In this document: positions 1 to 64,000 of the stretch, one piece after another
Numbering within the stretch: the first letter of the stretch is position 1
Layout of the letters: every line of letters begins with the position of its first letter
NCBI GenBank assembly: GCA_003446015.1
Contig: DMBU01000068.1
Coordinates: 27,286-91,285, forward strand
Direction of reading: 5' to 3'
From: Bacteroidales bacterium
Lineage (GTDB): Bacteria; Bacteroidota; Bacteroidia; Bacteroidales; UBA12077
Length of the DNA: 64,000 bases
Notes under the pieces: generated by a model
The model's input: only the letters and a program-made list of their open reading frames with translations
Database searches by the model: none
Told to the model about the DNA's origin: nothing
Program-made: the position numbers and the translations under genes

Positions 1-1
1 T

Positions 2-1255
2 TTTCTTTTAATTTCGGTGCTTTACTCTTGCACAGAACAATCAGAATTTCAACAAAATTTCGAGGACCAGTCGATGCGGGTAGATTTTGTTTTAATTGGA
101 AACGCGAATAGCGAGGAAATTAAGTTGGACAAAATTTCTAAAGAAATTTATTGGGGAGGATCAAAAACACATTTGATCGATGAGTTAAGTTTTGGTGAAT
201 ATAAATTTGAGATTCTGGATTTAAAATCAGAAGCACTCATTTATTCGCAAGGTTTTTGTACCTTATTTGAGGAGTGGCAAACTACATTAGAAGCAGATTC
301 CGTAACTCGCGAATTTACCCAGTCAATTTTATTCCCTTATCCAAAAAACCCTGTTCTGCTAAAAATATATAGCAGAAGCTGGGAAGGTATTTTTAAAGAA
401 ATATTTACACAAGAGATTTATCCTAAGAAACATACATATAATACTAAGATTGTAAAATTCCCATACTCCAAAATTCTTGATCATGGAGATCCATCAACCA
501 AAGTTGATTTAGTTTTCTTGGCAGAAGGATATACTGTAAATGAAATGGAAAAATTTAAAGATGATGCTCAACAATTTATTGATTATCTGTTTTTGTTTGA
601 ACCCTATAGTTTGAATAAAGAGAAATTTAATATTTGGTTAGTTAATTCCAGTTCTGAGGAATCAGGTACAGATATTCCCGGAGATAGTATTTACAAGAAA
701 ACAGTGTTAAATAGCAATTTTTACACTTTTGGAAGCGAGAGGTACCTGACAACCGAAGATCATTTTGCGGTTAGAGATGTAGCTTCATTAGTACCTTATG
801 ATGCCATTTGTATTCTTGTTAACTCTGAAAAATATGGAGGGGGAGGAATTTATAATCACTATTGTATTTCAAGTGTTGATCATGCATTATCAAACGAGGT
901 TTTTATACATGAATTAGGACATTCATTTGCTGGTTTAGGCGACGAATATTACAATTCATCAACAGCATACAACGATTTTTTCAATTTAGAAATCGAACCC
1001 TGGCAACCCAATCTAACAACACTTGTAAATTTCGATTTAAAATGGAAATCTAAAATAAATTTAGATACTCCGGTTCCAACTCCACGTGAAGAGAGTTATA
1101 CAAACACAATTGGTGTTTATGAAGGGGGTGGATATGTTAACAAGGGAATGTTTAGTCCTTATATGGATTGCAGAATGAAAACCAACGAAGCGGGAGGTTT
1201 TTGTCCTGTTTGTCAGGAAGCAATAATGAGAACGATAAATACAAAATCTGAATAG
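2..1255 (+). CDS. M64-family (IgA-peptidase-like) zinc metallopeptidase, probably 5'-truncated by the window edge
   Basis: Frame stays open back to position 2. HELGHSFAGLGDEYY zinc motif. A hairpin terminator follows. Confidence 0.7.
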   Translation, partial: FLLISVLYSCTEQSEFQQNFEDQSMRVDFVLIGNANSEEIKLDKISKEIYWGGSKTHLIDELSFGEYKFEILDLKSEALIYSQGFCTLFEEWQTTLEADSVTREFTQSILFPYPKNPVLLKIYSRSWEGIFKEIFTQEIYPKKHTYNTKIVKFPYSKILDHGDPSTKVDLVFLAEGYTVNEMEKFKDDAQQFIDYLFLFEPYSLNKEKFNIWLVNSSSEESGTDIPGDSIYKKTVLNSNFYTFGSERYLTTEDHFAVRDVASLVPYDAICILVNSEKYGGGGIYNHYCISSVDHALSNEVFIHELGHSFAGLGDEYYNSSTAYNDFFNLEIEPWQPNLTTLVNFDLKWKSKINLDTPVPTPREESYTNTIGVYEGGGYVNKGMFSPYMDCRMKTNEAGGFCPVCQEAIMRTINTKSE

Positions 1256-1261
1256 CAAAAA

Positions 1262-1292
1262 GCTCCATGCATAAAAACATGGAGCCTTTTTT
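1262..1292. terminator. Bidirectional hairpin terminator between convergent genes
   Basis: GCTCCATG / CATGGAGC stem with an 8-nt loop, followed by a T-run. Confidence 0.7.
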
Positions 1293-1312
1293 AGGTAAAT
1301 CGTTAATAAGCG

Positions 1313-1642
1313 TTATTCTTTTCTTGTGTGTTTTTTGGCTATAAAATAATAGATAACCAAGCTTATTCCACCAAACAAGAAAATCATTGAAAGATAAGCA
1401 ATACCTTCTTCCAGATGAGTGTTTTGGCTTAAAATTTCACCCATTAAAAAGCCAATGGCAATACCGATAAAAAATATACCATATTTTAAACTCGGTGAAA
1501 CATTCGATTCACTATTAAAAATAGCAGCAGTTTGACCTTTTTCTATTAAAGCCAATCTTTCTTTTCTTCTTACATATAAATGAAAAATTCCATATACAAC
1601 TGCGAAGAAAGCTATACCTACTAAAAAATCAAGATCGTTCAT
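1313..1642 (-). CDS. Small integral membrane protein (3 predicted TM segments)
   Basis: ORF 1313..1690. The start at 1642 (MNDLDF...) puts the first hydrophobic helix at the N-terminus. ATGs at 1666 and 1690 are alternative starts. Confidence 0.5.
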   Translation of the reverse strand: MNDLDFLVGIAFFAVVYGIFHLYVRRKERLALIEKGQTAAIFNSESNVSPSLKYGIFFIGIAIGFLMGEILSQNTHLEEGIAYLSMIFLFGGISLVIYYFIAKKHTRKE

Positions 1643-1797
1643 AATTAATTTGTTTAAGTTTAACATCGTTTTATTGCTATGACGCCACATTTTTTAGTTG
1701 GGTTACACTCCATTTCAAAAAAAATTGTAAATTGACATTTAAATCTTACCTGTAACCTAAATTTGTTTTTAAGCGTCATACTGAAAAAAGATAGGGA

Positions 1798-2367
1798 TTG
1801 AAACAAGATAAATTTTACATAGAACGTGTTTTAGGAGGTGATATTAACGCATTTACTTATCTTGTTGATACGCATAAAGGAATGGTTTATACGATTGCAT
1901 TAAGAATGTTGAAAAATTCAGAAGATGCAGAAGAACTGGCACAGGATACTTTTGTAAAAGTCTTTAATTCGTTAAAAGATTTTAAATTTGAATCGAAATT
2001 TTCAACCTGGTTGTATAGAATCACCTATAATGGAGCAATTTCGAAATTAAGAAAGAAACAGATTGAGGTATACGATATTGAAGATAGTGTATTACCGGAA
2101 AGTGAAGTGATTTCTACTTATAATGCTATAAATGAAATAACAAAGAACGAACAAAAACGTTATATCAATGAGGCAATCGAAAATTTGAAGGAAGACGATG
2201 CATTTTTGATAAGCATGTATTATTTAAAAGAAAACTCAATGGATGAAATTTCTGAAATTACAGGCTTAACCCTCACAAATGTAAAAGTAAAATTGCATCG
2301 GGCACGAAAGCGGTTTTACGATGAGCTGAAAATGATTTTAAAAGATGAAGTAAACGCAATACTGTAA
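1798..2367 (+). CDS. ECF-type RNA polymerase sigma-70 family factor
   Basis: Region 2 (AEELAQDTFVKVF...WLYRITYN) and region 4 HTH (SMDEISEITGLTLTNVKVKLHRARK). TTG start taken from the ORF track. Confidence 0.85.
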   Translation: MKQDKFYIERVLGGDINAFTYLVDTHKGMVYTIALRMLKNSEDAEELAQDTFVKVFNSLKDFKFESKFSTWLYRITYNGAISKLRKKQIEVYDIEDSVLPESEVISTYNAINEITKNEQKRYINEAIENLKEDDAFLISMYYLKENSMDEISEITGLTLTNVKVKLHRARKRFYDELKMILKDEVNAIL

Positions 2368-2368
2368 T

Positions 2369-2785
2369 ATGAATAACAATAAACTAAATATCGATGATTT
2401 TACCAAAGATCTGATTCGTAAAGGGGAAGTTCAACAACCTACTTCGGATTTTACTAAAAATGTCATGAGCCGAATATTAAAAGATCCTTCAGTAAACGTT
2501 AGTTTTATAACGAATGACGACAAACGAAGTAATATTTGGCTTATCATCACTATGAGTACGTTAGTTGTTGGATTTTTTATCTATTATATTATAACGCACG
2601 GATTTAGTTTCTCTGAGGTTTCTTCAGATTTTCAAACTCCGGGATTTTTCAAAGTTTTTACTGATATTTTCTTAAAATTTTGGGGCGAAATAACTTTATC
2701 TCCCTATATTTTACTTGCTTTTATTGGAATTCTGGTTCTGGTAGTTATTGATAAAACCATAATAAAATATTTATATTCCATATAA
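2369..2785 (+). CDS. Membrane protein, putative cognate anti-sigma factor
   Basis: Starts 2 nt after the sigma gene stop. Has 2 hydrophobic segments. No recognisable catalytic motif. Confidence 0.45.
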   Translation: MNNNKLNIDDFTKDLIRKGEVQQPTSDFTKNVMSRILKDPSVNVSFITNDDKRSNIWLIITMSTLVVGFFIYYIITHGFSFSEVSSDFQTPGFFKVFTDIFLKFWGEITLSPYILLAFIGILVLVVIDKTIIKYLYSI

Positions 2786-2807
2786 AAAATTTTAACTGCT
2801 TATTTAT

Positions 2808-2836
2808 TAGGTCGTAAAGCTTTGCGACCTTTTTTT
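2808..2836 (+). terminator. Rho-independent terminator
   Basis: AGGTCG...CGACCT stem with an internal AAAGCTTT palindrome, then a T-run. Confidence 0.7.
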
Positions 2837-2870
2837 ATTTTTTAGTTTTGATCTTATTTTTTAGATTTGG

Positions 2871-3467
2871 TTGAAATTAAATCATATATATCCTTTAATT
2901 CAATTGAGATCACTAGATAATAAAACGATAGTTCAAGGAATTCGTAATCAGGATAAAGAAATTCTAAAAAGCATATACTCAATTTATTTCCCAACGATAA
3001 AGAGATTTATCCTTGATGCCAAAGGATCTGAGCAGGATGCAAAAGATGTATTCCAAGAAGGAATTATTATTATTTATCGAAAAATTAAAGAAGGAAACAT
3101 AAACCTTACTTCCTCGTTTAAATCATACATATATAGTGTTTGTCGATTTATTTGGATGAAACAATTATCGAAAGAAAGAGAAAATGCCGAGCAGCTTGAT
3201 GTTTATTTGGAATATGAAGAAATACCTGATGTGAGACTCGATGAGTATGAAAAAAACGAACAATACAAGCTTTATCAAAAGCATTTCTTAAGACTCGAAA
3301 AAGAATGCCAGAAGTTATTGCAATTATTTTTAAAAAATGTACCTTTAAAAGAAATCGCTGATGAATTAGGAATTGGAAGTCAGCAATATATTAAACGTAA
3401 AAAATATAAGTGTAAAGAACAACTTGTGCGGTATATTAAAAGTGATCCGAATTTTAAAGAAGAGTGA
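2871..3467 (+). CDS. Sigma-70 family (ECF-like) RNA polymerase sigma factor
   Basis: Region 2-like (DAKDVFQEGIIIIYRK...YIYSVCRFIW) and region 4-like HTH (PLKEIADELGIGSQQYIKRKKYKCKEQL). Its stop overlaps the next start (ATGA at 3464). Confidence 0.7.
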   Translation: MKLNHIYPLIQLRSLDNKTIVQGIRNQDKEILKSIYSIYFPTIKRFILDAKGSEQDAKDVFQEGIIIIYRKIKEGNINLTSSFKSYIYSVCRFIWMKQLSKERENAEQLDVYLEYEEIPDVRLDEYEKNEQYKLYQKHFLRLEKECQKLLQLFLKNVPLKEIADELGIGSQQYIKRKKYKCKEQLVRYIKSDPNFKEE

Positions 3468-4204
3468 TGGAGAATAAATTCGATTGGATTGAGAAGTATT
3501 TAATGAATGAAATGTCGGTTAGGGAACAAATAGAATTTGAAGAATCTTTAAGAACAAACCCTGATCTGATGAAAGAATTTCTACTTAGAAGGCGCATTAA
3601 CGATGCTATTACTGAGGATGATATTTTAAATTTAAGGCAAAACTTAAATCATATTATAAACCTCGAAACGGAGGAGCCTAACAAGCGACTATATATTTAT
3701 TCGGCTGTTGCAGCTATTCTGGTATTTGTTATCGTGGTATCCGGTATTTTTCTAAATAGGGAAAAGCAAGTTGAGAAAAACAGCCTTTTTGCATCTTATT
3801 ATTCTGCATATCCTGCCATGATGAGTTTTCGGTCTTTAAGCGATCAAAATGATACTACAAAGTTAATGTATGAAGCATTTAATTTTTACGATGAAAATGA
3901 ATATGATTCAGCAGCTGTTTATTTTAAAATGGTTCTGGAAAAAGATGCAACGAATACGATGAGCCAGTTTTATTTGTCGGTCTGCGAAATCGAGAATAAT
4001 AATTTGATCGAGGCTGAAGAATATTTAAGTGATCTTATTCAAAAAAAGAATCATATTTTCTGGGAACAATCAAATTGGTATTTGGCACTCGTTTATTTAA
4101 AACAAAATGAATTAGATAGTGCAGAAAGTATCTTAAATAAAGTAGTTCAAGAGAATATGACACAGAAACCTGATGCAGAAATTATTCTAAAGAAGTTGAA
4201 TTAA
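3464..4204 (+). CDS. Single-pass membrane protein with C-terminal TPR-like domain, putative anti-sigma factor
   Basis: Translationally coupled to the sigma gene. Has an N-terminal ~75-aa soluble segment, one TM (LYIYSAVAAILVFVIVVSGIFL) and TPR-like repeats. Paralog of 7480..8232. Confidence 0.55.
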   Translation: MMENKFDWIEKYLMNEMSVREQIEFEESLRTNPDLMKEFLLRRRINDAITEDDILNLRQNLNHIINLETEEPNKRLYIYSAVAAILVFVIVVSGIFLNREKQVEKNSLFASYYSAYPAMMSFRSLSDQNDTTKLMYEAFNFYDENEYDSAAVYFKMVLEKDATNTMSQFYLSVCEIENNNLIEAEEYLSDLIQKKNHIFWEQSNWYLALVYLKQNELDSAESILNKVVQENMTQKPDAEIILKKLN

Positions 4205-6983
4205 TTTTTCTTCGTTTTAGAAATAGGAACAATATTAAAGCAACAAGAACTAGCGTGATTCCAGAATAAACATAATATTTCGTATCCGATTCAAATAAAG
4301 CACTATTGCTGCCTATTACCACATATCCCGACCAAAAATAGGGATGAGCCCTTAACTGGTCAGCATTTTCGATAAATTCAATTTTCGATAATTGAAGTGA
4401 TTCGGATTTTGTTTTTCCTTTTAACAGATTTTTATAAAAGGACGTCATTAATTTAACACCTGATTTATCTTCAACAGACCAAAGAGTCATAATAATTGAA
4501 GGACATCCCGAATAAATAAACCCTCGGGCAAGACTCATTACTCCCTCGCCACGTTGCATTTTTCCACTACCGCTATTACATGAACTTAACACAGCCATTC
4601 TACTGTTTAATTTCATATTATATAACTCGTAGGTATTTAAAAATCCATCTTCTGTGCTATCTTCCTGTTGTGTAAAAGCCATTTTAGAATACATAGGATT
4701 TTGATCGTCCATAATGGTATGCATAGCTAAATGAAGAATATCATAAAAAGGAGCAACCTTCTTGAAGGTTTTCTCATTAGCTCTGTAATCCAAATACATA
4801 TCTCCATGAAGTAATTCTGAAATTTTTTGTACTTCATCTTTAATACCCTTTAAAGGAAATAATCGCTCTCTATATTCCTGGCGGAATGATGTAAATCCTT
4901 CGGGCATTGACCCAATGTTATTGTAGGTAGGAGCAAATGCTCCTAATTTCTTAGCTGCTGTTTGACTTCTATTATTATTGTTAAACAAAAATGAGGCTGA
5001 ATAAGAATAACTAAAATGATTCTTATACAATAAATATGGCAATCCCTTGTAGTTTATTCTATCAAATGCTATATACTCATTGGTCAAAACTTCAAATGGG
5101 AGATATGCAAGTTTTCCATCAGGAATTATAATCAGATTCTTATTCCTTATTATATTCTCAATAGGTTTTAATAATTGATTGTAAATATAAAAAGATGATT
5201 CCTGATACTGCTTAAACTCCTGATACCCGTGATTTGAAAAATTATTATTCGATAAAGCATTTAATAATTTATCAAGATGATTAATAAAAACCTGATCCAT
5301 AGCCTGTTCAAGGATGTTTGAGTTCTGTTTTCCTATAACAATGGTATATATTTTATTACTAGTAATAAAGTATTCGATAAGTACATCTTTTCGCTTTAGC
5401 TTTTTTTGAACTTCATCTATGCTCAGGTTATGTTGTACTTGTTTTAGGGCATAATAATTTTGAAAATTATGTTCAAGGTAAATGGTTAAATCATCGAACT
5501 CTCTTTTTTTCTCAAAAAGATATTTATTCCAGTATTCTAATTTATTTTGATCGGGATCTTGCTTCTTTTTTTCTTCGTAAATTAATTCCTCGTATGACCA
5601 GATACCCTTTTCGAGCTGTTTTTCTTTGGTGATAAGTGAATCAGGAATACCTCCAATATTTAATGCATGGGTATTTTTGAGCGCTTCTGTTAAAATAGCC
5701 GACTTTCCATCTTCACTATAATTAAAAGCTTTTTCCAGGAATTCGTTGTCATTGGTTAAATGGTATAACTTATAACTAGTTTGTAAAGCACTTGAAAAAG
5801 TTTCAAATTCATTATCAGCTAAAAACAATTTACTTTCCTCACTTAAATAACCTGCGCGAATTTTATGGATTGTTTCTATGGCACGGTCAAAGGTTTGTAA
5901 ACTTAGCCGGTAATTTGCTATATCATTCTGTTCTTCGGCCAGTTTAGATAAAGCATTAGCTTTATTTTTTAAGGCACTTAACAAATGTGTTTTTGATAAA
6001 ACCTGGTTTAAATCAGGATTAGAACTTAAACGAGTATCATTAAATTGGGGAGCTAAAGCAATTAAGGATTTTTGAAAATAAAACAATGCACTATCTAGGT
6101 TTGAGTCTAAGTAAAACTCACCTAAATTATTATAACCGCTTGAAATATTCGGATGAAATTCCCCGAGATTTTGTTTATAAATTTCTAATGATTTTAATAA
6201 GTAATGCTTTGCTTTTATTTTATCATTTTTTTTAAATAAAAGCGATGAATAATTCATGTAGTTCAAAGCTAATCTCAAATTATCTCTCCCAAAATATTTA
6301 GTGGCCAGTTCAAATGCTTCTAAATAATATATTTCCGCTTTGTAATAATTAGAATCTTTTTGATAACATACAGCTAAATTTCCTAAAGTAGTATATTTTG
6401 ATTCTATATTTTTAAGGTTTAAACTAATAGAGTAATAAAGAATTGCTTGGGAATAATCCCCATTTTTTCTATAAATATTACCAAGATTATTGTAAGTTGA
6501 TGCTAATTGATTCTTATAGGTAATAGAATCCTGTTTAAAAATATGAAGAGCTCTTAAATGAAAATCTTTAGCCTTAGCATAATCCTGCTGAATGAAATAA
6601 ATATTTGCTTTGTTCCCATAAATATATGCCAATAAGGACTGGTTATTATTTTTAAGATATATTTCCTCGGATTTATCATAGCATTCAACAGCTTCTTCAT
6701 ATTTTCCTAAAAGTTTATTAATAATACCTAAACTCTGGTATGCATTGGCAAGAAGAGTACTATCAGTTTCTTGAAAACTTTCATAGACAAGAACTGCTTT
6801 TTGAGTATAAAGTAATGCACTGTCTAAAATTCCTGTTTTTCCGAGATTTACCCCTTTTGTATAAAATATTTCTGCATTTTTCAATTGATAAACTCGATTA
6901 ATACTATCCGCAGGTTCACCAAAAGCAAATAGCCTGAGCGTAAAAAACAGAAACAAGTTAAAAATTAAATATTTCAAATGCAT
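4182..6983 (-). CDS. Secreted, C-terminally membrane-anchored TPR-CHAT (caspase-like) domain protein
   Basis: N-terminal signal-like segment (MHLKYLIFNLFLFFTLRLFAFG). Many TPR repeats. CHAT-type His/Cys dyad context (DILHLAMHT ; AVLSSCNSGSG). C-terminal TM followed by KRRK. Confidence 0.8.
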   Translation of the reverse strand: MHLKYLIFNLFLFFTLRLFAFGEPADSINRVYQLKNAEIFYTKGVNLGKTGILDSALLYTQKAVLVYESFQETDSTLLANAYQSLGIINKLLGKYEEAVECYDKSEEIYLKNNNQSLLAYIYGNKANIYFIQQDYAKAKDFHLRALHIFKQDSITYKNQLASTYNNLGNIYRKNGDYSQAILYYSISLNLKNIESKYTTLGNLAVCYQKDSNYYKAEIYYLEAFELATKYFGRDNLRLALNYMNYSSLLFKKNDKIKAKHYLLKSLEIYKQNLGEFHPNISSGYNNLGEFYLDSNLDSALFYFQKSLIALAPQFNDTRLSSNPDLNQVLSKTHLLSALKNKANALSKLAEEQNDIANYRLSLQTFDRAIETIHKIRAGYLSEESKLFLADNEFETFSSALQTSYKLYHLTNDNEFLEKAFNYSEDGKSAILTEALKNTHALNIGGIPDSLITKEKQLEKGIWSYEELIYEEKKKQDPDQNKLEYWNKYLFEKKREFDDLTIYLEHNFQNYYALKQVQHNLSIDEVQKKLKRKDVLIEYFITSNKIYTIVIGKQNSNILEQAMDQVFINHLDKLLNALSNNNFSNHGYQEFKQYQESSFYIYNQLLKPIENIIRNKNLIIIPDGKLAYLPFEVLTNEYIAFDRINYKGLPYLLYKNHFSYSYSASFLFNNNNRSQTAAKKLGAFAPTYNNIGSMPEGFTSFRQEYRERLFPLKGIKDEVQKISELLHGDMYLDYRANEKTFKKVAPFYDILHLAMHTIMDDQNPMYSKMAFTQQEDSTEDGFLNTYELYNMKLNSRMAVLSSCNSGSGKMQRGEGVMSLARGFIYSGCPSIIMTLWSVEDKSGVKLMTSFYKNLLKGKTKSESLQLSKIEFIENADQLRAHPYFWSGYVVIGSNSALFESDTKYYVYSGITLVLVALILFLFLKRRKINSTSLE

Positions 6984-7201
6984 TTTTTTTACTTATTGCT
7001 CAAGTATACTTAAAAATTGCCAAAAAGTTTAAAAAAAAGTCAAAAATAAGTTGCAGTAAATCAACTGATTATGTAAAAATATGAAAAAAAATAAAAAAAA
7101 GTTGAAAATAGGGGGTCACCTTTTTGCAATTTCCGGAATTAATAGGTGAGAAGACATTAAAGATAAAACTAAAGTAAATTAATTATTAAAAAACATAAAC
7201 C

Positions 7202-7360
7202 ATGAAAACATTAAAAAACATTTTCGGAATTGAAGAAACAAAAAAAACAATAAATAATTTTTCAGGTAAACTGGATTTACATGCAATGATTTTGATTAAA
7301 GGTGGTGATGGGGATGATGATGATTTATGGCCACCTACAATTGGATCTGGTACAAACTAA
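7202..7360 (+). CDS. Unannotated 52-aa double-glycine-leader peptide (MKTLKNIFGIEETKKTINNFSGKLDLHAMILIKGG|DGDDDDLWPPTIGSGTN)
   Basis: Hand-translated ATG..TAA ORF. The MK-LKN start and IKGG end resemble the leaders at 12272, 12570 and 12971. A hairpin plus T-run follows. Confidence 0.6.
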   Translation: MKTLKNIFGIEETKKTINNFSGKLDLHAMILIKGGDGDDDDLWPPTIGSGTN

Positions 7361-7401
7361 TCGCTTACCCTTTCGATTCAAATATACGTTCTTAAAGTGT
7401 T

Positions 7402-7435
7402 GGCCAATTCAATTCCCGTTGGGTTGGCCTTTTTG
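7402..7435 (+). terminator. Hairpin plus T-run downstream of the small peptide ORF
   Basis: GGCCAA / TTGGCC stem with a 16-nt loop, then TTTTT. Confidence 0.45.
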
Positions 7436-7479
7436 TCGAAACCATTCTGCCGAAAGGCAGATTAAAAAATAAAATAAAT

Positions 7480-8232
7480 ATGCAAACCAATTTTGAAACA
7501 ATTGAAAAATATATCGATGGCGAGCTGAAAGGAAACGAGTTACTCAAATTTGAGGAATTGCTTTCAATCGATCCCGATATAAAGCGCGATTATAAGTTGA
7601 GTTTGGAACTTAACAACTCCATCATGGAAGATGATGTTATAGCGCTAAGAGAAACAATGAACTACATGTACCAGGATGAAACAATTGTTAAAAGAATTCC
7701 AACGGTATTTACAAAACGAAAGTTTTATTATTATGCTGCGGCATCGGCAGCTTTACTTATTGCAACAGGTGGTTTAATGCAAAGATTATCCGGACCTGAA
7801 ATGAACAATACACGGGTATTCGAAAAGTATTATGCTCCTTATGAAGTTACGGTAACATATCGTTCTGGAAACACCGAGGTGGATCGTTTACTATTAAATG
7901 CACTGGAGCGTTACGAAGAAAAGGATTATGAATATGCCCTGGTACTTTTCGAAGAAGTTTTGGAGTCGCGGCAAAACGATATGGCTGTAAACCTATATTC
8001 AGGTATATCTTACATGGAAGAAGAAAAGTATCAAAAAGCTACAAAATCGTTTAGTAATATTATCTCCGATAAGGATAATTTATTTATTGAGCAAGCTAAC
8101 TGGTACCTGGCGATGTGCTATTTGAAAACTGAAAAAACAGATAAAGCACAAGATGTTTTAAGAGAAATTATTAATGAAGAAAGTTATTATAAAGAACAGG
8201 CAGCCAGGGTTTTAGAGGATATCGGAAATTAG
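7480..8232 (+). CDS. Single-pass membrane TPR protein, paralog of 3464..4204 (anti-sigma-like or LytTR-inhibitor-like)
   Basis: Same architecture and alignable N- and C-terminal blocks (IEKYIDGEL...; NWYLAMCYLK vs NWYLALVYLK). No sigma gene lies next to it. Confidence 0.5.
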   Translation: MQTNFETIEKYIDGELKGNELLKFEELLSIDPDIKRDYKLSLELNNSIMEDDVIALRETMNYMYQDETIVKRIPTVFTKRKFYYYAAASAALLIATGGLMQRLSGPEMNNTRVFEKYYAPYEVTVTYRSGNTEVDRLLLNALERYEEKDYEYALVLFEEVLESRQNDMAVNLYSGISYMEEEKYQKATKSFSNIISDKDNLFIEQANWYLAMCYLKTEKTDKAQDVLREIINEESYYKEQAARVLEDIGN

Positions 8233-8263
8233 TTATAAAATTCATATCAAAATTCATATCAAA

Positions 8264-9022
8264 ATGATGAAAGATAAGGTTAAAACCATAACTGACAATA
8301 CCATGAAAGATAACTGGAAAAAACACAATACTGAGAAAATTAGTTTTTTATCGCATATTTCTCATGGTATCCGAACTCCATTAAACTCCATCATGGGTTT
8401 TTCAAAATTGCTCACGTTAAGAGATCTTGTGGACAAAAAGCAAAAGGAATATGTTCAGGGAATTCTAAACGGAAGCAATTTATTACTTCAGTTTGTTGAT
8501 AATGTGATGGATTTATCTCAATTTGAAGCAAACAATTATTCGTTAAGAATAAAGGACTGCGATATAAATCAGGTAATATGGGAATTTACAGAAGATTTTT
8601 ACAATCAAAAGATTGAAAATAGAGATACCAACATAAATCTTGTGCTAGTGTGGGAAAGTGATGTTAAAGACCTGGTGGTTGAAACAGATGCTCTATTACT
8701 GAAAAAAGCCTTACAAAGAATTGTTAATCTTGTTTCTACAAAATATCCTATTTCAGAGTTTGAGTTAGGCTATCGAATTCTCGAAAATAAATCTTTGTGC
8801 ATTTATGTTCGACCAGCAAAAGAAAAATTAACGGAAGAAGATTTATTAATCGATCAACAGTTTTATTCAATTGATGATTACAATTCATTTGAATATTTTA
8901 ATTATAAAGTTCTTTATAGCGCAGTATTAATGTTAAGAGGCGAACTAACATTAAATTCCGAAAATCAGGAATTTTCTTTTATTATTCCTACGAAATATGA
9001 CATGAACAATATATTAATCTAA
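8264..9022 (+). CDS. HisKA (H-box) protein without sensor, TM or recognisable ATP-binding G-boxes
   Basis: H-box FLSHISHGIRTPLNSIMGF near the N-terminus. The C-terminal half lacks DxGxG/GxGxG motifs. No hydrophobic segment. Confidence 0.6.
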   Translation: MMKDKVKTITDNTMKDNWKKHNTEKISFLSHISHGIRTPLNSIMGFSKLLTLRDLVDKKQKEYVQGILNGSNLLLQFVDNVMDLSQFEANNYSLRIKDCDINQVIWEFTEDFYNQKIENRDTNINLVLVWESDVKDLVVETDALLLKKALQRIVNLVSTKYPISEFELGYRILENKSLCIYVRPAKEKLTEEDLLIDQQFYSIDDYNSFEYFNYKVLYSAVLMLRGELTLNSENQEFSFIIPTKYDMNNILI

Positions 9023-9037
9023 TTAAAATAAATAATT

Positions 9038-9391
9038 ATGAGTACATATAACATATACGTTCCCACCGAAAAAGGTAAAATGAAGATAGATTGTAGTCAG
9101 ATTTTGTATATTGAATCAAGTCTGCAATTTACCAGAATAACATTTGTAAATAATGAGAACCTTGAGCTATTGTTAACGATGAGCGAAACAGAACATTTGC
9201 TTTTTAATCAGGGTTTCTTCCGTTTTAACAATAAGTATCTGGTTAATCTTAAATATGTTGAGGTTGTATTTCCATCCGATGCTTCAAAAGTTGTATTAGA
9301 AAACGGGAAGGAAATATTTGTTAACCACAACAAAAAGGAGGAATTGTTTGAAAGTTTGCGTCAGGTTTATGATCTGCAAGAATTAGCATAG
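9038..9391 (+). CDS. Stand-alone LytTR DNA-binding domain protein (no receiver domain)
   Basis: 117 aa. LytTR-like core FFRFNNKYLVNLKYV. Confidence 0.65.
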   Translation: MSTYNIYVPTEKGKMKIDCSQILYIESSLQFTRITFVNNENLELLLTMSETEHLLFNQGFFRFNNKYLVNLKYVEVVFPSDASKVVLENGKEIFVNHNKKEELFESLRQVYDLQELA

Positions 9392-9490
9392 TGTTTCAAT
9401 TAAGGTTTGATGTTATTAACCCGTGAAATGCCATCTCCGGATCATAAGATTTGGAGATGGTAAATTTATTAACCCGTTAAATGATGATTT

Positions 9491-9826
9491 ATGGAAAATG
9501 TTGCAATTCATATAAACAGGCCCAAAACCAGCGATCTTAAAGAAGTTGTATTTTTAGAATCCATAGGAGGATTTACAAGAAAATATTGCAATAATGGAAG
9601 AGAATTTTTAGTTGAAAATGATTTACATAAACTAGAGGAAAGCCTACCTAAAGAAAAATTCTTTAAAATAAACGATTCGTTTATTATAAATGCCGACTAT
9701 TTAAAACGAATAAAAGTTCGGGCAATAAAAAATGTTTTATTACTAGGAGGAATAGAATTAAACATTGCTCAGGACAGATACTGGGAACTGGTTAAGTTTC
9801 TGAAATTTAAATATAATGTTTGGTAA
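9491..9826 (+). CDS. Stand-alone LytTR DNA-binding domain protein (no receiver domain)
   Basis: 111 aa. FFKINDSFIINADYLKRI. Clear paralog of 9885..10235. Confidence 0.7.
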   Translation: MENVAIHINRPKTSDLKEVVFLESIGGFTRKYCNNGREFLVENDLHKLEESLPKEKFFKINDSFIINADYLKRIKVRAIKNVLLLGGIELNIAQDRYWELVKFLKFKYNVW

Positions 9827-9884
9827 GATGCTTTGAGTTTAGGCTTAAAAATTTTAATCGTAAGATGATTTTTGGTGCTACATT

Positions 9885-10235
9885 ATGACGAAAAAGGCTA
9901 TTCTATTTAATGATAATGATAATTCGTTACTAGTAAAAAAACTTGACGAGATTGTTTATATGGAATCTTTCGGATGCAAGACCAAAACTTGTTTTTGCGA
10001 TGGGAAGGAACTTTTAATTAAAAAATATTTAAGTCAGGTTGAAGAATCTTTACCAAGTGAGAATTTTTTTAAAGTACATAAGTCGTTTATTATTAATATT
10101 AAATATCTCAAAGGGATTAATGTCAATACAAAGAAATCTGTTTTATTGAATGATGGGATCGAAATTAAAATCTCACATAGAAAATATAAAGATTTTATGG
10201 AATTCGTAAAAAATCGTTTTGTTATCTGGCAGTAA
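9885..10235 (+). CDS. Stand-alone LytTR DNA-binding domain protein (no receiver domain)
   Basis: 116 aa. FFKVHKSFIINIKYLKGI. Confidence 0.7.
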   Translation: MTKKAILFNDNDNSLLVKKLDEIVYMESFGCKTKTCFCDGKELLIKKYLSQVEESLPSENFFKVHKSFIINIKYLKGINVNTKKSVLLNDGIEIKISHRKYKDFMEFVKNRFVIWQ

Positions 10236-10255
10236 ATGAAAAGATTATTTATATC

Positions 10256-10295
10256 AAAGACCTAACAAGTTTAAAAATTTGTTAGGTCTTTTTTT
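10256..10295 (+). terminator. Strong rho-independent terminator ending the regulatory gene run
   Basis: Perfect 13-bp stem AAAGACCTAACAA / TTGTTAGGTCTTT with a 10-nt loop and a T-run. Confidence 0.8.
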
Positions 10296-10547
10296 AATCA
10301 AGAATTTATTCTGTTGAAAACTTTAATCAAAAATATTCATACGAAAAATTTAGAAAATGATACGACGATCATAAAAAATCAAACGAAAATTGTTTTTTAA
10401 GCTTTTTTGCAGAATTAACCATTTTGATGGCTTAAGAATTGTTTATAAATTCACTTAAAATCGGGACTGGATTATCAATTTATTAGTTAAAAAATTTACT
10501 CAAAAACTATTTGAGAAATAATTATTTATTTAATTAAGTAAATCAAC

Positions 10548-12164
10548 GTGAAAAATACTTCTATTTTTTTATTAAAAAAGCTTCTTAAAGCCTACACGAT
10601 TAAATTAGATGAAAAGGAGCTGGAATTTCAGCTATTAAGTCATCCTTCGTTTCCAAGTTTGCATTCTTTGACTGGCGTTCTTGACCATTTTAAAATAGAA
10701 AATGTTGCTCTGGAAGTTCCAAATAATTTGGAAACCCTAAGCCAAATGCCTAAAGTTTTTATTGCATATATAAAAAAGGGAAAAAGTGATGATTTGGTAT
10801 TGGCCACAATTGCCGACTCTCAGGTTACACTTATCTATAACGATAAAATTAGAGAAGTTTTATCATTAAATCAATTTTGTGAAATTTGGTCCGGGATTTT
10901 TATAGCCATTGAAAAAGATAATGAAGTAATTTCAAAATCAAAAGTAAGCCTAAAAGGTTTAAGAGCCTTACCTGTATTACTTACATTACTTGCGCTAATT
11001 ACGTTATTTTTTACTTTTAAACCAGGGTTGTTTCAATCAATTCATTTCTTACTTTCGTTTATCGGATTTGGGGTAAGTATAATAATAGTAAAACATGAAT
11101 TAGGACTTTATTCAAGGATTGCAGATAAAGTTTGCTCAGGAAATTACAAGAAAATTAATTGTGATGAGGTACTTAAATCAAAGGCAGCGTCATTCTTAGG
11201 ATTTATTAAATTAAGTGATATTGGAATTGTCTATTTTATTTCAATGATTTTATCATGGATGCTTATTATTATAAGTGGAGCCAGCAATACAACAATAATT
11301 TTAATTACTATACTGGCACTGCCGTTTACACTATATTCTGTTTCATATCAATATTTTATAGTAAAAAAATGGTGTGTGCTATGTTTAAGTATTGTTTTAA
11401 TACTGTGGTTACAAGCATTCTCATTGTATTATAGTGATTTTAAATTTAATCAGGTTATACTTAGCCCAATTAGTTTGAAGTTAATTGTAGTTAGTGTACT
11501 ATTTTCAATTGTTGCCTGGCAATTTATTTTACCTAGACTAAAAAAAGAGCAGGCTTTTGTTAAGCTTAAAATAGAACATTTTAAGTTTAAACGGAACTTT
11601 AGCTTGTTTAAAGCACTGCAATCAGTAATAAATCCAATAAATACAACTATAAATGGTATACAGGAAATTCAATTTGGCAATAACCCAAAATTCCTTCATG
11701 TAATAATAATTACAAACCCATTGTGTGGGTACTGCAGGGAAACTCATGCTTTAGTTGAAAAATTACTGGAAAGAACAGGTGTCGAGTTGCAGGTTACAAT
11801 AAGATTTAATGTAAGTCTAAAAGAAGAATCTATAGATACCTCAATAGCACATAAACTTTTCGAAACATATAATGCAAAAGGGGAGAAAGAGTGTTTAAAC
11901 GCGATGCACGATATTTATGGTAAACTAAACCCAACGGACTGGTTCAAGAAATGGGGAGAACCTTCAAGTCATCAATATATAGAGTCATTAAGTAAGCAGA
12001 AACAGTGGTGTGTTAAATCAAATATAAATTTCACCCCCGAAATTTTAGTAAATGACAAAGCATTTCCAAAGGAATATGAGCGGTTGGATTTACTATATTT
12101 CTTAGACGATATTATTGAAGATGTTAGGGAGGAAACATTGGTTTTAATTAAGGAAGAAGTATAG
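10548..12164 (+). CDS. Fusion protein: degenerate C39-like N-domain, VKOR (vitamin K epoxide reductase) membrane domain and thioredoxin/DsbA-like domain
   Basis: N-terminal ~130 aa resemble a C39 domain but lack the Cys and His. VKOR loop cysteines CSGNYKKINC and membrane CXXC (WCVLC). C-terminal thioredoxin-type CGYC. GTG start taken from the ORF track. Confidence 0.7.
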   Translation: MKNTSIFLLKKLLKAYTIKLDEKELEFQLLSHPSFPSLHSLTGVLDHFKIENVALEVPNNLETLSQMPKVFIAYIKKGKSDDLVLATIADSQVTLIYNDKIREVLSLNQFCEIWSGIFIAIEKDNEVISKSKVSLKGLRALPVLLTLLALITLFFTFKPGLFQSIHFLLSFIGFGVSIIIVKHELGLYSRIADKVCSGNYKKINCDEVLKSKAASFLGFIKLSDIGIVYFISMILSWMLIIISGASNTTIILITILALPFTLYSVSYQYFIVKKWCVLCLSIVLILWLQAFSLYYSDFKFNQVILSPISLKLIVVSVLFSIVAWQFILPRLKKEQAFVKLKIEHFKFKRNFSLFKALQSVINPINTTINGIQEIQFGNNPKFLHVIIITNPLCGYCRETHALVEKLLERTGVELQVTIRFNVSLKEESIDTSIAHKLFETYNAKGEKECLNAMHDIYGKLNPTDWFKKWGEPSSHQYIESLSKQKQWCVKSNINFTPEILVNDKAFPKEYERLDLLYFLDDIIEDVREETLVLIKEEV

Positions 12165-12210
12165 ATTCCGGATAATTATCTAGGAATTACTAAAATATTT
12201 TTTTGAAATG

Positions 12211-12260
12211 AAAAACCGAAACCTTGACGGTTTTAAGTGCTCAAGGTTTATTAACCCAAA
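12211..12260 (+). promoter_or_regulatory. Conserved precursor 5' element, copy 1
   Basis: AAAAACCGAAACCTTGACGGTTTTAAGTGCTCAAGGTTTATTAACCC ends 14 nt before the ATG at 12272. Near-identical copies lie at 12508 and 12912, and a diverged copy at 13420. Confidence 0.6.
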
Positions 12261-12271
12261 ATTTTATTAAT

Positions 12272-12418
12272 ATGAAAAATTTAAAAAATTTAAAAGGAGC
12301 TAAGAAGCTTAGCAAAATGGAGCAAAAAGCGATTAAAGGAGGCTATGCCTGCAGAGAACCCGAAATGTGGTGCCCTCCAGGAAGTTGTTGTGTAAATGGT
12401 CTTTGCAGGCTTTGTTAG
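12272..12418 (+). CDS. GG-leader precursor peptide A1 (MKNLKNLKGAKKLSKMEQKAIKGG|YACREPEMWCPPGSCCVNGLCRLC)
   Basis: In-frame internal start of ORF 12224..12418, chosen by paralog alignment. 24-aa leader ending in GG. 6-Cys core. Confidence 0.8.
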   Translation: MKNLKNLKGAKKLSKMEQKAIKGGYACREPEMWCPPGSCCVNGLCRLC

Positions 12419-12442
12419 CGGTTAATCTCACTATTCATGAAG

Positions 12443-12470
12443 TTACCTGAAATTGTTCAGGTAATTTCTT
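12443..12470 (+). terminator. Hairpin after precursor A1
   Basis: TTACCTGAA-attg-TTCAGGTAA followed by a T-rich tail. The homologous hairpin after A3 differs by pair-preserving (C-G to U.G wobble and U-A to C-G) changes. Confidence 0.55.
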
Positions 12471-12507
12471 AATAATTTTATATGAACATAGTGTGTAATA
12501 TATGTAT

Positions 12508-12560
12508 AAAAACCGAAACCTTGACGGTTTTAAAATGCTCAAGGAATATGAACCTAAAAT
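12508..12560 (+). promoter_or_regulatory. Conserved precursor 5' element, copy 2
   Basis: AAAAACCGAAACCTTGACGGTTTTAAAATGCTCAAGGAATATGAACC upstream of the ATG at 12570. Confidence 0.6.
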
Positions 12561-12569
12561 TTTAATAAA

Positions 12570-12743
12570 ATGAAAGATTTAAAAAATTTAAAGGGTGCTA
12601 AAAAGCTTAGCAAAAATGAACAACGATCTATTAAGGGAGGGATTGACATATGTGATATATACGGACATGATTGTCCTGAAGGTTATGTGTGTCAATGGAG
12701 AAACAGAACTACGGGTTGGTGCATACCTTATATTGAAGATTAG
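12570..12743 (+). CDS. GG-leader precursor peptide A2 (MKDLKNLKGAKKLSKNEQRSIKGG|IDICDIYGHDCPEGYVCQWRNRTTGWCIPYIED)
   Basis: Hand-translated, below the ORF-track size cutoff. Leader nearly identical to A1. 4-Cys core. Confidence 0.8.
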   Translation: MKDLKNLKGAKKLSKNEQRSIKGGIDICDIYGHDCPEGYVCQWRNRTTGWCIPYIED

Positions 12744-12750
12744 TTGTCAA

Positions 12751-12791
12751 AGTAAACTATAGAATACCCGACAGATTTTCTATCATTTACT
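12751..12791 (+). terminator. Interrupted hairpin after precursor A2
   Basis: AGTAAA..ATAGAA / TTCTAT..TTTACT. No clear T-run. Confidence 0.3.
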
Positions 12792-12911
12792 CATTATGAG
12801 CATTGAAAAGTTTTGTTTTTGAAAAATTTGAATCTGCTTAACAGAACGGGTCTTATAATGAATAATTTTAACAAAGTTTCATGACAAGCGAATTTACTTT
12901 AGAGTTGCTAT

Positions 12912-12960
12912 AAAAACCGAAACCTTGACGGTTTTAAAATGCTCAAGGTTTATTAACTTA
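12912..12960 (+). promoter_or_regulatory. Conserved precursor 5' element, copy 3
   Basis: AAAAACCGAAACCTTGACGGTTTTAAAATGCTCAAGGTTTATTAACTT upstream of the ATG at 12971. Confidence 0.6.
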
Positions 12961-12970
12961 AAAGTTTTAA

Positions 12971-13141
12971 ATGATGAAAGATTTAAAAAATTTAAAAGGC
13001 GCTAAGGTACTTAGCAAAAATGAGCAAAAAGTAATAAAAGGTGGATATGAGAAATGTGGGTTACATCCTGATCTAGGAACACTATGCCATGTAGGTTTTT
13101 GTTGTGTAGGCAGCGCTTGTTTGCCTTGTATGGAACCGTAG
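12971..13141 (+). CDS. GG-leader precursor peptide A3 (MMKDLKNLKGAKVLSKNEQKVIKGG|YEKCGLHPDLGTLCHVGFCCVGSACLPCMEP)
   Basis: Hand-translated. Leader homologous to A1 and A2. 6-Cys core with the same C-C-CC-C-C order as A1. The start could be the second ATG at 12974. Confidence 0.8.
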   Translation: MMKDLKNLKGAKVLSKNEQKVIKGGYEKCGLHPDLGTLCHVGFCCVGSACLPCMEP

Positions 13142-13168
13142 CTAAAACTTTTTTTGGCTCTTATGAGG

Positions 13169-13189
13169 TTATCCGAATTTTTCGGGTAA
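13169..13189 (+). terminator. Hairpin after precursor A3
   Basis: TTATCCGAA-ttt-TTCGGGTAA at the same relative position as the A1 hairpin. Confidence 0.45.
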
Positions 13190-13419
13190 TCTCTTATCTA
13201 GTCTTTTAGAAAAACAAAAGTTTCGTTGAATTCTATGAAACTTTATGAAAATTAAAGTTTTATATATTATTATTCAGCTGTTACCTGCAAAAGATATATT
13301 TGCCAAATGATAGCTGGATTTTTGACTTAATGATTATCGATAGTATTAAAATACTGGAGGTAGTTATGTTGACACTAAGTGATTAGCGAAAGTTTTATAA
13401 AATAATTGCGAGCAATGAA

Positions 13420-13468
13420 TAAACCGAAACCTTGAAGGTATTAGGTGTTCAGGAATTATTAACCCAAA
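13420..13468 (+). promoter_or_regulatory. Conserved precursor 5' element, diverged copy 4
   Basis: AAACCGAAACCTTGAAGGTATTAGGTGTTCAGGAATTATTAACCC upstream of the ATG at 13479. Confidence 0.5.
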
Positions 13469-13478
13469 TTTTTTAAAA

Positions 13479-13640
13479 ATGAAAAACAAAAAAAGATCAG
13501 ACTATTCATTATTATTTGATAATGAAAAAGCAATGTCTAAAGATGAACTGAATTTAACTAAAGGAGGTAGTGCATGTAATAATTTTCCAGTATTTGCAGG
13601 ACCCGTTTTCATGGGTTGGGCATATATTGGTCTCGGTTAA
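13479..13640 (+). CDS. GG-leader precursor peptide B1 (MKNKKRSDYSLLFDNEKAMSKDELNLTKGG|SACNNFPVFAGPVFMGWAYIGLG)
   Basis: Hand-translated. 30-aa leader of a second class ending in KGG. Hydrophobic core with 1 Cys. Confidence 0.7.
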   Translation: MKNKKRSDYSLLFDNEKAMSKDELNLTKGGSACNNFPVFAGPVFMGWAYIGLG

Positions 13641-13682
13641 CAACAATAAAAAATAATTAAACATTATCTAAATAAAAATAAA

Positions 13683-13856
13683 ATGAAAAAAGATAACAAA
13701 AACAGTTTTGAGTTAATCTTTGAGCAAAAAGATTTAATGAATAAAAATCAGATGAATGTTTTAAAGGGTGGAGCCCCATCTGGTTGTGTGGATATAAATA
13801 TTGGTTTCATTGCTTGTACAAATTTATGTATTGGTAAAGCACAGTATCCAGAATAA
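13683..13856 (+). CDS. GG-leader precursor peptide B2 (MKKDNKNSFELIFEQKDLMNKNQMNVLKGG|APSGCVDINIGFIACTNLCIGKAQYPE)
   Basis: Hand-translated. Leader alignable to B1 (S-(D/F)-(Y/E)-(S/L)-(L/I)-(L/I)-F...KGG). 3-Cys core. Lies 42 nt after B1. Confidence 0.7.
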   Translation: MKKDNKNSFELIFEQKDLMNKNQMNVLKGGAPSGCVDINIGFIACTNLCIGKAQYPE

Positions 13857-13892
13857 TTAAGGATAGAAGAATAATAGGTCCTTTTCGTTACA

Positions 13893-13923
13893 AAGAAAGT
13901 TACAAAAATGTTGTAACTTTCTT
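13893..13923 (+). terminator. Strong hairpin terminator after the precursor array
   Basis: Perfect 13-bp stem AAGAAAGTTACAA / TTGTAACTTTCTT with a 5-nt loop. Confidence 0.7.
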
Positions 13924-14145
13924 ATTTAAATGAGTAATATCATGAGTAGCTTGCAATTATAAATTATCAAATTACCTGAATATTTATACTAAAGAATAAA
14001 GTAGGATTGTTAAATTAAATTTAGCATCATAAAACACTCATATCAGTATTAGCACCTAGTTAATAAATTCTAATGATTAAATGCTTGTAGTAGAAATAGT
14101 TAAATAAATAATAAAGTAATATAGAAGAATTTAGAAAAATCTAAA

Positions 14146-15498
14146 ATGAATAATTATATGAATGAATACAAGAACTCCTCCCTTTTTTTTAATCCACATG
14201 GGGATATTATTAAAAATCAAGAAAAGAATCAGGTTGCATTAATAAATCCATTACTAAATACTTGGATTAAGATTAGTTGTAATGCATATGAAATGATTGA
14301 AAAGCTTACAAGTTCAAGTATAAATGGGTTAATTGAAAAGCAAGAAATAGATGAAGATTCTAAAGATGATTTTGTAAAATTGGTTAATTATTTAATCAGT
14401 AATAAATATCTATTGACAAAGTTTGAATATGATGTATTTAAAAATGTAAATATCTTAGAAGGCTATCAGGAAATGGTAAAATCAGTATTGCCAGAAATGT
14501 CTAAAAGACTATATTTAAGCCTTACTTCATCTTGTAATCTAAAATGTATTCATTGCTATAACACTGTAAAAAAGCCTAGTGAATATTTGGGTGAAGAAGA
14601 TCAAATTATTTATGATATTTTAGAAAAATTGAAGGATAATTATTTTTATGAGATTATCCTTACTGGAGGAGAACCATTTCTTAGAAAAGATATTTTTGAA
14701 ATCATAGAACAAACGATTGAAATTAGTAAAGAAGTTACAATAAATACAAATAGTTTATTATTAAATAAACAAAAAATAGAAAGATTAAAGAAGTATAAAA
14801 ATCTTACAATAGCTGTAAGTTTGGATGGTTTAACAAAAGCAACGCATGAAAACATTCGAGGTGTAAATACATTCGAGAAAACATTAGCAAATATTAATGC
14901 ACTAATTAAAAATGGGATTAAAACACATATTATTGCAACAGTTACAAAAAAGAGTTATAAAGAATTAGTAGGATTTGATGATTTTATTAAAGAATTAAGA
15001 ACTACTGGTAATTTAAGTTTTTTTACTCCTGTAGGAAAGGGCAAGGAATCGATTGATAATCTGATTATGGATAATAACGAACTTCAAGAATATTCAAATT
15101 TATTATTTGAAAAGCATAAAGATAAATTTGCAGATCAATTTGAAAAAGATAAAAATCATTCAATTCCAATTAAATTTAATTGTTCTGCTGGAATTGGTAT
15201 TTTAGGAATTGAACATACGGGAAGAGTTGTGCCATGTCATTTATTTCTCGGGAAAGATATTTCTCTTGGAAATATTTTGAGCGAATCGTTAGTAGACATG
15301 CAATTAAAGTGGTTAAAAAATGGAATTTTATCGGTTGATAGTAATTCTGAATGCAAAGATTGCTCAATAAGACATTTTTGTGGTAATGGTTGTTTAGCAA
15401 ATACTTATTACAATAATGGAACATTTAATGGAAAGGACCCTAATTGCCTCATCCATAAAATAGGAATACAGAGTAAAATATGGTATTGTGAAAATTAA
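14146..15498 (+). CDS. Radical SAM/SPASM-domain peptide maturase with N-terminal RRE-like extension
   Basis: CNLKCIHC (CX3CX2C). Cys-rich C-terminal SPASM-type region (CSAG...PCH ; CKDCSIRHFCGNGC...NC). About 120 aa precede the rSAM core. Confidence 0.8.
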   Translation: MNNYMNEYKNSSLFFNPHGDIIKNQEKNQVALINPLLNTWIKISCNAYEMIEKLTSSSINGLIEKQEIDEDSKDDFVKLVNYLISNKYLLTKFEYDVFKNVNILEGYQEMVKSVLPEMSKRLYLSLTSSCNLKCIHCYNTVKKPSEYLGEEDQIIYDILEKLKDNYFYEIILTGGEPFLRKDIFEIIEQTIEISKEVTINTNSLLLNKQKIERLKKYKNLTIAVSLDGLTKATHENIRGVNTFEKTLANINALIKNGIKTHIIATVTKKSYKELVGFDDFIKELRTTGNLSFFTPVGKGKESIDNLIMDNNELQEYSNLLFEKHKDKFADQFEKDKNHSIPIKFNCSAGIGILGIEHTGRVVPCHLFLGKDISLGNILSESLVDMQLKWLKNGILSVDSNSECKDCSIRHFCGNGCLANTYYNNGTFNGKDPNCLIHKIGIQSKIWYCEN

Positions 15499-15523
15499 TC
15501 TTTGTTTAATTAATTTAAAAATA

Positions 15524-16171
15524 ATGGATTTAAAGTTTTTTAAGAAGAACCTGATTGACTACTTATTTCTACCATTTTTAATTATTTCATTTTATTTGTA
15601 TTTAAATGAAAACAGACAAGGACTATTTGGGTATTATGTGATAATATTTGCTGTTTTAGTAGTCCTTAAATTCTCAAAGGAAGGATTTATAAATCTTTGT
15701 AGTTTATCTCTGGGTCAGGAACATAAAAAGATTTCTTTTGTTTCTTTTATGCTTTTAATCGTATCTTCAATTATTACATCTAATATTATATCATTTATCA
15801 TTCAAAGCAAATTTTTAAACGAGCATTATACAACAAAAAATTATTTTGATTATAATTTTTTGTATGTGTTTTTTATTTTTAATACTGTTCGCATATTTGG
15901 TGAAGAACTAATATTTCGAGGCTTTCTATTAATTGAGGATATTAGGATGAATAAAAGCGTATTTTGGTGGTTAAATCTCTTACAGGCTATTATGTTTAGT
16001 TTGATACATAGTTTTTTTGTGGAAGAACTGTCAAGTAAACTTGTTTTTACAAGCTACGTATTTTTATTCTCAATTTTTGCGGGTTGGATAAATAAGAAAT
16101 ATAATAGTTTACTCCCCAGTTGGATAATTCATTGGGCTAATGGGATTCTGAACTTTCTATATGTATTTTAG
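15524..16171 (+). CDS. CPBP-family intramembrane glutamic endopeptidase (CAAX protease / bacteriocin self-immunity type)
   Basis: EELIFRGF, FSLIH and IIHWANG motifs in a polytopic membrane protein. The alternative GTG start at 15488 overlaps the rSAM gene. Confidence 0.75.
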   Translation: MDLKFFKKNLIDYLFLPFLIISFYLYLNENRQGLFGYYVIIFAVLVVLKFSKEGFINLCSLSLGQEHKKISFVSFMLLIVSSIITSNIISFIIQSKFLNEHYTTKNYFDYNFLYVFFIFNTVRIFGEELIFRGFLLIEDIRMNKSVFWWLNLLQAIMFSLIHSFFVEELSSKLVFTSYVFLFSIFAGWINKKYNSLLPSWIIHWANGILNFLYVF

Positions 16172-16301
16172 CATAATTTTATTTAGAATTAACACATTTA
16201 AAAAATAGCTAATATTAGATATTGGTCGGATAATAAATATAATATTTCCTCAATTAATTTTAAATCCCTATTTTAGGAAGTTATTAAATCAATCATAAAA
16301 A

Positions 16302-18518
16302 ATGTCTTTCCCAAATTATAAACAACTCGATGCCATGGATTGCGGTCCAACCTGTTTAAGGATGATTGCAAAGCACTATGGCAAATCTTATTCATTACAA
16401 AACCTTCGTGATAAGAGCTACATTACCCGAGAGGGTGTTTCAATGCTTGGCATCAGTGATGCTGCTGAAGCAATTGGTTTTCGTAGTATGGGTGTTCGTA
16501 TTACGTTCGATCAACTCGTGAACGAAGCTCCACTGCCATGTGTGGCACATTGGAATCAAAATCATTTTGTTGTTGTATACAAGATTAAGAAAATCTCCCC
16601 AAACCCGTTTCGAAAAGGTGGAGTATTTGTTTATGTTTCTGACCCTGCTCGAGGGTTAATAAAATTTACTAAGGAAGAATTTGAAAATGCTTGGGCAAAT
16701 ACAAAAGAAGACGGAGAGGAAAAGGGCCTTTGCCTTTTACTTGAACCAACACCAGATTTTTACAAGGCCGATGACGAGAAGTTGAATAAATCCGGATTTA
16801 AGTTTTTGTTTTCTTATTTACGACCATATAAAAAGATTATAGTTCAATTATTCCTTGGACTGTTGTTAGGGAGTTTACTACAACTTATTTTTCCATTTTT
16901 AACACAGAGTATTGTCGATAAGGGTATTAATAATCAAAATCTCGATTTTGTTACATTAATCATCATAGCTCAATTAGTTTTAATATTTTCAAGAACTATA
17001 GTAGAATTCATTCGTAGTTGGATATTGTTGCACCTTGGAACAAGAATAAACATTTCTTTAATTTCTGATTTTTTAATCAAGTTAATGAAACTGCCGGTTT
17101 CATTTTTCGATACTAAAATGATTGGTGATATCATTCAGCGTATTGGCGATCATAAAAGAATAGAAAGCTTTTTAACTTCATCTACCTTAAATATTTTATT
17201 CTCCTTTATAAATCTTATCATCTTTGGTATTGTATTATTGTATTATAGTATAAACATTTTCTTAATATTTCTTGCAGGAAGTTTTCTCTATACTGCATGG
17301 GTTTACCTATTCATGAAAAAGCGACGCGATCTGGATAATCGTCGGTTTGCCCAAATGTCAAGTAATCAAAGCAATGTAATTCAGTTAATAACCGGAATGC
17401 AGGAAATTAAGCTGAATAATTGCGAAAAACAAAAGCGCTGGGAGTGGGAGAATATTCAGGCCCGATTATTTAAAGTGAATATGGCAAGTTTATCCTTAAG
17501 TCAGTATCAGCAGGCTGGAGGAGTTCTAATCAACGAAGTAAAAAATGTAGCTATAACTTTTATTGCTGCAAAATCAGTAATCGATGGCAATATGACATTG
17601 GGTATGATGTTGGCGGTTCAATATATTATTGGTCAGTTAAACAGCCCAATCAATCAAATGATTACTTTTTTACAATCAACACAGGATGCAAAAATAAGTT
17701 TGGAACGACTGGGTGAAATTCATCAAAAGGAAAATGAAGAATCTGATGAAGAACCAAAAATTGATATCTTACCTGAACATAGGGAGTTAAATCTTAATAA
17801 CATATTTTTTCAGTATGAAGGTCCTCACTCACCTTTTGTATTAGATGATGTAAATTTGAATATCCCCGAAAAGAAAATAACAGCCATTGTAGGGACCAGC
17901 GGAAGCGGAAAAACAACATTAATTAAGTTATTGTTAGGGTTTTATAATCCAACCAAAGGAAAAATAAATCTGGGCGATCTGTATTTGAATAATGTAAGTA
18001 ATAGAATGTGGCGCGATAAATGTGGAGTTGTAATGCAGGATGGATTTATATTTTCTGATTCAATTGCAAATAACATCTCGGTTATGGATGAATTTCCTGA
18101 CAGAGAAAGACTTTTACATGCTGTTAAAGTGGCCAATATTCAGGAATTTATTGAGTCATTGCCTTTAGGATACAATACTAAAATAGGACAAAATGGAGTA
18201 GGCTTGAGTCAGGGTCAAAAGCAGCGTATTTTAATAGCACGTGCCGTGTATAAAAATCCTGAGTTTATATTTCTTGATGAAGCTACCAATGCACTTGATG
18301 CCAACAATGAGAGGACCATCATGGAAAACCTTGATCAGTTTTTTAAAGGAAAAACAGTAGTTATTGTTGCACATCGATTAAGTACTGTTAAAAATGCCGA
18401 TCAGATTGTAGTATTGGAAAAAGGGAAAATTGTAGAATTAGGTACACATACTGAATTAGCTAAAAAGAAGGGAGTGTATTATGAGTTGGTTAAGAATCAG
18501 TTGGAGTTGGGTTCTTAA
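16302..18518 (+). CDS. Peptidase C39 domain-containing bacteriocin/peptide-cleavage-export ABC transporter
   Basis: N-terminal C39 with catalytic Cys (MDCGPTCLRM) and His (HWNQNHFVVV). 6-TM domain. Walker A GTSGSGKTT, signature LSQGQKQR, Walker B IFLDEAT. Confidence 0.9.
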   Translation: MSFPNYKQLDAMDCGPTCLRMIAKHYGKSYSLQNLRDKSYITREGVSMLGISDAAEAIGFRSMGVRITFDQLVNEAPLPCVAHWNQNHFVVVYKIKKISPNPFRKGGVFVYVSDPARGLIKFTKEEFENAWANTKEDGEEKGLCLLLEPTPDFYKADDEKLNKSGFKFLFSYLRPYKKIIVQLFLGLLLGSLLQLIFPFLTQSIVDKGINNQNLDFVTLIIIAQLVLIFSRTIVEFIRSWILLHLGTRINISLISDFLIKLMKLPVSFFDTKMIGDIIQRIGDHKRIESFLTSSTLNILFSFINLIIFGIVLLYYSINIFLIFLAGSFLYTAWVYLFMKKRRDLDNRRFAQMSSNQSNVIQLITGMQEIKLNNCEKQKRWEWENIQARLFKVNMASLSLSQYQQAGGVLINEVKNVAITFIAAKSVIDGNMTLGMMLAVQYIIGQLNSPINQMITFLQSTQDAKISLERLGEIHQKENEESDEEPKIDILPEHRELNLNNIFFQYEGPHSPFVLDDVNLNIPEKKITAIVGTSGSGKTTLIKLLLGFYNPTKGKINLGDLYLNNVSNRMWRDKCGVVMQDGFIFSDSIANNISVMDEFPDRERLLHAVKVANIQEFIESLPLGYNTKIGQNGVGLSQGQKQRILIARAVYKNPEFIFLDEATNALDANNERTIMENLDQFFKGKTVVIVAHRLSTVKNADQIVVLEKGKIVELGTHTELAKKKGVYYELVKNQLELGS

Positions 18519-18530
18519 TGGAAAAGTTTG

Positions 18531-18558
18531 CAGTTTGCAGTTTGCAGTCGGCAGTTTA
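18531..18558. repeat. Tandem heptamers CAGTTTG x2, CAGTCGG, CAGTTTA
   Basis: Read directly. About 6/7 complementary to the downstream CCAACTG units. Confidence 0.85.
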
Positions 18559-18609
18559 TACTAAATTTTAAATGATCGAATCAATAATATTAAAATTATT
18601 TACAGCATT

Positions 18610-18984
18610 ATGGGTGATTTCAGAGATTTAAAGGTTTATAAATTATCATATAAACTAGCAATGGAGATTTTTCATATAACTAAAAAATTTCCAAAAGAAG
18701 AAAGGTATTCCTTAACCGATCAGATTAGAAGGTCTTCACGTTCTGTAACTACAAACATCTCTGAATCATATCGGAAAAGAAGATATCCAAAACATTTTAT
18801 AAGTAAATTAAGTGATTCTGATGCTGAATTGGCTGAAACTCTTACTTGGTTAGACTTTTCGAAAGATTGTGAATACATTAATTATGAAGAACATACGTAT
18901 TTTATAAATGAGTATGAAGAGGTTGGAAAGATGTTAGGAAGTATGATAAATAAGCCAGAAAGATTTATAATAACAAATGGTTAA
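18610..18984 (+). CDS. Four-helix-bundle protein (23S rRNA intervening-sequence protein family)
   Basis: FRDLKVYKLSYKLAMEIFHITKKFPKEERYSLTDQIRRSSRSVTTNISE and the length are typical of this family. Confidence 0.8.
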   Translation: MGDFRDLKVYKLSYKLAMEIFHITKKFPKEERYSLTDQIRRSSRSVTTNISESYRKRRYPKHFISKLSDSDAELAETLTWLDFSKDCEYINYEEHTYFINEYEEVGKMLGSMINKPERFIITNG

Positions 18985-18987
18985 CAA

Positions 18988-19036
18988 CCAACTGCCAACT
19001 GCCAACTGCCAACTGCCAACTGCCAACTGTAAACTG
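18988..19036. repeat. Tandem heptamers CCAACTG x6 plus one degenerate unit (TAAACTG)
   Basis: Read directly. Translates as the artefactual QLPTANCQLPTANC at the 5' end of ORF 18977..20365. Confidence 0.9.
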
Positions 19037-19042
19037 AGCATT

Positions 19043-20365
19043 ATGAAAGAAAAACAAGAGTTCGAAAAAATAGAATTACGAAGCAACGAAGTACAAGAGA
19101 TCCTCACACGTCCTCCAAAATGGATTGTACGATGGGGAATAACAATGATCTTTGTGGTTATTATTGTTATTTTAACTGGTAGTTGGTTTTTTCAATACCC
19201 AGATATTGTTTCGGCTCAAATCGTTTTAACAACGGAGAACCCACCGGCTCCTGTTTTAGCAAAAACATCAGGGAAAATTCAAAAGCTACTTGTCTCAAAT
19301 GATGATGTAGTTGCTAAATATCAAGATTTAGGTGTTATCGAAAACCCTGGAAGTTTTGAATCAATTGTTAATCTATTAAAACAATTGGAATATTTTAAAG
19401 CAAATTTTAAACCAGGAGAGATTTTTAGTTTATCAAATCAATCTTATATTCTTGGTGATATCCAGTCAAGTTATGCCAGTTTTTATGCAAATGTTGAAGA
19501 GTACAACAAGTCGATCAAATTAAATTATCATAGACAAAAGCTGGATTTATATAAAAAGGAGCTAAAAAAATATGATAATTATTTAGCTAATATTATAACT
19601 CAAAACACAATTCTCCAGGAAGAACTTAATTTAACAAAGAAGCAGTATAACAGAGATTCTGTTTTATTTTCCAAAAATTTATTATCGGAATCTGATTTTG
19701 ACAAATCGAAGTCAGCTTTACTTTCTAAATTTTATAATTACGAGCAAAATAATGTAACTATTTCAAATGTTGAAATTCAGATTGAAAGTTTAAATCAAAG
19801 CATTCTCGAACTTGAGTTACAGCAAGAAAAACAAATTTCTGATCAAACTTCGCTTATTTGGGAATCGTACGAGAATCTCTTAGCAGCAATTAATTCATGG
19901 AAACACAACTATGTTTTAATTGCCCCAACTGATGGAATAGTAGGTTTTAATAAATTTTGGAATGAAAACCAATCGGTTAAAGCCGGGGAAACTGTAATGA
20001 CAATTATTCCAAGAGATGAGGGGAAATTAATAGGGAAAGTACAGTTAACCTTTCAAGGTGCGGGTAAAGTTAAAGAAGGTCAGAAGGTAAATATACAGTT
20101 TTCAAATTATCCATATATGGAATTTGGAATGGTTAGAGGTATCGTGAAATCTATTTCTCTTGCTCCCGATAATAATTATTATACTGCTGAAATTCAATTA
20201 CCCAATGGCTTAAAGACCTTTTACGGGATTGATCTGAATTTTAAACAAGAGATGCAAGGTACGGCCGAAATTATTACTGAAGATATGCGCTTATTGGAAA
20301 GAATCGTGAGGCCCCTCCAATTTATTTTAAATAAAAATACTAAGTTTGGGGATCACAACAATTAA
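19043..20365 (+). CDS. HlyD-family membrane fusion/secretion protein (partner of the C39-ABC exporter)
   Basis: Start moved to MKEKQEF, downstream of the repeat array. N-terminal TM, long coiled-coil region and a C-terminal beta-barrel-like region. Confidence 0.8.
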   Translation: MKEKQEFEKIELRSNEVQEILTRPPKWIVRWGITMIFVVIIVILTGSWFFQYPDIVSAQIVLTTENPPAPVLAKTSGKIQKLLVSNDDVVAKYQDLGVIENPGSFESIVNLLKQLEYFKANFKPGEIFSLSNQSYILGDIQSSYASFYANVEEYNKSIKLNYHRQKLDLYKKELKKYDNYLANIITQNTILQEELNLTKKQYNRDSVLFSKNLLSESDFDKSKSALLSKFYNYEQNNVTISNVEIQIESLNQSILELELQQEKQISDQTSLIWESYENLLAAINSWKHNYVLIAPTDGIVGFNKFWNENQSVKAGETVMTIIPRDEGKLIGKVQLTFQGAGKVKEGQKVNIQFSNYPYMEFGMVRGIVKSISLAPDNNYYTAEIQLPNGLKTFYGIDLNFKQEMQGTAEIITEDMRLLERIVRPLQFILNKNTKFGDHNN

Positions 20366-20370
20366 TAGCT

Positions 20371-21096
20371 ATGTTAAAACACCCGTATAGTATTTTTAGT
20401 TTCACAGTAAAATCATATCATTCAGATCAAAATGGCAAATTAACCTTGCCGGCATTTTTTCACTTTTTGCAGGAATGCGCCTGGGATAATGCCAGACTAA
20501 ATGATTTTGGTTATGAATATCTATTGAAGGAAAATGCATTCTGGGTCTTGTCACGTGTACTGGTTCAAATAGATAAATACCCTGAGTGGAAAGATGAAAT
20601 TGAAATTAAAACCTGGCCAAAAGGTACCGATGGTTTTTTTGCACTTCGTGATTTTGAAATTTATTTAAAGGGAGAAATTATAGGCAGAGCTTCTAGTTCA
20701 TGGTTAATTCTCGATTTTGATACCAGGCGTCCGCGAAAACTTGAGAATTTTAACTTTATCCACGAAAATTTTATTCACGAAGGGGCCATTGATCGAAAAC
20801 TTGAAAAAATCGTATTCAAAGGCGAGTTGAACAAACTGGAAAGGAGAAAAGTGTATCAGAGTGATTTAGATGTAAATAAACATGTGAATAATGCAACCTA
20901 TGTTCGATGGATTATGGATTCTTACTTTTCTGATAGTAATCGTGAGCCGGTTTTTGAATTTGAGATTAATTTTATTTCAGAACTGTCTTTAAATGATGAA
21001 TTTACAATACATAATCTTGATTTCAATCAAGGAAATTATTTTGTTCTTAAAAATCTAAGCGATAAAGAGGTTTGCAGGGCCAGTATTAGATCATAA
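20371..21096 (+). CDS. Acyl-ACP thioesterase family protein
   Basis: Double hot-dog layout. N-terminal block (SYHSDQNGKLTLPAFFHFLQECAWDNA) and DVNKHVNN motif. Lies 5 nt after the HlyD stop. Confidence 0.75.
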   Translation: MLKHPYSIFSFTVKSYHSDQNGKLTLPAFFHFLQECAWDNARLNDFGYEYLLKENAFWVLSRVLVQIDKYPEWKDEIEIKTWPKGTDGFFALRDFEIYLKGEIIGRASSSWLILDFDTRRPRKLENFNFIHENFIHEGAIDRKLEKIVFKGELNKLERRKVYQSDLDVNKHVNNATYVRWIMDSYFSDSNREPVFEFEINFISELSLNDEFTIHNLDFNQGNYFVLKNLSDKEVCRASIRS

Positions 21097-21132
21097 AAAA
21101 ATCCGAGAGATTAGCCCGGATTCTTTTGTCAT

Positions 21133-21513
21133 TTAAAATGGTAAATCATCAGATTCATTTTCAGGAGGTAAATCGTCCAGAGATGGAGGAGGAGAATTAC
21201 TGAAATCATTTGAATTTTGATTTTGAACCTTTTCAATTTTCCATGCATCCAGATTTGTAAAATAGCTTACTTTACCATCACGTTCCCATTTATTTCCGCG
21301 AATATTGAAGCTTACTTTTACTTCATCGTTAAACTCGATATTATCCATCAAATTGCATTTGTCCTGAGTGAGTTGAAATTTAATGTGATCCGTAAATTCC
21401 ATTCCCCCGTTTGATTCCGTTCTTTCAACAACAAACTCACGTTTTTTAAAACGATCATTCACCTGAATCGTATTATATTTTTCAATTATTTTTCCTGTGA
21501 TTTCGAAACTCAT
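21133..21513 (-). CDS. DUF3127-like OB-fold protein with acidic C-terminal tip
   Basis: MSFEITGKIIEKY...KKREFVVE N-terminus. The C-terminus ends in ESDDLPF. Confidence 0.6.
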   Translation of the reverse strand: MSFEITGKIIEKYNTIQVNDRFKKREFVVERTESNGGMEFTDHIKFQLTQDKCNLMDNIEFNDEVKVSFNIRGNKWERDGKVSYFTNLDAWKIEKVQNQNSNDFSNSPPPSLDDLPPENESDDLPF

Positions 21514-21521
21514 GGCAGATT

Positions 21522-21959
21522 TTATTCTTCGTTTATGATAATTTTCTCAATAACATCACCTTGTCGGATAGTATCAATTATTTCTACTCCTTCGTAGACT
21601 TTACCAAAAACAGTATGATTACGATCCAGATGTTGGGTATTTTCACGGCTATGACAAATAAAGAATTGAGATCCCCCGGTATTTCTTCCTGCATGTGCCA
21701 TTGAAAGAACACCTCTGTCGTGATACTGATTATCACCATCTAATTCGCAATTAATTGAATATCCGGGTCCGCCCATTCCTGTACCATCGGGACACCCTCC
21801 CTGAATTACAAAGTTTGGAATAACTCTGTGAAAAGTTAATCCATCGTAAAATCCCTCTTTTGATAATTTTATAAAATTTTCAACAGTACCTGGAGCATCC
21901 TTTTCAAAGAACTTTACCTTCATGGTACCCTTTTCTGTTATTATTTCAGCTGTTTTCAT
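21522..21959 (-). CDS. Cyclophilin-type peptidyl-prolyl cis-trans isomerase
   Basis: [13 protein letters not shown] ... GGSQFFI motifs. Confidence 0.9.
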
Positions 21960-22025
21960 ATTGTATTGAGATAAAAAAACAAGCGTTTTATTTCACACGC
22001 TTGTTTTTATATTTAATAATGTCTT

Positions 22026-22742
22026 TTAATTTGTTTTTTTTGCTGGAGCTTCGGGAGCTTTTACTTCAAGAAGTTCAACTTCAAAAATTAAAGCCATATT
22101 AACTTCTATTTTACCACCTGGACGAACTCTTTGTCCATAACCTAATTCGGTAGGAATATAAAATTTGTATTTTGCACCTTCTTTCATTAATTGAATACCC
22201 TCGGTCCAGCCTGGAATAACTCTGTTTAAAGCAAATTCAGCAGGTTTTTCTTTTCCGATTGAACTATCAAATTCAGTACCATCAATAAGTGTTCCTCTAT
22301 AATTACACACAACAATATCAGTATCACTTGGAGATTTTCCTGTACCTTCTGTTATGATTTCGTATTGTAAACCGCTTTCAGTTGTAATTATGCCTTCTTT
22401 TTTCTTATTTTCTTCCAAAAATGCACGTCCTTCTTCAAGATTTTTGTTAGCCTTAGCATCCCTTAATTCAGTAAAATATTTTTGTAAAAAAGGTTTAATT
22501 TCTTCTTCTTTAATTTTCAGGTCTTTTTCTTCGTAAGCATCTATAACACCTTTAAGAAAAACATCATAATTTACTTCTTCCAATGAAGCACCTTTAATGC
22601 TTTTCCCAATGTCAGTTCCAATAGCATAACTAACTGAATCTAAGTCATTAGTTAATTTTGCATCACCTTTCATTGTCTGACCACATGATGAAAAAATAAT
22701 TGAGGCACCAATAGTCATGAGTAATAAGTTTTTAATTTTCAT
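22026..22742 (-). CDS. FKBP-type peptidyl-prolyl isomerase lipoprotein (FkpA/Mip-like)
   Basis: Start at MKIKNLLLMTIGASIIFSSC (lipobox). C-terminal FKBP domain (YRGTLIDGTEFDSS...GWTEG). Confidence 0.85.
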   Translation of the reverse strand: MKIKNLLLMTIGASIIFSSCGQTMKGDAKLTNDLDSVSYAIGTDIGKSIKGASLEEVNYDVFLKGVIDAYEEKDLKIKEEEIKPFLQKYFTELRDAKANKNLEEGRAFLEENKKKEGIITTESGLQYEIITEGTGKSPSDTDIVVCNYRGTLIDGTEFDSSIGKEKPAEFALNRVIPGWTEGIQLMKEGAKYKFYIPTELGYGQRVRPGGKIEVNMALIFEVELLEVKAPEAPAKKTN

Positions 22743-22835
22743 AATATTAATTTTTGAGTTTACTTTAATTTTTATATGAAGTGCAAAGTTGCTGAATTTA
22801 TTTGTAAAAGGCAAAAAGTATTATTTTAAAAAAAG

Positions 22836-23492
22836 TTAAATCTTTTCAGCTCTAAGAATATGTCTCTTTCCGGTTGGTCCTTTTAATCTTGTTACTTTAA
22901 AACCCGCTTTTCGTAAATTAATTTTCACACTACCTTTGCTGCTATAGGTAGTCAATAATCCTTCGTTATTTAACGATTCATAGATTTTGATAAAGTTTTC
23001 GGGTTCCCACATTTCTGGTTGTTTATCTGGGGCAAATGCATCAAAATAAATTAAATCATATTTTTCCTGAAATTCATAGTGAATAAAATCTGAGTTTATC
23101 TTTTGTAGAGTGAAATTATCAGAGATCTTTACTTTTTTATTCCATTTACAAGTTTGGATCTTTTTGCAAACTGATTTTTGATCAACAGTTAAAAAATCCA
23201 TATAGTTTAAATGATTAATAATTTCTAATTCAACCGGGTATAATTCAATTGCAGTATATTCAACCGTCAGGGGCCTTTTTAAACTTTCAGCACAAGTTAA
23301 GATAGCATTTAATCCGGTACCAAAACCAACCTCAAAAACCTTAATTGAATTTAATCGGCTATGGTTTAACCCGGCTTCAATATAAACACAATTAGACTCT
23401 TCTATTGCGCCAAATGTTGAGTGATAGTGTTCGTTAAATCTACTCGAATAAAGAGTATTAGAGCCATCATTGGTTGTTTTAATATTTATCAT
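22836..23492 (-). CDS. tRNA 5-methylaminomethyl-2-thiouridine methyltransferase (MnmD / MnmC methyltransferase-domain type)
   Basis: EVGFGTGLN SAM motif and FDAFAPDKQPEMW motif. Confidence 0.75.
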   Translation of the reverse strand: MINIKTTNDGSNTLYSSRFNEHYHSTFGAIEESNCVYIEAGLNHSRLNSIKVFEVGFGTGLNAILTCAESLKRPLTVEYTAIELYPVELEIINHLNYMDFLTVDQKSVCKKIQTCKWNKKVKISDNFTLQKINSDFIHYEFQEKYDLIYFDAFAPDKQPEMWEPENFIKIYESLNNEGLLTTYSSKGSVKINLRKAGFKVTRLKGPTGKRHILRAEKI

Positions 23493-23731
23493 CGAATAAA
23501 TTTAAATGTTGGAAGTAATTGCGCAACGATTTTTACTCAACAAGGTTTCATGAAATTATAATTTAGAATCGTTCGAAATAACTATGATCTTATTGATTAT
23601 CAATAATTCATTAATCAACAATAACGCATGTCGGGTTTGTAAAACATGTCTAAATATTAACATATGTTTGAAGTTTCATGTAAAATGATTTAATTTAGGG
23701 CAACTCTATTTATTAACTAAATCTATTAATT

Positions 23732-24931
23732 ATGAAGATTAGAAATTTTTTATCTATTGCTGCAATAGGTATGTTATTGTTTACAGCATGTAATAAAGAA
23801 GAAACTCCAAATTTAGTTTCAAACGAAGATGAAAATTTAGTAAGCCTTGATCCTCAAAGCGGAGAAGTAATTGAGGGACAATATGTGGTAGTATTAAACG
23901 AAAATTCTGCTAAAATTGCAACAGAGGGTAACTATGAAGAGCAGGTTGAACAAATGAAATCATTTGCAAAATCGTTATTCCGTGAAAAAAGTGCTGGTGA
24001 TGTTGAAATTGACAAAGCTTATGTAAAAGCCTTAAAAGGGTTTAGTGTAAAAATGACTGAAGAGGTTGCTGTTGAAATTGAAAATGATTCAAGGGTTAAG
24101 TACATTTTACCTGACAGATTATATGTAATGGCGAAACCTGTAAAACCAACTCCTGATCCAGATCCAACAGGACAAGAAGTTCCTTATGGAATAGCAAGAG
24201 TTGGTTATGGAAGTGGTGTTGGTAAAACTGCATGGATAATTGATACAGGAATTGATTTAGATCATCCTGATTTAAATGTTGACCAAACAAGAGGTAGAAA
24301 TTTTATAAGTACATCAAAAACACCAGATGATGATAATGGTCATGGTTCACATTGTGCTGGAACTGTTGCTGCAATTGACAACAGTATTGGAGTAGTTGGA
24401 GTTGCTGCAGGTGCTACAGTAGTTCCTATTAAAGTGCTTGACCGAAGAGGTAGTGGAGCATATTCAGTAATTATTGCTGGAATAGACTATGTAGCTAATG
24501 TTGCAGCTGCTGGTGATGCTGCTAATATGAGCCTTGGTGGTGGTGCATATCAGGCAATTGATGATGCTGTTTATGCTGCATCTCAAAAAGGGATTAATTT
24601 TTCATTAGCTGCTGGTAACGAAAGTGACGATGCAAATAATCATTCTCCTGCAAGAGTTAACGGACCACATATCTGGACAATTTCAGCTATGGATATTAAT
24701 GACAACTGGGCATATTTCTCAAATTATGGCAATCCTCCAGTTGATTATTGCGAACCTGGTTATAATGTTTACTCAACTTATAAAGGTGGTGGATATACTA
24801 CAATGAGTGGAACTTCTATGGCAGCTCCTCACATGTGTGGAATTTTACTAATGACAAATGGAAATCCAAGAACAGATGGTTATGTTAAAGGAGATCCTGA
24901 CGGAAATGCTGATCCTATTGGAACTATATAA
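23732..24931 (+). CDS. S8 (subtilisin) family serine peptidase lipoprotein with I9-like propeptide
   Basis: Lipobox LLFTAC. Catalytic triad contexts IIDTGID, HGSHCAGT and SGTSMAAPH. Confidence 0.9.
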   Translation: MKIRNFLSIAAIGMLLFTACNKEETPNLVSNEDENLVSLDPQSGEVIEGQYVVVLNENSAKIATEGNYEEQVEQMKSFAKSLFREKSAGDVEIDKAYVKALKGFSVKMTEEVAVEIENDSRVKYILPDRLYVMAKPVKPTPDPDPTGQEVPYGIARVGYGSGVGKTAWIIDTGIDLDHPDLNVDQTRGRNFISTSKTPDDDNGHGSHCAGTVAAIDNSIGVVGVAAGATVVPIKVLDRRGSGAYSVIIAGIDYVANVAAAGDAANMSLGGGAYQAIDDAVYAASQKGINFSLAAGNESDDANNHSPARVNGPHIWTISAMDINDNWAYFSNYGNPPVDYCEPGYNVYSTYKGGGYTTMSGTSMAAPHMCGILLMTNGNPRTDGYVKGDPDGNADPIGTI

Positions 24932-24952
24932 GATTTTTAATATGTAATTCTT

Positions 24953-24979
24953 AAAGACCGCATTTTATGCGGTCTTTTT
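24953..24979. terminator. Bidirectional hairpin terminator (overlaps the 3' end of the minus-strand CDS)
   Basis: AAAGACCGCA / TGCGGTCTTT stem with a 5-nt loop. Confidence 0.7.
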
Positions 24980-25891
24980 GTTTAGAAGAGATTCTATTGC
25001 AAATGATGCTTTACTGTATTTAAAAACAAACTTTTCCTTTAACAATTTAGTTGGTACAACTTTCTGATCAGCAAAAAATAATTCATTAGCCATTTCCCTT
25101 AGTGCTAGTTTTAAAATAAATTTCGGAATGATTAACCAAACTGGTCTTCTGAGTTTTCTGCCAATTAATTTGTTAAGTTCTATGGATGTAATTGGATTAG
25201 GTGAAACCAGATTATAAATTCCCGAGGACTCTTTATTATTCATTAAAAACTCTATTGCACGAATTTCATCATGAATATGAATCCATGATAGGAAGTTGTC
25301 TCCTTTTCCAAAATTGCTGCCCATAAAGTATTTTATAGGTGCAATTAATTTAGGAAACATTCCTCCATTTTTCCCTAAAACAACACCGGTTCTGATTACA
25401 ATTCTTTTTACGCCAAATTCTGAGACCATTTCGGTTGATTTTTCCCATTTATCAGAAACCTGAGCTAGAAATCCACTGCCTTTCAGTGAGTTTTCAGTGC
25501 AAATGTCTTTTGTTTGGGATCCATAGAATCCTATTGCTGATGCTTGTATTAATAATTTTGGTTTAATCTCCGATTGCGAAATTGAAAGAGTTAATAAATT
25601 GCCAATATGAACACGGCTTTTAATAATATTTTCTTTGTGTTTTTTTGTCCATATTTTTGATGCAATATTTTCTCCTGCAAGATTTATGATAACTTCAACG
25701 TTGGTAATATTCCTTGATAAAGTATATGGATTTTGAAAATCCCATTCAATTATTTGAATATTCTTAGAGAAAATTTCTTCTGCTTTCTTTTTATTTCTTG
25801 AAATAACGGCAATTTCGTGTTTTTTATCAAATAAATAATTTGTTAATTCTTTGCCAATAAAACCTGTCGCTCCAAAAATCAATATTCTCAT
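24965..25891 (-). CDS. TIGR01777/YfcH-type NAD-dependent epimerase family protein
   Basis: GATGFIGKEL Rossmann motif. Length and C-terminal DUF1731-like region. Confidence 0.75.
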   Translation of the reverse strand: MRILIFGATGFIGKELTNYLFDKKHEIAVISRNKKKAEEIFSKNIQIIEWDFQNPYTLSRNITNVEVIINLAGENIASKIWTKKHKENIIKSRVHIGNLLTLSISQSEIKPKLLIQASAIGFYGSQTKDICTENSLKGSGFLAQVSDKWEKSTEMVSEFGVKRIVIRTGVVLGKNGGMFPKLIAPIKYFMGSNFGKGDNFLSWIHIHDEIRAIEFLMNNKESSGIYNLVSPNPITSIELNKLIGRKLRRPVWLIIPKFILKLALREMANELFFADQKVVPTKLLKEKFVFKYSKASFAIESLLNKKTA

Positions 25892-27186
25892 ATTCTTTTT
25901 ATTTTTTTGTAAAAGTTAAGTGCTCTTTCTCTTGCAAATTTATGTTCTATAATCGGTTTCGGATATTTGGGTGTTTCAAATTCAGGAACCCATTTCTTAA
26001 TGTAGTTGTAATCGGGATCAAATTTTTGTGTTTGTAGCTCAGGATTAAAAATTCTGAAGTATGGAACAGCATCACAACCGGTACTTGCAGCCCATTGCCA
26101 GCCACCATTATTTGATGCTAATTCGTAATCTAAGAGTTTCTGTGCAAAGTATGCTTCACCCCAGTGCCAATCAATTAACAAATGCTTGGTTAGGAAACTA
26201 GCCGTAATCATTCTTAGCCTGTTATGCATAAATCCTGTTGTATTTAACTCTCGCATACCAGCATCTACAATAGGGTATCCTGTTTGTCCATTACACCATG
26301 CCTGAAAATCAGACTCATTATTAATCCACTCAAGATAATCGTACTCTTTTTTGAATGAACTTTCTACTACATATGGAGATTGATATAAAATCATCATATA
26401 AAATTCCCTCCAAATCAGTTCATTTAAGAAAACCTCATTCAAATCCTGAGCTTTATGTACTAATTGTCTAATGCTAATTGTTCCAAATCTTAAATGAATA
26501 CTAAGTTTTGAGGTGGCGTTAAGTGAAGGGATCTCTCTGTTCTGATCATAGTTTTTGATCACAGAAGAATTAACCGTTCTGTCGGGGAACTTAAACAGAA
26601 GCTCGTTAAATCCTATCTCATTTAAATGTATTGGTGCAGCAGGTTTTGTTTTATATAAACTTTCAACTAATTTTTCTGATTCGTATTTAGGGATTCCTGT
26701 ATTGCTAATTTTTTCTTTCCATATTCTGGAATAAGGTGTGTAAATCGTATAAGGTTTTTGATCTTTTTTAAGAATTTCTGATTTCTCAAAAATTAACTGA
26801 TCTTTATATGACTGAACGTTAATGTTTTGTGATTTTAAATAGTCTGCTATAATGTTGTCTCTATTTATTGCATAAGGTTCATAATCGTGATTAAAATAAA
26901 CAGATTGGATATTGAATTTAGAAACTAACATCTTAAAAGCACTTAAAGGATTATTATAAGTGACATAAAGCGTACTTCCATAAGTTTCGAGTTTTTCTTT
27001 TAATGATCTTAATTCAGATTGTATGAAATTAATTCTGAGATCATTTTTATTTTGAAGTTTGGTTAGTATGTCGGAGTCAAATATAAATACGGGCAATACA
27101 TTCCTGTTTTGGAGAGCTTTAAATAATCCATGATTATCAAACAACCTTAAATCTCGTCTAAACCAAAATATTGTTATCTTCTCCAT
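25888..27186 (-). CDS. Deoxyribodipyrimidine photolyase / cryptochrome family protein
   Basis: N-terminal WFRRDLRLFDN. FAD-binding C-terminus (GWQWAASTG...YFRIFNP). Confidence 0.9.
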   Translation of the reverse strand: MEKITIFWFRRDLRLFDNHGLFKALQNRNVLPVFIFDSDILTKLQNKNDLRINFIQSELRSLKEKLETYGSTLYVTYNNPLSAFKMLVSKFNIQSVYFNHDYEPYAINRDNIIADYLKSQNINVQSYKDQLIFEKSEILKKDQKPYTIYTPYSRIWKEKISNTGIPKYESEKLVESLYKTKPAAPIHLNEIGFNELLFKFPDRTVNSSVIKNYDQNREIPSLNATSKLSIHLRFGTISIRQLVHKAQDLNEVFLNELIWREFYMMILYQSPYVVESSFKKEYDYLEWINNESDFQAWCNGQTGYPIVDAGMRELNTTGFMHNRLRMITASFLTKHLLIDWHWGEAYFAQKLLDYELASNNGGWQWAASTGCDAVPYFRIFNPELQTQKFDPDYNYIKKWVPEFETPKYPKPIIEHKFARERALNFYKKIKRI

Positions 27187-27446
27187 TTCAGATGATAGAT
27201 TTAAGTATTGGTTAAATGAAAATTCTTCGAATTTGTATCCGCAAAATAGAACTTAAAGTTTGTATAGATATATTCTTAAACATTAATTATAAGTCATTTC
27301 ATTCTTGTTTTTTTAACAAAAGTCAACTTTATTTGTTCAGGAAATAAGCTTATATTTTACACAAGGTATAAAAAAAGTTGGCAATAGTGAACTATTAAGT
27401 GTAAACGTTGTTTTAACTTTTAAAATCAACAGATATTTAAAATTTT

Positions 27447-28328
27447 ATGGCAAGCTATTCAATAAAAGAGTTAGAGAATTTATCTGGTATTAAGGCCCAT
27501 ACCATTCGTATATGGGAAAAGCGTTATGGTGTTATTAAACCTGCTCGTACTGATACAAATATTCGTTTTTACTGCGACAGTGAATTAAAACGACTGTTGA
27601 ATATTGCAATTCTAAACCGATATGGTATGCGCATTTCGGATATCTCAAAATTATCAGATATTGAGCTGTCGGAAAAAGTAATTAATGCTTCGTCTGATTC
27701 ATCAAATGCAGAAAGCAATATTGAAAATTTAATTATTGCTATGGTTGAAATGGATGAATATAAATTTGATCGAATTCTGTCGCGTTTTATTATGCATGTT
27801 GGATTTGAGAATACAGTTATTAAGGTGATTTACCCTTTTTTCGAGAAAATTGGATTGCTTTGGCAAACCGGCTCAATAAATCCTGCTCATGAACATTTTG
27901 TATCGAATTTATTCCGACAAAAATTGATGGTAGCAATTGATAATATAGTTATCCCTGAAAATAAGGCTGTTAAAAAATTCATTTTATTTTTACCTGAAGG
28001 AGAATACCATGAACTCGCATTATTGTTTTATAACTATTTGATTAAAAAGGCAGGTAAGTTAGTTTATTATTTAGGAAGTTCTGTTCCCTTTGATGATGTT
28101 GTAGAAACAAGTAAAATGATTAATCCCGATTTCTTATTTACCTCTTTAACATCTTCTTTAAATAAGGACGAAATATATGGATATATAAACAATCTTTCCA
28201 AAACATTCACTTTTCAAAAAATATTTGTAACAGGAATGCAGATTAAAGAAAATTTTACTGACTTGCCTTCAAATGTCCTTAAAGTATCTTCCCCATTGGG
28301 ATTTGTGGAAACATTAAAAGATTATTAA
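27447..28328 (+). CDS. MerR-family regulator with CarH/LitR-like B12-binding module
   Basis: MerR HTH (YSIKELENLSGIKAHTIRIWEKRYG). W-x9-EH motif (WQTGSINPAHEH). E-x-H motif (EYHELA) in a Rossmann-like C-terminal half. Confidence 0.7.
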   Translation: MASYSIKELENLSGIKAHTIRIWEKRYGVIKPARTDTNIRFYCDSELKRLLNIAILNRYGMRISDISKLSDIELSEKVINASSDSSNAESNIENLIIAMVEMDEYKFDRILSRFIMHVGFENTVIKVIYPFFEKIGLLWQTGSINPAHEHFVSNLFRQKLMVAIDNIVIPENKAVKKFILFLPEGEYHELALLFYNYLIKKAGKLVYYLGSSVPFDDVVETSKMINPDFLFTSLTSSLNKDEIYGYINNLSKTFTFQKIFVTGMQIKENFTDLPSNVLKVSSPLGFVETLKDY

Positions 28329-28356
28329 TTCTCTGGAATTATTCTAAATAACTTAT

Positions 28357-28386
28357 CCTGCCTGACTTTGAGCGGGATTTTTTGTT
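28357..28386 (+). terminator. Rho-independent terminator
   Basis: ATCCTGC / GCGGGAT stem followed by TTTTTTG. Confidence 0.55.
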
Positions 28387-28614
28387 TAATTAAGTGTTAA
28401 AATTTTAACACAAAGCTTAAACAAAAAAATGCATGTCAAATGTAATTTAGAAATAATTAGTAAAAAGGTAGTGTAATGCTTAAATAGTGGTTGGTGTAGC
28501 GTTATCTCTTATTTATAATAAGCTCTGAAATAGGGCTGTAGAGCAGCTTTGCATTTGCTTTTTGACTATTTTGTGTTGTATATTTGTTTAAGAATTATTA
28601 AAAAACATACAACT

Positions 28615-29118
28615 ATGACAGCAATTGAATTTAATCATCAACTAATAGGTTTAGAGACTAAACTTTCTAGATTCGCGATGAGTTTAACGTCAAATAAAGT
28701 TGAAGCTCAGGATCTTTTACAAGAAACTTATTTAAAAGCATTATCACACAGAGATAAATTTATCGGATATTCGAATTTAAAGGCATGGGCCTTTACAATA
28801 ATGAAAAATACATTCATCAACAATTATCGTAAGCAACAAAAAGAGAATACCCACAACGACACAACGCAAAATTTATATTTTTTAAATTTGTCGCGTGAGC
28901 TTTCTCCGGCCAGACCTGATAATGAATATACAACATCTGAAATTTTGAGAGAAATTGAGAATCTATCAGATGAGTTTAAGAAGCCATTTACCATGTTTCT
29001 TTCGGGTTATAAGTACAAAGAAATTGCAGATGAATTAGATCTGAAAATTGGTACTGTGAAAAGTAGAATATTTTTTACCCGAAAAAGATTAATGGAAAAA
29101 CTTAAAGATTTCCAATAA
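28615..29118 (+). CDS. ECF-type RNA polymerase sigma factor
   Basis: Start at MTAIEFNHQL. Region 2 (AQDLLQETYLKAL...AWAFTIMKNTFIN) and region 4 HTH (YKEIADELDLKIGTVKSRIFFTRKRL). Confidence 0.85.
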   Translation: MTAIEFNHQLIGLETKLSRFAMSLTSNKVEAQDLLQETYLKALSHRDKFIGYSNLKAWAFTIMKNTFINNYRKQQKENTHNDTTQNLYFLNLSRELSPARPDNEYTTSEILREIENLSDEFKKPFTMFLSGYKYKEIADELDLKIGTVKSRIFFTRKRLMEKLKDFQ

Positions 29119-29187
29119 TTGGAAAAAGCTTGTTAAACAAAAACAATAGAAATCTAAATTTTATATATTCAAAGAACTTTTTGGAAC

Positions 29188-29646
29188 TTAAAAAGAACCA
29201 AAAAGTTCTTTTATTTTTGTCTCTCTGAAGTCAAAAATCTCTTGTACTCGTTTTCGTATAAAGATTTTATGCAGTATTTGACCAATAAATCCCAAAGGAA
29301 CATCATAAAATAATATATCTCTCATTTCTGTTCCATTGTTTATTTTTTTAAAATGATGTTCGTGATGCCATATCTTATAAGGACCCTGAATTTGATTATC
29401 GATAAAATATCTGTGTTCTTTAATTTGAGTTATTTCAGTAGCCCATTTAACAGTAAAATTAAATAAAGGACTAAGCCTATAGGTAATAATCATTCCAGGG
29501 TACATTTCTCCAGCATCAGATCTTGATAATATGTTAAAATTCATGTATTGTGGTGTAATCTTACCTAAGTTATCAGGCTGTGAGAAGAAATCCCAGGCTT
29601 CAATTAATGATATAGGAATGTTTTGTGTTATTTTGAGTTGATACAT
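29188..29646 (-). CDS. SRPBCC (polyketide cyclase/START-like) family protein
   Basis: Size and N-terminal pattern (IPISLIEAWDFFSQPDNL) are typical of this fold family. Confidence 0.6.
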   Translation of the reverse strand: MYQLKITQNIPISLIEAWDFFSQPDNLGKITPQYMNFNILSRSDAGEMYPGMIITYRLSPLFNFTVKWATEITQIKEHRYFIDNQIQGPYKIWHHEHHFKKINNGTEMRDILFYDVPLGFIGQILHKIFIRKRVQEIFDFRETKIKELFGSF

Positions 29647-29893
29647 TTAGTTTTAATTGAATAGAACTCTAACAATAAAATGTGCAATTTGTTTGCACAG
29701 ATCCCTGAAGGGTGCCAGCCGTCATGCAGGGGAGCAAATTGATTTTATTCACACCCTTTAGTCCCGAAAGTTTTCGGGAGGGGCAAATGAAGAAAATCAT
29801 TAACAACAATTATGAATAAAAGAGGACACTCGTTAAGAAAATCTATAAAATGAATAATTTCCTTATAAAATAAATATTGAGCTTAAAACAAAT

Positions 29894-30139
29894 TTATTCT
29901 GAATCAAATGATTTTAAAAATTCATCTAAAAGTACTTTTGCACGTTCAAAATGTTCATTTGTTACATAAAGACTTGCTTCAGCTTCCGGATATCCTCCTC
30001 CAAATCCAGCAGTTAAACCAGATCGCATTTCGTTTTTTACTAAGCATCCGATTTGGTTATCATTTAAAATTTCTTTTAATATATTCGCATTAATTTCTGA
30101 TCCGGTAAATAGGAGTATAAGATCTTCGTGATTGGTCAT
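29894..30139 (-). CDS. DUF2007-like small protein (putative signal-transducing, PII-like fold)
   Basis: 81 aa. The pattern LILLFTGSEINANILKEILNDNQIGCLV...LYV is typical of the family. Confidence 0.55.
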   Translation of the reverse strand: MTNHEDLILLFTGSEINANILKEILNDNQIGCLVKNEMRSGLTAGFGGGYPEAEASLYVTNEHFERAKVLLDEFLKSFDSE

Positions 30140-30227
30140 TTTTTTGAGTTTTGGTTAATGGATTAACAGATGAAAAGATATTAATTAAAAATTACAATAA
30201 ATAGTAACACTCTTCATTTTTTTACTT

Positions 30228-30920
30228 TTAATCGATATTTGGTATGTTAAATAATTTATTCGTATCTAAATTGATGGCGGTTAAACTACCGAGGCCTGGA
30301 TGCTGAGTATAAACACATCCTGAATCAATATTAATTACATTAACCTGATTAGATGTAAGGTTTGATCTAATCTGATCAAAGGGAACAGGAGTGTGGCCAT
30401 GTATTATTTTTCTCCCTTTCGAAACATTGTAATCATAATTTTCCTCTCGGGTCCATAACATACTTTCAAGATCGCTAAAGGGATTATTTGCCTTAAAATT
30501 TAAACCGGCATGAACAATTATATAATCGTCTAATTCAATAAAATACGGTAATGAACTTAGGTATTTATAATAATGATTTGGAATTAGCTCTTTAACTTTT
30601 AAATTTAAATCAGCCTGAGGGTTAAAGCTGCTGATGGTTGATTTAGCTCCATTTAATTGCCATTTTGTATCATTTAATTTTAAATTTTTTTGATATGCCT
30701 CTTTAAGCATATCTTCATGGTTTCCGCATACACATTCAATTGTAAAACCTTGTTGTCTTAAATCAAAAATGAGATCGATGACAGCTTTTGAGTTTGGTCC
30801 CCGATCAATTATATCACCAACTATATAAATATCAGGATGTTTTGATTCAAGAAATAATTGTAGAATAAGTTCTTTAAACGTTTTATAACAACCATGTATG
30901 TCGCCTATACAATATCTCAT
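30228..30920 (-). CDS. Metallophosphoesterase (ApaH / Ser-Thr phosphatase-like)
   Basis: GDIHGC, GDIIDRGP, GNHE and GH motifs. Confidence 0.85.
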   Translation of the reverse strand: MRYCIGDIHGCYKTFKELILQLFLESKHPDIYIVGDIIDRGPNSKAVIDLIFDLRQQGFTIECVCGNHEDMLKEAYQKNLKLNDTKWQLNGAKSTISSFNPQADLNLKVKELIPNHYYKYLSSLPYFIELDDYIIVHAGLNFKANNPFSDLESMLWTREENYDYNVSKGRKIIHGHTPVPFDQIRSNLTSNQVNVINIDSGCVYTQHPGLGSLTAINLDTNKLFNIPNID

Positions 30921-31130
30921 GCAGAGAAATTACATATAAAGTAACTATTAGTCAAGTTTTTCATTAATTATTAAATAAGATTAAGTTTTTTTACTGTGAA
31001 TATATTTTAATTCGGAGTTGAAAAGAACAAAATTAAAAAAGGGTTAGAATATCGAATGCTTGTATAAACGAAAAAAGCAATACGCTTATAGCGATATTGC
31101 TTTTTATTATTATCGAAATAGATTAAATTA

Positions 31131-32762
31131 TTAACAATATAAATACCTTTTGATTTTCTGTGTTGCTGTTTTTTCAAAAGGAGTTATTTGTGGAATTACA
31201 GCATAAATTCTTGAAAACTTATTCACTCTTGAGTTAACATGTTCTTGCAATTCAATCATTAATTCTTCAGTTTTTTTCTTTGCAAAAGCTACGGCTTCAT
31301 CTTTTAGATGATGAAATTGTTTTTCAAGTTCTTCATAGTTAAAATGCACCAATGCAACCAGCTTCCCTTTTTGTTCAACTACTATTGATTCCAAAACATA
31401 TTTGAAATTGTTAATAACAGATTCAATTTCTTCAGGATAAATATTTTCTCCACTTGAACCAACAATCATGTTTTTAATTCTACCTTTAAGAAAAAGATAA
31501 TTATCCTTATCAAAATATCCACGGTCGCCTGTTTTTAGCCAACCATCCGGAGTTAAAACCTCTTTTGTTAATTCAGGTTCTTTATAATAACCTTTCATAA
31601 TATTATCACCTTTTGCCCAAACTTCACCCTCGCCTGTTACTGGATCCGGATTGTTTATTTTCACTTCAATACCTTGCATTATTGGTCCTGTCCCCCTGAA
31701 TTTTACAACTTGTGGGTTTGCCCCTGAAAGCAATGGAGCTGATTCAGTTAATCCATAACCAATTGCATAAGGAAATTTAGCTTCGCGCAAGAATTTTTCA
31801 ACTGTTGGATCTAATGCAGCACCACCAATTCCGAAGAATACAAGTTCTCCCCCGAAAGTTTCTTTTAATTTATTTCCAGCTAACTTATTCAGCGTTTTCC
31901 GAATAGGTGAGATTTTATATAATAATGATAAAATTTTACTTTTTGTAAATTTTGGTAAAACCTGATTTCTGTATATCTTTTCAATAACCATAGGAACACT
32001 TAGAATATGAGTTGGTTTTACCTTTTTCATTGCAGGTACTAATGCACTTGGAGTTGGTGGCTTTTCCAGATAATAAACCGCTGCTCCTTGTAAAATCGGT
32101 AAAACTAGCCCAAGAGTATTTTCATAGGTGTGTGATAATGGTAATATGGATAAGAAACGATGGTGTGATTGTACATTTTCAATTGAAAGCACCTGAATGG
32201 CATCAAAAACAATATTTTTATGGGTTAACATAACCCCTTTTGATTTTCCGGTTGTTCCTGATGTGTAAATAATTGAGGCAAGATCAGATTCCTCAACATT
32301 AACTTCATTTATATAATCTGAATTTACCGATTTTGGTTTTCCTCTTCTAATCTCAAAATCATCCGAATAAATAATAGTTTTGAGTAAATTGTCGGGGAGA
32401 TTTTCAATTTTAGGATACATTAATTTAGAAACAAAAATGCATTTTGCCTCAGAATGTTCAAGTATGTTTTTGATTTCATTTTCATGAAAATCAGGAAGTA
32501 ATGGAACTGCAATAGCACCAAGAGATGTGATTGCAAAAAAAGCAATTCCCCAGTTGGGCATATTCCTACTTAGAATGGCAACTTTGTCTTCTTTTTTTAC
32601 TCCTTGACTAACAAGCAGTTTTTTAATTTTCTCGATCTCAGAATTAAGTTCCGTATAAGTAAGCGACTCTTCATTTACATAAGACAATGCAGTATTATTA
32701 GCATAAAGTTCTACACTGTTCTTAAGTAATGACGGTAAAGTTTGATTTTTAAGTTTATTCAT
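31131..32762 (-). CDS. Long-chain fatty acid-CoA ligase (AMP-dependent synthetase)
   Basis: AMP-binding motif IIYTSGTTGKSKGV. GYGLTE. C-terminal TGD...K. Confidence 0.85.
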   Translation of the reverse strand: MNKLKNQTLPSLLKNSVELYANNTALSYVNEESLTYTELNSEIEKIKKLLVSQGVKKEDKVAILSRNMPNWGIAFFAITSLGAIAVPLLPDFHENEIKNILEHSEAKCIFVSKLMYPKIENLPDNLLKTIIYSDDFEIRRGKPKSVNSDYINEVNVEESDLASIIYTSGTTGKSKGVMLTHKNIVFDAIQVLSIENVQSHHRFLSILPLSHTYENTLGLVLPILQGAAVYYLEKPPTPSALVPAMKKVKPTHILSVPMVIEKIYRNQVLPKFTKSKILSLLYKISPIRKTLNKLAGNKLKETFGGELVFFGIGGAALDPTVEKFLREAKFPYAIGYGLTESAPLLSGANPQVVKFRGTGPIMQGIEVKINNPDPVTGEGEVWAKGDNIMKGYYKEPELTKEVLTPDGWLKTGDRGYFDKDNYLFLKGRIKNMIVGSSGENIYPEEIESVINNFKYVLESIVVEQKGKLVALVHFNYEELEKQFHHLKDEAVAFAKKKTEELMIELQEHVNSRVNKFSRIYAVIPQITPFEKTATQKIKRYLYC

Positions 32763-32979
32763 AATTCCTGAATATGAATTAAATTAAATAGCAATTAAAG
32801 TGAATATTATATTCACATATTTAGATGGTTTACTTTTGTCAAAAGTAATATTAAATTTGAAAAGACGAAATTATATCCCTACAAGTTATAAACAAGTGAA
32901 GTTAGAATTTGTTCTTTAAAAAAGAAAAAAAAAGCCAACTGAAAAGAACAATTGACCTTTGTTTTTTAAAATGATTGAA

Positions 32980-33579
32980 TTAGAAATTAAGATTTACTCC
33001 AATTCTTATTGAAGAATAGTTTAATTCGAAAGATTCATATTCATCGTCAGTAGCTTTAGCTAGATCGTAAGCGAAAATTATTTGAGGATTAAATCTGTCA
33101 TTATTAAGACTTAATCCGGTCTGGAAACGTGGATTTAACGAACTTCCTGAAAACTCTTCAAAGCTCATACTGTTGTACAGAAGACCTGCTCCAATTATTA
33201 CACTGCTCTTTCTTTCACTGGAAATAGGAATTAAAAAATTAGCCATCATCCCTCCAGAGAATTTATTAAATGCATAACTTTCATCTGCTCCACTAATGAT
33301 TTTAGGAGCATAAGAGTATTCAACCAAAGGTTGTACTTCAATAAGATTATAAAATCTGAAACTTCCACCAATGCCAAAGTTAAAACTCATTACAATATCG
33401 GTAGTCCCAAATGTAATTGAATAACTACTTAAATCATCAGAAATGTAATTGTTAACATCTTCAGGATTCATAAGGTATCCAAAACTGATAGATGGGAAGA
33501 ATTTGAATTTAAATACATCTTGAGCTGAAACATTTAAGGAAATTCCAAATGCAAGGATTAATACTATTAGTTTTCTCAT
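32980..33579 (-). CDS. Outer-membrane beta-barrel (porin-family) protein
   Basis: Start at MRKLIVLILAFGISLNVSAQ. Alternating beta-strand pattern. C-terminal aromatic residue (NLNF). Confidence 0.6.
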   Translation of the reverse strand: MRKLIVLILAFGISLNVSAQDVFKFKFFPSISFGYLMNPEDVNNYISDDLSSYSITFGTTDIVMSFNFGIGGSFRFYNLIEVQPLVEYSYAPKIISGADESYAFNKFSGGMMANFLIPISSERKSSVIIGAGLLYNSMSFEEFSGSSLNPRFQTGLSLNNDRFNPQIIFAYDLAKATDDEYESFELNYSSIRIGVNLNF

Positions 33580-33732
33580 AATTAATAAATTTTGATAACA
33601 GATTAACAAGATTTATAAATAAAATAAAATAAAAATAAGCATTTATGCAAGTAATTGGCTGAAAAAGAGTCGAATAAACTTAAGAAAGGGCTTGTGTTTT
33701 TACTTAATTTTGGAAATCGTAGTAAAAGAAAA

Positions 33733-33768
33733 AACAGCTATTATCCTTAAATAACGCTGTTTTTGTGA
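33733..33768 (-). terminator. Terminator downstream of tmRNA
   Basis: AACAGC / GCTGTT stem flanked by A/T runs. Confidence 0.5.
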
Positions 33769-33787
33769 ATTTCATTAATTGTTTTCG

Positions 33788-34180
33788 TGGAGCTGGCGGG
33801 AATCGAACCCGCGTCCGAATAAGAAACCCAAATGCGTTCTACATGCTTATCTCTTTATTGGTTTTCGTGAGTGGACTGGCAAAAAGCAGCCGAACCAAAC
33901 CTTAGCTTCTTAATTTCGCTTAGTTATCGAAGCATTAACTAAACTAGTTTAACTTTTACGATGCCTCTATATCAAGTGCCGTTAAACAGGGCCCTTTGAG
34001 AGACAGCTTGTTCCGACACCTGGTGTCGGAATTAAGTTAATTCACTGAGTGAGATTAAGCAGCAAGCGCGTAATTATTTTCGCCGTTTATGTTTTTGAGC
34101 CTTGAGATTTACGAGCCAAAACACAAAGCTCGACATGCTTACATTCCAATTTACCTTACCGTCAAAACCAAGACAGCCCC
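33788..34180 (-). ncRNA. ssrA: tmRNA (SsrA), tag reading frame GENNYALAA*
   Basis: On the minus strand, the 5' end GGGGCTGTCTTGGTTTTGACGG pairs with the tRNA-like 3' end GGTTCGATTCCCGCCAGCTCCA. Internal ORF GGC GAA AAT AAT TAC GCG CTT GCT GCT TAA. Confidence 0.9.
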
Positions 34181-34192
34181 AAATCAGAGTTG

Positions 34193-34200
34193 CAAAGTTA
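34193..34200 (-). promoter_or_regulatory. Bacteroidota-type -7 box (TAACTTTG) upstream of tmRNA
   Basis: Matches the TAnnTTTG consensus 12 nt upstream of the mature 5' end. No clear -33 TTTG seen. Confidence 0.35.
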
Positions 34201-34286
34201 CAATAATCTTCCGTCGAATATTATTTTTTCTGTTAAAAAAAATTAATTTTAGGCTCTCTTAAATCAAATACAAAAAATATTTTTAT

Positions 34287-35507
34287 ATGAGTCCAAAACT
34301 AAAAGTTGGTGTTTTACGCGAAACCAAAAATCCACCTGATAAAAGAGTACCGGTTACTCCATCCCAGGTAGTAAAATTAGCAGAACGCTTTCCTAATGTG
34401 GAAGTTTGTGTTCAACCTAGTGATATTAGATGTTACACCGATGAAGAGTATAGTTATCTCGATTTAAATATGAAAGAAGATTTAAGCGATTGTGATATTT
34501 TGTTGGGTGTTAAAGAAGTTGATCCTAAAACATTGATTGCAAATAAAACATACATGTTTTTCGCGCATGTTGCTAAAAAACAACCTTATAACCGTGGTTT
34601 ATTGCAAGAGATAATAAAGAAAAAAATCCGATTAGTCGATTATGAATATTTAACCGATTACAATGAGCAAAGAATAGTAGCTTTCGGTCGTTGGGCAGGA
34701 ATAGTTGGAGCTTATAATGGATTGCGAGCTCGTGGTATACGTACCGATCAGTTCGATTTAAAACCGGCACATCAATGTAAAGATATGGATGAGATGTATG
34801 CAGGTCTAAAAAAGATTCAGTTAAAAAAGAAAAAGATATTGGTGACCGGTGGTGGTCGTGTTGCAATGGGAGCCATGGAAACCTTAAGTCAGTTAAATAT
34901 TCGTGAGGTCACACCTGATGAGTTTTTGAATCAGGAATTCGACGAGCCGATATTATGTCGTATCGACCCTGAACATTATGTTGAACATAAGGGAGGAATG
35001 CAGTTTGATTTACATCATTTCTTTAAACATCCTGAAGAATACAAGTCAACATTTAAAAGATACACGAAGGTTACAGATATTTTCATTGCATGTCATTTCT
35101 GGGATCCTAAATCACCCAAATTTATTACAAAAGAAGATTATCTGGAACCTGATTTTAAAATTACTGTAATTGCTGATGTGAGTTGCGATGTTGACGGACC
35201 AATTGCTTCAACGGTTAAAGCATCAACTATAGCAGAACCATTCTTTGGATATAATCCTGCAACAGGAAAAGCAGAACCTCCATTTATCAGTCCAAAAAAT
35301 ATTACAGTCATGTCAGTTGATAATCTCCCAGGTGAGTTACCTCGTAATGCATCATCCGATTTTGGTGCAAATTTATTGGATAAAGTTTACCCTTCGTTAT
35401 TTGGAAATGATGACACAGGAATGATTGAACGAGCTACAATTGCTAAAGATGGAAAATTAACCGAACGATATGCTTACTTACAGAATTATTTGGATGAAAA
35501 AGAATAA
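34287..35507 (+). CDS. Saccharopine/alanine dehydrogenase-like NAD(P) oxidoreductase
   Basis: N-terminal KVGVLRETKNPPDKRVPVTP block and an internal GGGRVAMGA Rossmann motif. Confidence 0.6.
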   Translation: MSPKLKVGVLRETKNPPDKRVPVTPSQVVKLAERFPNVEVCVQPSDIRCYTDEEYSYLDLNMKEDLSDCDILLGVKEVDPKTLIANKTYMFFAHVAKKQPYNRGLLQEIIKKKIRLVDYEYLTDYNEQRIVAFGRWAGIVGAYNGLRARGIRTDQFDLKPAHQCKDMDEMYAGLKKIQLKKKKILVTGGGRVAMGAMETLSQLNIREVTPDEFLNQEFDEPILCRIDPEHYVEHKGGMQFDLHHFFKHPEEYKSTFKRYTKVTDIFIACHFWDPKSPKFITKEDYLEPDFKITVIADVSCDVDGPIASTVKASTIAEPFFGYNPATGKAEPPFISPKNITVMSVDNLPGELPRNASSDFGANLLDKVYPSLFGNDDTGMIERATIAKDGKLTERYAYLQNYLDEKE

Positions 35508-35533
35508 TTATAAAGCCAATTAAAAGATTGGCT

Positions 35534-36241
35534 TTATAATTTAGAATTCAATATTTCAAGAGTAGGAATTTTATAGCTTCTGCCTATAGGAATTTTTTTA
35601 TTATTAATCTCAACATAAGATGCTGTAAAAGCTTTTACGTTATTTCTGTTTATAATGAATGATTTATGAGTTCTAATAAAAATTTCTTTATTTAATTGTT
35701 CAAAAAATTTAATTAAACTCATCTTTGTAACAATATTTTCGCTTGGTGTAATAATTTTTATATATTCTCGCATCCCCTCAATATATAATATCTCAGAGGG
35801 TTTTATTCGATAGGTTTTGTTACTATCTTTTATTAAGATGTCATTTTTACTATCATATTGAGGTTTCTCTTTGTAATTTGATATCATATTAGAATCGAGA
35901 TATTTGTTAATGGCTTTAAAAAATCGATCTAAAGTAATTGGTTTGAGTATAAAATCTATGACATCTAAATCAAAACCATCAATAGCGAATTCTTTATATG
36001 CTGATGTTATAATAACTTTTGGTTTTTTTGTTAATGATTTAAGAAAGTCAATTCCATTAATTTCTGGCATTTGAATATCCAAAAATAGTAAATCAATTTG
36101 ATTGTTTTGTATTGCAAATGATGCTTCAATTGCATTTTCACATTCTGCCACTATTTCAAATTGTTTGAAATGACTAAGATGATTTTTAATTAGCTTTCTT
36201 GCCAAAGGCTCGTCATCAATAATTACGCACTTTACCTTCAT
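35534..36241 (-). CDS. LytR/AlgR-family response regulator (receiver + LytTR)
   Basis: Receiver domain (VIIDDEP...LFLDIQMP) plus C-terminal LytTR (FIRTHKSFIINRNNV). Confidence 0.9.
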   Translation of the reverse strand: MKVKCVIIDDEPLARKLIKNHLSHFKQFEIVAECENAIEASFAIQNNQIDLLFLDIQMPEINGIDFLKSLTKKPKVIITSAYKEFAIDGFDLDVIDFILKPITLDRFFKAINKYLDSNMISNYKEKPQYDSKNDILIKDSNKTYRIKPSEILYIEGMREYIKIITPSENIVTKMSLIKFFEQLNKEIFIRTHKSFIINRNNVKAFTASYVEINNKKIPIGRSYKIPTLEILNSKL

Positions 36242-37289
36242 TATCTAATATTTTATGATGCAGTGAAACTTCAAAAGAATCTTTAAGATCATTAATGGCC
36301 AACTTATAATTTTCTTTTCCAAGTAAAAGATCAAGTCTTTTAACAGCATTTTTTAAACCAATACCATTAGAATATTTTAGAGGATCAGGTTGTAAAGTTT
36401 TGTTTTTCCCATTTTTAATATTGAAAATAACTTCGTCTTTTGTAATTTCTAATTTTAATTTAAGCCACTTGTTTTTTGTTAATTTACTTGTCCCATGTTT
36501 AAAAGCATTTTCAACAAAAGTAAAATACAAAAGTGGAATAACATAAATAATTTCATGGTGTTCAGGGAACGAAATTTCTATATCCAAATTCGAATAACGA
36601 AGTTTCTCTAATTCAATATAGTTATTAATTATCCTGATTTCTTTATTTAAGGATGTGAACTTATCTTTACATTCATAAATTGAGTATCTAAGTAATTCAG
36701 ATAACTTTTCTATTGAGTCAGAAACTTGTTTGTTATTTGCTTCGATAGATAAAGTATAAATATTATTTAAGGTATTAAATAAAAAATGAGGATGAATTTG
36801 GCTTTTTAACATGTTTAATTCAGCTTCGGCTACTTTTGTTTTTAACTTTTCTTTTTCAAAATAACCTTCAATATAGTTTTTTAAATACTTTAATGATATA
36901 AAAATAAATACCTGAGATTGAGTCATTACAATTACTCTATACATATGATTTAGTCTTAGATAATATGTTTCATATGTTGGAATGTAATTAGGTGAAAATA
37001 ATGGAAGGAAAACAAATCTGTTAATTAGAACATCACTATATGCTAAACTAATAATTACAATAATATATGAAACAAAAAAGAAAAAATATTTTTTCTTTTT
37101 TATTAAAAGTACAGGAATTAAATAATAAACAATAAAATACAGCCCTACAATAAAAACTGGTAATACACAAAGAGTTGAAAGTAAGTTATCAATGTAATGT
37201 TTAGAAAAAGCATTAAGAAACCAAACTGGATAAAGAAAAAGAAGTGCCAGCCAGAAAGACACATGATTAATTATTCGCTTATAATTCAT
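36216..37289 (-). CDS. LytS-type sensor histidine kinase (His_kinase family)
   Basis: Polytopic N-terminus. H-box QIHPHFLFNTLNNI. C-terminal ATPase (NGIGLKN). Confidence 0.85.
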   Translation of the reverse strand: MNYKRIINHVSFWLALLFLYPVWFLNAFSKHYIDNLLSTLCVLPVFIVGLYFIVYYLIPVLLIKKKKYFFFFVSYIIVIISLAYSDVLINRFVFLPLFSPNYIPTYETYYLRLNHMYRVIVMTQSQVFIFISLKYLKNYIEGYFEKEKLKTKVAEAELNMLKSQIHPHFLFNTLNNIYTLSIEANNKQVSDSIEKLSELLRYSIYECKDKFTSLNKEIRIINNYIELEKLRYSNLDIEISFPEHHEIIYVIPLLYFTFVENAFKHGTSKLTKNKWLKLKLEITKDEVIFNIKNGKNKTLQPDPLKYSNGIGLKNAVKRLDLLLGKENYKLAINDLKDSFEVSLHHKILDNEGKVRNY

Positions 37290-37723
37290 ATATAAGATTT
37301 GTAACTACAAAGATATGTAATATACGGCTTTTTTCAAGTATGAGTTAATGTAATGCGGCTAGAATCCTACAAGACACATTATAAAGTCAACAAATAACCT
37401 TTTAAAAATAACAAACAGCAAAAAATGAATGTTTTTATTAAAATCATTCGCTTAAAAGCTTCCAAACTAAGTGAATAAATGCAATTTAATGTAAAAATAA
37501 TGTAGTTGTTATTACAAATTCCTTCGATAATTGAATTTCTTTTTTTCTGTTATTTACTAGCGATACTTTAGCTAAAACTTCTTTAAAGGTTTGTATGTCG
37601 AGCAATAGGGTAAGATTTTAGGTTCATAAATAGTTTAAATATTCATCAAAGACTCATTACTCATAGACATACTGCCTTTATTTTAGTTTTAACCTTAAAA
37701 TTAATAACTTAAAAATTTAATCT

Positions 37724-40700
37724 ATGAAAAAATTAACAATTCTTCTTGCATTCTTGTCGTTACTGGCCTTTCAGGCTGCGGCACAAATGCAAATTACAGG
37801 TACAGTTAAAGGTGCAGAAGATGGAATGCCAATTCCTGGAGTATCAATTGTTGCCAAGGATAATATGACAATTGGAACTGTGACAGATAATGAAGGAAAG
37901 TATTCCTTAACAGTAACAAGTAGCACTGAAGTAATTATTTTTAGTTTCGTTGGTATGAAAACCCAGGAAGTACCAATACAAGGAAGATCAGTTATTGACA
38001 TAACTATGGAAGAAGAAAGCTTGCAGTTGGCAGAGATTGTAGTAACTGGAGTTGGAGCAGCAACTGATAAAAGACGCATTGGTATTGCCGTAGAGTCAGT
38101 GAATTCTGATGAACTAGCCGAAACATCTATTGCTTCAATTGATAACGCAATTGCTGGTAAAATTCCAGGAGCATTGGTTCAATCTGTAACCGGACAACCT
38201 GGTCAACAGCAAAGTATAACCTTGCGAGGTATAAATTCTTTGACATCAAAAAACCCAATGATTTTGATTGATGGTGTTGAAATTAATACAGATAACAACC
38301 AAAATGGGTCAACAAGTAACTTTTCTAGTCGTTTTGCTGATATTGATTTATCAAACGTTGATAAAATAGAGGTTGTACAGGGTGCTGCTGCAGCTACTAT
38401 TTATGGTGCTCAGGGAGCAAATGGTGTAATCCAGATCTTTACCAAAAAAGGTGCTGCTGGAAAAACCAAGATTTCTTTGAGTTCTAATATGAGTGTTGAT
38501 CAAATGCTTCTTAACGATTTTAAACTTGCAGATCATCATTATTTTGAGACCAATGCACAAGGATATATTATGTCAAGTGCTACTGATCAACTAAGCCGAG
38601 ATCCAACTACCGGAATTTGGACAACTCCATTAGGAAGTATTGATGGTACAACAAAAGTTGATAAACCTTATATGGAAGAAACTTTTGATAACCTAGATGC
38701 AGCATTTAAAGATCATGCAGTGACACAACATTATAATGTAACTGCATCAGGAGGAAAGGATAAATTTACTTTTCTAGCATCAGCGTCAAACTTAAATCAA
38801 CAAAGTATCATAAATGGTGAATTGAAAAAGACAAACTTAAATTTAAATTTAGGATTTGATTTAACTGAAAAAATCACTTTGAACTTAAGATCAGGTTTAA
38901 TTTTAGGTAATAATACCACTGGAGGTATAACTGGTATTGATAATAGATACAGTCCATTGTCTAATGCTATTAATACTCCTCAATACATTGATATTACATC
39001 AAGAGATTCATATGGTAATTATGTTGCAAATCCAAACGGTGCAGGAAACGAAATTCAGCCATTATTTGCTTTTGAATATCAAGACTATTATTCTGACTTG
39101 GTAAGGGTAATGGAAAATTTTAGTCTTGATTACGACATTAATAAATATTTGAAAGCTGATATTAAATATGGTTACGATTCATATACAAACAAATTTCAAA
39201 ATATAATCAGAAACCAGGAAGATTTATTATCAAATGGTTTGGTTGAAGCATCAGGACAATATACAGAAACATTTTATGAAGGTAAAACCCAGAATTTAAT
39301 TGCATCAGGATATTTAAATGTCGATTTTGCTAAAGATCTTGGAATGACAATACCTTTAAAATCTGCTACAATGGTAAAATGGGACTGGCGTCAACAAGAT
39401 TATTCTAGAACCATAATTACTGGAACTGGATTACCCGCTTATGAATATTATACTATTGAAAGTGCATCTTCTGTAAGTTTAGATACTTATGAAGATATCT
39501 TTAGAACATACGGTTTCTTGCTTAACGAGAAATTAGATTATGGCGAATTGTTAGGAGTTTCATTTGGTGCCCGAATTGACTGGTCATCTGCATTTGGTGA
39601 AGGATCAGATCCATTTATATTCCCAAGGGGTGACTTCTATATGAGATTATCGGAGCTAGGTATAATGAAACAAGTGAAGAAGCTTATACCTGAATGGAAA
39701 ATAAGAGCAGCTTATGGTCAGGCAGGTATTCAGCCAGGTCCTTTCGATCGTATAGTTACTTTAGAAACCACTCAAATTGGAACTGGACTTGTTGCATTAA
39801 GTTCGCAAAGTGCCTTAACAAACCCAAAATTAGCTGTTCAGGTTTCTAAAGAAATGGAATTTGGAACCGATATCGTATTTACTCCAAGTACTAACTTCTT
39901 TAATTACTTTAAATTAAGTGCAACTTATTGGGATAGAACAAGTGAAGATGTAATTTGGGATATTGATGTTGCTGCATCATCAGGTGCTTTAACATTAAAA
40001 GATAATGCATTTACATTAGCTTCTAATGGTTTCCAGTTTGGTCTTGATGTAAATGTTTATCAGGGTAAAGATTTCTCCTATTCAACTACTGTAAATTTTA
40101 ATAATGCAAGAACAGTTATTGATAAAATTTCAAATGGTTTAGATATTGCTGTAGGTAATAATTTTGTTTTGAAAGAAGGATATGCATTAGGAACTTTCTT
40201 TGGAACCAAACCGCTTACAAGTATAGATCAGCTTGATTCTGAAGGTAACCGTATTATTGATCCTGCTGATGAAGCTAATTACTCTATTTCCAGCACAGGA
40301 TATGTTGTTGATAACGCTTCAAAGGCGGTAGTTTTTGATGGTGAACAACAAGTAATTGGAGATCCAACTCCTGATTTTAACTTGTCATGGATAAATAATT
40401 TCAAAGTAGGGAAATTTTTAAATTTTGGATTTCAGATTGACTGGATAAAGGGAGGAGATATCTATAATCAAACAAAACAGTGGCAATATAGAGATATGAT
40501 TCACGATGATGTTGACAATCCTGTAACCATTAACGGAGAAACTGGAGCTTGGGCGAACTATTATCAAAGTTTATATTCTACAAACGATCCTAATGGAGCT
40601 TTTGTTGAAGATGGATCATATATTAGGTTAAGAGATGTAAGTGTTACTATTAAACTTCAAGAAGTTCTTAAACTAAAATTCTTAGACGCGATTGATCTTA

Positions 40701-40858
40701 CCCTTTCTGGAAGGAATTTATTAACAATTACTAATTATTCTGGGATGGATCCTGAAGCAGCTTCAGTAAGTAATGCGGATACATATACAAGAGGTCTTGA
40801 TCAATATGCATTTCCAAACTTCAAATCGTTTAATGCTGCATTAAAAATTAATTTTTAA
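37724..40858 (+). CDS. SusC/RagA-family TonB-dependent outer membrane receptor
   Basis: Signal peptide, carboxypeptidase-regulatory-like N-domain (ITGTVKGAEDGMPIPGVSIV), plug, large barrel and a C-terminal F. Confidence 0.9.
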   Translation: MKKLTILLAFLSLLAFQAAAQMQITGTVKGAEDGMPIPGVSIVAKDNMTIGTVTDNEGKYSLTVTSSTEVIIFSFVGMKTQEVPIQGRSVIDITMEEESLQLAEIVVTGVGAATDKRRIGIAVESVNSDELAETSIASIDNAIAGKIPGALVQSVTGQPGQQQSITLRGINSLTSKNPMILIDGVEINTDNNQNGSTSNFSSRFADIDLSNVDKIEVVQGAAAATIYGAQGANGVIQIFTKKGAAGKTKISLSSNMSVDQMLLNDFKLADHHYFETNAQGYIMSSATDQLSRDPTTGIWTTPLGSIDGTTKVDKPYMEETFDNLDAAFKDHAVTQHYNVTASGGKDKFTFLASASNLNQQSIINGELKKTNLNLNLGFDLTEKITLNLRSGLILGNNTTGGITGIDNRYSPLSNAINTPQYIDITSRDSYGNYVANPNGAGNEIQPLFAFEYQDYYSDLVRVMENFSLDYDINKYLKADIKYGYDSYTNKFQNIIRNQEDLLSNGLVEASGQYTETFYEGKTQNLIASGYLNVDFAKDLGMTIPLKSATMVKWDWRQQDYSRTIITGTGLPAYEYYTIESASSVSLDTYEDIFRTYGFLLNEKLDYGELLGVSFGARIDWSSAFGEGSDPFIFPRGDFYMRLSELGIMKQVKKLIPEWKIRAAYGQAGIQPGPFDRIVTLETTQIGTGLVALSSQSALTNPKLAVQVSKEMEFGTDIVFTPSTNFFNYFKLSATYWDRTSEDVIWDIDVAASSGALTLKDNAFTLASNGFQFGLDVNVYQGKDFSYSTTVNFNNARTVIDKISNGLDIAVGNNFVLKEGYALGTFFGTKPLTSIDQLDSEGNRIIDPADEANYSISSTGYVVDNASKAVVFDGEQQVIGDPTPDFNLSWINNFKVGKFLNFGFQIDWIKGGDIYNQTKQWQYRDMIHDDVDNPVTINGETGAWANYYQSLYSTNDPNGAFVEDGSYIRLRDVSVTIKLQEVLKLKFLDAIDLTLSGRNLLTITNYSGMDPEAASVSNADTYTRGLDQYAFPNFKSFNAALKINF

Positions 40859-40877
40859 TATCTTAAAATAACATACT

Positions 40878-42446
40878 ATGAAAAAGATAATATATTTAAT
40901 ACTATTTGTTATTTCTCAGGTATTCTTCTTTGCATGTAAAGATGGAATGGACTTAGAAGTAATTAACAAGAATGAACCTACTTTAATTACTCTTGAAACT
41001 GAAAATGGAGTAATGGGTGCTGCTTTAGGAATTCATTGGCCATCTGACTATTGGAGATTTTGGTGGACAGTGCAAGGCTTTCATGAAATTATGGGCGATA
41101 ATACTTATGTAGCGTGGGGTAATTATTCATGGCGTTGGGCTCAACAAAATACTTGGATTGACCTTGATGATGGAACAAGAGTTGCAGGAGGATCACAAGA
41201 AGAAGAGCTAACTAGTAGAAATACTAGGGGACAACAGTGGGATAATCCATTTCGTCCAGAATGGCAAGTTATGTATTATATGAATAATCAGGCAAATATG
41301 ATACTTGATAAGCTTGAAACTACTGAATTTTCAGGCGATGCTGAAACTAAAAGAAGCACACTTAAAGCTTGGTGTTTATGGAATAAAGCTTTTGCTTATT
41401 CTAGGATTGGATCAATTTATAAATATGGTTTAATTGCTAATGAATATGGAGTTCTTAGCGATAATTATGTTGATCACGATGGTATGATTGTAGAAGCAAA
41501 TAGATTATTTGATGAAGCAATTGTAATTCTTCAAGGATTGACCGATGGAGGTGCATATACATCAACACTTGGTAATTGCGTGCCATCTTATTGGCATGAT
41601 GGAGGACTTCCTTCACCTCAAGAGTGGATAAGGTCCATTAATTCCTATAAGGCAAGAAATTTACTCGTGAATACTAGGGTAGCTGATATGACTCCTGCAG
41701 ATTGGAATACAGTTCAAACTTTAGCAGATGCTGGAATTCAAGAAGGTGACGCATATTTTTATGTTTCAGATGATCCTGATTTATTAGCGGGATCTACAAT
41801 GGCTGCTGAATTTGAATATGGATGGATGTTTGTAAGTGAAAGAATGGTACAGGATTTTAAACCTGGTGATGATCGATTTACAAGGAACTTTGTACAAACT
41901 GTAGCTGAGATTAATGTACGAAGCAGGGGAATTCAATTTGGTAGTGAGTGGGCCTTAGTTTCTGATGGTGATTATTCTACCTTAGAATTTGGATTAATCA
42001 AATATGCAGTTGGAGTTAGTTATGAAGAAAATGAATTGATGCTTGCCGAAGCTAAAATTAATAGTGGTGATATTGATGGTGGACTTGCTCATATTGACGC
42101 TGTAAGACAATATCAAAATGCTCAGTTAGCTGATGTCGCAAATACAGGTTTAACACTTGCTCAAGCAAAAGAAGAGCTAAGAAGAGAAAGAAGAATAGGC
42201 TTATATACAAGAGGTTTGGCATTTTATGATGCCAGACGTTGGGGAGTAATTGACGATGTATCTGCTGGCGGTGGAAGAACTGGATGTTGGGTATGGGCTG
42301 ATGATGGTACAAAAAATACAAATGCTACATTTAATTATAATTATATGTCGTACTGGGATGTGCCAGCTAATGAAACTGATTTTAATCCTATAACTGGGGT
42401 TGTAGCTTCGGATATTACAAGTTCAAAGGATTCAAATATTAAGTAA
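40878..42446 (+). CDS. SusD/RagB-family nutrient-binding outer membrane lipoprotein
   Basis: Lipobox FFFAC. Lies immediately after SusC. TPR-like helical composition and RRERRIGLYTRGLAFYDARRW block. Confidence 0.85.
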   Translation: MKKIIYLILFVISQVFFFACKDGMDLEVINKNEPTLITLETENGVMGAALGIHWPSDYWRFWWTVQGFHEIMGDNTYVAWGNYSWRWAQQNTWIDLDDGTRVAGGSQEEELTSRNTRGQQWDNPFRPEWQVMYYMNNQANMILDKLETTEFSGDAETKRSTLKAWCLWNKAFAYSRIGSIYKYGLIANEYGVLSDNYVDHDGMIVEANRLFDEAIVILQGLTDGGAYTSTLGNCVPSYWHDGGLPSPQEWIRSINSYKARNLLVNTRVADMTPADWNTVQTLADAGIQEGDAYFYVSDDPDLLAGSTMAAEFEYGWMFVSERMVQDFKPGDDRFTRNFVQTVAEINVRSRGIQFGSEWALVSDGDYSTLEFGLIKYAVGVSYEENELMLAEAKINSGDIDGGLAHIDAVRQYQNAQLADVANTGLTLAQAKEELRRERRIGLYTRGLAFYDARRWGVIDDVSAGGGRTGCWVWADDGTKNTNATFNYNYMSYWDVPANETDFNPITGVVASDITSSKDSNIK

Positions 42447-42470
42447 ATAAAACTAAAAAATAAAAATGAA

Positions 42471-42504
42471 ATAAGCTGTCTGATTTTAGGCAGCTTATTT
42501 TTTA
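42471..42504. terminator. Bidirectional terminator between susD-like and rpe
   Basis: ATAAGCTGTC / GGCAGCTTAT stem followed by a T-run. Confidence 0.7.
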
Positions 42505-42512
42505 TCAAGAAA

Positions 42513-43169
42513 TTATTTGGAAATATTTTTTAATTTTTGAATTGTATTGATTTGATTATCAGAACTGAAAATATAATTGCCAACAACCAATACATCACAT
42601 CCTGCATCAATCAGAATTTTAGCATTTGAATTATCAACTCCGCCATCAATCTCAATTAATGAATTAGAATTTTTTTCAAGGATAAGTTTTTTTAATTCTT
42701 TGATTTTTTCAATTGAGTTTGGAATAAACTTTTGACCTCCAAAGCCCGGATTAACAGACATAATCAATACCAGGTCAACATCGGCAATTATATCTTTTAA
42801 AAGGTGAACAGGTGTATGTGGATTTAAACTTACTCCGGCTTTCATCCCTTTCGATTTAATATTCTGAACGGTACGATGCAAATGATTACATGCTTCAAAA
42901 TGCACAGTTAAAATATCAGCACCGGCTTTATAAAAGTCTTCAATATATCTGTCTGGATCAACAATCATTAAATGAACATCTAATGGTTTTTTAGCATGTT
43001 TTTTAATGTATTTAATTACCGGAAATCCAAAGGAAATGTTTGGAACAAACACTCCATCCATAATATCCAGATGAAACCAATCAGCTTCACTTTTGTTAAT
43101 CATCTCAATATCGCGCTGAAGATTTCCAAAATCTGCTGATAATAAAGAAGGTGAAATTAAATGTGCCAT
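42513..43169 (-). CDS. rpe: Ribulose-phosphate 3-epimerase
   Basis: HLDIMDG, MSVNPGFGGQKF and DGGV motifs. Confidence 0.95.
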   Translation of the reverse strand: MAHLISPSLLSADFGNLQRDIEMINKSEADWFHLDIMDGVFVPNISFGFPVIKYIKKHAKKPLDVHLMIVDPDRYIEDFYKAGADILTVHFEACNHLHRTVQNIKSKGMKAGVSLNPHTPVHLLKDIIADVDLVLIMSVNPGFGGQKFIPNSIEKIKELKKLILEKNSNSLIEIDGGVDNSNAKILIDAGCDVLVVGNYIFSSDNQINTIQKLKNISK

Positions 43170-43236
43170 TCTTATTGCTTGTTATTTAAACTGTAAAAAT
43201 AAATAAAAAAAGGAAACCGAGAGGCTTCCTTTAAAA

Positions 43237-44100
43237 TTATCCTAGATAGGTTTTTAATATTTTGCTGCGTGTTGTATGTTTTAATCTTTTTATTGCCTTT
43301 TCCTTTATTTGCCTTACTCTTTCGCGAGTTAAATTAAATTCTTCCCCAATTTCTTCAAGGGTGTAGGGATGTTTTCCGTTTAATCCAAAATATAAGCGAA
43401 TAATATTTGCTTCTCGTTCAGTTAAAGAAGATAGGGCTCTTTCAATTTCTTTTCTTAACGAATCGTTTAGTAAAGTTCCATCCGGACTGGGATTATCTTT
43501 GCTAAGAAGAACCTCGTACATATCACCATCTTCACCATCAGTAAGTGGTGCATCCATTGACACGTGGCGACCGGCACTTCTCATGGCCTCTTTAATATCA
43601 TTGGGGGCAAGTTCAATAGCATTGGAAATCTCTTCAACAGAGGGTTCTCGTTCAAACTTTTGCTCTAAATCCGATAAAGCTTTATTAATTTTATTTATCG
43701 ATCCAATTTTGTTTAAGGGTAAACGAACAATCCTGGCTTGTTCTGCAAGAGCCTGAAGAATAGATTGTCTGATCCACCATACCGCATACGAAATAAATTT
43801 AAAACCACGTGTTTCATCAAATCGTTTTGCTGCTTTTATTAATCCGAGATTTCCTTCATTAATAAGATCAGGTAAGCTTAATCCTTGATTTTGATATTGT
43901 TTTGAAACAGATACTACAAATCTTAAGTTCGCTTTTATTAGTCTTTCAAGTGCTTGATTGTCACCATTGCGAACCTTTCGGGCCAATTCAACTTCCTCTT
44001 CAGCCGATAAAAGATCAACTTTCCCTATTTCGTGAAGATACTTATCTAACGAGGCAGTTTCTCGATTAGTAACCTGCTTAATGATTTTTAACTGTCTCAT
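43237..44100 (-). CDS. rpoD: Primary RNA polymerase sigma factor (short Bacteroidota RpoD)
   Basis: Regions 2-4 are conserved ([41 protein letters not shown]). Confidence 0.9.
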
Positions 44101-44421
44101 TTTGGGGCCCCTGGACTGTTAGCTTAATTAATACGGTGTTTTCCTTATGATTGTTTCAATTGAGTTCAAATATGTAAATAAAAATCTTTACAATAAAATT
44201 TTTTATTACTAATTTTAAGTAATTATTGTGATTTATCAGATTTTTTTAAAAAAAACACGAACTTTTTTTGGTAATTCTAAGTAAATCTGTAATATTGCAT
44301 TGATTTTCCATAAAGGATAAATAATTCTCCTGCAGTAAAAATCAATCAGTTTACTTACTTATCAATGAAATATATTCAATAAATATTATTATATCATTTA
44401 ATTTCCTATATACATAAAACA

Positions 44422-46020
44422 ATGTACGACATTCTTGAATTGAATAAGAAGCTAGTTTCTGATTTAAGAGAAATAGCTAAAGAATTGCAAATTAAAAAAG
44501 TTGAGTCATTAAAAAAACAGGATTTGATCTACAAAATCCTTGACCAACAAGCAATAAATGCTACAACTGAAGTAAAAACAGAAAAAAAACCTATCATTCG
44601 AAAACGTATTCTGGATAAAACAAAACATTCGTTGAATTCTTCGCCAAAGACAGAATCTAAATCTCCCCATGATAGATTTGAAAGAGAAGAAAAAAGGGTG
44701 ATTCCTAAACCAATGAATGAAATTAAAGAAGAAAAAGCTGAAACTCACATTGAAGCTAGCACTGATGAGTTTAATACTAACCATGAGCAGAAAAATTCTT
44801 CTGAAAGAAGCGATACGTTTAAAAAGAAAACTCTCCACCGACCCGACAAAGAAAATTTTCATAAAAGACCACATGAAAAGCGAAATGATAAATCGTATGA
44901 GTTTGATGGGATAATTACAAATTCGGGAGTTTTAGAAATAATGCCCGATGGTTATGGATTTTTAAGATCTTCGGAATACAATTATTTAAATTCACCTGAT
45001 GATATTTATGTATCTCAATCGCAAATTAAATTGTTTGGTTTAAAAACCGGAGATACTGTTGAAGGCACAATTCGTCCTCCAAAAGAAGGAGAAAAATATT
45101 TCCCTTTAATTAAAGTTGAAAAAATAAATGGACGAAGTCCTGATTATATCCGCGATAGAGTTCCTTTCGACTATCTAACGCCATTGTTTCCGGAAGAAAA
45201 GTTTACTTTAAACAATAATCAGAATGATAAACTATCAACGCGTATTATTGATATGTTTACTCCCATCGGTAAAGGACAACGTGGATTAATTGTTGCTCAG
45301 CCAAAAACAGGTAAAACTGTATTACTAAAAGATATAGCTAATGCTATTGCTGCAAATCATCCGGAAGTATTCATGATCGTTCTTTTAATTGACGAAAGGC
45401 CTGAAGAAGTTACCGATATGGCACGAAGTGTAAATGCAGAAGTGATTTCATCAACATTTGATGAACCAGCTGAAAGACACGTTCGTGTTGCAAATATAGT
45501 TCTTGAAAAAGCAAAGAGATTGGTTGAGTGTGGCCATGATGTAGTTATTTTATTAGATTCAATAACCCGTTTAGCAAGAGCTTATAATACAGTTTCTCCA
45601 GCCTCTGGTAAAGTATTGTCAGGTGGTGTTGATGCAAATGCATTGCACAAGCCAAAACGTTTCTTTGGTGCTGCTCGAAATATTGAAGAAGGTGGTTCTT
45701 TAACTATAATTTCTACTGCATTAACCGAAACCGGTTCAAAAATGGACGAAGTTATTTTCGAAGAATTTAAAGGTACAGGAAATATGGAGCTTCAGCTTGA
45801 TCGTAAACTTTCCAATAAGCGAATTTACCCTGCTGTTGATATTACTGCTTCGAGTACACGTCGTGAAGATTTATTAATTGAACAAGGGATGTTACATAAG
45901 ATATGGATTTTACGTAACTATTTAACAGATATGAATTCAGTTGAAGCTATGGAATTTTTACGTGATCGATTAGTAAAAACAAAAACAAACGAAGAGTTCA
46001 TTATTTCGATGAATGACTAA
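44422..46020 (+). CDS. rho: Transcription termination factor Rho with lysine/glutamate-rich N-terminal insertion
   Basis: Rho N-terminal domain, CSD-like RNA-binding domain, Walker A AQPKTGKT and a conserved C-terminus. About 110 aa of low-complexity insertion. Confidence 0.95.
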
Positions 46021-46043
46021 ATGTTTCACAACACATATTATTC

Positions 46044-46071
46044 AAAATGCGGATTTGTATCCGCATTTTTT
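46044..46071 (+). terminator. Rho-independent terminator after rho
   Basis: AAAATGCGGAT / ATCCGCATTTT stem with a 4-nt loop. Confidence 0.75.
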
Positions 46072-46236
46072 ATTTGTGTATTAGAGAGATAAGAAGTTAT
46101 TTGAAATTAAAATGAATAAGTCCTTCAGTAGTGGATTTTACATAATAAGAATATCATAAATAAGATTTTTGTTATATTTTTGTAGTTCCAAAAAATAAGT
46201 TAATTATCTTTTAATAAATAAATTAAGGAGTTAGAA

Positions 46237-49200
46237 ATGTCAAAAAACAAGAAATTTATAACTTGCGACGGTAACTATGCAGCAGCACATGTGGCTTATA
46301 TGTTTAGTGAAGTGGCAGCAATTTATCCGATTACTCCTTCTTCAACTATGGCAGAATATGTTGATGAATGGGCCTCTTTCGGACGTAAAAATATCTTTGG
46401 AGATCAGGTTAAGGTAGTTGAAATGCAGTCGGAGGGTGGTGCAGCAGGTGCTGTTCACGGTTCATTGCAAGCGGGTGCATTAACTACAACTTTTACAGCT
46501 TCACAGGGTTTATTATTAATGATTCCTAATATGTATAAAATTTCTGGTGAATTATTGCCAGGCGTTTTTCACGTAAGTGCACGAAGTTTAGCTGCTCAGG
46601 CTCTTTCAATTTTCGGTGATCATAGTGATGTTATGAGTACAAGACACACTGGTTTTGCCATGTTAGCAACTGGTAGTGTTCAGGAAATTATGGACATTGC
46701 AGGTATTGCTCATCTTGCATCAATAAAATCAAGAATTCCGTTTTTGCATTTCTTTGATGGTTTCAGAACTTCTCATGAAATTCAAAAAGTTGAATATTTT
46801 GAAAATGAGGACCTGGCTAAGTTACTTGATTATGAAGCATTACAGAAATTCAGAGATGGAGCACTAAATCCAGAGCATCCTGTTACTCGTGGTACAGCGC
46901 AGAATCCGGATATTTATTTCCAATCACGTGAAGCTGCAAATATATTCTACGATCCAATTCCTGATTTAGTTGAATCATATATGCAGGAAATTACAAAATT
47001 AACTGGTCGTGAATATCATCCATTTACATATTATGGACCTGAAGATGCTGAAAATATTATCGTAGCAATGGGTTCAATTACTTCAACTATTAAAGAAGTA
47101 ATTGATTACAAATTAGCTAAAGGTGAAAAAGTTGGTTTAATCTCAGTTCATCTATATCGACCATTTTCTGAGAAATATTTCATGAAAGTTCTTCCAAAAT
47201 CAGTTAAACGTATTTCTGTTTTAGATAGAACGAAAGAACCAGGAGCTAACGGAGAACCATTATATCTTGATATTAGAGAATTATTCTATGGAAAAGAGAA
47301 AGCGCCAATGGTTATTGGAGGCCGATATGGATTAAGCTCAAAAGATACAACTCCTTCTCACATTATTTCAGTATATGATAATTTAGCTATGGCTGAACCT
47401 AAAAATCATTTTACTGTAGGTATTGTTGATGATGTTAAATTCTTATCCTTACCAATATTACCTGAAATCAGCGTTGTACCAAAAGGTACTTTCGAAGGTA
47501 AATTTTATGGTTTAGGTTCTGACGGAACAGTTGGAGCAAATAAAAACTCAATTAAAATTATTGGTGACTCAACAGATAAATATGCACAAGCTTATTTTGC
47601 ATACGATTCTAAAAAATCAGGTGGTATTACAGTTTCTCACCTCCGTTTTGGGGATAAAGAAATTCGTTCGCCTTATTTAGTTGGAACACCTGATTTCGTT
47701 GCATGCCACGTTCCTTCATATTTAGATAAATATGATATGTTAAGAGGTATTAAAAAAGGTGGTACTTTCTTACTAAATAGTATTTGGGATGCTGAAGAAA
47801 CCAAAAATCATTTCCCTGATGAAATGAAAAAAGTTTTAGCTGAAAAAGAAATCAAATGTTACATAATAAACGCAACTAAGATTGCTGATGACATTGGTTT
47901 GGGTAATAGAACAAATACAATATTACAATCTGCATTCTTTAAAATATCAAATGTAATTCCTTACGAGCAAGCAGTTGATCAAATGAAGAAAGCTATCGTT
48001 AAGTCTTACGGCAGAAAAGGAGAAGATGTTGTTAAAATGAATAAAGCTGCTGTTGATCGTGGTGGTGATGTTGAGGAAATCAAAATCCCCGTTGAATGGA
48101 AAAATATTGAAATAAAAGCAAAAAAAGACGATAGAAATATTCCTGATTTTATTAAGAATGTTGTTGAACCTATCAATGCTCAAAAGGGGGATGATCTTCC
48201 TGTAAGTGCATTTGTTGGAAGAGAAGATGGTACTTTCCCGGCAGGAACTACGGCTTATGAAAAACGTGGTATTGCTGTTACGGTGCCAGAATGGATTCCT
48301 GAAAATTGTATTCAGTGTAATCAGTGTGCATATGTTTGTCCTCACGCAGTAATTCGTCCTTTCTTATTAACAGAAGAAGAAGTGGCAAATGCTCCTAAAG
48401 GTACTGAGGTTATTACAGGAACAGGTGGTACAAAAGAATATAAGTTCAGAATGCAGGTAAGTCCACTGGATTGTACAGGTTGTGGAAACTGCGAAGATGT
48501 TTGTCCTGCTAAAACAAAAGCGTTGGTAATGAAACCTTTGGAAACTCAATTGGTTGAAAACGAACGTTGGGATTATATGCATAATAAGGTTGGTTATAAA
48601 GACACTGTTTTACAAAAAGATAAGAGTGTTAAAAATAGCCAGTTTGCTCAACCTTTATTTGAGTTTAGCGGTGCTTGCGCTGGTTGTGGAGAAACTCCTT
48701 ATATTAAAACAATCACACAATTATTTGGAGATCGAATGATGGTTGCAAATGCAACAGGATGTTCTTCAATTTACGGTGGTTCTGCTCCAGCTACTCCTTA
48801 TTGTGAAAATAAGGATGGTAAAGGTCCTGCCTGGGCAAACTCATTATTTGAAGACAATGCTGAATATGGATTAGGTATGCATGTTGGTGTTGAAAAACTT
48901 AGATCAAGAATAGCAGAAAAAATGAATGCATCAATGAATGATGTATCTGCTAATACTCAAACTGCATTTAAAGAGTGGATTGAAAACATGTTTAAGGCAG
49001 AAGAATCGAGAGTAGCATCTGAAAAAGTTATTGAAGCATGTAAAAAAGAAAAGAACCCAATTGCAAAAGATATATTAGCTCTTGAGCAGTATCTAATTAA
49101 AAAATCTACCTGGATATTTGGGGGTGATGGTTGGGCTTACGATATTGGATATGGTGGATTAGATCATGTTCTGGCATCTGGTGAAGATGTAAACGTTCTT

Positions 49201-49752
49201 GTGTTAGATACGGAAGTTTATTCAAATACAGGAGGTCAGGCATCTAAATCAACTCCAATTGGTGCTGTTGCTAAATTTGCCGCTGCAGGTATGCGAACAC
49301 GTAAAAAAGATTTGGGTATGATGGCCATGTCGTACGGATATGTTTACGTTGCACAGGTTGCAATGGGAGCAAGCCAAAATCAGTATTTTAAAGCTATTAA
49401 AGAAGCTGAAGCTTATCCGGGACCATCATTGATCATTGCTTATGCGCCTTGTATTAATCACGGATTAAGATTAGGAATGGGTAAAACTCAATTGGAATCT
49501 AAATTAGCTGTTGAGGCTGGATACTGGCATAATTACCGATTCAATCCTTTATTAGAGGCTGAAGGTAAAAATCCATTTGAACTAGATTCGAAAGAACCAG
49601 AATGGGATAAATTTCAGGATTTCCTAAAGAGCGAAGTACGCTACACTTCATTGAAGAAATCGTTCCCAGCTGAAGCTGATGTATTATTTAGGCAAGCTGA
49701 AAATGATGCTAAATGGAGATATAATAACTATAAAAAATTAGCTTCAAACTAG
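46237..49752 (+). CDS. nifJ: Pyruvate:ferredoxin (flavodoxin) oxidoreductase
   Basis: 1171 aa single-chain PFOR. Two ferredoxin CxxCxxCxxxCP motifs. TPP motif GGDGWAYDIGYGGLDH. Confidence 0.95.
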   Translation: MSKNKKFITCDGNYAAAHVAYMFSEVAAIYPITPSSTMAEYVDEWASFGRKNIFGDQVKVVEMQSEGGAAGAVHGSLQAGALTTTFTASQGLLLMIPNMYKISGELLPGVFHVSARSLAAQALSIFGDHSDVMSTRHTGFAMLATGSVQEIMDIAGIAHLASIKSRIPFLHFFDGFRTSHEIQKVEYFENEDLAKLLDYEALQKFRDGALNPEHPVTRGTAQNPDIYFQSREAANIFYDPIPDLVESYMQEITKLTGREYHPFTYYGPEDAENIIVAMGSITSTIKEVIDYKLAKGEKVGLISVHLYRPFSEKYFMKVLPKSVKRISVLDRTKEPGANGEPLYLDIRELFYGKEKAPMVIGGRYGLSSKDTTPSHIISVYDNLAMAEPKNHFTVGIVDDVKFLSLPILPEISVVPKGTFEGKFYGLGSDGTVGANKNSIKIIGDSTDKYAQAYFAYDSKKSGGITVSHLRFGDKEIRSPYLVGTPDFVACHVPSYLDKYDMLRGIKKGGTFLLNSIWDAEETKNHFPDEMKKVLAEKEIKCYIINATKIADDIGLGNRTNTILQSAFFKISNVIPYEQAVDQMKKAIVKSYGRKGEDVVKMNKAAVDRGGDVEEIKIPVEWKNIEIKAKKDDRNIPDFIKNVVEPINAQKGDDLPVSAFVGREDGTFPAGTTAYEKRGIAVTVPEWIPENCIQCNQCAYVCPHAVIRPFLLTEEEVANAPKGTEVITGTGGTKEYKFRMQVSPLDCTGCGNCEDVCPAKTKALVMKPLETQLVENERWDYMHNKVGYKDTVLQKDKSVKNSQFAQPLFEFSGACAGCGETPYIKTITQLFGDRMMVANATGCSSIYGGSAPATPYCENKDGKGPAWANSLFEDNAEYGLGMHVGVEKLRSRIAEKMNASMNDVSANTQTAFKEWIENMFKAEESRVASEKVIEACKKEKNPIAKDILALEQYLIKKSTWIFGGDGWAYDIGYGGLDHVLASGEDVNVLVLDTEVYSNTGGQASKSTPIGAVAKFAAAGMRTRKKDLGMMAMSYGYVYVAQVAMGASQNQYFKAIKEAEAYPGPSLIIAYAPCINHGLRLGMGKTQLESKLAVEAGYWHNYRFNPLLEAEGKNPFELDSKEPEWDKFQDFLKSEVRYTSLKKSFPAEADVLFRQAENDAKWRYNNYKKLASN

Positions 49753-49772
49753 AACTTTAGTAATAATAAATA

Positions 49773-49805
49773 AAGAAAAGCAGGACTTATAGTTCTGCTT
49801 TTCTT
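49773..49805 (+). terminator. Rho-independent terminator after the PFOR gene
   Basis: 13-bp stem AAGAAAAGCAGGA / TTCTGCTTTTCTT including one G.U pair. Confidence 0.75.
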
Positions 49806-49859
49806 ATTTAAAATCAATTTATATTATAACTTGTTTTTTAATGTTTAGATTAAGTAATA

Positions 49860-50534
49860 TTAATTATTTATAATATCTTTTAATATGACTTTTTTAGAAT
49901 TTGTTGTTATTTCTAGAATATTTTTATTCTTAGAATTTAATGTTACGGGAATAATCTCAGTATCATCTTTAAGTATTAATACATTTAAATAGTTTGTTTG
50001 TATCACAAACGGATTTGCTGTTAATGCCCAGTATTCATCATTAATATTAAATTTAAAAAGAACACTTATATTTTCTCTTTCAGTAGAAAATATATCGCTG
50101 CTTTCATTTATGGATAGATCTCCATGGTGGTGTTGGTCCAATATATAATTATTTGAGTCATAAAATGAACTTACATATATTAGGTTAAAAGACGAGTTGT
50201 TTTTGACTTGATAAGCAGTTGATTGTTTAATAAAAATCTGTTTAGTAAACTCATCATGTCCTACATCATTTTTAGCAATTAATTTGACATTATAATTCCC
50301 ACCAATTTTAAATAAATGAGAAGGGTTTTCTTCCGTTGATGTTTGTCCATCGTCAAAGTCCCATAAAAGTTCATCTGCATGTATAGATAAATCTATAAAC
50401 GAAATAGTGCAAGGTGAAGTAAGTTCTCTATCAGGGCATGAAAATTCTGCTGTAGGAGATGGAGAAGGTTCTTCATCTGAACAAAAGGTAAATACAAAAA
50501 GGGAAATCATAAATAAAAGGTAATTTTTTCTCAT
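49860..50534 (-). CDS. PKD-domain lipoprotein
   Basis: Lipobox FTFC. PKD-like block (WDFDDGQTSTEENPSHLFKIGGNYNVKL). Confidence 0.6.
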   Translation of the reverse strand: MRKNYLLFMISLFVFTFCSDEEPSPSPTAEFSCPDRELTSPCTISFIDLSIHADELLWDFDDGQTSTEENPSHLFKIGGNYNVKLIAKNDVGHDEFTKQIFIKQSTAYQVKNNSSFNLIYVSSFYDSNNYILDQHHHGDLSINESSDIFSTERENISVLFKFNINDEYWALTANPFVIQTNYLNVLILKDDTEIIPVTLNSKNKNILEITTNSKKVILKDIINN

Positions 50535-50738
50535 TTTTTTAATTTTTTAGGTTTTAGAAATAAATATGAATTTATATTTATTTTTTGAAATCCCAAATTA
50601 CATTTAAATTTAAATTAGCTTCTGTTTATTTTTTATTTAATAAAACCGGTAAAATATTAAACAAGATTTGAACTAAAATTTAAAATACTTGTTATAAATA
50701 TTAAAGAAATAAACGTTAAACTAAAACCCCCGAATTGT

Positions 50739-51755
50739 ATGGCAGATTTAAGTACCACCTATATGGGATTAAAATTGAAGAATCCTATTATTGCCGGTTC
50801 ATCAAATTTAGCTTTAGACATTAGAAATGTTAAAGCTATGGAAGAAGCTGGTATTGGAGCAATTGTTTATAAATCTTTATTCGAAGAACAGGTTAATTTT
50901 GAATCAGCCGACTTAGATGAAGATTTGCAGGCATATAATGACAGGCATGCTGAAATGACCAAGATTTATCCTGAAATGAAACATGCAGGTCCGAAAGATT
51001 TTTTATTACAACTTAAAAAAATTAAGGAAAATACTTCAGTTCCTTTAATTGCCAGTATTAATGCTATTTATGAAGAGACATGGGTTGAGTATGCAAAGTT
51101 AATAGAAGAAACAGGGGTGGATGCTTTAGAAATTAATTTGTATAAAACACCTAAACATTTCGAAGATACAGGTGAAAGTCTTGAAAAAAGAAAATTAGAA
51201 ATTATAAAAGCTGTGAGAAAGGCGGTTAAGATACCTGTTGCAGTTAAATTAAGCCCCTTTTATAGTGGACTTCTTAATTTTATCTCCGAAGTTGATAAGA
51301 CAGGAATTAATGGTTTGGTGCTGTTTAATAAATTGTTTGAACCAGAAATCGATATTAATGAAGAAAAACCATTGTTCCCTTTTAACTTAAGTAATAAAGG
51401 AGATCATAGATTGCCACTGCGGTACGCAGGATTGTTGCATGGAAATGTAAAAGCTGATATTTGTAGCTCATCTGGAATCTTTGATGGGGATGATGTTATT
51501 AAGATGTTGTTAGCTGGTGCCGATACCGTTCAGGTTGTGAGTACACTGTATAAAAATAAAATTGGCCATATTACAACTATTGTAAATCGATTAGAGGAAT
51601 GGATGGATAATAAAGGCTATAAAACAATCAATGATTTTAAAGGGAAATTATCACGAAAAAAATGTAATGATCCATATGTTTATTTAAGAGCGCAATATGT
51701 TGATATTTTACTTAATAGTTCGGACAAATTGCTAAAGAAATTTCCTGTAATATAA
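50739..51755 (+). CDS. Dihydroorotate dehydrogenase-like (PyrD/PreA family) flavoprotein
   Basis: TIM-barrel DHOD-family blocks (LKNPIIAGSS, PLIASIN, PVAVKLSP). Confidence 0.7.
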   Translation: MADLSTTYMGLKLKNPIIAGSSNLALDIRNVKAMEEAGIGAIVYKSLFEEQVNFESADLDEDLQAYNDRHAEMTKIYPEMKHAGPKDFLLQLKKIKENTSVPLIASINAIYEETWVEYAKLIEETGVDALEINLYKTPKHFEDTGESLEKRKLEIIKAVRKAVKIPVAVKLSPFYSGLLNFISEVDKTGINGLVLFNKLFEPEIDINEEKPLFPFNLSNKGDHRLPLRYAGLLHGNVKADICSSSGIFDGDDVIKMLLAGADTVQVVSTLYKNKIGHITTIVNRLEEWMDNKGYKTINDFKGKLSRKKCNDPYVYLRAQYVDILLNSSDKLLKKFPVI

Positions 51756-51796
51756 TACGTAAAAGATGTTGTCCTAAAATGAACGTTTTTGCTACG

Positions 51797-51868
51797 AAGG
51801 CTCAAAGACACGAAATTTTACAAAGTGTTAATTTGCTGTAAACATTGCTTTGTGATTCTTTGAGCCTT
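51797..51868. terminator. Long imperfect hairpin between convergent genes
   Basis: Perfect outer 12-bp arms AAGGCTCAAAGA / TCTTTGAGCCTT with partly paired inner segments. Confidence 0.5.
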
Positions 51869-51930
51869 TGTCCCGATTATTATTGGGATAGTGGCTAATT
51901 TTCATTAAATCTTCTTGGATACTACCTTTT

Positions 51931-52401
51931 TTATTTAAGAACCTCTCGTTTTAGGTAAGGCGTATAATCTTTAACTATTTGCTGATATTTTTCATTAAAT
52001 AGTTTTGATGATATAATGAAATCGGCAGAAGAACGGTTGCTAGCCATTGGTATATTGTATAAAACAGCAATACGTAATAAGGCTTTTACATCAACATCAT
52101 GAGGTTGAGGTTCCATTGGATCCCATAGAAAAATTAGTAAATCTATTTCTTCGGTTGCAATTAAGGCACCCAATTGTTGATCACCTCCTAAAGGTCCTGA
52201 TTTTAATTTTTTAATCTTTTTATTGGGTTTATTATCTTCTCTTAGTTTTTTATTTAATAATTTCTCAATTAAGGTACCTGTTGTTCCTGTGCAAGTTAAT
52301 TCATGTTTTACAAGAGTTTCCCAGTTCCATTCTACCCAGTCCAAAAGATCTTTTTTCCTATTATCATGAGCTACAAGTGCTATTCGTTTTCTTTTCTCCA
52401 T
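51931..52401 (-). CDS. mgsA: Methylglyoxal synthase
   Basis: VAHDNRKKDL, TGTTG and GPLGGDQQ motifs. Confidence 0.9.
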   Translation of the reverse strand: MEKRKRIALVAHDNRKKDLLDWVEWNWETLVKHELTCTGTTGTLIEKLLNKKLREDNKPNKKIKKLKSGPLGGDQQLGALIATEEIDLLIFLWDPMEPQPHDVDVKALLRIAVLYNIPMASNRSSADFIISSKLFNEKYQQIVKDYTPYLKREVLK

Positions 52402-52427
52402 TTTAAAACTAATTTAAGATTTACATT

Positions 52428-54176
52428 TTACTTTAATCTGACAATAACATCGCCTTTAGAAACCATATCTCCATGTTGGAAAAATATTTCATCAACTTCA
52501 CCATCGTAATCCGATACTATTTCATCATAAGTATAATTATTTTCAATGTAGCAGATGCGTTGTCCTTTTTTTACAATATTACCCAATTCTACCGCTTGTT
52601 CTTCAATAAAATAGTTTAAGTTATAAAAAATTCTTCCCATATAAGGTGATGCAATGTCTTTTTTAGAAGGGTCGGCTTTAACATGTCCTGTGCCAATGGG
52701 TTTATTGATTTCTTCACGAATTTTTTGAAGTTCTTCGTTAAATCGTTGCTTTGCAATCCCCGATTTAAAATCCTGATATTGTCGTTCATGCATCGCGAAT
52801 TCAAACAGTTCTTCATCATCCTGGCCTGTGTCCCAACCATTTTCTACCATTTCATTTCTGAATTTATCGAGCTCGTTGGGATAGTTATCTTGAGGTATTC
52901 CTGTGTAAAACTCTTTTCCCTGGCTCTTTGCTATTTCAATAATTTGAGGATCCAGATTCCCGGGTAATTTACCTGCCTTTCCAATGATCATATCCCAGGC
53001 ATTATTATCAATGATAGAGAATTTCTCTTTTCCCTGAATCTCTTGCATTACATTAAGCAAAGCTATGTTCTTAACATATTGGCTAAAAGGCGTAACCAGG
53101 GGTGGATTCCCTAGTTTTGGCCAAATATCAATGACCTCATCAAATAATTTTACTAAAAGATCATCTTCCGTTAACTTTTCTTTTCCACTGGCTTCCAAAG
53201 TCTGATTTAAACCCTGTTGAACACCCTTTAAATCAGCCATCATACTTCCCATCATCCCACCTGGCAATCCTGGCTGTACAAGCAAAGATGACATATAACG
53301 ATTTTTTGGATTTATAAAATAGCCTAAAAAATCATCTATGAATTCCTGATTTAATGCTCGGGCCTTCATATATGCTTTCATATTTATCTCAGGCACCTTA
53401 AATCCGGCATCTTTAAGCATTGCCTGTATAGTAATAACATCAGGATGAACCATTCCCCAAGATAAAGGCTCCATGGCTACGTCAACATATTCGGCACCAG
53501 CTTTTGCCACCTCCAGTATTGATGCAACAGAAAATCCCGGACCTGAATGTCCATGATATTGAACTAAAATATGAGGATATTTATCTTTGATGTTGCTAAC
53601 AAGTTTTCCTAAAGTTACCGGACGGCCAATACCAGCCATATCTTTTAAACATATCTCATCAGTTCCATATTCTACGGCTTTATCAACAACTCCCATGAAA
53701 TACTTAATAGTATGTATTTCAGAATGAGTGATACTTAATGTTGCCTGCGAAATCATTCCTGCTTCTTTGGCATATTTTATGGAAAGTTCAAGGTTACGGT
53801 GATCGTTTAATCCGCAAAACGAACGCGCAATATCAACGCCCTGAGCTTTTTTAACTTTATACATTAACTTCCTGATATCAGCAGGAACCGGGTACATTCT
53901 GATTCCATTCAAAGCCCTTTCAAGCATGTGAGTCTGAATTCCCGCTTCATTAAACGGCTTGGTCCATTCTCTGACAGCTTTATTAGGGTTTTCTCCATAC
54001 AATAAATTTACTTGCTCGAAGGCTCCACCATTGGTTTCAATTCTCGAGAAACAACCCATATCAATAATTACAGGAGCTATTTTTTTTAGCTGATCAACAC
54101 GAGGTACATATTTCCCTGATGATTGCCACATATCCCGATATACTAAACTAAATTTGATTTCTTTGCTCATATACAA
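52428..54176 (-). CDS. Pyruvate/oxaloacetate carboxyltransferase (oxaloacetate decarboxylase alpha / PycB-like) with C-terminal biotinyl-like domain
   Basis: HMGL-like TIM barrel (HGHSGPG region). The C-terminal ~70 aa align to a biotin-carrier fold but lack the A-M-K-M lysine. Confidence 0.75.
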   Translation of the reverse strand: MYMSKEIKFSLVYRDMWQSSGKYVPRVDQLKKIAPVIIDMGCFSRIETNGGAFEQVNLLYGENPNKAVREWTKPFNEAGIQTHMLERALNGIRMYPVPADIRKLMYKVKKAQGVDIARSFCGLNDHRNLELSIKYAKEAGMISQATLSITHSEIHTIKYFMGVVDKAVEYGTDEICLKDMAGIGRPVTLGKLVSNIKDKYPHILVQYHGHSGPGFSVASILEVAKAGAEYVDVAMEPLSWGMVHPDVITIQAMLKDAGFKVPEINMKAYMKARALNQEFIDDFLGYFINPKNRYMSSLLVQPGLPGGMMGSMMADLKGVQQGLNQTLEASGKEKLTEDDLLVKLFDEVIDIWPKLGNPPLVTPFSQYVKNIALLNVMQEIQGKEKFSIIDNNAWDMIIGKAGKLPGNLDPQIIEIAKSQGKEFYTGIPQDNYPNELDKFRNEMVENGWDTGQDDEELFEFAMHERQYQDFKSGIAKQRFNEELQKIREEINKPIGTGHVKADPSKKDIASPYMGRIFYNLNYFIEEQAVELGNIVKKGQRICYIENNYTYDEIVSDYDGEVDEIFFQHGDMVSKGDVIVRLK

Positions 54177-54498
54177 ATTTGCAATTCGTTAAAAAAATGT
54201 ATTCTATTAAAATAGAAATGAATGTTTATTAAATATCTAAGAGAATATATTGCTTATCAAATTTAACGAAAAATACCATGCTGCTATATGTTTTAAAACT
54301 TAAGTAATACAAGCAGTTTGTTAATGTTTTGAAAATCATTTGAAAATATCTTAAATGTTATAAATCATAATTTAAATTATACAAGGTATAAAAAATTGAA
54401 AACATGATAACAGAATTACATGCATGTATTTTAAAGTTGATTGGTTTTAATTAGATAATAATATTTTAACTTTGTGCTTTAAAATTAAATTTAATACC

Positions 54499-54918
54499 AT
54501 GGGAAGAGTCCTGGCAATTGATTATGGTAGAAAAAGGGTTGGCATAGCTGTAACAGATCCTTTACAAATTATAGCAAATTCTTTAACTACAGTTCATTCC
54601 AAGGATATATGGACTTTCCTGGCTGAGTATCTTGGAAAGGAAGATGTAGAATGTATAGTTGTAGGATACCCAAAACAAATGAACAATCAGGCTTCCGAAG
54701 CTGTTAGATTCATTAATCCGTTTTTGAAAAAATTAACAAAAACTTATCCTGATATGGAAGTGAAAATTGTTGATGAAAGATTTACATCAAAAATGGCACA
54801 TCAAACAATGATAGATGCTGGTTTAAGAAAAAAAGCAAGACAAAATAAAGCTCTTGTTGATACAATAAGTGCAACAATTATTTTACAATCATATTTAGAA
54901 CAAAAATCAAAATATTAA
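54499..54918 (+). CDS. ruvX: Holliday junction resolvase-like RuvX (YqgF)
   Basis: Start at MGRVLAIDYGRKRVGIAV. Size is typical. Confidence 0.85.
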   Translation: MGRVLAIDYGRKRVGIAVTDPLQIIANSLTTVHSKDIWTFLAEYLGKEDVECIVVGYPKQMNNQASEAVRFINPFLKKLTKTYPDMEVKIVDERFTSKMAHQTMIDAGLRKKARQNKALVDTISATIILQSYLEQKSKY

Positions 54919-54919
54919 A

Positions 54920-55474
54920 ATGATTTATCCAATAGTAGTTTACGGTTCGCCGGTTTTAAGAAAAGTTGCCCAGGAAATAGATAAAGATTATCCTTTACTA
55001 AAAGATTTTATTGATGACATGTGGGAAACAATGTATGTTTCCGACGGATTAGGCCTGGCTGCTCCTCAGGTTGGGAAATCAATACGTTTATTTGTTATTG
55101 ATGGTGCTCCGCTTGAAGAGGATGATCCTAATTTAAAAGATTTTAAAAAAGTATTTATAAATGCCAAAATAATAGAAAAATCGAGCGAGGAAATTACAAT
55201 CAACGAAGGTTGTTTAAGTATTCCACTTTTAAGAGAGGAAGTAATCCGACCTGAAAAAGTGAGATTAGAGTATTATGATGAGAATTTCAATTTTCATGAT
55301 GAATGGTTCGAAGGAATGGCGGCTCGGGTAATTCAACATGAATATGATCATACGGAAGGTATTATGTTTACGGATAAAGTTGCACCCTTAAAAAAGCGAT
55401 TACTTAAAGGAAAGCTTCTTGCTATTTCAAAAGGCAAATTTAAGGTCGATTATAAAACTAAATTACCCAGGTAA
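54920..55474 (+). CDS. def: Peptide deformylase
   Basis: GLAAPQ, EGCLS and QHEYDH motifs. Confidence 0.95.
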   Translation: MIYPIVVYGSPVLRKVAQEIDKDYPLLKDFIDDMWETMYVSDGLGLAAPQVGKSIRLFVIDGAPLEEDDPNLKDFKKVFINAKIIEKSSEEITINEGCLSIPLLREEVIRPEKVRLEYYDENFNFHDEWFEGMAARVIQHEYDHTEGIMFTDKVAPLKKRLLKGKLLAISKGKFKVDYKTKLPR

Positions 55475-55494
55475 TACGATCAAAACATTTTATC

Positions 55495-55526
55495 AGCCTC
55501 ATAGGAATTCTATGGGGCTTTTCTTT
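55495..55526 (+). terminator. Rho-independent terminator after def
   Basis: AGCCTCATAG / CTATGGGGCT stem followed by a T-rich tail. Confidence 0.6.
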
Positions 55527-55645
55527 TAAACTTTTCAAGAATTTACAAGTCTAAAATTTGCAATATTGAACACTCTTTGTACTTAAATGTTTGTAAATTT
55601 ATATACTTAGCGGATCAAAATGATACTAACCAAATTCAAATAAAG

Positions 55646-58600
55646 ATGAATATTATTATGCGCAATCGTTTCAATTTACAAGCAAAGCTTGTACAAATTT
55701 TTTTAGTTGTTTTTTTACTTTCTTCAACTAATATTTATGCAAAAAAGGAGGAACCCAAGAAAGAAGAAGATCCTATTAATTCAGGAATTTTAAGTGGCTT
55801 GAAATTCAGAAGTCTTGGTCCTGCATACGCATCAGGACGTATTGCAGATTTTGCGGTAGATCCTAACAATCCTACAGAATTTTATGTGGCGGTTGCCTCA
55901 GGTAACATTTGGAAGACAGTTAATAATGGTATCACATTTAAACCTGTTTTTGATGCTTATGGATCATATTCAATTGGTAGTTTGTCCATGGATCCAAAAA
56001 ATAAAAATGTTGTATGGGCTGGTACAGGAGAAAATAATCATCAACGTGCTTTGGGTTATGGAGATGGAATTTATAAATCTGTTGATGGAGGTGAATCATG
56101 GGAAAATAAGGGACTCAAAGATTCAAGACATATCGGAATGATTGCAATTGACCCAACTAACTCCGATGTTGTATATGTTGCTGCTGAGGGATCTGCCTGG
56201 GGCCCGGGGGGTGAAAGAGGCTTATATAAAACTACCGATGGTGGAAAAACTTGGAATAAAGTTTTAAATATAAGTGAGAATACTGGTGTAAATAATGTTC
56301 TTTTAGATCCAAGAAACTCAGATATTATTTATGTTACAACAGAACAACGTCGTCGACATGTGCACACAAAAATTGGAGGAGGTCCTGAGTCTGGCGTTCA
56401 AAAATCAACGGATGGTGGTAAATCGTGGAAAGTTATTGAGTCAGGACTTCCGGAAGTTGATAAAGGTGGTATGGGAATTGCAATTTCTCCAGTCAATCCT
56501 GATTATTTGTATTTAATAGTTGAGGCCGCTGAAGACCATAGTGGCTTTTATCGATCAACCAATAGAGGCGAATCCTGGGAGAAAATGAGTGATCATGCTT
56601 CAAGTGGACAATATTATAACGAAATTTATTGCGATCCTGTCGATGTTAATAAAGTTTTTTCAGTTGAAACAGTTTCTAAGGTAACCTATGATGGTGGAAA
56701 AACATGGAAAAATTTAGGTATAGATGAGCGTCATGTTGATGATCATGCACTTTGGATTGATCCGAATAATACAAAACATTGGATGATTGGTGGTGATGGT
56801 GGAATATATATTACCTATGATGATGGAGCTAATTACCGTCATGTTTCGAACTTACCAGTAACACAATTTTATCGGGTAGGTGTAGATTATGATTTCCCGT
56901 TCTACAATATCACCGGGGGTACTCAGGATAACAATAGTTGTGTTGGACCTTCGCGAACAACCAGTAAAGATGGTATTGCAAGCGAAGATTGGACTACAAC
57001 TGTTGGTGGAGATGGATTTTGGGCTCAGATTGACCCTGAAGATCCAAATATTGTTTACAATGAGTCGCAATATGGTAACGTCTCACGATACGACAAAAAA
57101 AGTGGTGAAGAACTTTATATCAGACCCGAACCCGGTAAAGGTGAATTAACATATAAATGGAACTGGAATGCTCCTTTTATAATAAGCCCTCATAAACACA
57201 CACGTCTTTATATGGCTGCCAATTTTATTTTTAAAAGTGACGATCGTGGTGAAACCTGGGAGGTTATAAGTGAAGATTTAACGGCCAATATTGATAGAAA
57301 TACCTGGCCTGTAATGGGTAAATACTGGAGTGCTGATGCTGTTCAAAAGGATGTTTCAACTTCATTATACGGTATGGTAATTTCTCTTGTTGAATCACCG
57401 GTAAAGGAAGGTCTGATCTATGCAGGTACTGATGATGGTGTTATATCTGTTACTGAAGATGGAGGTAATAACTGGAGAAAAATAGTGACATTCCCTGGTA
57501 TTCCTGCCAACACATATGTAAGCGATATATTCGCTTCACGATACGATGAAAATATTGTTTATGCTTCTTTTGACAATCGCAAACGAGATGATTTTAAACC
57601 TTATCTATTAATAAGTAAGGATAAAGGAAAAAGCTGGAGTCAAATAACAACAGGCTTCCCTGAGAATGGTACAATACATACCATCGAACAGGATCATATA
57701 GAGAAAGATCTTTTATTTGCAGGAACTGAATTTGGTGCATTCTTCTCATACAATGGAGGGCAGAAGTGGGTTCAGCTAAAAGCAGGATTGCCAACAATTG
57801 CAGTCAGAGATATGGTAATTCAGACAAGAGAAAACGATTTGGTTTTGGCAACATTTGGTAGAGGCTTTTATGTTTTAGATGATTATACTCCATTACGAGA
57901 AGTTAAAAATCCGTTAGTTGAAAAAAATGCTCATCTGTTTCCTATTAAAGATGCCTTATTGTATGTTCAAACAAGTAAAAAATATGGGCAGGGAGCAACT
58001 TATTTCACTTCACCAAATCCGGAATTTGGCGCAACTTTCACATATTATCTAAAAGAACTTCCAAAAACTGATAGGGTAAAACGACAAGAAAAGGAAAAGG
58101 ATTTGTTTAAAGATGGAAAACCAATTCCGCAACCAACATGGAGAGAATTAGAATTAGAAGCTAAGGAAACTAATCCTTATTTAATTTTTACAATTAAAGA
58201 TGAAGATGGTTATGTTATTAAAAAAATCAATAAACAAGCTTCAAAAGGAATAAATAGAATTAACTGGGATTTAGAGTATTCAGGTACTTTCCCAACAAAT
58301 TTGACAAATGATAAATTTGACCCTACAGGAAAGAATAATGGTTTATGGCTTGTATTACCAGGAAAATATTTGGTTTCAGTTTCTATGTACGAAAAGGGAG
58401 AGGTTAAAGAATTAATAGCTGATCAAGCGTTTAATGTCATTCCGCTTAATAATACAACACTTCCGGCAACTGACCGCAAAGCGATGGTTCAGTTCCAACG
58501 AAATGTATCAGAATTGATCAGAGTTATGGCTGGAGCAGTAGATTTTAACGAAGAATTAATTGAGAAAGTTAATTATTTGAAACAGGCAATAGTTATAACT

Positions 58601-58948
58601 CCGGGGGCGAATCATGAATTATTAAAAGAGGCGGAGAAAATTGAAAAAGAACTGGATGAAATTCTATTCAGATTTAATGGGATTAAACCTAAAGCGAGTG
58701 ATGAAGAAATTCCTCCTCAGCAGGTACCATTAACTAACAGGTTGCAGTATATACTATGGGGACAATCAGGTTCTACATCGAATATTACAGCTACAAGCAA
58801 AATGGCGTATGAAATTATTCAGGAAGAACTTCCTGCAATAATCGAAAGACTTAAGGTGCTTGCAACAGTTGATATAAAAAATCTGGAAAATAAAATTGAA
58901 AATGTAAAAGCTCCATGGACACCTGGAAGAATTCCGGTAATTAAATAA
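55646..58948 (+). CDS. Secreted sortilin/VPS10-like BNR (Asp-box) repeat protein
   Basis: Signal peptide after MNIIMRNRF. Many S/T-x-D-x-G-x-T/S-W repeats (SVDGGESW, TTDGGKTW, STDGGKSW, ...). Confidence 0.8.
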   Translation: MNIIMRNRFNLQAKLVQIFLVVFLLSSTNIYAKKEEPKKEEDPINSGILSGLKFRSLGPAYASGRIADFAVDPNNPTEFYVAVASGNIWKTVNNGITFKPVFDAYGSYSIGSLSMDPKNKNVVWAGTGENNHQRALGYGDGIYKSVDGGESWENKGLKDSRHIGMIAIDPTNSDVVYVAAEGSAWGPGGERGLYKTTDGGKTWNKVLNISENTGVNNVLLDPRNSDIIYVTTEQRRRHVHTKIGGGPESGVQKSTDGGKSWKVIESGLPEVDKGGMGIAISPVNPDYLYLIVEAAEDHSGFYRSTNRGESWEKMSDHASSGQYYNEIYCDPVDVNKVFSVETVSKVTYDGGKTWKNLGIDERHVDDHALWIDPNNTKHWMIGGDGGIYITYDDGANYRHVSNLPVTQFYRVGVDYDFPFYNITGGTQDNNSCVGPSRTTSKDGIASEDWTTTVGGDGFWAQIDPEDPNIVYNESQYGNVSRYDKKSGEELYIRPEPGKGELTYKWNWNAPFIISPHKHTRLYMAANFIFKSDDRGETWEVISEDLTANIDRNTWPVMGKYWSADAVQKDVSTSLYGMVISLVESPVKEGLIYAGTDDGVISVTEDGGNNWRKIVTFPGIPANTYVSDIFASRYDENIVYASFDNRKRDDFKPYLLISKDKGKSWSQITTGFPENGTIHTIEQDHIEKDLLFAGTEFGAFFSYNGGQKWVQLKAGLPTIAVRDMVIQTRENDLVLATFGRGFYVLDDYTPLREVKNPLVEKNAHLFPIKDALLYVQTSKKYGQGATYFTSPNPEFGATFTYYLKELPKTDRVKRQEKEKDLFKDGKPIPQPTWRELELEAKETNPYLIFTIKDEDGYVIKKINKQASKGINRINWDLEYSGTFPTNLTNDKFDPTGKNNGLWLVLPGKYLVSVSMYEKGEVKELIADQAFNVIPLNNTTLPATDRKAMVQFQRNVSELIRVMAGAVDFNEELIEKVNYLKQAIVITPGANHELLKEAEKIEKELDEILFRFNGIKPKASDEEIPPQQVPLTNRLQYILWGQSGSTSNITATSKMAYEIIQEELPAIIERLKVLATVDIKNLENKIENVKAPWTPGRIPVIK

Positions 58949-59145
58949 ATGAACAATTTTAATTCATAAAATGTTAGAACCAGGGACTAATTATTCCTGG
59001 TTTTTTTTTATATTTGATTAACGTCATAATTTCGGTGATAAAGGTCCTAAATTATTTTTTTAAAGAAGAAACTATGCTATCATCAGAGCGTATATTTGCA
59101 TAGATAATTGTAACAGATAAAAATAATTTTATTAAATTTAAGGAG

Positions 59146-59268
59146 ATGAAAAAAATTAAATTGATATTAGTGGCATTTGCCTTGGTTTTATTGTGCGGAG
59201 CTTGCCATATGAATGATAAATGCCCTGCATATGCTGATAATTCTGTTGTTGAAGAGAATAATGTATAG
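59146..59268 (+). CDS. 40-aa putative lipoprotein (MKKIKLILVAFALVLLCGACHMNDKCPAYADNSVVEENNV)
   Basis: Hand-translated. Signal plus lipobox-like Cys. Shares the motif D-K/K-D-CPAY with the next small ORF. Confidence 0.45.
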   Translation: MKKIKLILVAFALVLLCGACHMNDKCPAYADNSVVEENNV

Positions 59269-59357
59269 ATTTCTTTTTGTTATTATTTTTTTTTAGATTT
59301 GGTCACCTGATTTATTTTAAATAAATGTAAATAAGTTTTAATTATAACTAAACTATT

Positions 59358-59483
59358 ATGAAGAAGATTATTGTAGCCGCTTTATTTTCACTCTTTGTTC
59401 TTGCAATGTTAAGTTCTTGCAAAAGTAAGGATTGTCCTGCTTATGGGCAAACTGAGGTTGAGCAAGCAGAGATTAACGGATAA
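59358..59483 (+). CDS. 41-aa putative lipoprotein (MKKIIVAALFSLFVLAMLSSCKSKDCPAYGQTEVEQAEING)
   Basis: Hand-translated. Lipobox LSSC. Paralog of 59146..59268. Confidence 0.5.
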   Translation: MKKIIVAALFSLFVLAMLSSCKSKDCPAYGQTEVEQAEING

Positions 59484-59583
59484 TAAAGATTATTATTTGT
59501 AAATAATTACAGGAATATTGAGTTAAAACTCATAATCTGTCTCAAAATTGTTACTTTTACTCTTGAGACAGTTTTTTTATTTT

Positions 59584-60393
59584 ATGAACCTAAAATTTCC
59601 CCTTTTAGTAATCATTATTTTAATTCTTTCCATTAATGCATATTGTCAGGATATTCCAGAGGATATGCCAAAAATTTTTTATCGAAACGAAAAGACTTTA
59701 GGTCTGCAAATAAATACAAATGGTTGGGGCTTAGGATATCGCTTCGGAGATCGAATTAATTATTTCGAAAAAAGAAATTACGAAATTGATTTATCATTAA
59801 TTAAGCACTCTAAGGAAATTAAATCTTCATCGTTTTTTTTAACTAATGAATCCTTTGTTTTTGGAAAGCTGAATTATGTCTTCGATTTACGTGCCGGATA
59901 TGGAAAGCAGAATGAAATGTTTAGTAAAAGAGACCCGGGGAGTGTCGCTATTCGTTATTTTTATTCAATCGGACCTTCGGTAGCATTATTAAAACCAATT
60001 TATTATGAAATCTTATATCCCGTTAACGATAGCACTTATGGTATACGAAAAGAAAAGTTTAACCCTGATATCCACACTTCTGGTGATATAAGTGGGAAAT
60101 CATCTTTTTTTGATGGAATTGATGAGATTAAATTGGTGCCTGGTGCTTATTTAAAAGCAGGCATAAACTTTGAGTTCAGCCAAACAGAGACAATAATTCA
60201 CGCTCTGGAAGCAGGTGTCATGATTCAGGCCTATTTAAACAGTCTGGAAATTATGGCAGTAGATGACAATCAGCAATTTTATTTTACCTTGTTTGTAAGT
60301 TATCGTTTTGGGAAAATTGTAAATGCACAAGAAATATCAGAATCTTATTTGAAGAAACGAAAGAAAAAATTAAGAATATTTAACTGGTTATAA
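59584..60393 (+). CDS. Hypothetical secreted protein, probable outer-membrane beta-barrel
   Basis: Start at MNLKFPLLVIIILILSINAYCQ. Alternating strand-like composition. No catalytic motif. Confidence 0.45.
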   Translation: MNLKFPLLVIIILILSINAYCQDIPEDMPKIFYRNEKTLGLQINTNGWGLGYRFGDRINYFEKRNYEIDLSLIKHSKEIKSSSFFLTNESFVFGKLNYVFDLRAGYGKQNEMFSKRDPGSVAIRYFYSIGPSVALLKPIYYEILYPVNDSTYGIRKEKFNPDIHTSGDISGKSSFFDGIDEIKLVPGAYLKAGINFEFSQTETIIHALEAGVMIQAYLNSLEIMAVDDNQQFYFTLFVSYRFGKIVNAQEISESYLKKRKKKLRIFNWL

Positions 60394-60505
60394 TTCCGTA
60401 TTTGAATCATTTTTCAGTAATTATTTAGATTAATTCTTTCTAATTTCTTGATGAAATCCTTTTAAATCTATAATTTTGATCTCATAAATTAATTCTCACC
60501 TTTAA

Positions 60506-61522
<1,017 letters not shown>

Positions 61523-61535
61523 TTTACTATAATTT

Positions 61536-61572
61536 AAAAAAGCCTGACAGGATTATTCTGTCAGGCTTTTTT
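61536..61572. terminator. Bidirectional terminator after gap
   Basis: AGCCTGACAG / CTGTCAGGCT stem flanked by A- and T-runs. Confidence 0.8.
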
Positions 61573-61591
61573 ATGTACACATATTTTCTGA

Positions 61592-61969
61592 TTAATAAAT
61601 CTCAATTAATTTAAATGGAATATCAATGATGTTTTGATAATGTTTGCCTAATTCCAAAACAGCTTCATCATCCTCTTCGTAATACCAGTTTATTTTACAA
61701 CTATGCCCTTTTGTTTTATATTCCTGAAATAGCTGAAAAAATTCTAAAATAAATTTTGAAGACCCACTGTTAATATATTCAAGTTGAACATTTACCAGAG
61801 TTTCACTTTGTGGACTCTTAAAATATTTATGAACCCAATCAAATAATTTAGTGAAAAATTCTTCAGGATTTTCTGGAATCGATCGACCAATTATTTTAAG
61901 AATTCCAGATTGGGCATCGAAATTAATATATGGGGTTTTAACCGTTTTTTCAATAACCAGTTCATTCAT
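61592..61969 (-). CDS. DUF1987 (SiaC-like) domain protein
   Basis: TPYINFDAQSGILKIIGRSIPENPEEFF N-terminal block is typical of the family. Confidence 0.65.
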   Translation of the reverse strand: MNELVIEKTVKTPYINFDAQSGILKIIGRSIPENPEEFFTKLFDWVHKYFKSPQSETLVNVQLEYINSGSSKFILEFFQLFQEYKTKGHSCKINWYYEEDDEAVLELGKHYQNIIDIPFKLIEIY

Positions 61970-61981
61970 AATATTAATTTA

Positions 61982-63220
61982 TTATTCGTAACGTAATGAA
62001 ATTATTGGATCAAGTTTCGAAGCTTTAATTGCCGGAAACAATCCTGATATTAAGCCGACTAAAAGACAAAGAATTACTCCACTTAATATCCAAAACCATG
62101 GAATAATAAATATCCCACCAGTTACTAAAGATACAACATTTCCGATTAATATTCCTAAAATTATTCCAAAAAAACCTCCAAGTTGCCCAATGAGAACCGA
62201 CTCGTAAAGAAATTGTCGTCTTATGGTTGAGGCCTTTGCACCAATAGCTTTTCGAATACCTATTTCTCTGGTTCGTTCTGTAACGGAAACGAGCATGATA
62301 TTCATTAATCCTATAGCTGCGCCAAATAAGGTTATGATACCTATAATTGTTGCAGCAATGGTTACGTATCTTATATTTTTTATTAATAAGTTGGATAAGC
62401 TGTCGCTTGTTTCAATTGAAAAGTTATTTTTATTAAAGCTTTTTAGTTTACGAATTACTCTAAAAATCCCTTCGGCCTCATTTACTGCAGCTTTCAATAA
62501 CTTAGAATCGTTGGGCAAAACGGATATTCTAAAATTCATATTCGGTCTGGAAAAATACTGACGGACACTAGTTATGGGTAAAACGCATAATTTATCACCG
62601 GCCGAACCAAAACTTGATCCCTTTTCCTTTAAAACACCAATAATCTTATATTTGCCATTTCCTATACTAATTATTTTATCCAAAGGATCTTCATCTTTAG
62701 CAAAGATATCTTTAACTAAGCCGGAACCAATAATTACAACATGCGCATTTGATATAATATCGTTAACTGAGAAATTACGCCCCTGGTTAATTTCATAACC
62801 TGAGGTTAATAAATAATTTTCATCAGATCCAACAACCGAAATGTTAGGATTCGTTTTTTCCGATTTGTATTTTACGGTAGCAATATCAGAAGCTGAGGTA
62901 GAAATTGAAACTAATGCAGGAAAATCAAACTCTTCTTTAAATTTCATTGCTTCTCTATATTCAATACTTGTGAATCGTTCAACTCTTCCACCAACTTGTA
63001 GTCTGCTATCCCTGTTTACTATGGAAAAAGTATTGGCACCCATACTCCTAAACTGATTATTTATAGAACCTTTTATGGAATCAATGGCTGTTAATATTCC
63101 AACAAGAGCCATAATGCCAAAAGCAATGATAAATACAGTTAGTACAGATCTTAATAAATTCGATCGGATTGAACTAAAAGCAATTCTTAAATTTTCTTTA
63201 AACAGATTTTTCTTGAACAT
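61982..63220 (-). CDS. ABC transporter permease, MacB/FtsX family
   Basis: N-terminal TM, large periplasmic MacB-PCD-like domain, and a C-terminal FtsX 3-TM block with REIGIRKAIGA. Confidence 0.85.
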   Translation of the reverse strand: MFKKNLFKENLRIAFSSIRSNLLRSVLTVFIIAFGIMALVGILTAIDSIKGSINNQFRSMGANTFSIVNRDSRLQVGGRVERFTSIEYREAMKFKEEFDFPALVSISTSASDIATVKYKSEKTNPNISVVGSDENYLLTSGYEINQGRNFSVNDIISNAHVVIIGSGLVKDIFAKDEDPLDKIISIGNGKYKIIGVLKEKGSSFGSAGDKLCVLPITSVRQYFSRPNMNFRISVLPNDSKLLKAAVNEAEGIFRVIRKLKSFNKNNFSIETSDSLSNLLIKNIRYVTIAATIIGIITLFGAAIGLMNIMLVSVTERTREIGIRKAIGAKASTIRRQFLYESVLIGQLGGFFGIILGILIGNVVSLVTGGIFIIPWFWILSGVILCLLVGLISGLFPAIKASKLDPIISLRYE

Positions 63221-63443
63221 AATAATTACTTCTTAAGCCAAAAATAATACAACTTGACAACAATTTGTCAAACAGGAAATAATTTTTTAAATAAGTTAAA
63301 GATTGAAGTTGATAAATGAAATTCGTATTTTTACTTCTACTCTGTTATGTAATGTAAATTGATCTCTTACTAAAGAGCCTTAAAAATGCGTTTTGCGACT
63401 TACCATATAACGTTCAAAAATATATATTTAAAAAACCATTATT

Positions 63444-63977
63444 ATGTTTGAGCCAAAGACGAATTATGCGAAAATTGCATTTGATGCTATCTTGTTTTTT
63501 GTATCAACAGATCAAATAAATAAAATAAGTAATGAAAAGATTCCGGCCGATCTGAAACTCAACAGAGCTTGTCTGGTTTTAGTTTATGATTTAAACGATA
63601 ACTTGTTAAGAACGTATGGAGGGGTAAATCCTAAAAATGATTTTTTATATGATGAGATTATTGAAAATGCTATTGGTGCTGCTAAAAAAGGGAAGACTGG
63701 TGAATCTATAAAAAGCAATCAACTAAATCAAATAAAAGTTTTTGTTGAGGTATTTTCAGTACCACATAAAGCAGAAGATTTAAGTGAATTAAAACCTCAA
63801 AAACATGGATTACTTATACAAAATGCTTCTGGTGAAATAAAGTTTATAATGCCAAACCTAAAGGGTATAAATACAATTGATCAGCAAATTGAACAATTAA
63901 AAAAAGAAGCAGGTATTACTGAAAAAGATAATTCAAAGCTTGACCTGTGGGTTTTTAAAACTACACGATACGATTAA
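63444..63977 (+). CDS. AMMECR1-like domain protein (divergent)
   Basis: Weak resemblance in layout (ACLVLVY...LLRTYGG in place of the usual LRGCIG block). Confidence 0.35.
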   Translation: MFEPKTNYAKIAFDAILFFVSTDQINKISNEKIPADLKLNRACLVLVYDLNDNLLRTYGGVNPKNDFLYDEIIENAIGAAKKGKTGESIKSNQLNQIKVFVEVFSVPHKAEDLSELKPQKHGLLIQNASGEIKFIMPNLKGINTIDQQIEQLKKEAGITEKDNSKLDLWVFKTTRYD

Positions 63978-64000
63978 ACGTATGCTTAAAAGTATTAAAA

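Follow-up and report, generated by a model that had tools for sequence, protein, structure and literature searches.

A four-gene Bacteroidota module of ECF-type sigma factor, TPR anti-sigma-like protein, TPR-CHAT protease and GG-leader peptide: a candidate peptide-signalling system

Introduction

Control of ECF sigma factors by CHAT proteases has two published precedents (PMC10028731, PMC11506125). In Myxococcus, DdvA is an anti-sigma factor fused to a periplasmic TPR-CHAT protein in N-in/C-out topology, which would cut itself in trans within a dimer, its CHAT domain being proposed as a site-1 protease that acts ahead of RseP-type cleavage (PMC11506125). DdvA is thought to sense a phage-related protein, and DdvA-like proteins have been reported only in Myxococcota and a single species of Comamonas (PMC11506125). 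In the Craspase system, the TPR-CHAT protease Csx29 cleaves Csx30, an inhibitor of the ECF-type CASP-sigma (PMC10028731). The canonical proteolytic ECF systems, i.e. RseA/DegS/RseP and RsiW/PrsW, are summarised in the same two papers (PMC10028731, PMC11506125), and DegS is activated by C-terminal peptides of outer-membrane proteins.

The module presented here is widespread in Bacteroidota and apparently undescribed so far. No paper describing it was found in the literature, where queries combining CHAT with ECF, anti-sigma, Bacteroidetes and peptide-type topics returned DdvA, Craspase and a type III-B CRISPR-Cas preprint only. One review notes CHAT-domain genes near ECF54 sigma factors, and CHAT is not mentioned in the main text of the ECF reclassification paper. 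An earlier note on this DNA had named the Csx29/Csx30 pair as precedent, and validly so, but that system is cytoplasmic and CRISPR-bound; the closest precedent is Myxococcus DdvA rather than Csx29/Csx30 (PMC11506125), which the note had left out.

Results

Gene content of the locus

The 64-kb stretch of Bacteroidales DNA analysed here (the window) carries one copy of a Bacteroidota signalling module with four core genes, encoding an ECF-type sigma factor, a TPR anti-sigma-like protein, a TPR-CHAT protease and a GG-leader peptide (Table 1). The ORFs, overlaps, motifs, paralogy of the two TPR proteins and outward TPR-CHAT topology described in the earlier note were all recovered when coordinates, domains and alignments were rechecked.

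Table 1. Features of the module and its neighbouring genes in the window.
Feature	Position	Strand	Remarks
ECF-type sigma factor (sigma2 + sigma4)	2871..3467	+	TIGR02937, Sigma70_r2
Anti-sigma-like protein A	3464..4204	+	Coupled to sigma; helical N-terminus, one TM, three periplasmic TPRs (predicted)
TPR-CHAT protease, 933 aa	4182..6983	-	PF12770, TPR families
Layout of the CHAT protein (predicted)	signal peptide ~6921-6983; C-terminal TM ~4206-4274		TPR array residues 30-310; helical scaffold; CHAT domain residues 530-895; KRRK tail
HLAMHT motif, catalytic His H755	4716..4733 (codon 4719-4721)	-	Alignment
LSSCNSG motif, catalytic Cys C802	4569..4589 (codon 4578-4580)	-	Alignment
ECF-type bipartite promoter motif GGGGGTCACCTTTT-N9-CGGAATTAAT	7111..7143	+	Ends 58 nt before the GG-peptide ATG
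GG-leader peptide, 52 aa	7202..7360	+	Leader end ...LIKGG, predicted mature core DGDDDDLWPPTIGSGTN
Terminator-like hairpin	7402..7429	+	Between peptide gene and next gene; 12-pair stem then T run
Anti-sigma-like protein B	7480..8232	+	Paralog of protein A; nearest the family consensus
Soluble HisKA protein, degenerate ATP-binding domain	8264..9022	+	HisKA 3e-15, no HATPase_c match
Three stand-alone LytTR DNA-binding proteins	9038-9391, 9491-9826, 9885-10235	+	PF04397 only
C39-peptidase ABC transporter	16302-18518	+	Peptidase_C39 1e-31, ABC_membrane, ABC_tran
HlyD partner of the ABC transporter	18977-20365	+	HlyD_3

Against TIGR02937 (sigma70-ECF), the sigma factor scored 69 bits across residues 32-188, above the cut-off of 42.9, and against Pfam Sigma70_r2 it scored 27 bits (cut-off 24); it has the composition of an ECF group IV protein, i.e. 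sigma2 and sigma4 domains only in about 190 aa. Since most homologs are 187 aa long, the true start is probably the TTG codon at 2904. The sigma stop codon overlaps the start of the protein A gene by 4 nt (GAGTGATGG), and the protein A and CHAT genes converge with a 23-nt overlap (4182-4204).

Conservation of the module

Gene neighbourhoods were counted over the 40 related Bacteroidota loci that had enough flanking sequence, a survey for which the earlier note had called. In 35 of these, CHAT had a sigma gene of the same type no more than 3 kb away, and in 34/40 it had both sigma and TPR anti-sigma-like genes at such a distance, by which the triad is strongly conserved across Bacteroidota. Two distant TPR homologs (~30% identity) were found in the same gene arrangement. 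Seen from the sigma side, a CHAT neighbour was missing for two of the four sigma homologs with ~40% identity, so that the sigma clade extends beyond the module. Cultured carriers are Prolixibacter bellariivorans ATCC BAA-1284, Sunxiuqinia dokdonensis DH1, Ancylomarina longa T3-2 and Draconibacterium sp. IB214405.

As had been claimed before, no cas genes were present, nor Cas7-11/gRAMP, Csx30 or a CRISPR array, in the ORFs and domains read over 1-30 kb of the window, and no Craspase-type genes occurred among the neighbours in the related loci (L001-L086). A PADLOC scan of seven proteins returned generic TPR models only and no other defence match. A Craspase- or DdvA-type defence island at this locus was rejected on these grounds.

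TPR-CHAT protease

The CHAT protein scored 180 bits against PF12770 and matched multiple TPR families. An N-terminal signal-like segment, a C-terminal TM and a K/R tail were present in 31/31 homologs, in several of which the signal has an ..A|Q- or ..S|Q-type end; by this arrangement, the TPR-CHAT domain is predicted to face the periplasm, a topology kept in every homolog examined. Residues H751, H755 and C802 were invariant across the same number of homologs (31), leaving the catalytic His/Cys dyad intact.

In Foldseek searches, the AF2 model of the protein (pLDDT 84) had its top matches in Csx29 (8eey_B, E 8e-15), separase (5e-13) and DdvA (8rw5/8rot, ~3e-12), with TM scores of only 0.2-0.5, as expected for flexible multi-domain proteins. 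With its His/Cys dyad and a TPR/helical array joined to a CHAT fold like that of Csx29 and separase, the protein has the features of separase/craspase-type proteases. The TPR array, which resembles the peptide-binding TPR of LGN (Foldseek), is the fastest-evolving part, with 23% pairwise identity versus 41% in the protease domain. By analogy with the known systems, the CHAT protein would cleave the TPR anti-sigma-like protein as a site-1 protease.

Anti-sigma-like TPR proteins

Proteins A and B have 30% identity from end to end (E 7e-36) and the same architecture, in which a helical N-terminus is followed by a single TM and three TPRs. The helical region of protein A (~65 aa) resembles a zinc-less anti-sigma domain, and its juxtamembrane motif LF..YY..Y......RS is conserved. 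In protein B, R128 is invariant and S129 nearly so, both located in an extended segment ahead of the TPRs. The AF2 model contains three N-terminal helices.

The only Pfam family recurring among the N-termini was zf-HC2, with weak matches in 10 of 32 proteins (best E 3.7e-4), and their alignment contained no conserved Cys or His. When a profile of the 32 N-termini was compared with PDB sequences, no anti-sigma match was obtained; the best match was 9zn4_A, a protein with a Nif11 domain (E 7e-4), and those below it were noise. The weak zf-HC2 matches and the gene order together suggest an anti-sigma role.

GG-leader peptide, promoter and exporter

The conserved fourth member of the module, the peptide gene, encodes a GG-leader precursor with hydrophobic residues at -4, -7 and -12, GG at -1/-2 and a short core; the leader in the window ends ...LDLHAMILIKGG. 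A short GG-leader gene was present just upstream of CHAT in 34 of 62 loci (strict pattern; homologous or analogous), and the density of such peptides was 0.52 per kb upstream of CHAT versus 0.0056 per kb elsewhere (~93-fold enrichment). The 40 GG-leader ORFs upstream of CHAT genes share the leader consensus L(S/T)xxE(L/M)xx(V/I)(K/R)GG. The cores are 17 aa long (median), with a net charge of -3, Pro at 16% and Cys at 0.2%; within clades they are conserved (L001 and L003 retain the core motif DDDLWPP), and between clades they differ greatly. These acidic, Pro-rich and nearly Cys-free cores are unlike bacteriocins.

The promoter motif in the window scored 39.2 bits and was the only match of at least 14 bits in the 64-kb sequence (next best 9.6). 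About 30 loci keep it upstream of their GG peptides, and its region is a conserved block in the alignment of the window with L001 and L003. The scoring matrix was trained solely on upstream regions of peptide genes, and because 13 other loci also had a match to it directly upstream of sigma, the sigma factor most likely transcribes both its own gene and the peptide. Upstream of the sigma gene in the window and in its closest relatives L001-L003 the motif was absent (best -0.6 bits), and in the window no match above 0 bits was obtained upstream of the sigma, CHAT, protein B, VKOR, precursor-peptide, rSAM or ABC genes.

The hairpin downstream of the peptide gene may be an attenuator that sets the peptide-to-sensor ratio. 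The C39-ABC/HlyD gene pair (16302..20365) is the likely candidate, by its domains, for processing and export of GG-leader peptides, and ABC/HlyD homologs were located within 6 kb of CHAT in 11/40 loci.

In the Lentimicrobium sp. locus L012, a secreted protein of 402 aa occupies the peptide position next to CHAT, and in L050 the gene behind the promoter motif encodes a signal-peptide protein whose N-terminus is similar; the neighbouring gene may on this account be an output and not an input. The peptide, or the secreted protein in other clades, would then be merely a product of the sigma regulon, and the module would sense another cue (envelope damage, a host factor, or a protein of a competitor or phage), in the way proposed for DdvA with its phage-related protein. 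We regard this as unlikely, as GG peptide, C39 exporter and a sigma-type promoter on both peptide and sigma genes form the classic signature of an autoinducing loop, the short, acidic and Cys-free cores look signal-like rather than effector-like, and the locus has no defence genes or PADLOC matches beyond generic TPR models.

Candidate peptide receptors

The three-TPR domain of protein B resembles the peptide-binding class of SycD, PcrH, IpgC and Hop TPR1, and the receptor could therefore be the anti-sigma TPR domain instead of the CHAT TPR array. In such a case, CHAT would act on the peptide itself, either trimming a pro-peptide or degrading the peptide for turnover or quenching, and the sigma factor would be freed by conformational change or by another protease. 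This alternative has a low probability, although Hop TPR1 binds acidic C-terminal peptides and many peptide cores end in acidic residues, and although the peptide gene directly adjoins the CHAT gene, in one subclade (L044, L045, L046, L054, L058, L063 and L077) close upstream of it on the CHAT strand. The peptide cores vary between clades, but the anti-sigma TPR domain is more conserved (32% pairwise identity) than the CHAT TPR array (23%), and both solved precedents place the CHAT protease on the anti-sigma side.

Downstream genes

The HisKA gene is a frequent fifth member of the module, always directly downstream of a B-type TPR gene and within 3 kb of CHAT in 11/40 loci. It is intact in L081 and L082, and compared with the homolog in L082, the window protein has lost its N and G boxes. 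The LytTR proteins (111-117 aa) contain no receiver domain, and their genes, which adjoin the module in no loci but the window, L001 and L004, are a clade-specific addition outside the conserved core. A different upstream motif, which is palindromic, precedes the Cys-rich precursor genes.

In streptococcal HdrRM and BrsRM, a receiver-less LytTR regulator is paired with a membrane inhibitor, and the three receiver-less LytTR genes downstream of protein B (window, L001 and L004 only) may parallel that arrangement. Protein B could be a membrane inhibitor of the LytTR proteins or a HisKA partner instead of an anti-sigma factor, a CHAT cut freeing LytTR and turning on the Cys-rich precursor genes. 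In line with this, the protein B, HisKA and three LytTR genes follow each other on one strand with short gaps, and the TPR-HisKA gene order recurs in the 11 loci plus L081 and L082. Such a role is nevertheless very unlikely, given the restriction of LytTR to these few loci, the different motif of the precursor genes, and many loci with a single TPR protein located away from sigma, in which there was no other anti-sigma candidate beside the sigma gene.

The earlier note had also considered release of the LytTR proteins by CHAT and an effect on the precursor genes, and both ideas lose ground here: LytTR accompanies the module only in the clade of the window, and the window has a single sigma-type promoter, so that direct sigma control of the Cys-rich precursor genes, which had no match upstream (≤0 bits), is unsupported.

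Discussion

Proposed mechanism

The module probably serves to switch on genes in answer to the cells' own secreted peptide. We tentatively propose, with confidence slightly short of even, that the module is an ECF sigma circuit responding to a peptide, in which the TPR anti-sigma-like protein would be cleaved in trans by the periplasmic CHAT protease. The sigma factor would be held at the membrane by the cytoplasmic N-terminal domain of the TPR protein, while the peptide would be cut after GG and then exported via the C39-ABC/HlyD transporter. The mature, acidic and Pro-rich peptide would be sensed in the periplasm, where the likeliest receptor is the fast-evolving CHAT TPR array, and its binding would activate the His/Cys dyad to clip the periplasmic part of the anti-sigma-like protein in trans, as a site-1 cleavage. 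Intramembrane and cytoplasmic proteolysis would next free the sigma factor, which would transcribe the peptide operon (in many relatives also the sigma gene itself), and this positive feedback would amount to quorum-sensing-like autoinduction.

A wider and more doubtful reading, still a reasonable possibility, is that of a widespread Bacteroidota system of peptide cell-cell signalling, in which a C39-exported GG peptide would be sensed by CHAT, the anti-sigma cleaved in trans, and the peptide re-induced by the sigma factor; it would be a Gram-negative counterpart of Com/Blp made from different sensor parts, in the form of a split, trans-acting DdvA.

Significance

To our knowledge, peptide quorum sensing is not established in Bacteroidota, a phylum dominant in gut, marine and sediment communities, and a conserved peptide/sigma/protease cassette with a recognisable promoter is a directly testable candidate for it. 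If the proposed circuit is true, the module would contain a natural, trans-acting periplasmic caspase-like protease of an anti-sigma factor, a mechanism that for DdvA is only proposed, and the link between sigma factors and CHAT proteases would reach further than CRISPR and phage defence. The module also marks loci, often beside bacteriocin/RiPP exporters, that a synthetic peptide might bring to expression.

Comparison with known systems

Like DdvA, the module has a predicted periplasm-facing TPR-CHAT protein with a His/Cys dyad, tied genetically to an ECF sigma factor, and the folds match. DdvA is one polypeptide, whereas here the functions are split into a small anti-sigma-like TPR protein and a separate TPR-CHAT protein with signal peptide and C-terminal anchor; a DdvA-type fusion is absent, as the CHAT protein has no anti-sigma domain and the anti-sigma-like proteins no CHAT domain. 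DdvA has a CHCC zinc site that the anti-sigma-like proteins lack, its regulon is a CBASS/CRISPR island while the promoter target here is the GG peptide, and it belongs to Myxococcota and Comamonas instead of Bacteroidota.

With Craspase, the module shares a TPR-CHAT protease and, here putatively, an inhibitor of an ECF-type sigma factor, the cleavage of which is here presumed, and Csx29 chains are the best structural matches. Craspase is, however, cytoplasmic, bound to Cas7-11 and activated by target RNA, whereas the protease described here has a signal peptide and TM anchor and no cas genes beside it, and the putative sigma inhibitor is a membrane TPR protein unrelated to Csx30.

Gram-positive GG pheromone circuits (ComC/ComAB/ComDE, BlpC/BlpAB/BlpHR) resemble the module in having a GG-leader gene beside presumed sensor genes, a C39-peptidase ABC exporter in the locus, a promoter logic that is probably autoinducing and linkage to a bacteriocin/RiPP-type gene cluster. 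Their sensor is a membrane histidine kinase with a LytTR response regulator, whereas the Bacteroidota module, in a Gram-negative host, has an ECF sigma factor, an anti-sigma-like protein and a predicted periplasmic caspase-like protease; the nearby HisKA protein is soluble and without ATP-binding boxes, and the LytTR proteins are without receiver.

From the RseA/DegS type, the module repeats a single-pass anti-sigma-like protein with a periplasmic domain and, as a candidate, a dedicated and peptide-activated periplasmic site-1 protease. Unlike in the RseA/RsiW type, the site-1 candidate is a caspase-fold CHAT protein instead of a serine or metalloprotease and is encoded within the module, in which the activating peptide also appears to be encoded.

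Gene organisation and conservation of the module

The conserved unit consists of four genes, encoding a GG-leader peptide, an ECF-type sigma factor, a TPR anti-sigma-like protein and a TPR-CHAT protein. Our map of the window agreed with the ORFs of the earlier note, including the coupling of the sigma gene to anti-sigma-like paralog A (3464), where the sigma stop overlaps the following start (GAGTGATGG), and the convergent overlap of 23 nt between paralog A and the TPR-CHAT gene. Most database homologs of the sigma factor are 187 aa long, which makes the TTG at 2904 the probable true start.

Features of the window
Feature	Position	Description
DUF6249 gene	1313-1690	divergent, beside second ECF sigma
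Second, canonical ECF sigma	1798-2367	directly beside module
Small TM anti-sigma-like protein	2369-2785	with second ECF sigma
Terminator-like hairpin	2809-2830	parts the two sigma units
ECF-type sigma	2871-3467 (+)	TIGR02937 69 bits (cut-off 42.9), residues 32-188; Sigma70_r2 also matched
TPR anti-sigma-like paralog A	3464-4204
TPR-CHAT protein	4182-6983 (-)	933 aa; several TPR families and CHAT (PF12770, 180 bits)
LSSCNSG	4569-4589	in CHAT gene
HLAMHT	4716-4733	in CHAT gene
Predicted promoter	7111-7143	GGGGTnACCTTTT-N9-CGGAATA, 39.2 bits
GG-leader peptide	7202-7360	52 aa, leader end ...LIKGG
Terminator-like hairpin	7402-7429	between peptide gene and 7480/HisKA/LytTR genes
TPR anti-sigma-like paralog B	from 7480
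HisKA-only soluble protein	8264-9022	H-box SHISHGIRTPL kept; N and G boxes of ATP-binding domain lost
Three tandem stand-alone LytTR proteins	9038-10235	111-117 aa, receiver-less
Terminator-like hairpins	9429-9462, 10256-10291	after first and third LytTR genes
C39-like/VKOR membrane/thioredoxin-like fusion	10548-12164	538 aa, just before Cys-rich peptide genes
Four copies of GAAACCTTGACGGTTTTAA	12218-12236, 12515-12533, 12919-12937, 13426-13444	ca. 35-55 nt upstream of four GG-leader genes (ATGs near 12272, 12570, 12971, 13479)
23S rRNA intervening-sequence protein gene	18610-18984	bAvd-like four-helix bundle; inserted between C39-ABC exporter and HlyD

Relatives of the CHAT protein were collected by scanning one genome per species, and the best 80 of at least 577 confirmed stretches were kept, which include Bacteroidales, Prolixibacteraceae, Lentimicrobiaceae, Rikenellaceae, Cytophagales, Lewinellaceae, Aquimarina and others (numbered as loci with the prefix L). 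Neighbours were counted by phmmer queries of the window proteins against all locus ORFs in the 40 of these loci whose flanks reach 4 kb or more on each side. The same sigma type was present within 3 kb of CHAT in 35 loci, and both the sigma and the TPR anti-sigma-like gene in 34, thus the association described in the earlier note is kept in Bacteroidota. A HisKA gene within 3 kb and C39-ABC/HlyD within 6 kb were each found in 11 of the 40 loci.

Two layouts were recurrent, i.e. a sigma and TPR gene pair convergent with CHAT, and a lone sigma gene convergent with CHAT, in which case the opposite flank holds the peptide, TPR and HisKA genes; duplication of its TPR gene gives the window both. Locus L001 is syntenic with the window gene for gene (CHAT identity 63%), and two TPR homologs at ca. 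30% identity (L081, L082) are located in the same module. The sigma clade is somewhat broader than the module, as only two of four sigma homologs at ca. 40% identity had a CHAT neighbour.

Topology and structure of the TPR-CHAT protein

Both motifs of the proposed His/Cys dyad were located in the CHAT gene, and H751, H755 and C802 were invariant in the alignment of 31 homologs, with identity down to 28%. All 31 proteins have a basic N-terminus followed by a hydrophobic stretch (several ending in the ..A|Q or ..S|Q type) and, at the C-terminus, one hydrophobic helix with a K/R-rich tail behind it; a lipoprotein cysteine is absent from the window protein. The periplasm-facing topology put forward earlier holds by sequence analysis of these homologs, the predicted arrangement being a type I membrane layout with the TPR array and CHAT domain outside and the short tail in the cytoplasm.

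The predicted model (pLDDT 84) has helices alone up to residue 515 and then an alpha/beta CHAT domain; in Foldseek it retrieved Csx29 chains first (8e-15), with separase and DdvA next (DdvA 3e-12). The modelled N-terminal array matched the peptide-binding TPR domain of LGN (target TM score 0.8). Over 26 loci, pairwise identity was 23% in the CHAT TPR array, 32% in the anti-sigma TPR part, and 41% in both the protease domain and the sigma factor. The CHAT array is thus the fastest-evolving folded part, which would fit a specificity-determining receptor surface, as a matter of consistency and not of proof.

Anti-sigma-like TPR paralogs

The paralogy noted earlier between A and B (7480) extended over the full length (30% identity, E 7e-36), and each is helical in its N-terminal region and has one TM and TPRs. 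The model of paralog B (pLDDT 75) begins with three N-terminal helices; a poorly defined TM and a short helix come next, then an extended segment with R128 (invariant) and S129 (nearly invariant), and finally three TPRs with a cap. The family alignment contains a conserved periplasmic juxtamembrane motif, LF..YY.PY......RS (residues 110-132 of paralog B, Arg128 invariant), placed by the model in a non-helical, confidently predicted segment. The motif is a candidate site for docking or cleavage. A separate observation is a weak match (E 7e-4) of the N-terminal profile of the TPR proteins (3464-3700 and 7480-7716 in the window) to the Nif11 domain protein 9zn4_A, whose structure is solved. In natural-product precursors that are GG-cleaved, Nif11 domains serve as leaders; a common helical pattern may be all that the match reflects.

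The modelled TPR part of paralog B matched SycD, PcrH, IpgC and Hop TPR1, all binders of extended peptides. These matches are consistent with the anti-sigma TPR domain being the receptor, with the peptide matured or degraded by CHAT; next to the faster divergence of the CHAT array, we consider this arrangement unlikely.

GG-leader peptide

Peptide ORFs were searched with the pattern M..., L(S/T)xxE(L/M)xx(V/I)(K/R)GG and a short tail. Among the 62 loci with at least 300 nt upstream of CHAT, 34 had such an ORF just upstream of CHAT, as did L081 and L082, and the density was 0.52 per kb upstream of CHAT vs 0.0056 per kb elsewhere. The cores (median 17 aa, mean net charge -3, 25% Asp/Glu, 16% Pro, 0.2% Cys) vary between clades and are kept inside each: the window, L001 and L003 have DDDLWPP; L054, L063 and L077 of one subclade have IIIIPK(F), and its other members close variants; loci of the Draconibacterium type have DVFDFEEE or nearly that sequence; and both Tangfeifania loci (L033, L062) have PIIIT(D/E). 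Because the cores are kept within clades, the ORFs are real and their cores under selection; being short, acidic and unmodified-looking, the cores suit signals better than bacteriocins. A tandem array of three GG-peptide genes (9260-9744), almost identical in their cores (..PPKSRDKDVFDFEEE), is located upstream of CHAT in the cultured strain Draconibacterium sp. IB214405 (L068). Prolixibacter bellariivorans ATCC BAA-1284 (L016) and Ancylomarina longa (L064) are also cultured carriers of the module.

The peptide is not universal. In one such locus inspected closely, from Lentimicrobium sp. (L012), its place between the sigma and CHAT genes is taken by a 402-aa secreted protein (7993-9201) with a signal-peptide-like N-terminus and a C-terminal region which, judged by eye, we take to resemble a T9SS sorting domain. 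In L050, a sigma-type promoter motif (ca. 7950) was observed upstream of a protein with a similar N-terminus.

Promoter motif

In the set of loci, the 110 nt that precede the ATG of the peptide gene contained a bipartite motif of fixed spacing with the consensus nGGGGTnACCTTTT-N9-CGGaATawA, which resembles ECF promoters in its putative AAC-like -35, T-rich spacer and ca. 16 nt to the -10. A weight matrix was trained solely on peptide upstream regions, leaving sigma sites outside the training set. It gave one strong match in the whole window, the predicted promoter of the peptide gene, the next best being 9.6 bits. Most locus matches of at least 14 bits precede GG peptides, and 13 were located 3-17 nt before the called sigma start (L009, L016, L021, L022, L036, L052, L053, L056, L057, L064, L068, L073, and L050, where the match falls inside a mis-called start), vs a chance expectation of ca. 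0.07 by rough count. The matrix scan found no motif before the sigma gene in the window and L001-L003.

An autoregulated ECF sigma and its target are usually recognised by an ECF-type motif common to the sigma gene and one neighbour. Since the sigma and peptide genes have this motif in common, the sigma factor most likely transcribes the peptide gene. The peptide could be merely an output, with something else as the cue, and the secreted protein in its place in L012 may be read likewise; with the short, acidic, signal-like cores, we regard this as improbable.

Surrounding locus

The region is a Bacteroidota peptide natural-product locus (GC ca. 30%), with five more GG-leader peptide ORFs downstream of the module, all with cysteine, and genes for a radical-SAM/SPASM enzyme, a CPBP protease, a C39-ABC exporter and HlyD. 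The VKOR-containing fusion is probably a disulfide-forming maturation factor. The GAAACCTTGACGGTTTTAA copies (four observed, none expected by chance) belong to a 53-nt repeat with the inverted repeat AACCTTGA-N12-TCAAGGTT, are distinct from the sigma-type promoter, and may bind the LytTR proteins or another regulator. The set at 1313-2785 keeps its full synteny in L001 and L002; in L008 the synteny covers its sigma and DUF6249 genes. A short tandem repeat (QLPTANC twice) was observed at the HlyD ORF start, just downstream of the intervening-sequence protein gene.

The HisKA protein resembles a pseudokinase or a protein with phosphatase activity only; HATPase_c is retained in the L081 and L082 homologs, and no response regulator with a receiver domain was found near the gene. 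Because the hairpin at 7402-7429 separates them from the peptide gene, the paralog B, HisKA and LytTR genes would need read-through expression. Their order on one strand, with short gaps, would accord with paralog B controlling the LytTR or HisKA proteins instead, which we judge very unlikely, and the LytTR link is local to the window's clade. The earlier reading, in which the CHAT protease would release the sigma factor and/or the LytTR proteins, is partly supported and sharpened: its periplasmic topology, dyad and gene association stand, and its LytTR part is weak.

Proposed mechanism and comparison with known systems

The best-supported reading, put forward tentatively, is an ECF circuit that responds to the peptide and in which CHAT acts in trans as the periplasmic site-1 protease. 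Sequence analysis shows its component genes, their predicted topology, the intact dyad, the conservation of the unit and the promoter motif in common. The sigma factor would be sequestered by the anti-sigma-like protein, the peptide would act as ligand, and CHAT would cleave the anti-sigma in trans as a site-1 protease, with downstream proteolysis to follow.

The proteins go by generic names in databases ('CHAT domain-containing protein', 'tetratricopeptide repeat protein', 'tol-pal system YbgF family protein'), and full-text literature searches pairing CHAT with sigma- or peptide-related topics returned no description of the module. There is a realistic chance that it is an undescribed peptide signalling system of Bacteroidota. 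CHAT-domain genes near ECF54 sigmas were noted in a review (PMC8999054). The closest known system is DdvA of Myxococcus, an anti-sigma that has its TPR-CHAT domain in the periplasm, proposed to be a self-cleaving site-1 protease and, according to its authors, with relatives solely in Myxococcota and one Comamonas species (PMC11506125). In contrast to DdvA, the module is split, has other termini and anchoring, lacks the zinc site and has another regulon. In Craspase (Csx29/Csx30/CASP-sigma), a CHAT protease cuts a sigma inhibitor (PMC10028731), a logic which the module would share if cleavage occurs as proposed; unlike the periplasm-facing CHAT predicted here, Craspase is cytoplasmic and RNA-activated.

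Follow-up and report, generated by a model that had tools for sequence, protein, structure and literature searches.

How can a single export pump serve two kinds of small peptide that appear destined for different chemistries? The question is raised by the window analysed here, a stretch of 64,000 nucleotides from an uncultured Bacteroidales genome. We consider it probable (about 0.7), from sequence comparison, that it contains a modular gene island in which two kinds of small secreted peptides, of a bacteriocin-like or signalling nature, and two maturation enzymes share one common pump. An earlier note had named as components a fusion enzyme with C39-like, VKOR and thioredoxin parts, five short precursor genes with leaders ending in GG, a radical SAM (rSAM) enzyme, a CPBP protein, the pump and its HlyD partner. 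All of these lie on the forward strand, at the positions given below and with the domains proposed for them (ORF list, Pfam); the enzymes flanking the precursors match the Pfam models for C39, VKOR, Radical_SAM, SPASM, CPBP, ABC and HlyD. The precursors are easily overlooked, as that note had warned: a 60-aa cutoff would list only the TTG-extended ORF at 12224-12418.

Two precursor classes and a probably shared exporter

Module A (10548-13141) consists of the fusion gene and three Cys-rich precursors, whose 24-25 aa leaders have the form MK(N/D)LKNLKGAK..IKGG. The first precursor (12272-12418) joins a 24-aa leader, found also in the related loci L001, L080 and L115, to the core YACREPEMWCPPGSCCVNGLCRLC with 6 Cys; the second (12570-12743) has a core with 4 Cys and a leader weakly matching NF047798 (19.9 bits vs a cutoff of 23.5); the core of the third (12971-13141) again has 6 Cys. 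Module B (13479-16171) comprises two hydrophobic precursors, an rSAM/SPASM enzyme and the CPBP protein. Its leaders are 30 aa long, end in L(T/L)KGG and share the motif [FY]x[LI][LI][FY]; leader and core motifs are both conserved. The first class B precursor (13479-13640) carries the motif as YSLLF before a hydrophobic core, SACNNFPVFAGPVFMGWAYIGLG, with 1 Cys, and the second (13683-13856) as FELIF before the core APSGCVDINIGFIACTNLCIGKAQYPE, with 3 Cys; the latter has an orthologue in L006 at position 9661.

Downstream of both modules lies a peptidase-containing ABC transporter (PCAT, 16302-18518), in which a C39 peptidase (with the Cys of DCGPTC and the His of NHFVVV) precedes the ABC transmembrane and nucleotide-binding domains (Pfam Peptidase_C39, ABC_membrane, ABC_tran). 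The PCAT would cleave both leader classes after GG and export the cores with the HlyD-family periplasmic adaptor (19043-20365; HlyD_3, 50.6 bits). Between 7.2 and 21 kb the ORF list and Pfam revealed no TolC-like outer-membrane gene, in agreement with the earlier note. Inserted between PCAT and HlyD (18525-19029) is a 23S_rRNA_IVP/bAvd-like gene (18610-18984; 124 aa, Pfam 118 bits), flanked by inverted heptamer arrays (AGTTTGC x4.7 at 18525-18557 and CCAACTG x6 at 18988-19029, by TRF) whose predicted duplex has an energy of -44.4 kcal/mol. This gene is missing in L001 and L006, and occupies the same place in L131.

The case for two routes is carried by the syntenic relatives L001, L131 and L006, whose modules occupy one chromosomal site with identical flanks. 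In L001 the site holds the fusion, two class A peptides, PCAT and HlyD, and in L131 the regulators, fusion, class A peptides, PCAT, IVP and HlyD, both without rSAM or CPBP. L006, in contrast, has the regulators, four class B peptides, rSAM, CPBP, PCAT and HlyD, without the fusion and class A. Further loci (L210, L211 and L007-9) have class-B-type peptides, rSAM and CPBP in the same gene order as L006, again without the fusion. The gene set of the window is the union of both module types, and its PCAT is 89% identical to those of L001 and L131 and 85% to that of L006. Because the modules segregate in this way, the reading of two leader classes, two enzymes and one exporter, put forward earlier from the window itself, gains support from other genomes. 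The class leaders, moreover, recur with different cores in related loci.

For class B, the rSAM/SPASM enzyme (14146-15498; Radical_SAM 96.7 bits, SPASM 25 bits) would modify the precursors. Its translation shows CNLKCIHC and a 7-Cys SPASM pattern, and it belongs to a very small clade of about ten full-length relatives. The expected tie to curated Bacteroidales GG-leader/rSAM families did not hold: TIGR04149 scores 12.7 (cutoff 25), and the enzyme falls far below every curated family cutoff, the best family being StsB (141 vs 625). Since its nearest characterised relatives are sactipeptide maturases (nearest in the PDB: SkfB, SuiB and CteB) and every core has an N-proximal Cys, the most plausible product by analogy would be a Cys-derived thioether macrocycle, the cross-link type being a guess in view of those low family scores. 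That only one Cys is present in one of the class B cores counts against this assignment. The CPBP/Rce1-like homologue (15524-16171; Pfam 47.9 bits) has a possible GTG start at 15488 that overlaps the rSAM stop, and in type-i clusters its gene always follows that of the rSAM. The more distant type-ii clusters have a transglutaminase-core protein in its place.

The predicted disulfide enzyme and the side of the membrane it faces

The fusion (10548-12164) scores 29.4 bits with Peptidase_C39 (profile positions 18-132 only) and 60.2 bits with VKOR. Its thioredoxin part, named in the earlier note, gave Pfam hits that were weak and below the cutoffs; the AF2 model (pLDDT 86, six TM helices) does reveal a DsbA-like fold there, and Foldseek matches the protein to ScsC/DsbA/BdbD and to PCAT1/ComA peptidase domains. 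Residues 1-121 form a non-catalytic C39-like domain; residues about 136-330 contain the six TM helices (an extra TM0 and a five-TM VKOR core) with the loop cysteines Cys196/Cys205 and the motif C276xxC279; residues 370-538 make up the DsbA-like domain with C393xxC396. These six redox cysteines are invariant in 130/130 family members. Across the same 130 members the N-domain has no conserved Cys. Its catalytic His position is not conserved either. The domain itself is nevertheless kept throughout the top 150 of the 2885 family representatives (E<=1e-30), and we infer that it binds the GG leader. The note had not recognised the pairing of GG-leader peptides and an rSAM maturase with a dedicated disulfide-forming fusion as characterised; literature searches likewise returned no study of the fusion family, and no NCBIfam model matches it.

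Across 80 fusion loci the enzyme is closely linked to Cys-rich peptides. Same-strand Cys-rich GG-leader ORFs adjoin it in 72 loci, and over all 80 there are 4.4 per locus vs 0.175 on the opposite strand; this excess and the recurrence of the leaders in related loci place the small ORFs far above chance. The core Cys count is even in 322 of the GG-leader peptides and odd in 20, and up to 17 divergent cores per locus stand behind one conserved leader. A PCAT lies directly downstream in 52/80 loci, with HlyD after it in 44, and the rSAM gene occurs in one. In other phyla, VKOR-DsbA fusions act as housekeeping oxidases, and eight of the 80 loci have no detectable peptide ORF, so that one might see in the enzyme a substitute for DsbB/DsbA that catalyses envelope disulfides in general and merely lies beside peptide genes, with class A oxidised non-specifically or not at all. 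We regard this as very improbable, given the linkage in 72 loci, the PCAT downstream in 52, the conservation of the C39-like domain in the top 150 representatives, and the joint absence of fusion and class A peptides from the syntenic L006.

The most interesting question of the locus, overlooked in the earlier note, is the side of the membrane that this enzyme faces. We derive its topology from the number of helices and the positive-inside rule, with one structural control, the Synechococcus VKOR. Six TM helices put all three parts of the protein on one side, so that the active-site side carries the C39-like domain, Cys loop, CXXC and Trx domain. That side has on average 12.0 K+R vs 0.56 on the other (7.3 vs 0.56 from short segments only), a bias found in 130/130 members and one which suggests that all redox sites probably face the cytoplasm. 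A signal-peptide-like N-terminus is missing in 127/130 members, and the hydrophobicity of TM0 matches that of the remaining helices. The charge bias of the solved Synechococcus VKOR (K/R counted on a chain fragment) is reversed relative to the fusion: its counterparts of the TM2-3 and TM4-5 loops have 3 and 2 K/R vs 0.07 and 0.38 in the fusion. The full-length class A precursor would thus receive leader-guided disulfides at the inner membrane face, its 4 or 6 core cysteines being oxidised to 2 or 3 disulfides and the electrons passing via the quinone-linked VKOR core to menaquinone; the oxidised precursor would then go to the PCAT, and this order of events is in our judgement the most likely one.

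A cytoplasm-facing VKOR would compete with cytoplasmic thiol reductants, which counts against this reading. The same two modules could also operate with the enzyme in the canonical orientation, the Trx and VKOR sites being periplasmic and the class A cores oxidised after the PCAT releases them into the periplasm; in that case the C39-like domain, too, would lie in the periplasm, or else dock onto the exporter. The bacterial VKOR and DsbB enzymes characterised so far all work, to our knowledge, extracytoplasmically. The Synechococcus VKOR-Trx chain offers a precedent, as do the bacteroidetocin loci, where an anchored thioredoxin oxidoreductase has its Trx fold outside by virtue of an N-terminal anchor and periplasmic oxidation has been proposed; release into the periplasm is conceivable in a locus with no TolC gene. 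The charge bias, however, runs in the wrong direction in all 130 members, the helix count places N-terminal and Trx domains on the same side, and a folded N-domain of ~135 aa would have to be translocated without a signal peptide. A GG-leader-binding fold would, furthermore, find no periplasmic ligand, since the leader is cut off by the PCAT at the cytoplasmic face. We therefore view the canonical orientation as possible but rather unlikely.

An RNA pseudoknot before the precursor genes

In four of the five precursors the start codon is preceded, at a distance of about 25 nt, by a repeated 34-nt element that is an H-type RNA pseudoknot. The first copy (12213-12246; stems S1 AAACCG/CGGTTT and S2 CCTTGA/TCAAGG) precedes the ATG at 12272, the second (12510-12544) that at 12570, and the third (12914-12948) that at 12971/12974. 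The fourth (13421-13454), before the first class B gene with its ATG at 13479, is degenerate (4/6 pairs in S1, 5/6 in S2), its orthologue in L006 being intact; the second class B gene starts 42 nt after the first and has no pseudoknot of its own. These two departures count against our reading. In the alignment 97.7% of cells are paired, 10/12 pairs show compensatory changes and 0/500 shuffles reach the observed values; 134/140 copies precede a GG-leader ORF. No Rfam family was found; the element, a previously undescribed folded RNA, may control mRNA stability or translation.

The earlier note had spoken of individually promoted cassettes, a description that finds no support here: the repeated element is a covarying RNA, and a sigma-70 scan showed no enrichment. 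The element might still be a DNA site, a promoter or operator for LytTR or an ECF sigma, for instance: GAAACC..TCAAGG resembles, as we read it, ECF-type -35/-10 boxes, interleaved inverted repeats could be operators, and LytTR and sigma genes adjoin. Yet CTGTGA/TCACAG stems occur beside CCTTGA/TCAAGG within single genomes, the covariation emerges from an alignment not fitted to the structure, and G-U stands in 97 cells vs A-C in 9, a strand-specific excess expected only for a sense-strand RNA. The two readings may both hold, as a conserved box lies just upstream. On balance a DNA site seems quite unlikely.

Regulatory genes and the role of the peptides

Upstream of the fusion lies a sixth GG-leader ORF of a third leader class (7202-7360; leader MKTLKNIFGIEETKKTINNFSGKLDLHAMILIKGG, Cys-free and acidic core DGDDDDLWPPTIGSGTN). 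Orthologues occupy the same place in L006 and, in two copies, in L131, with a D-rich ..WPP.. core that reads DDLWPP in the window and L131 and DNWPP in L006. It is a candidate pheromone or inducer beside genes for a TPR protein, a HisKA protein and three LytTR proteins. The single-pass TPR protein (7480-8232; Pfam TPR; 72% identity to its orthologue in L006 and 53% in L131) has an N-terminus that we read as anti-sigma-like, and is a paralogue of that at 3464-4204, which follows the gene for a sigma-70 region 2 protein (a candidate ECF sigma). The HisKA protein (8264-9022; 56.3 bits), conserved in L006 and L131, has no HATPase_c domain detectable with Pfam. Three stand-alone LytTR proteins follow (9038-9391, 9491-9826 and 9885-10235; 49.7, 39.9 and 64.6 bits), a trio present in L006 too, and a terminator-like hairpin (10256-10291) comes after the third. 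This ORF and its neighbours, like the 23S_rRNA_IVP/bAvd-like gene, were absent from the earlier note.

PCAT systems also export pheromones, and the Cys-free peptide is pheromone-like; class A and/or class B peptides might hence be signalling or other secreted peptides rather than antimicrobials, with the CPBP protein as processing protease. This seems unlikely to us, since up to 17 divergent cores behind one leader are typical of bacteriocin arsenals. Immunity to bacteriocins is a known function of CPBP/Abi proteins, and producer immunity is the most likely role of the one found here, though it could instead be a protease. The bacteroidetocins, which are the nearest characterised analogues, act as toxins (PMC6671954). 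For the island as a whole, two independent maturation modules would plug into a single exporter and a single regulatory block, both of them conserved.

Two precursor modules around one exporter

All of the genes that the earlier note had claimed for this locus were found in the region by ORF translation, and Pfam gave them the expected domains. The series begins on the plus strand with a 538-aa fusion protein (10548-12164) in which Pfam recognizes a partial Peptidase_C39 domain, VKOR and, weakly, thioredoxin. The five short precursor ORFs behind it do fall into the two leader classes proposed earlier. Three (starting at 12272, 12570 and 12971; class A) share the leader MK(N/D)LKNLKGAK.LSK.EQ..IKGG in front of cores with 6, 4 and 6 Cys, respectively, and two (13479 and 13683; class B) have hydrophobic cores behind 30-aa leaders that end in L(T/L)KGG. 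Next in order are a radical SAM (rSAM)/SPASM enzyme (14146-15498), an Rce1-like CPBP protein (15524-16171), a C39-ABC exporter (PCAT; 16302-18518) that retains the catalytic Cys and His, and a HlyD adaptor (19043-20365). Peptidase_C39, VKOR, CPBP, Radical_SAM and SPASM all score above their HMM cutoffs, but the thioredoxin matches of the fusion fall below theirs. Three elements had been overlooked: a sixth GG-leader ORF outside the span first described (7202-7360, +); Pfam-recognized genes for a TPR anti-sigma-like protein, a HisKA-only protein and three stand-alone LytTR proteins between that ORF and the fusion; and a 23S_rRNA_IVP/bAvd-like gene (124 aa; 18610-18984) between the exporter and the adaptor. 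The region of the latter (18525-19029) is bracketed by inverted heptamer arrays able to pair (predicted -44.4 kcal/mol), and the insert resembles an rRNA intervening sequence placed in an mRNA.

Syntenic relatives, which have flanking acyl-ACP thioesterase, DUF3127 and PPIase genes in common, carry different subsets of these genes. The locus of the Bacteroidales MAG GLR59 (L001) has the fusion, two class A precursors, PCAT and HlyD. A second relative (L131) adds to the fusion, class A precursors, PCAT and HlyD an IVP gene, in the same spot as in the window, and a CHAT/TPR/HisKA/LytTR block. The third (L006) combines this regulatory block with four class B precursors, the rSAM enzyme, CPBP, PCAT and HlyD, and it contains neither the fusion, nor class A precursors, nor an IVP gene, which is also missing from L001. 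Of the island's proteins the PCAT is the most conserved (89%, 85% and 89% identity in L001, L006 and L131, respectively). Since this holds across relatives of either module, the same pump presumably serves either leader class. Judged by gene content, the window locus is the union of both modules, and it shows directly that such modules are exchanged at a single locus while the exporter stays in place. The earlier reading of two maturation routes is thus supported by the differing module subsets of the relatives; we take the finding to be real, and its main reading has the support of comparative genomics.

More distant rSAM relatives (the type-i clusters L007-9, L210 and L211) retain the order precursors-rSAM-CPBP-PCAT-HlyD; in L007-L009 (region 12147-16410) a DDE transposase insertion splits the PCAT gene. 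In a still more distant rSAM group, a transglutaminase-core protein, DUF5128 and plain ABC transporters take the place of CPBP and PCAT, and the precursors lack the GG. The relatives at 31-40% identity in L010/L011, L212 and L213 belong to a different cluster type, likewise with a transglutaminase-core protein, DUF5128 and ABC transporters, and with a short, non-GG precursor that starts MF(D/E)(I/L)L(F/Y); L010 and L011 additionally contain a YcaO gene.

The exporter has the complete PCAT architecture (Peptidase_C39 109.8, ABC_membrane 115.2 and ABC_tran 105.6 bits in Pfam), and the catalytic motifs DCGPTC (Cys) and NHFVVV (His) are present in its translation. It scores below the curated NCBIfam cutoffs of TIGR01193 bacteriocin_ABC (437.6 vs. 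523.85) and TIGR03796 (465 vs. 853); on these scores it is a PCAT by architecture and no equivalog of a curated subfamily. The class A precursors reach 13.9, 19.9 and 15.7 bits with NF047798, a model of Chryseobacterium-type bacteriocin leaders (cutoff 23.5), and are related to it in style though below cutoff.

The rSAM enzyme (Radical_SAM 96.7 bits; SPASM 25 vs. 21.5) has in its translation the motif CNLKCIHC (CX3CX2C), C..G....C, CKDCSIRHFCGNGC and a final C, i.e., the full seven-Cys SPASM pattern. Among curated families it comes closest to the StsB sactipeptide maturase (NF045574), at 141.1 bits against a cutoff of 625; other maturase models score lower (AlbA 84.9 vs. 850; SkfB 79 vs. 300; PapB 100 vs. 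340), and the nearest structures are SkfB, SuiB and CteB. As with SkfB, CteB, StsB and PapB, a CX3CX2C core goes with a complete SPASM domain, the gene follows directly on a precursor gene, and the precursor cores contain Cys. Its clade is very small, with about ten full-length members above 35% identity in a database of 5.8 billion protein clusters, all of them metagenomic. Fourteen rSAM-associated precursors have in common the leader motif [FY]x[LI][LI][FY], a Cys near the start of the core, an internal Gly that never varies and (Y)IG at the C-terminus. The leader motif also survives in the type-ii precursors, which have no GG, and therefore probably serves for recognition by the rSAM enzyme; the most economical guess for the product, by analogy, is a Cys-derived thioether ring. 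The GG leaders and PCAT export recall the GG-Bacteroidales rSAM system (TIGR04148/04149/04150), but the curated models that the earlier note had invoked do not extend to this locus. Only one precursor scores with TIGR04149, at 12.7 bits against a cutoff of 25; TIGR04148 is missing from the best 25 families for the rSAM enzyme, so its score lies below about 71 bits; and the window locus has no second rSAM-like ORF that could be the pseudo-rSAM partner. Unlike this system and the sactipeptide/ranthipeptide systems, the window has a CPBP gene fixed downstream. The CPBP protein (PF02517, 47.9 vs. 22.4) is always encoded 3' of the rSAM gene in the type-i clusters, a fixed position seen in five related clusters. 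The standard role of CPBP/Abi proteins is immunity, and by this analogy we regard it as a putative immunity protein.

The fusion family and its orientation in the membrane

A profile search with the fusion retrieved 2885 representatives at 50% identity (E<=1e-30), and nearly all of the best 150 are full-length, three-domain proteins. In a genome collection with one genome for each of 185,579 species, 425 fusion stretches were confirmed by tblastn; the hosts listed include Bacteroidales MAGs, Labilibaculum, Ancylomarina, Marinifilum and Flavobacteriaceae. NCBIfam has no model for the fusion, and we found no paper on it, nor on VKOR with C39, thioredoxin, RiPP or leader peptide. The link to peptides was counted in 80 fetched fusion loci, with each peptide ORF defined by a GG leader and at least two core Cys. 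Such ORFs lie on the same strand in 72 of the 80 loci, at a mean of 4.4 per locus compared to 0.175 on the opposite strand, and with as many as 17 in a single locus (Tenacibaculum). A PCAT follows downstream in 52 of these loci and HlyD is present in 44; only one has a homologue of the window's rSAM enzyme. Among the unique cores with at least two Cys, an even Cys count is found in 322 (151 with four, 135 with six and 27 with eight) and an odd count in 20, an excess that, at the level of sequence, is what full disulfide pairing predicts. Eight Tenacibaculum fusion loci (L166, L168-L172, L185 and L194) each have 13-17 distinct Cys-rich GG-leader precursor genes that flank the PCAT on both sides, many with their own copy of the pseudoknot described below.

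In the AF2 model (pLDDT 86) residues 1-121 form an alpha/beta domain that Foldseek matches to the peptidase domains of PCAT1 and ComA (TMt 0.63-0.69). It is followed by six TM-length helices (136-156, 161-184, 222-243, 248-272, 277-295 and 307 to about 330) and by a C-terminal domain matching ScsC, DsbA and BdbD (E about 1e-5, TMt 0.6-0.73), in which C393xxC396 and T496-P497 are invariant, as in a DsbA-like fold. The VKOR match (PF07884, 60.2 bits vs. 27.5 gathering) begins at the second helix, so the first is an addition. C196, C205, C276, C279, C393 and C396 occur without exception in the 130 diverse members. The N-domain resembles the peptidase domains of PCAT1, ComA and LahT in its papain-like C39 fold, its N-terminal position and the TM helix behind it. 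Its Pfam match (29.4 bits vs. cutoff 22) begins at profile position 18 and spans only positions 18-132, and the catalytic Cys/His dyad is lacking. Residues 1-125 contain no Cys that is conserved among the 130 members, in which SHPS(Y/F)PS stands where the catalytic Cys would be expected. Nor is the His aligned to that in NHFVVV of the PCAT conserved. Hence the domain is C39-like and could bind but not cut. An hhalign comparison of the family with the window's C39 domain aligned no more than a short stretch around HFVVV, at low probability. The substrate-binding CLDs of HlyB-type exporters likewise lack the catalytic Cys and His, and the loss in the fusion parallels theirs; in CLD and PCAT systems, however, the domain is joined to an ABC transporter, whereas here it is joined to a redox enzyme.

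Because the TM helices number six, the N-domain must be on the same side of the membrane as the Trx domain and the VKOR Cys loop and CXXC, and the question is which side. The mean number of K+R is 12.0 on the domain-bearing side and 0.56 in the three short loops opposite, a bias seen in 130 of 130 members, and it persists when short segments only are counted (7.3 vs. 0.56). By the positive-inside rule, the whole catalytic apparatus would face the cytoplasm. The main rival is the canonical periplasmic orientation of VKOR. The solved Synechococcus VKOR (PDB 4NV6/4NV2) resembles the fusion in its four catalytic VKOR Cys and in a C-terminal Trx-fold attached via a fifth TM helix. In sequence the two are only slightly similar: phmmer with the fusion gave no match among PDB sequences, and a profile search of the PDB gave marginal matches only, with Synechococcus VKOR at E 0.06. 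The fusion differs from it by the additional N-terminal helix, the C39-like domain and the DsbA-like partner. Furthermore, the charge bias of its short loops is reversed, which predicts the opposite orientation. In the Synechococcus protein, three and two K/R are present in the loops that correspond to TM2-3 and TM4-5, respectively, a hand count on a chain fragment of this one solved sequence, for which a homology search gave one protein. The added helix (TM0) is as hydrophobic as the others, and a signal-peptide-like N-terminus is missing in 127 of the 130 members. From the positive-inside rule and the helix count together, we consider it rather likely that the active sites face the cytoplasm. 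PCATs remove GG leaders on the cytoplasmic side, so the cytoplasm is the sole compartment in which these leaders are still present. On this model the fusion is probably a cytoplasm-facing, leader-guided VKOR oxidase.

A pseudoknot RNA and the regulatory-looking genes

Four of the five precursor genes of the window have a repeated motif of about 55 nt on their 5' side. It contains a conserved 34-nt H-type pseudoknot (12213-12246, 12510-12544, 12914-12948 and 13421-13454, +) that ends about 25 nt 5' of the GG-leader start codons. Two interleaved helices of 6 bp each, S1 (AAACCG/CGGTTT) and S2 (CCTTGA/TCAAGG), are joined by loops of 3, 0 and about 8 nt. When a covariance model built from sequence only was run on 90 sources, 80 of them fusion loci, it found 202 matches at E<=1, of which about 170 are copies at E<0.01, almost all in sense orientation; those outside the window lie in L001, L006, L080, L115 and L131-L209. 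In the alignment from this model, which was not fitted to the structure, 97.7% of the pairs are formed, compared to 86.6% after shuffling and at most 51% when slid by 1-3 columns. Compensatory changes occur in 10 of the 12 pairs, and none of 500 shuffles reaches the observed values on any measure. The stem variants include AGACAC/GTGTCT, AGACTG/CAGTCT, CTGTGA/TCACAG and TCTTGA/TCAAGA, several of them in one genome. G-U occurs 97 times in the stems and A-C 9 times, which points to pairing in the sense-strand RNA. This strand-specific G-U tolerance, together with the compensatory variants within a genome, disfavours an ECF-type promoter or a LytTR operator. A GG-leader ORF lies within 60 nt 3' of 134 of 140 copies, with the start codon 48-56 nt past the start of the S2 5' arm, and a conserved box (A.AA.ATT.T.TCGCGAA.AAT) stands directly upstream of the pseudoknot. 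The element may be a 5'-terminal stabiliser, a translational control element, or a ligand- or protein-binding switch.

Rfam covariance models gave no match at E<=1 in window positions 7000-21500 apart from an unrelated weak Leu_leader, and we found no paper on such a motif with bacteriocins; this compact, strongly covarying RNA is thus undescribed and outside Rfam. Because it marks precursor genes, it is of use in genome mining, and it is of interest as a regulatory puzzle as well. An exact-pattern scan of 596 Gb of contigs with 18 fixed bases gave about 118 matches, nearly all in unrelated phyla, as expected by chance for that many bases; the only real ones are L080 and L115. L080 (WTBJ01000025.1, 2686 nt) is binned as Mycoplasmataceae, contains a number of pseudoknot and class A cassettes that are almost the same in style as those of the window, and is probably a mis-binned Bacteroidales fragment.

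On the plus strand of 10200-14200, a terminator scan called only the hairpin after the third LytTR gene. An AT-rich hairpin (TTACCTGAA...TTCAGGTAA) with a T-rich run (12444-12465) lies 3' of the first class A gene, and a similar one follows the first class A gene of L001 (about 2955-2980); such hairpins after peptide genes, read by eye, failed the scan criteria. A sigma-70 promoter scan of the same interval, which does not model Bacteroidota promoters, gave 18 sites vs. 23 expected and so offers no evidence for such promoters.

The sixth GG-leader ORF of the window (7202-7360, +) encodes a Cys-free peptide, as do L006 5388-5555 and L131 4911 and 5101. All have an acidic core that is rich in D and contains ..WPP.., in the form DDLWPP in the window and in L131 and DNWPP in L006, and sit just 5' of the TPR/HisKA/LytTR genes. 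The window peptide (DGDDDDLWPPTIGSGTN) is a candidate inducer. The adjoining HisKA protein, in which no ATPase domain was detectable and no TM sensor segment was seen on reading its sequence, and the three LytTR proteins without receiver domains (8264-10235) are kept in L006 and L131 and appear to be an unusual regulatory set. In the three-component regulation of Gram-positive class II bacteriocins, a GG-leader pheromone acts with a histidine kinase and a LytTR regulator. The window has a similar arrangement, with the Cys-free peptide adjoining HisKA and LytTR genes 5' of bacteriocin-like cassettes; it differs in lacking the ATPase and receiver domains and in its additional TPR anti-sigma-like and candidate ECF sigma genes. 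The latter encode sigma-70 region 2 proteins (1798-2367 and 2871-3467); a gene without a Pfam match (2369-2785) lies downstream of the first, and a TPR anti-sigma-like protein (3464-4204) downstream of the second. With a 933-aa TPR-CHAT protein on the minus strand, they form a sigma/TPR/CHAT block (1798-6983) that recurs in L006.

Relation to bacteroidetocins and implications

The closest described parallel is the bacteroidetocin (class IIf) system of Bacteroides and Prevotella, whose GG-leader, 4-Cys toxins require a dedicated thiol oxidoreductase for full activity and share their operon with a PCAT gene (Coyne et al. 2019; PMC6671954). We compared the window with that report and with one fetched bacteroidetocin locus (L214). 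Both systems are from Bacteroidota and have GG-leader, even-Cys precursors, a dedicated thiol oxidoreductase and a PCAT. The bacteroidetocin oxidoreductase, however, is a 173-aa, N-anchored thioredoxin-like protein without VKOR and C39-like domains, both of which the window has, and its 221-aa TM partner matches no Pfam family and has no counterpart in the window. The leaders are shorter (15 aa vs. 24-25 aa in class A), and neither an rSAM nor a HlyD gene, both present in the window, is listed in the four-gene bacteroidetocin regions or in L214. BLASTP of the window's Trx domain and CPBP against the L214 proteins gave no significant match, including to the oxidoreductase, and the two PCATs are only 25% identical. 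The dissimilar oxidoreductase and TM partner and the distant PCAT make the window an analogue of the bacteroidetocin locus, not a member. We also considered whether the bacteroidetocin "5-TM protein + thiol oxidoreductase" pair is a split fusion and rejected the idea: the TM protein lacks a Pfam match, no CXXC was seen in it, it is unlike the window's CPBP, and the oxidoreductase is unlike the window's Trx domain. We regard the window locus as a novel form of a known kind of locus, the PCAT-dependent peptide locus.

Taken jointly, these features suggest a reading to which we give a probability of roughly 0.5. The C39-like/VKOR/DsbA-like fusions would represent VKOR enzymes inverted by nature, in which the added N-terminal TM helix turns a quinone-linked disulfide machinery toward the cytoplasm. 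Their dead C39 domain would capture GG leaders, and the leader would direct the introduction of disulfides, which would precede cleavage and export by the PCAT. Disulfide formation would then be, in effect, a RiPP-style tailoring step in thousands of Bacteroidota loci, and the precursor cassettes would carry a new class of 5' pseudoknot RNA governing their expression. The presumed cytoplasm-facing, leader-guided VKOR oxidase, the pseudoknot RNA and the very small rSAM clade with its new precursors are the parts that merit experiments.

Bacteroides are reported to be without a general Dsb system, and it is to this lack of general disulfide machinery that Coyne et al. attribute the existence of the dedicated bacteroidetocin enzyme (PMC6671954). 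The fusion offers a testable answer to how Bacteroidota make multi-disulfide secreted peptides, and the PCAT route may bypass periplasmic folding. Members of this large family accompany hundreds of varied peptides with 4, 6 or 8 Cys, which standard gene calling overlooks, so the family represents a considerable source of peptides that is still untapped. Inverted forms of DsbB/VKOR have been engineered and an archaeal case is known; if our reading is true, the fusion would be a natural VKOR that faces the cytoplasm, a new way of achieving oxidative folding, and a ready-made tool for producing disulfide-rich peptides inside cells.

Follow-up and report, generated by a model that had tools for sequence, protein, structure and literature searches.

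A C39-like/VKOR/DsbA-like fusion protein of Bacteroidota as a predicted cytoplasm-facing oxidase of co-encoded GG-leader peptides

Closest described systems

Disulfide formation in Bacteria is regarded as an extracytoplasmic process, and the only inward-facing VKORs known to us come from a few Crenarchaea and from engineered E. coli. Dedicated thiol-disulfide oxidoreductases accompany a GG-leader bacteriocin and its C39-ABC exporter in the case of BdbA and BdbB (sublancin 168 operon) and PedC (pediocin). These Gram-positive enzymes are not VKOR based and act outside the membrane once the peptide has been exported, and we know of no leader-recognition domain in them. The C39-like domain (CLD) of HlyB is a non-cleaving substrate-interaction module whose ligand is the unfolded body of a large RTX protein, not a leader. 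The protein that we describe here has a domain of the same papain-like C39 fold, which has likewise lost its catalytic Cys and for which the same role is putative. The HlyB CLD, however, is fused to an ABC exporter, whereas here the fusion partner is a redox enzyme and the neighboring exporter keeps an active C39 domain of its own.

The redox portion of the protein is most readily compared with the Synechococcus VKOR-Trx protein (PDB 3KP9, 4NV2/5/6) and the clostridial VKOR-DsbA fusions. All have a four-helix core, a loop Cys pair, and a membrane CxxC, followed by TM5 as a linker helix and, at the C terminus, a Trx-fold domain with a CxxC. An electron relay that starts at Trx and reaches quinone by way of the loop Cys and then the CxxC is expected both in canonical VKOR-Trx proteins and here. 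Our protein differs from the canonical proteins in having an added N-terminal C39-like domain and an added helix, TM0, so that it has six TMs instead of five, and in having a DsbA-like Trx domain with a helical insertion. Its charge bias is also reversed, implying active sites that are predicted to face inward, and we propose that it is dedicated to co-encoded peptides instead of general envelope proteins.

The closest precedent for such an orientation is ApVKORi of Aeropyrum pernix, an inward-facing archaeal VKOR (Hatahet & Ruddock 2013; Hibender et al. 2017, cited in PMC13486548). As presented there, its catalytic Cys face the cytoplasm and enable cytoplasmic disulfides, an orientation that is only predicted for the fusion protein. 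Its host is a crenarchaeal hyperthermophile whose cytoplasmic proteins are generally rich in disulfides, whereas ours belongs to the Bacteroidota. For ApVKORi, PMC13486548 describes neither a peptidase-like or DsbA-like fusion nor a peptide-export context, in contrast to the three-domain, peptide-tied arrangement reported here.

Within the Bacteroidota, bacteroidetocin clusters carry a thiol oxidoreductase gene that is required for toxin activity and whose product, EH213_01843, was proposed to form the disulfides of the peptide (Coyne et al. 2019, PMC6671954). Like the fusion gene, it adjoins genes for a GG-leader Cys peptide and a PCAT. We located the bacteroidetocin locus through a published primer and examined 8 kb of it, within which no HlyD was found. 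EH213_01843 is a 173-aa protein composed of a single N-terminal anchor and a Trx domain (CDLC); it gives only weak Thioredoxin_8/_2 matches and is presumably periplasmic. It has neither a VKOR nor a C39 domain, and we therefore rejected an identity between the two proteins; the bacteroidetocin enzyme is an analogous solution from a separate family.

Architecture of the fusion protein

The fusion gene lies in a 64,000-nucleotide stretch of a Bacteroidales contig (the window). It and its parts, all on the + strand, are as follows.

10548..12164, +: C39-like/VKOR/DsbA-like fusion gene (ORF list, Pfam, homologues, family alignment, AF2)
10548..10919, +: C39-like domain, aa 1-124 (Pfam PF03412, Foldseek, hhalign, family alignments)
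10953..11015, +: extra helix TM0, aa 136-156 (hydropathy peak, AF2; canonical VKOR-Trx proteins have no TM0)
11028..11432, +: VKOR four-helix core, aa 161-295 (Pfam PF07884, invariant Cys, profile alignment to 4nv6, AF2)
11466..11591, +: TM5 and Lys/Arg-rich helical extension, aa 307-348 (AF2 helix, charge count)
11625..12164, +: DsbA-like thioredoxin-fold domain, aa 360-538 (Foldseek, profile match to 1z6m, invariant residues)

The ORF encodes 538 aa from a GTG start, and homologue alignments begin at residue 1. Pfam, AF2, and Foldseek together resolve a C39-fold domain, a VKOR core, and a DsbA-like domain in an AF2 model (pLDDT 87.2) with six long helices in the membrane region. A homologue search retrieved 341 proteins, and we scored residue conservation on 46 homologues with 39-59% identity. 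Public annotation of the homologues is generic ("vitamin K epoxide reductase family protein"), no NCBIfam model matches the fusion protein, and a full-text search of the literature found no description of a C39-VKOR-Trx protein. When the single sequence was used to query the PDB, only a chance glutaredoxin match was returned; we consequently used the family profile as the query to reach VKOR and Trx matches.

Several lines of data place the N-terminal domain in the C39 fold. Pfam Peptidase_C39 (PF03412) matches residues 9-125 (E = 7.9e-7, 29.4 bits against a cutoff of 22), and Foldseek aligns the domain with the PCAT1 peptidase (7n87; TMt 0.64, rmsd 3.2 Å over 124 columns). The best Foldseek match is the whole of PCAT1 6v9z (E = 6e-6), membrane helices included, and the list for the fusion protein also includes the HlyB/D complex 8dck. 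Neither ABC_membrane nor ABC_tran is matched by the fusion protein in Pfam; the C39-like domain is joined to VKOR and DsbA-like domains instead. Comparison with the C39 domains of the local PCATs by hhalign gives an E value of 1.6e-4 (probability 51%), and BLASTP against the C39 domain of the neighboring exporter is not significant (E = 4.3). This weak sequence similarity to active C39 domains counts against a leader-binding model.

The domain has a papain-like fold without a conserved catalytic Cys or His. Across the 46 homologues, the position of the catalytic Cys (residue 34) is variable (S/D/T/F/N/Y), while Q28, at the oxyanion Gln position six residues earlier, is invariant. The invariant His83 of the exporter aligns in hhalign with the variable Y74 (Y/H/V/F/Q/L), and neither the alignment nor hhalign places a conserved Asp in the C39-like domain opposite Asp114 of the PCATs. 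The invariant residues of the domain are E24, Q28, S31-H32-P33, P36-S37, H47, F110, and G116. We therefore rejected an active C39 peptidase, which fits the fold and the profile: its catalytic Cys, His, and Asp are all unconserved.

The VKOR core is identified more directly. Pfam VKOR (PF07884) matches residues 167-291 (E = 3e-16, 60.2 bits against a cutoff of 27.5), and the AF2 helices are TM1 (161-184), TM2 (222-243), TM3 (248-272), and TM4 (277-295). Both the loop pair C196/C205 (CSGNYKKINC) and the membrane CxxC at the start of TM4, C276/C279 (WCVLC), are invariant in the 46 homologues, and the family profile aligns all four Cys with the matching Cys of Synechococcus VKOR 4nv6.

At the C terminus, Pfam Thioredoxin_4/_2/_3 matches at residues ~384-513 fall below the cutoff (18.8 against 23.2). 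Foldseek, however, recovers a DsbA/ScsC/BdbD-like fold (4gxz; TMt 0.73, rmsd 3.6 Å), and the family profile matches 1z6m (E = 5.9e-4). The CGYC (C393/C396) and the cis-Pro loop (T496-P497) are invariant in the 46 homologues, and AF2 models the helical insertion in the Trx fold as helices 429-490. The domain also has a lone, unpaired C488, invariant in the 46 homologues, which counts against an inward-facing oxidase model.

An earlier note on this DNA had read the gene from its sequence alone as a three-domain fusion, and this observation is confirmed: all three domains are recovered, with C39 and VKOR above the cutoff in the Pfam search that the note had proposed. The VKOR hallmarks that it listed and its C-terminal thioredoxin-type CGYC hold across the family, as does its reading that the catalytic Cys and His of the C39 domain are lost. 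Its claim that the N terminus resembles the C39 domain of the neighboring exporter stands at the level of profile and fold but not in pairwise BLASTP.

Co-encoded peptides and exporters

The features around the fusion gene in the window are as follows.

10256..10291, +: terminator-like hairpin with a 16-bp stem, between the upstream LytTR genes and the VKOR-fusion/peptide transcription unit
12272..12418, +: type-A GG-leader precursor 1, leader MKNLKNLKGAKKLSKMEQKAIKGG, core YACREPEMWCPPGSCCVNGLCRLC, 6 Cys (weak NCBIfam leader_Chryseo match)
12570..12743, +: type-A GG-leader precursor 2, core IDICDIYGHDCPEGYVCQWRNRTTGWCIPYIED, 4 Cys (NCBIfam leader_Chryseo, E = 6e-4)
12971..13141, +: type-A GG-leader precursor 3, core YEKCGLHPDLGTLCHVGFCCVGSACLPCMEP, 6 Cys (ORF list, NCBIfam search)
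13479..16171, +: accessory sub-cluster (ORF list, Pfam, NCBIfam)
13479-13640 and 13683-13856, +: two GG-leader peptides of the sub-cluster with a different leader and 1 and 3 Cys
14146-15498, +: rSAM/SPASM maturase of the sub-cluster
15488-16171, +: CPBP protease of the sub-cluster
16302..18518, +: PCAT exporter, active C39 peptidase plus ABC transporter (Pfam, NCBIfam)
18977..20365, +: HlyD-family membrane-fusion protein, the partner of the PCAT (Pfam HlyD_3, 4.4e-13)

The PCAT matches Pfam Peptidase_C39 (1.1e-31), ABC_membrane, and ABC_tran, as well as NCBIfam bacteriocin_ABC and NHLM_micro_ABC1, and by its sequence should remove GG leaders and export the peptides. In the local PCATs, His83 and Asp114 are invariant and Cys14 nearly so; given this intact catalytic triad, leader cleavage does not need the C39-like domain of the fusion protein. 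A heptamer repeat lies inside the annotated N terminus of HlyD, and the true start is probably near 19040. The accessory sub-cluster shares the exporter, but its peptides are unlikely to be substrates of the VKOR fusion. We rejected the rSAM/SPASM maturase as a core part of the VKOR-fusion system, as it was found in only 2 of 80 related loci.

Approximately 430 relatives of the fusion protein occur in species-representative genomes. We drew linkage counts from 80 inspected loci, every one of them from the Bacteroidota. A GG-leader pattern that demanded hydrophobic residues at both -4 and -7 was too strict, missing the window's own peptides, and we used a looser one. On the strand of the fusion gene, 73 of the 80 loci contain a total of 366 GG-leader ORFs, 354 of which encode two or more Cys; the opposite strand, which served as the control, has 29, of which 9 encode two or more Cys. 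The first peptide gene begins no more than 400 nt past the stop codon in 61 of the 80 loci. A PCAT (C39-ABC exporter) is encoded nearby on the same strand in 55, and HlyD is present in 49. The other 25 loci have no PCAT within 8 kb, which counts against an export-coupled model. Four genomes have two paralogous loci, each paralogue with its own peptide array, which argues for dedicated and not housekeeping enzymes.

The peptides themselves have a consistent organization. The type-A leader is conserved over 22-24 residues (consensus about MKxLxxLKGxKxLSKxEQKxIxGG) and nearly free of Cys (10 Cys among 8309 residues), whereas the cores are hypervariable, have 4, 6, or 8 Cys, and number up to 11 different ones per locus. 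A near-identical core to that of precursor 1 and a core related to that of precursor 2 both occur in one related locus, L002. The number of Cys is even in 323 of 354 unique cores, odd in 20, and zero in 11. Each of the 314 strict type-A leaders precedes a core that has two or more Cys, and the 12 Cys-poor candidates all carry leaders other than type A. This pairing of type-A leaders with Cys-rich cores may merely reflect common descent of the peptide family.

Predicted orientation and function

Family-averaged hydropathy gives six hydrophobic segments, the first peaking at 144-156, and no hydrophobic N-terminal signal peptide was found in it; the canonical VKOR-Trx consensus has only five TMs. 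The canonical topology, with five TMs, a cytoplasmic N terminus, and the redox sites and Trx domain outside, is thus predicted not to apply to this family, which has six TMs by hydropathy and AF2 and a reversed charge bias. With TM0 added, the VKOR core is inverted with respect to the N-terminal domain, which puts the C39-like domain on the same side of the membrane as the DsbA-like domain.

To provide an orientation for this arrangement, we calibrated the positive-inside rule on 40 canonical full-length VKOR-Trx proteins, collected by an exhaustive search that was seeded with one truncated match to the Synechococcus fragment (E <= 1e-10). In the canonical proteins, the redox side averages 2.67 K+R and the opposite side 10.97, and the latter exceeds the former in every one of the 40. 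In the fusion family (n = 46), the side with both soluble domains (C39-like and DsbA-like) and with the VKOR Cys loop and CxxC averages 13.3 K+R against 0.72 on the opposite side, with a minimum of 10 on the former and a maximum of 3 on the latter. The TM5 extension, which connects to the DsbA-like domain, contributes a family mean of 6.9 K+R in the 25 residues past TM5. The reversal is visible from the short loops alone: loops 2-3 and 4-5 average 0.17 and 0.52 K+R, respectively, against 2.75 and 2.40 in the canonical proteins, and loop 3-4 averages 2.2 against 0.28.

From this reversed charge bias and the missing signal peptide, we predict that the C39-like, VKOR, and DsbA-like modules all face the cytoplasm, where leaders are still attached. 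The VKOR would thus be inverted relative to described bacterial VKORs, a prediction that the earlier note did not foresee. Bacterial VKORs have been described as outward-facing (PMC13486548), a description that counts against the inward model. Mammalian and giant-virus VKORs have been reported to break the positive-inside rule (PMC13486548), and these violations count against the predicted inward topology. A full-text search of the literature found no description of an inward-facing bacterial VKOR.

The leader-guided oxidative folding proposed in the earlier note is supported on the predictions tested here. Three Cys-rich GG-leader precursors (6, 4, and 6 Cys) do lie directly downstream of the fusion gene, and the link to such peptides and to PCATs extends to many genomes beyond the window. 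The compartments of the C39-like and DsbA-like domains, named beforehand as a possible refutation, are predicted to be one and the same, the cytoplasm, and so compatible with a leader-bearing substrate. Oxidation "before or during export" is narrowed by the predicted orientation to cytoplasmic oxidation before export.

We judge the chances to be about even that the fusion protein serves specifically to form disulfides in the Cys-rich peptides with type-A GG leaders that are encoded beside it, acting at the cytoplasmic face of the inner membrane. On this reading it would be a dedicated quinone-linked oxidase, probably guided by the leader, that works ahead of PCAT/HlyD export. The ribosome would produce a precursor with a conserved leader of 22-24 residues and a hypervariable core with 4, 6, or 8 Cys, and the catalytically dead C39-like domain would grip the leader without cleaving it. 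The tethered DsbA-like domain would then use its CGYC to convert core Cys to disulfides, a step suggested by the fold of the domain, its invariant residues, and the predominantly even Cys counts of the cores. Re-oxidation would proceed via C196/C205 and then C276xxC279, with electrons passing to menaquinone. A relay from Trx to VKOR to quinone is the established chemistry of VKOR-Trx fusions, and all of its residues are present in the fusion protein. The folded, leader-bearing peptide would be passed to the PCAT, whose active C39 domain would cut the leader, and the PCAT, HlyD, and an outer-membrane factor would export the peptide, probably past the periplasm. From these data we infer that the enzyme faces the cytoplasm in vivo, binds leaders, and acts as an oxidase. 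The cytoplasm is reducing, however, and a DsbA-like domain there would need to outcompete the thioredoxin system, which weighs against this scenario. The complete proposal, in which this would be the first natural inward-facing bacterial VKOR, a quinone-coupled cytoplasmic oxidase whose precursors are selected by their leaders through a dead C39 domain and folded before PCAT/HlyD export, is accordingly a tentative one, to which we assign a little less than an even chance.

The same dedicated VKOR-DsbA oxidase might instead face outward, with its redox sites and C39-like domain in the periplasm and with oxidation following release from the PCAT; the C39-like domain would then bind some target other than the leader, perhaps the mature core or a region of HlyD or the PCAT that lies in the periplasm. 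Six helices fit a protein with both termini outside equally well, and such an enzyme would conform both to the periplasmic norm for oxidation and to the outward orientation described for bacterial VKORs (PMC13486548); the single N-terminal anchor and Trx domain of the bacteroidetocin thiol oxidoreductase are likewise as for a periplasmic enzyme. We nonetheless consider an outward orientation, and with it a non-leader target, unlikely. The charge bias is extreme (13.3 versus 0.7) and opposite to the canonical one (2.7 versus 11.0), and a folded N-terminal domain of ~135 aa would need to cross the membrane without a signal peptide. The cytoplasmic C39 domain of the PCAT removes the leader, leaving none for a periplasmic C39-like domain, and the HlyD-coupled export suggested by 49 of the 80 loci is expected to skip the periplasm. 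A different departure from our preferred reading keeps the enzyme inward-facing and oxidizing but makes the C39-like domain a docking or regulatory module, not a leader reader, which might tether the oxidase to PCAT/HlyD by C39 mimicry or bind unfolded cores in the manner of HlyB. The precedent of the HlyB domain, which has the unfolded substrate body, not a leader, as its ligand, is consistent with this, as is the remodeling of the active-site region to an invariant S31-H32-P33-x-x-P36-S37, in which a Gly-Gly pocket need not remain. That the best Foldseek match is whole PCAT1 with its membrane helices also fits a C39-like domain and TM0 derived from an exporter fragment. Strongly conserved leaders on hypervariable cores, however, are what one would expect of leaders read by a conserved partner; a single enzyme faces up to 11 cores per locus, which would be hard to manage by core recognition; and 25 of the 80 loci have no PCAT nearby. 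A docking or regulatory role is accordingly rather doubtful.

It is very improbable that the protein is a housekeeping substitute for DsbB/DsbA acting on envelope proteins, or confers immunity, and sits near bacteriocin-like genes by chance. VKOR proteins and VKOR-DsbA fusions do stand in for DsbB/DsbA in many bacteria (PMC12453122), and the generic public annotation would suit such a role. Immunity is disfavored by the bacteroidetocin thiol oxidoreductase, which conferred none (PMC6671954), although that is a different protein. Cys-rich GG-leader peptides adjoin the gene in 73 of the 80 loci, several genomes encode two paralogues with a peptide array each, the predicted orientation is unsuited to envelope substrates, and general oxidative folding offers the C39-like domain no role.

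The predicted cytoplasm-facing arrangement of C39-like, VKOR, and DsbA-like domains is apparently new, as none has been described for bacteria in the literature that we searched. If our cytoplasmic, leader-guided reading is correct, a widespread bacterial family that oxidizes peptides in the cytoplasm would alter the extracytoplasmic-only picture of disulfide formation. Leader-guided tailoring of peptide natural products usually depends on RRE (PqqD-like) domains, and a dead C39 peptidase that serves as the leader reader of a redox or tailoring enzyme would be a new principle. The fusion gene is a genome-mining marker for hundreds of hypervariable peptides with 4, 6, or 8 Cys, and an enzyme able to install disulfides in the cytoplasm on any core behind a short leader would be a possible tool for the production of disulfide-rich peptides. 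To our knowledge, Bacteroides, at least, is reported to have no general Dsb machinery; the proposed enzyme, if real, would account for disulfide-rich secreted peptides in the Bacteroidota, and the family would delimit a large and unstudied class of exported peptides rich in disulfides.

Architecture of the fusion family

The fusion protein (538 aa; ORF 10548-12164, +) joins a C39-like domain, a VKOR domain, and a DsbA-like domain in a single chain. Pfam matches Peptidase_C39 at residues 9-125 (E 7.9e-7; 29.4 bits against a cutoff of 22), VKOR at residues 167-291 (E 3e-16), and several thioredoxin families at ~384-513, each under its own cutoff; in an NCBIfam scan of the protein, no model matched. 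An AlphaFold2 model run with the family alignment (mean pLDDT 87.2, pTM 0.71) contains the following parts:

aa 1-121, alpha/beta N-terminal domain
aa 125-133, disordered linker
aa 136-156, 161-184, 222-243, 248-272, 277-295, and 307-348, six long helices
aa 374-537, thioredoxin fold with a helical insertion

The top Foldseek match in the PDB was PCAT1 (6v9z, E 6e-6), and the isolated PCAT1 peptidase domain (7n87) aligned with a TMt of 0.64 and an rmsd of 3.2 Å over 124 columns. The C-terminal domain matches ScsC, BdbD, and DsbA proteins (4gxz; TMt 0.73, rmsd 3.6 Å), which marks it as DsbA-like and not as a simple thioredoxin. Pfam (C39 and VKOR) and the Foldseek-searched model together confirm the three domains that the earlier note had read from the sequence.

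A word-indexed search recovered 341 relatives. Among the 120 listed, lengths range from 484 to 570 aa, every named source is a member of the Bacteroidota, and the names given are "vitamin K epoxide reductase family protein," "thioredoxin domain-containing protein," "Peptidase C39 domain-containing protein," "hypothetical protein," and "uncharacterized membrane protein," with some entries unnamed. In an alignment of 46 members (39-59% identity), the VKOR loop pair C196/C205, the membrane C276xxC279, the thioredoxin C393xxC396, the cis-Pro loop T496-P497, and E24, Q28, P33, P36, H47, F110, and G116 of the N-terminal domain are all invariant. A seventh invariant cysteine, C488 (W487-C488; 12009-12011), stands without a conserved partner in the DsbA-like domain, whereas the thioredoxin domain of canonical VKOR-Trx proteins carries an extra conserved cysteine pair. 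C488 could act as a relay, could act as a resolving cysteine, or could just be tolerated because its domain would lie in a reducing compartment.

Q28 is the counterpart of the C39 oxyanion glutamine, but the expected catalytic cysteine site six residues further on is variable across the 46 members. When the domain was aligned profile to profile with active C39 domains from 21 exporters encoded nearby (E 1.6e-4, probability 51%), their invariant His83 was matched to the variable Y74, so the proposed loss of both catalytic residues is borne out. The likeness to the neighboring exporter, noticed earlier by eye, holds at the level of profile and fold only: BLASTP of the C39-like domain against that exporter gave no significant match. 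Because the local PCATs, the C39-bearing ABC exporters, retain the catalytic triad (Cys nearly invariant, His and Asp invariant), leader cleavage can do without the C39-like domain.

Linkage to cysteine-rich peptides

A one-genome-per-species scan found ~430 relatives. The best 80 of these loci all lie in Bacteroidota, with Bacteroidales MAGs, Marinifilaceae, and many Flavobacteriaceae (Tenacibaculum, Aquimarina, Lutibacter, Lacinutrix) among the hosts.

Table. Gene content of the best 80 loci
PCAT nearby, same strand: 55/80
HlyD-family protein: 49/80
rSAM enzyme: 2/80
GG-leader small ORFs, same strand: 366, in 73 loci; at least 2 core Cys in 354
GG-leader small ORFs, opposite strand (control): 29; at least 2 Cys in 9
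First peptide gene starting no more than 400 nt from the stop codon: 61/80

Conserved leader positions are L-12 (94%), Q-7 (85%), K-14 (79%), K-10 (78%), and -4, where Ile stands in 71% and either Ile or Val in 94%; the leaders are almost devoid of cysteine. The cores are hypervariable, with a mean length of 38 aa and 13% Cys. The number of cysteines is even in 323 of 354 unique cores, odd in 20, and zero in 11; 164 cores have four, 127 six, and 25 eight. Each of the 314 strict type-A leaders is followed by a core with two or more cysteines; the 12 Cys-poor candidates all have non-type-A leaders. Four genomes each carry two paralogous fusion-gene loci (L005/L010, L003/L042, L014/L047, and L033/L059), with a separate Cys-rich peptide set for each copy wherever peptide candidates were listed.

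The window's cluster is arranged as follows, with housekeeping genes beyond:

5' of the hairpin, three LytTR genes
10256-10291, terminator-like hairpin
10548-12164 (+), fusion gene
directly after it, three type-A precursors with 6, 4, and 6 Cys, the GG-leader neighbors that the earlier note had described
13479-16171 (+), accessory block: two differently led peptides, rSAM/SPASM maturase, CPBP protease
then PCAT, a small inserted gene, and HlyD, in that order

The accessory-block peptides, directly 5' of the rSAM/SPASM maturase and CPBP intramembrane protease, have non-type-A leaders and 1 and 3 Cys, the second with a weak TIGR04149 match; they are apparently a second class using the same PCAT. 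The inserted gene (region 18525-19036) is 23S_rRNA_IVP/bAvd-like (18610-18984) and has a tandem repeat of a heptamer on either side, AGTTTGC x4.7 (18525-18557) and CCAACTG x6 (18988-19029). Since the latter encodes the odd "QLPTANCQLPTANC" N terminus of the longest HlyD ORF, HlyD probably starts at the Met near 19040.

A further GG-leader peptide, at 7202-7360 (+), lacks cysteine and combines an acidic core with a DLWPP-like motif (…KGG followed by DGDDDDLWPPTIGSGTN); it is grouped with genes at 3464-4204, 7480-8232, 8264-9022, 9038-9391, 9491-9826, and 9885-10235. At two related loci (L002, 4911-5265; L004, 4278-4445) it recurs 5' of the fusion gene, and its neighbors each time are TPR proteins, an orphan HisKA protein, and stand-alone LytTR DNA-binding proteins, one to three in number. 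This looks like an exported peptide-signal/regulator module controlling the cluster, akin to Gram-positive bacteriocin quorum sensing. A 933-aa CHAT-domain protein with many TPR repeats (4182-6983, -) sits between two TPR/anti-sigma-like genes.

Predicted membrane orientation

Canonical bacterial VKOR-Trx enzymes have five transmembrane segments, a cytoplasmic N terminus, and periplasmic redox sites. The fusion family has six hydrophobic segments. The additional segment, TM0 (136-156), falls after the C39-like domain and before VKOR TM1; with it, the VKOR cysteines and both soluble domains, C39-like and DsbA-like, must share one side of the membrane. We counted K+R in loops and 15-residue flanks across the family and, identically, in a control of 40 canonical full-length VKOR-Trx sequences, relatives of the crystallized Synechococcus enzyme recovered by exhaustive search.

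Table. Mean K+R in the fusion family (n=46) and in canonical VKOR-Trx (n=40)
Redox-site side: 13.3 (minimum 10); canonical, 2.67
Side opposite redox sites: 0.72 (maximum 3); canonical, 10.97
Loop 2-3: 0.17; canonical, 2.75
Loop 4-5: 0.52; canonical, 2.40
Loop 3-4 (before CxxC): 2.2; canonical, 0.28

K+R is higher on the cytoplasmic side in 40/40 canonical sequences, and the reversal is visible from the short loops by themselves. No hydrophobic signal was found in the N-terminal 135 residues, the first hydropathy peak falling at 144-156, and translocation of a folded ~135-residue domain without such a signal is unlikely. Given this charge bias opposite to the control and the lack of an N-terminal signal, we strongly predict from sequence that the fusion protein has its N terminus inside and all its functional modules on the cytoplasmic side, which would make it an inverted VKOR. 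As to which way the C39-like and thioredoxin domains face, a check that the earlier note had proposed, the six-segment layout thus gives the same side and the charge prediction the cytoplasm. According to a 2026 paper (PMC13486548), the only known inward-facing VKORs belong to a small number of Crenarchaea, Aeropyrum pernix among them. Mammalian and viral VKORs are reported to violate the positive-inside rule (PMC13486548), so the orientation is a strong prediction, not a fact.

A proposed cytoplasmic, substrate-tethered relay

The model with the best support is a relay that is tethered to its substrate and works on the cytoplasmic face. The dead C39 domain would hold the leader while the CGYC of the DsbA-like domain oxidizes the core; electrons would pass to menaquinone through the VKOR loop pair and CxxC, and the oxidized, leader-bearing peptide would go to the PCAT, to be cut at GG and exported with HlyD.

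An outward-facing enzyme with a periplasmic C39-like domain would agree with the way other bacterial VKORs are reported to face, but it is contradicted by the family's charge bias, by the missing signal peptide, and by a periplasm without leaders. If the enzyme does face inward, its C39-like domain could possibly dock on the exporter or bind the core instead; conservation of the leader beside hypervariable cores favors leader reading. A housekeeping Dsb or immunity role is unlikely given the tight peptide linkage, and the paralogue pairs argue against housekeeping in particular.

The bacteroidetocin thiol oxidoreductase, which is required for toxin activity (PMC6671954), offers a comparison. 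A published primer recovered an 8-kb locus (L081; uncultured Bacteroides sp. contig CAQOGY010000008.1) whose positions 2975-6593 (-) hold a complete bacteroidetocin B-type four-gene cluster:

221-aa TM protein
57-aa precursor (15-aa leader, 42-aa core, 4 Cys)
173-aa Trx protein
707-aa PCAT

No HlyD was found within these 8 kb, although the PCAT is present. The thiol oxidoreductase is the 173-aa single-anchor Trx protein, presumably periplasmic; we therefore rejected the fusion protein as a member of its family, the two being analogous in purpose but of different families.

VKOR-Trx/VKOR-DsbA fusions, inactive C39-like domains, bacteriocin-cluster thiol oxidoreductases, and crenarchaeal inward-facing VKORs are each already known, but their combination here is new: a full-text literature search turned up no account of the fusion architecture, of any inward-facing VKOR in bacteria, or of a tailoring enzyme targeted by a C39 fold. 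The interest of the family lies in its size and in central claims that are open to direct test. If HlyD-coupled export bypasses the periplasm, as we infer, the cytoplasm would be the sole site where the enzyme meets the peptide together with its leader, which would account for both the inversion of the VKOR and the attached leader-binding fold.
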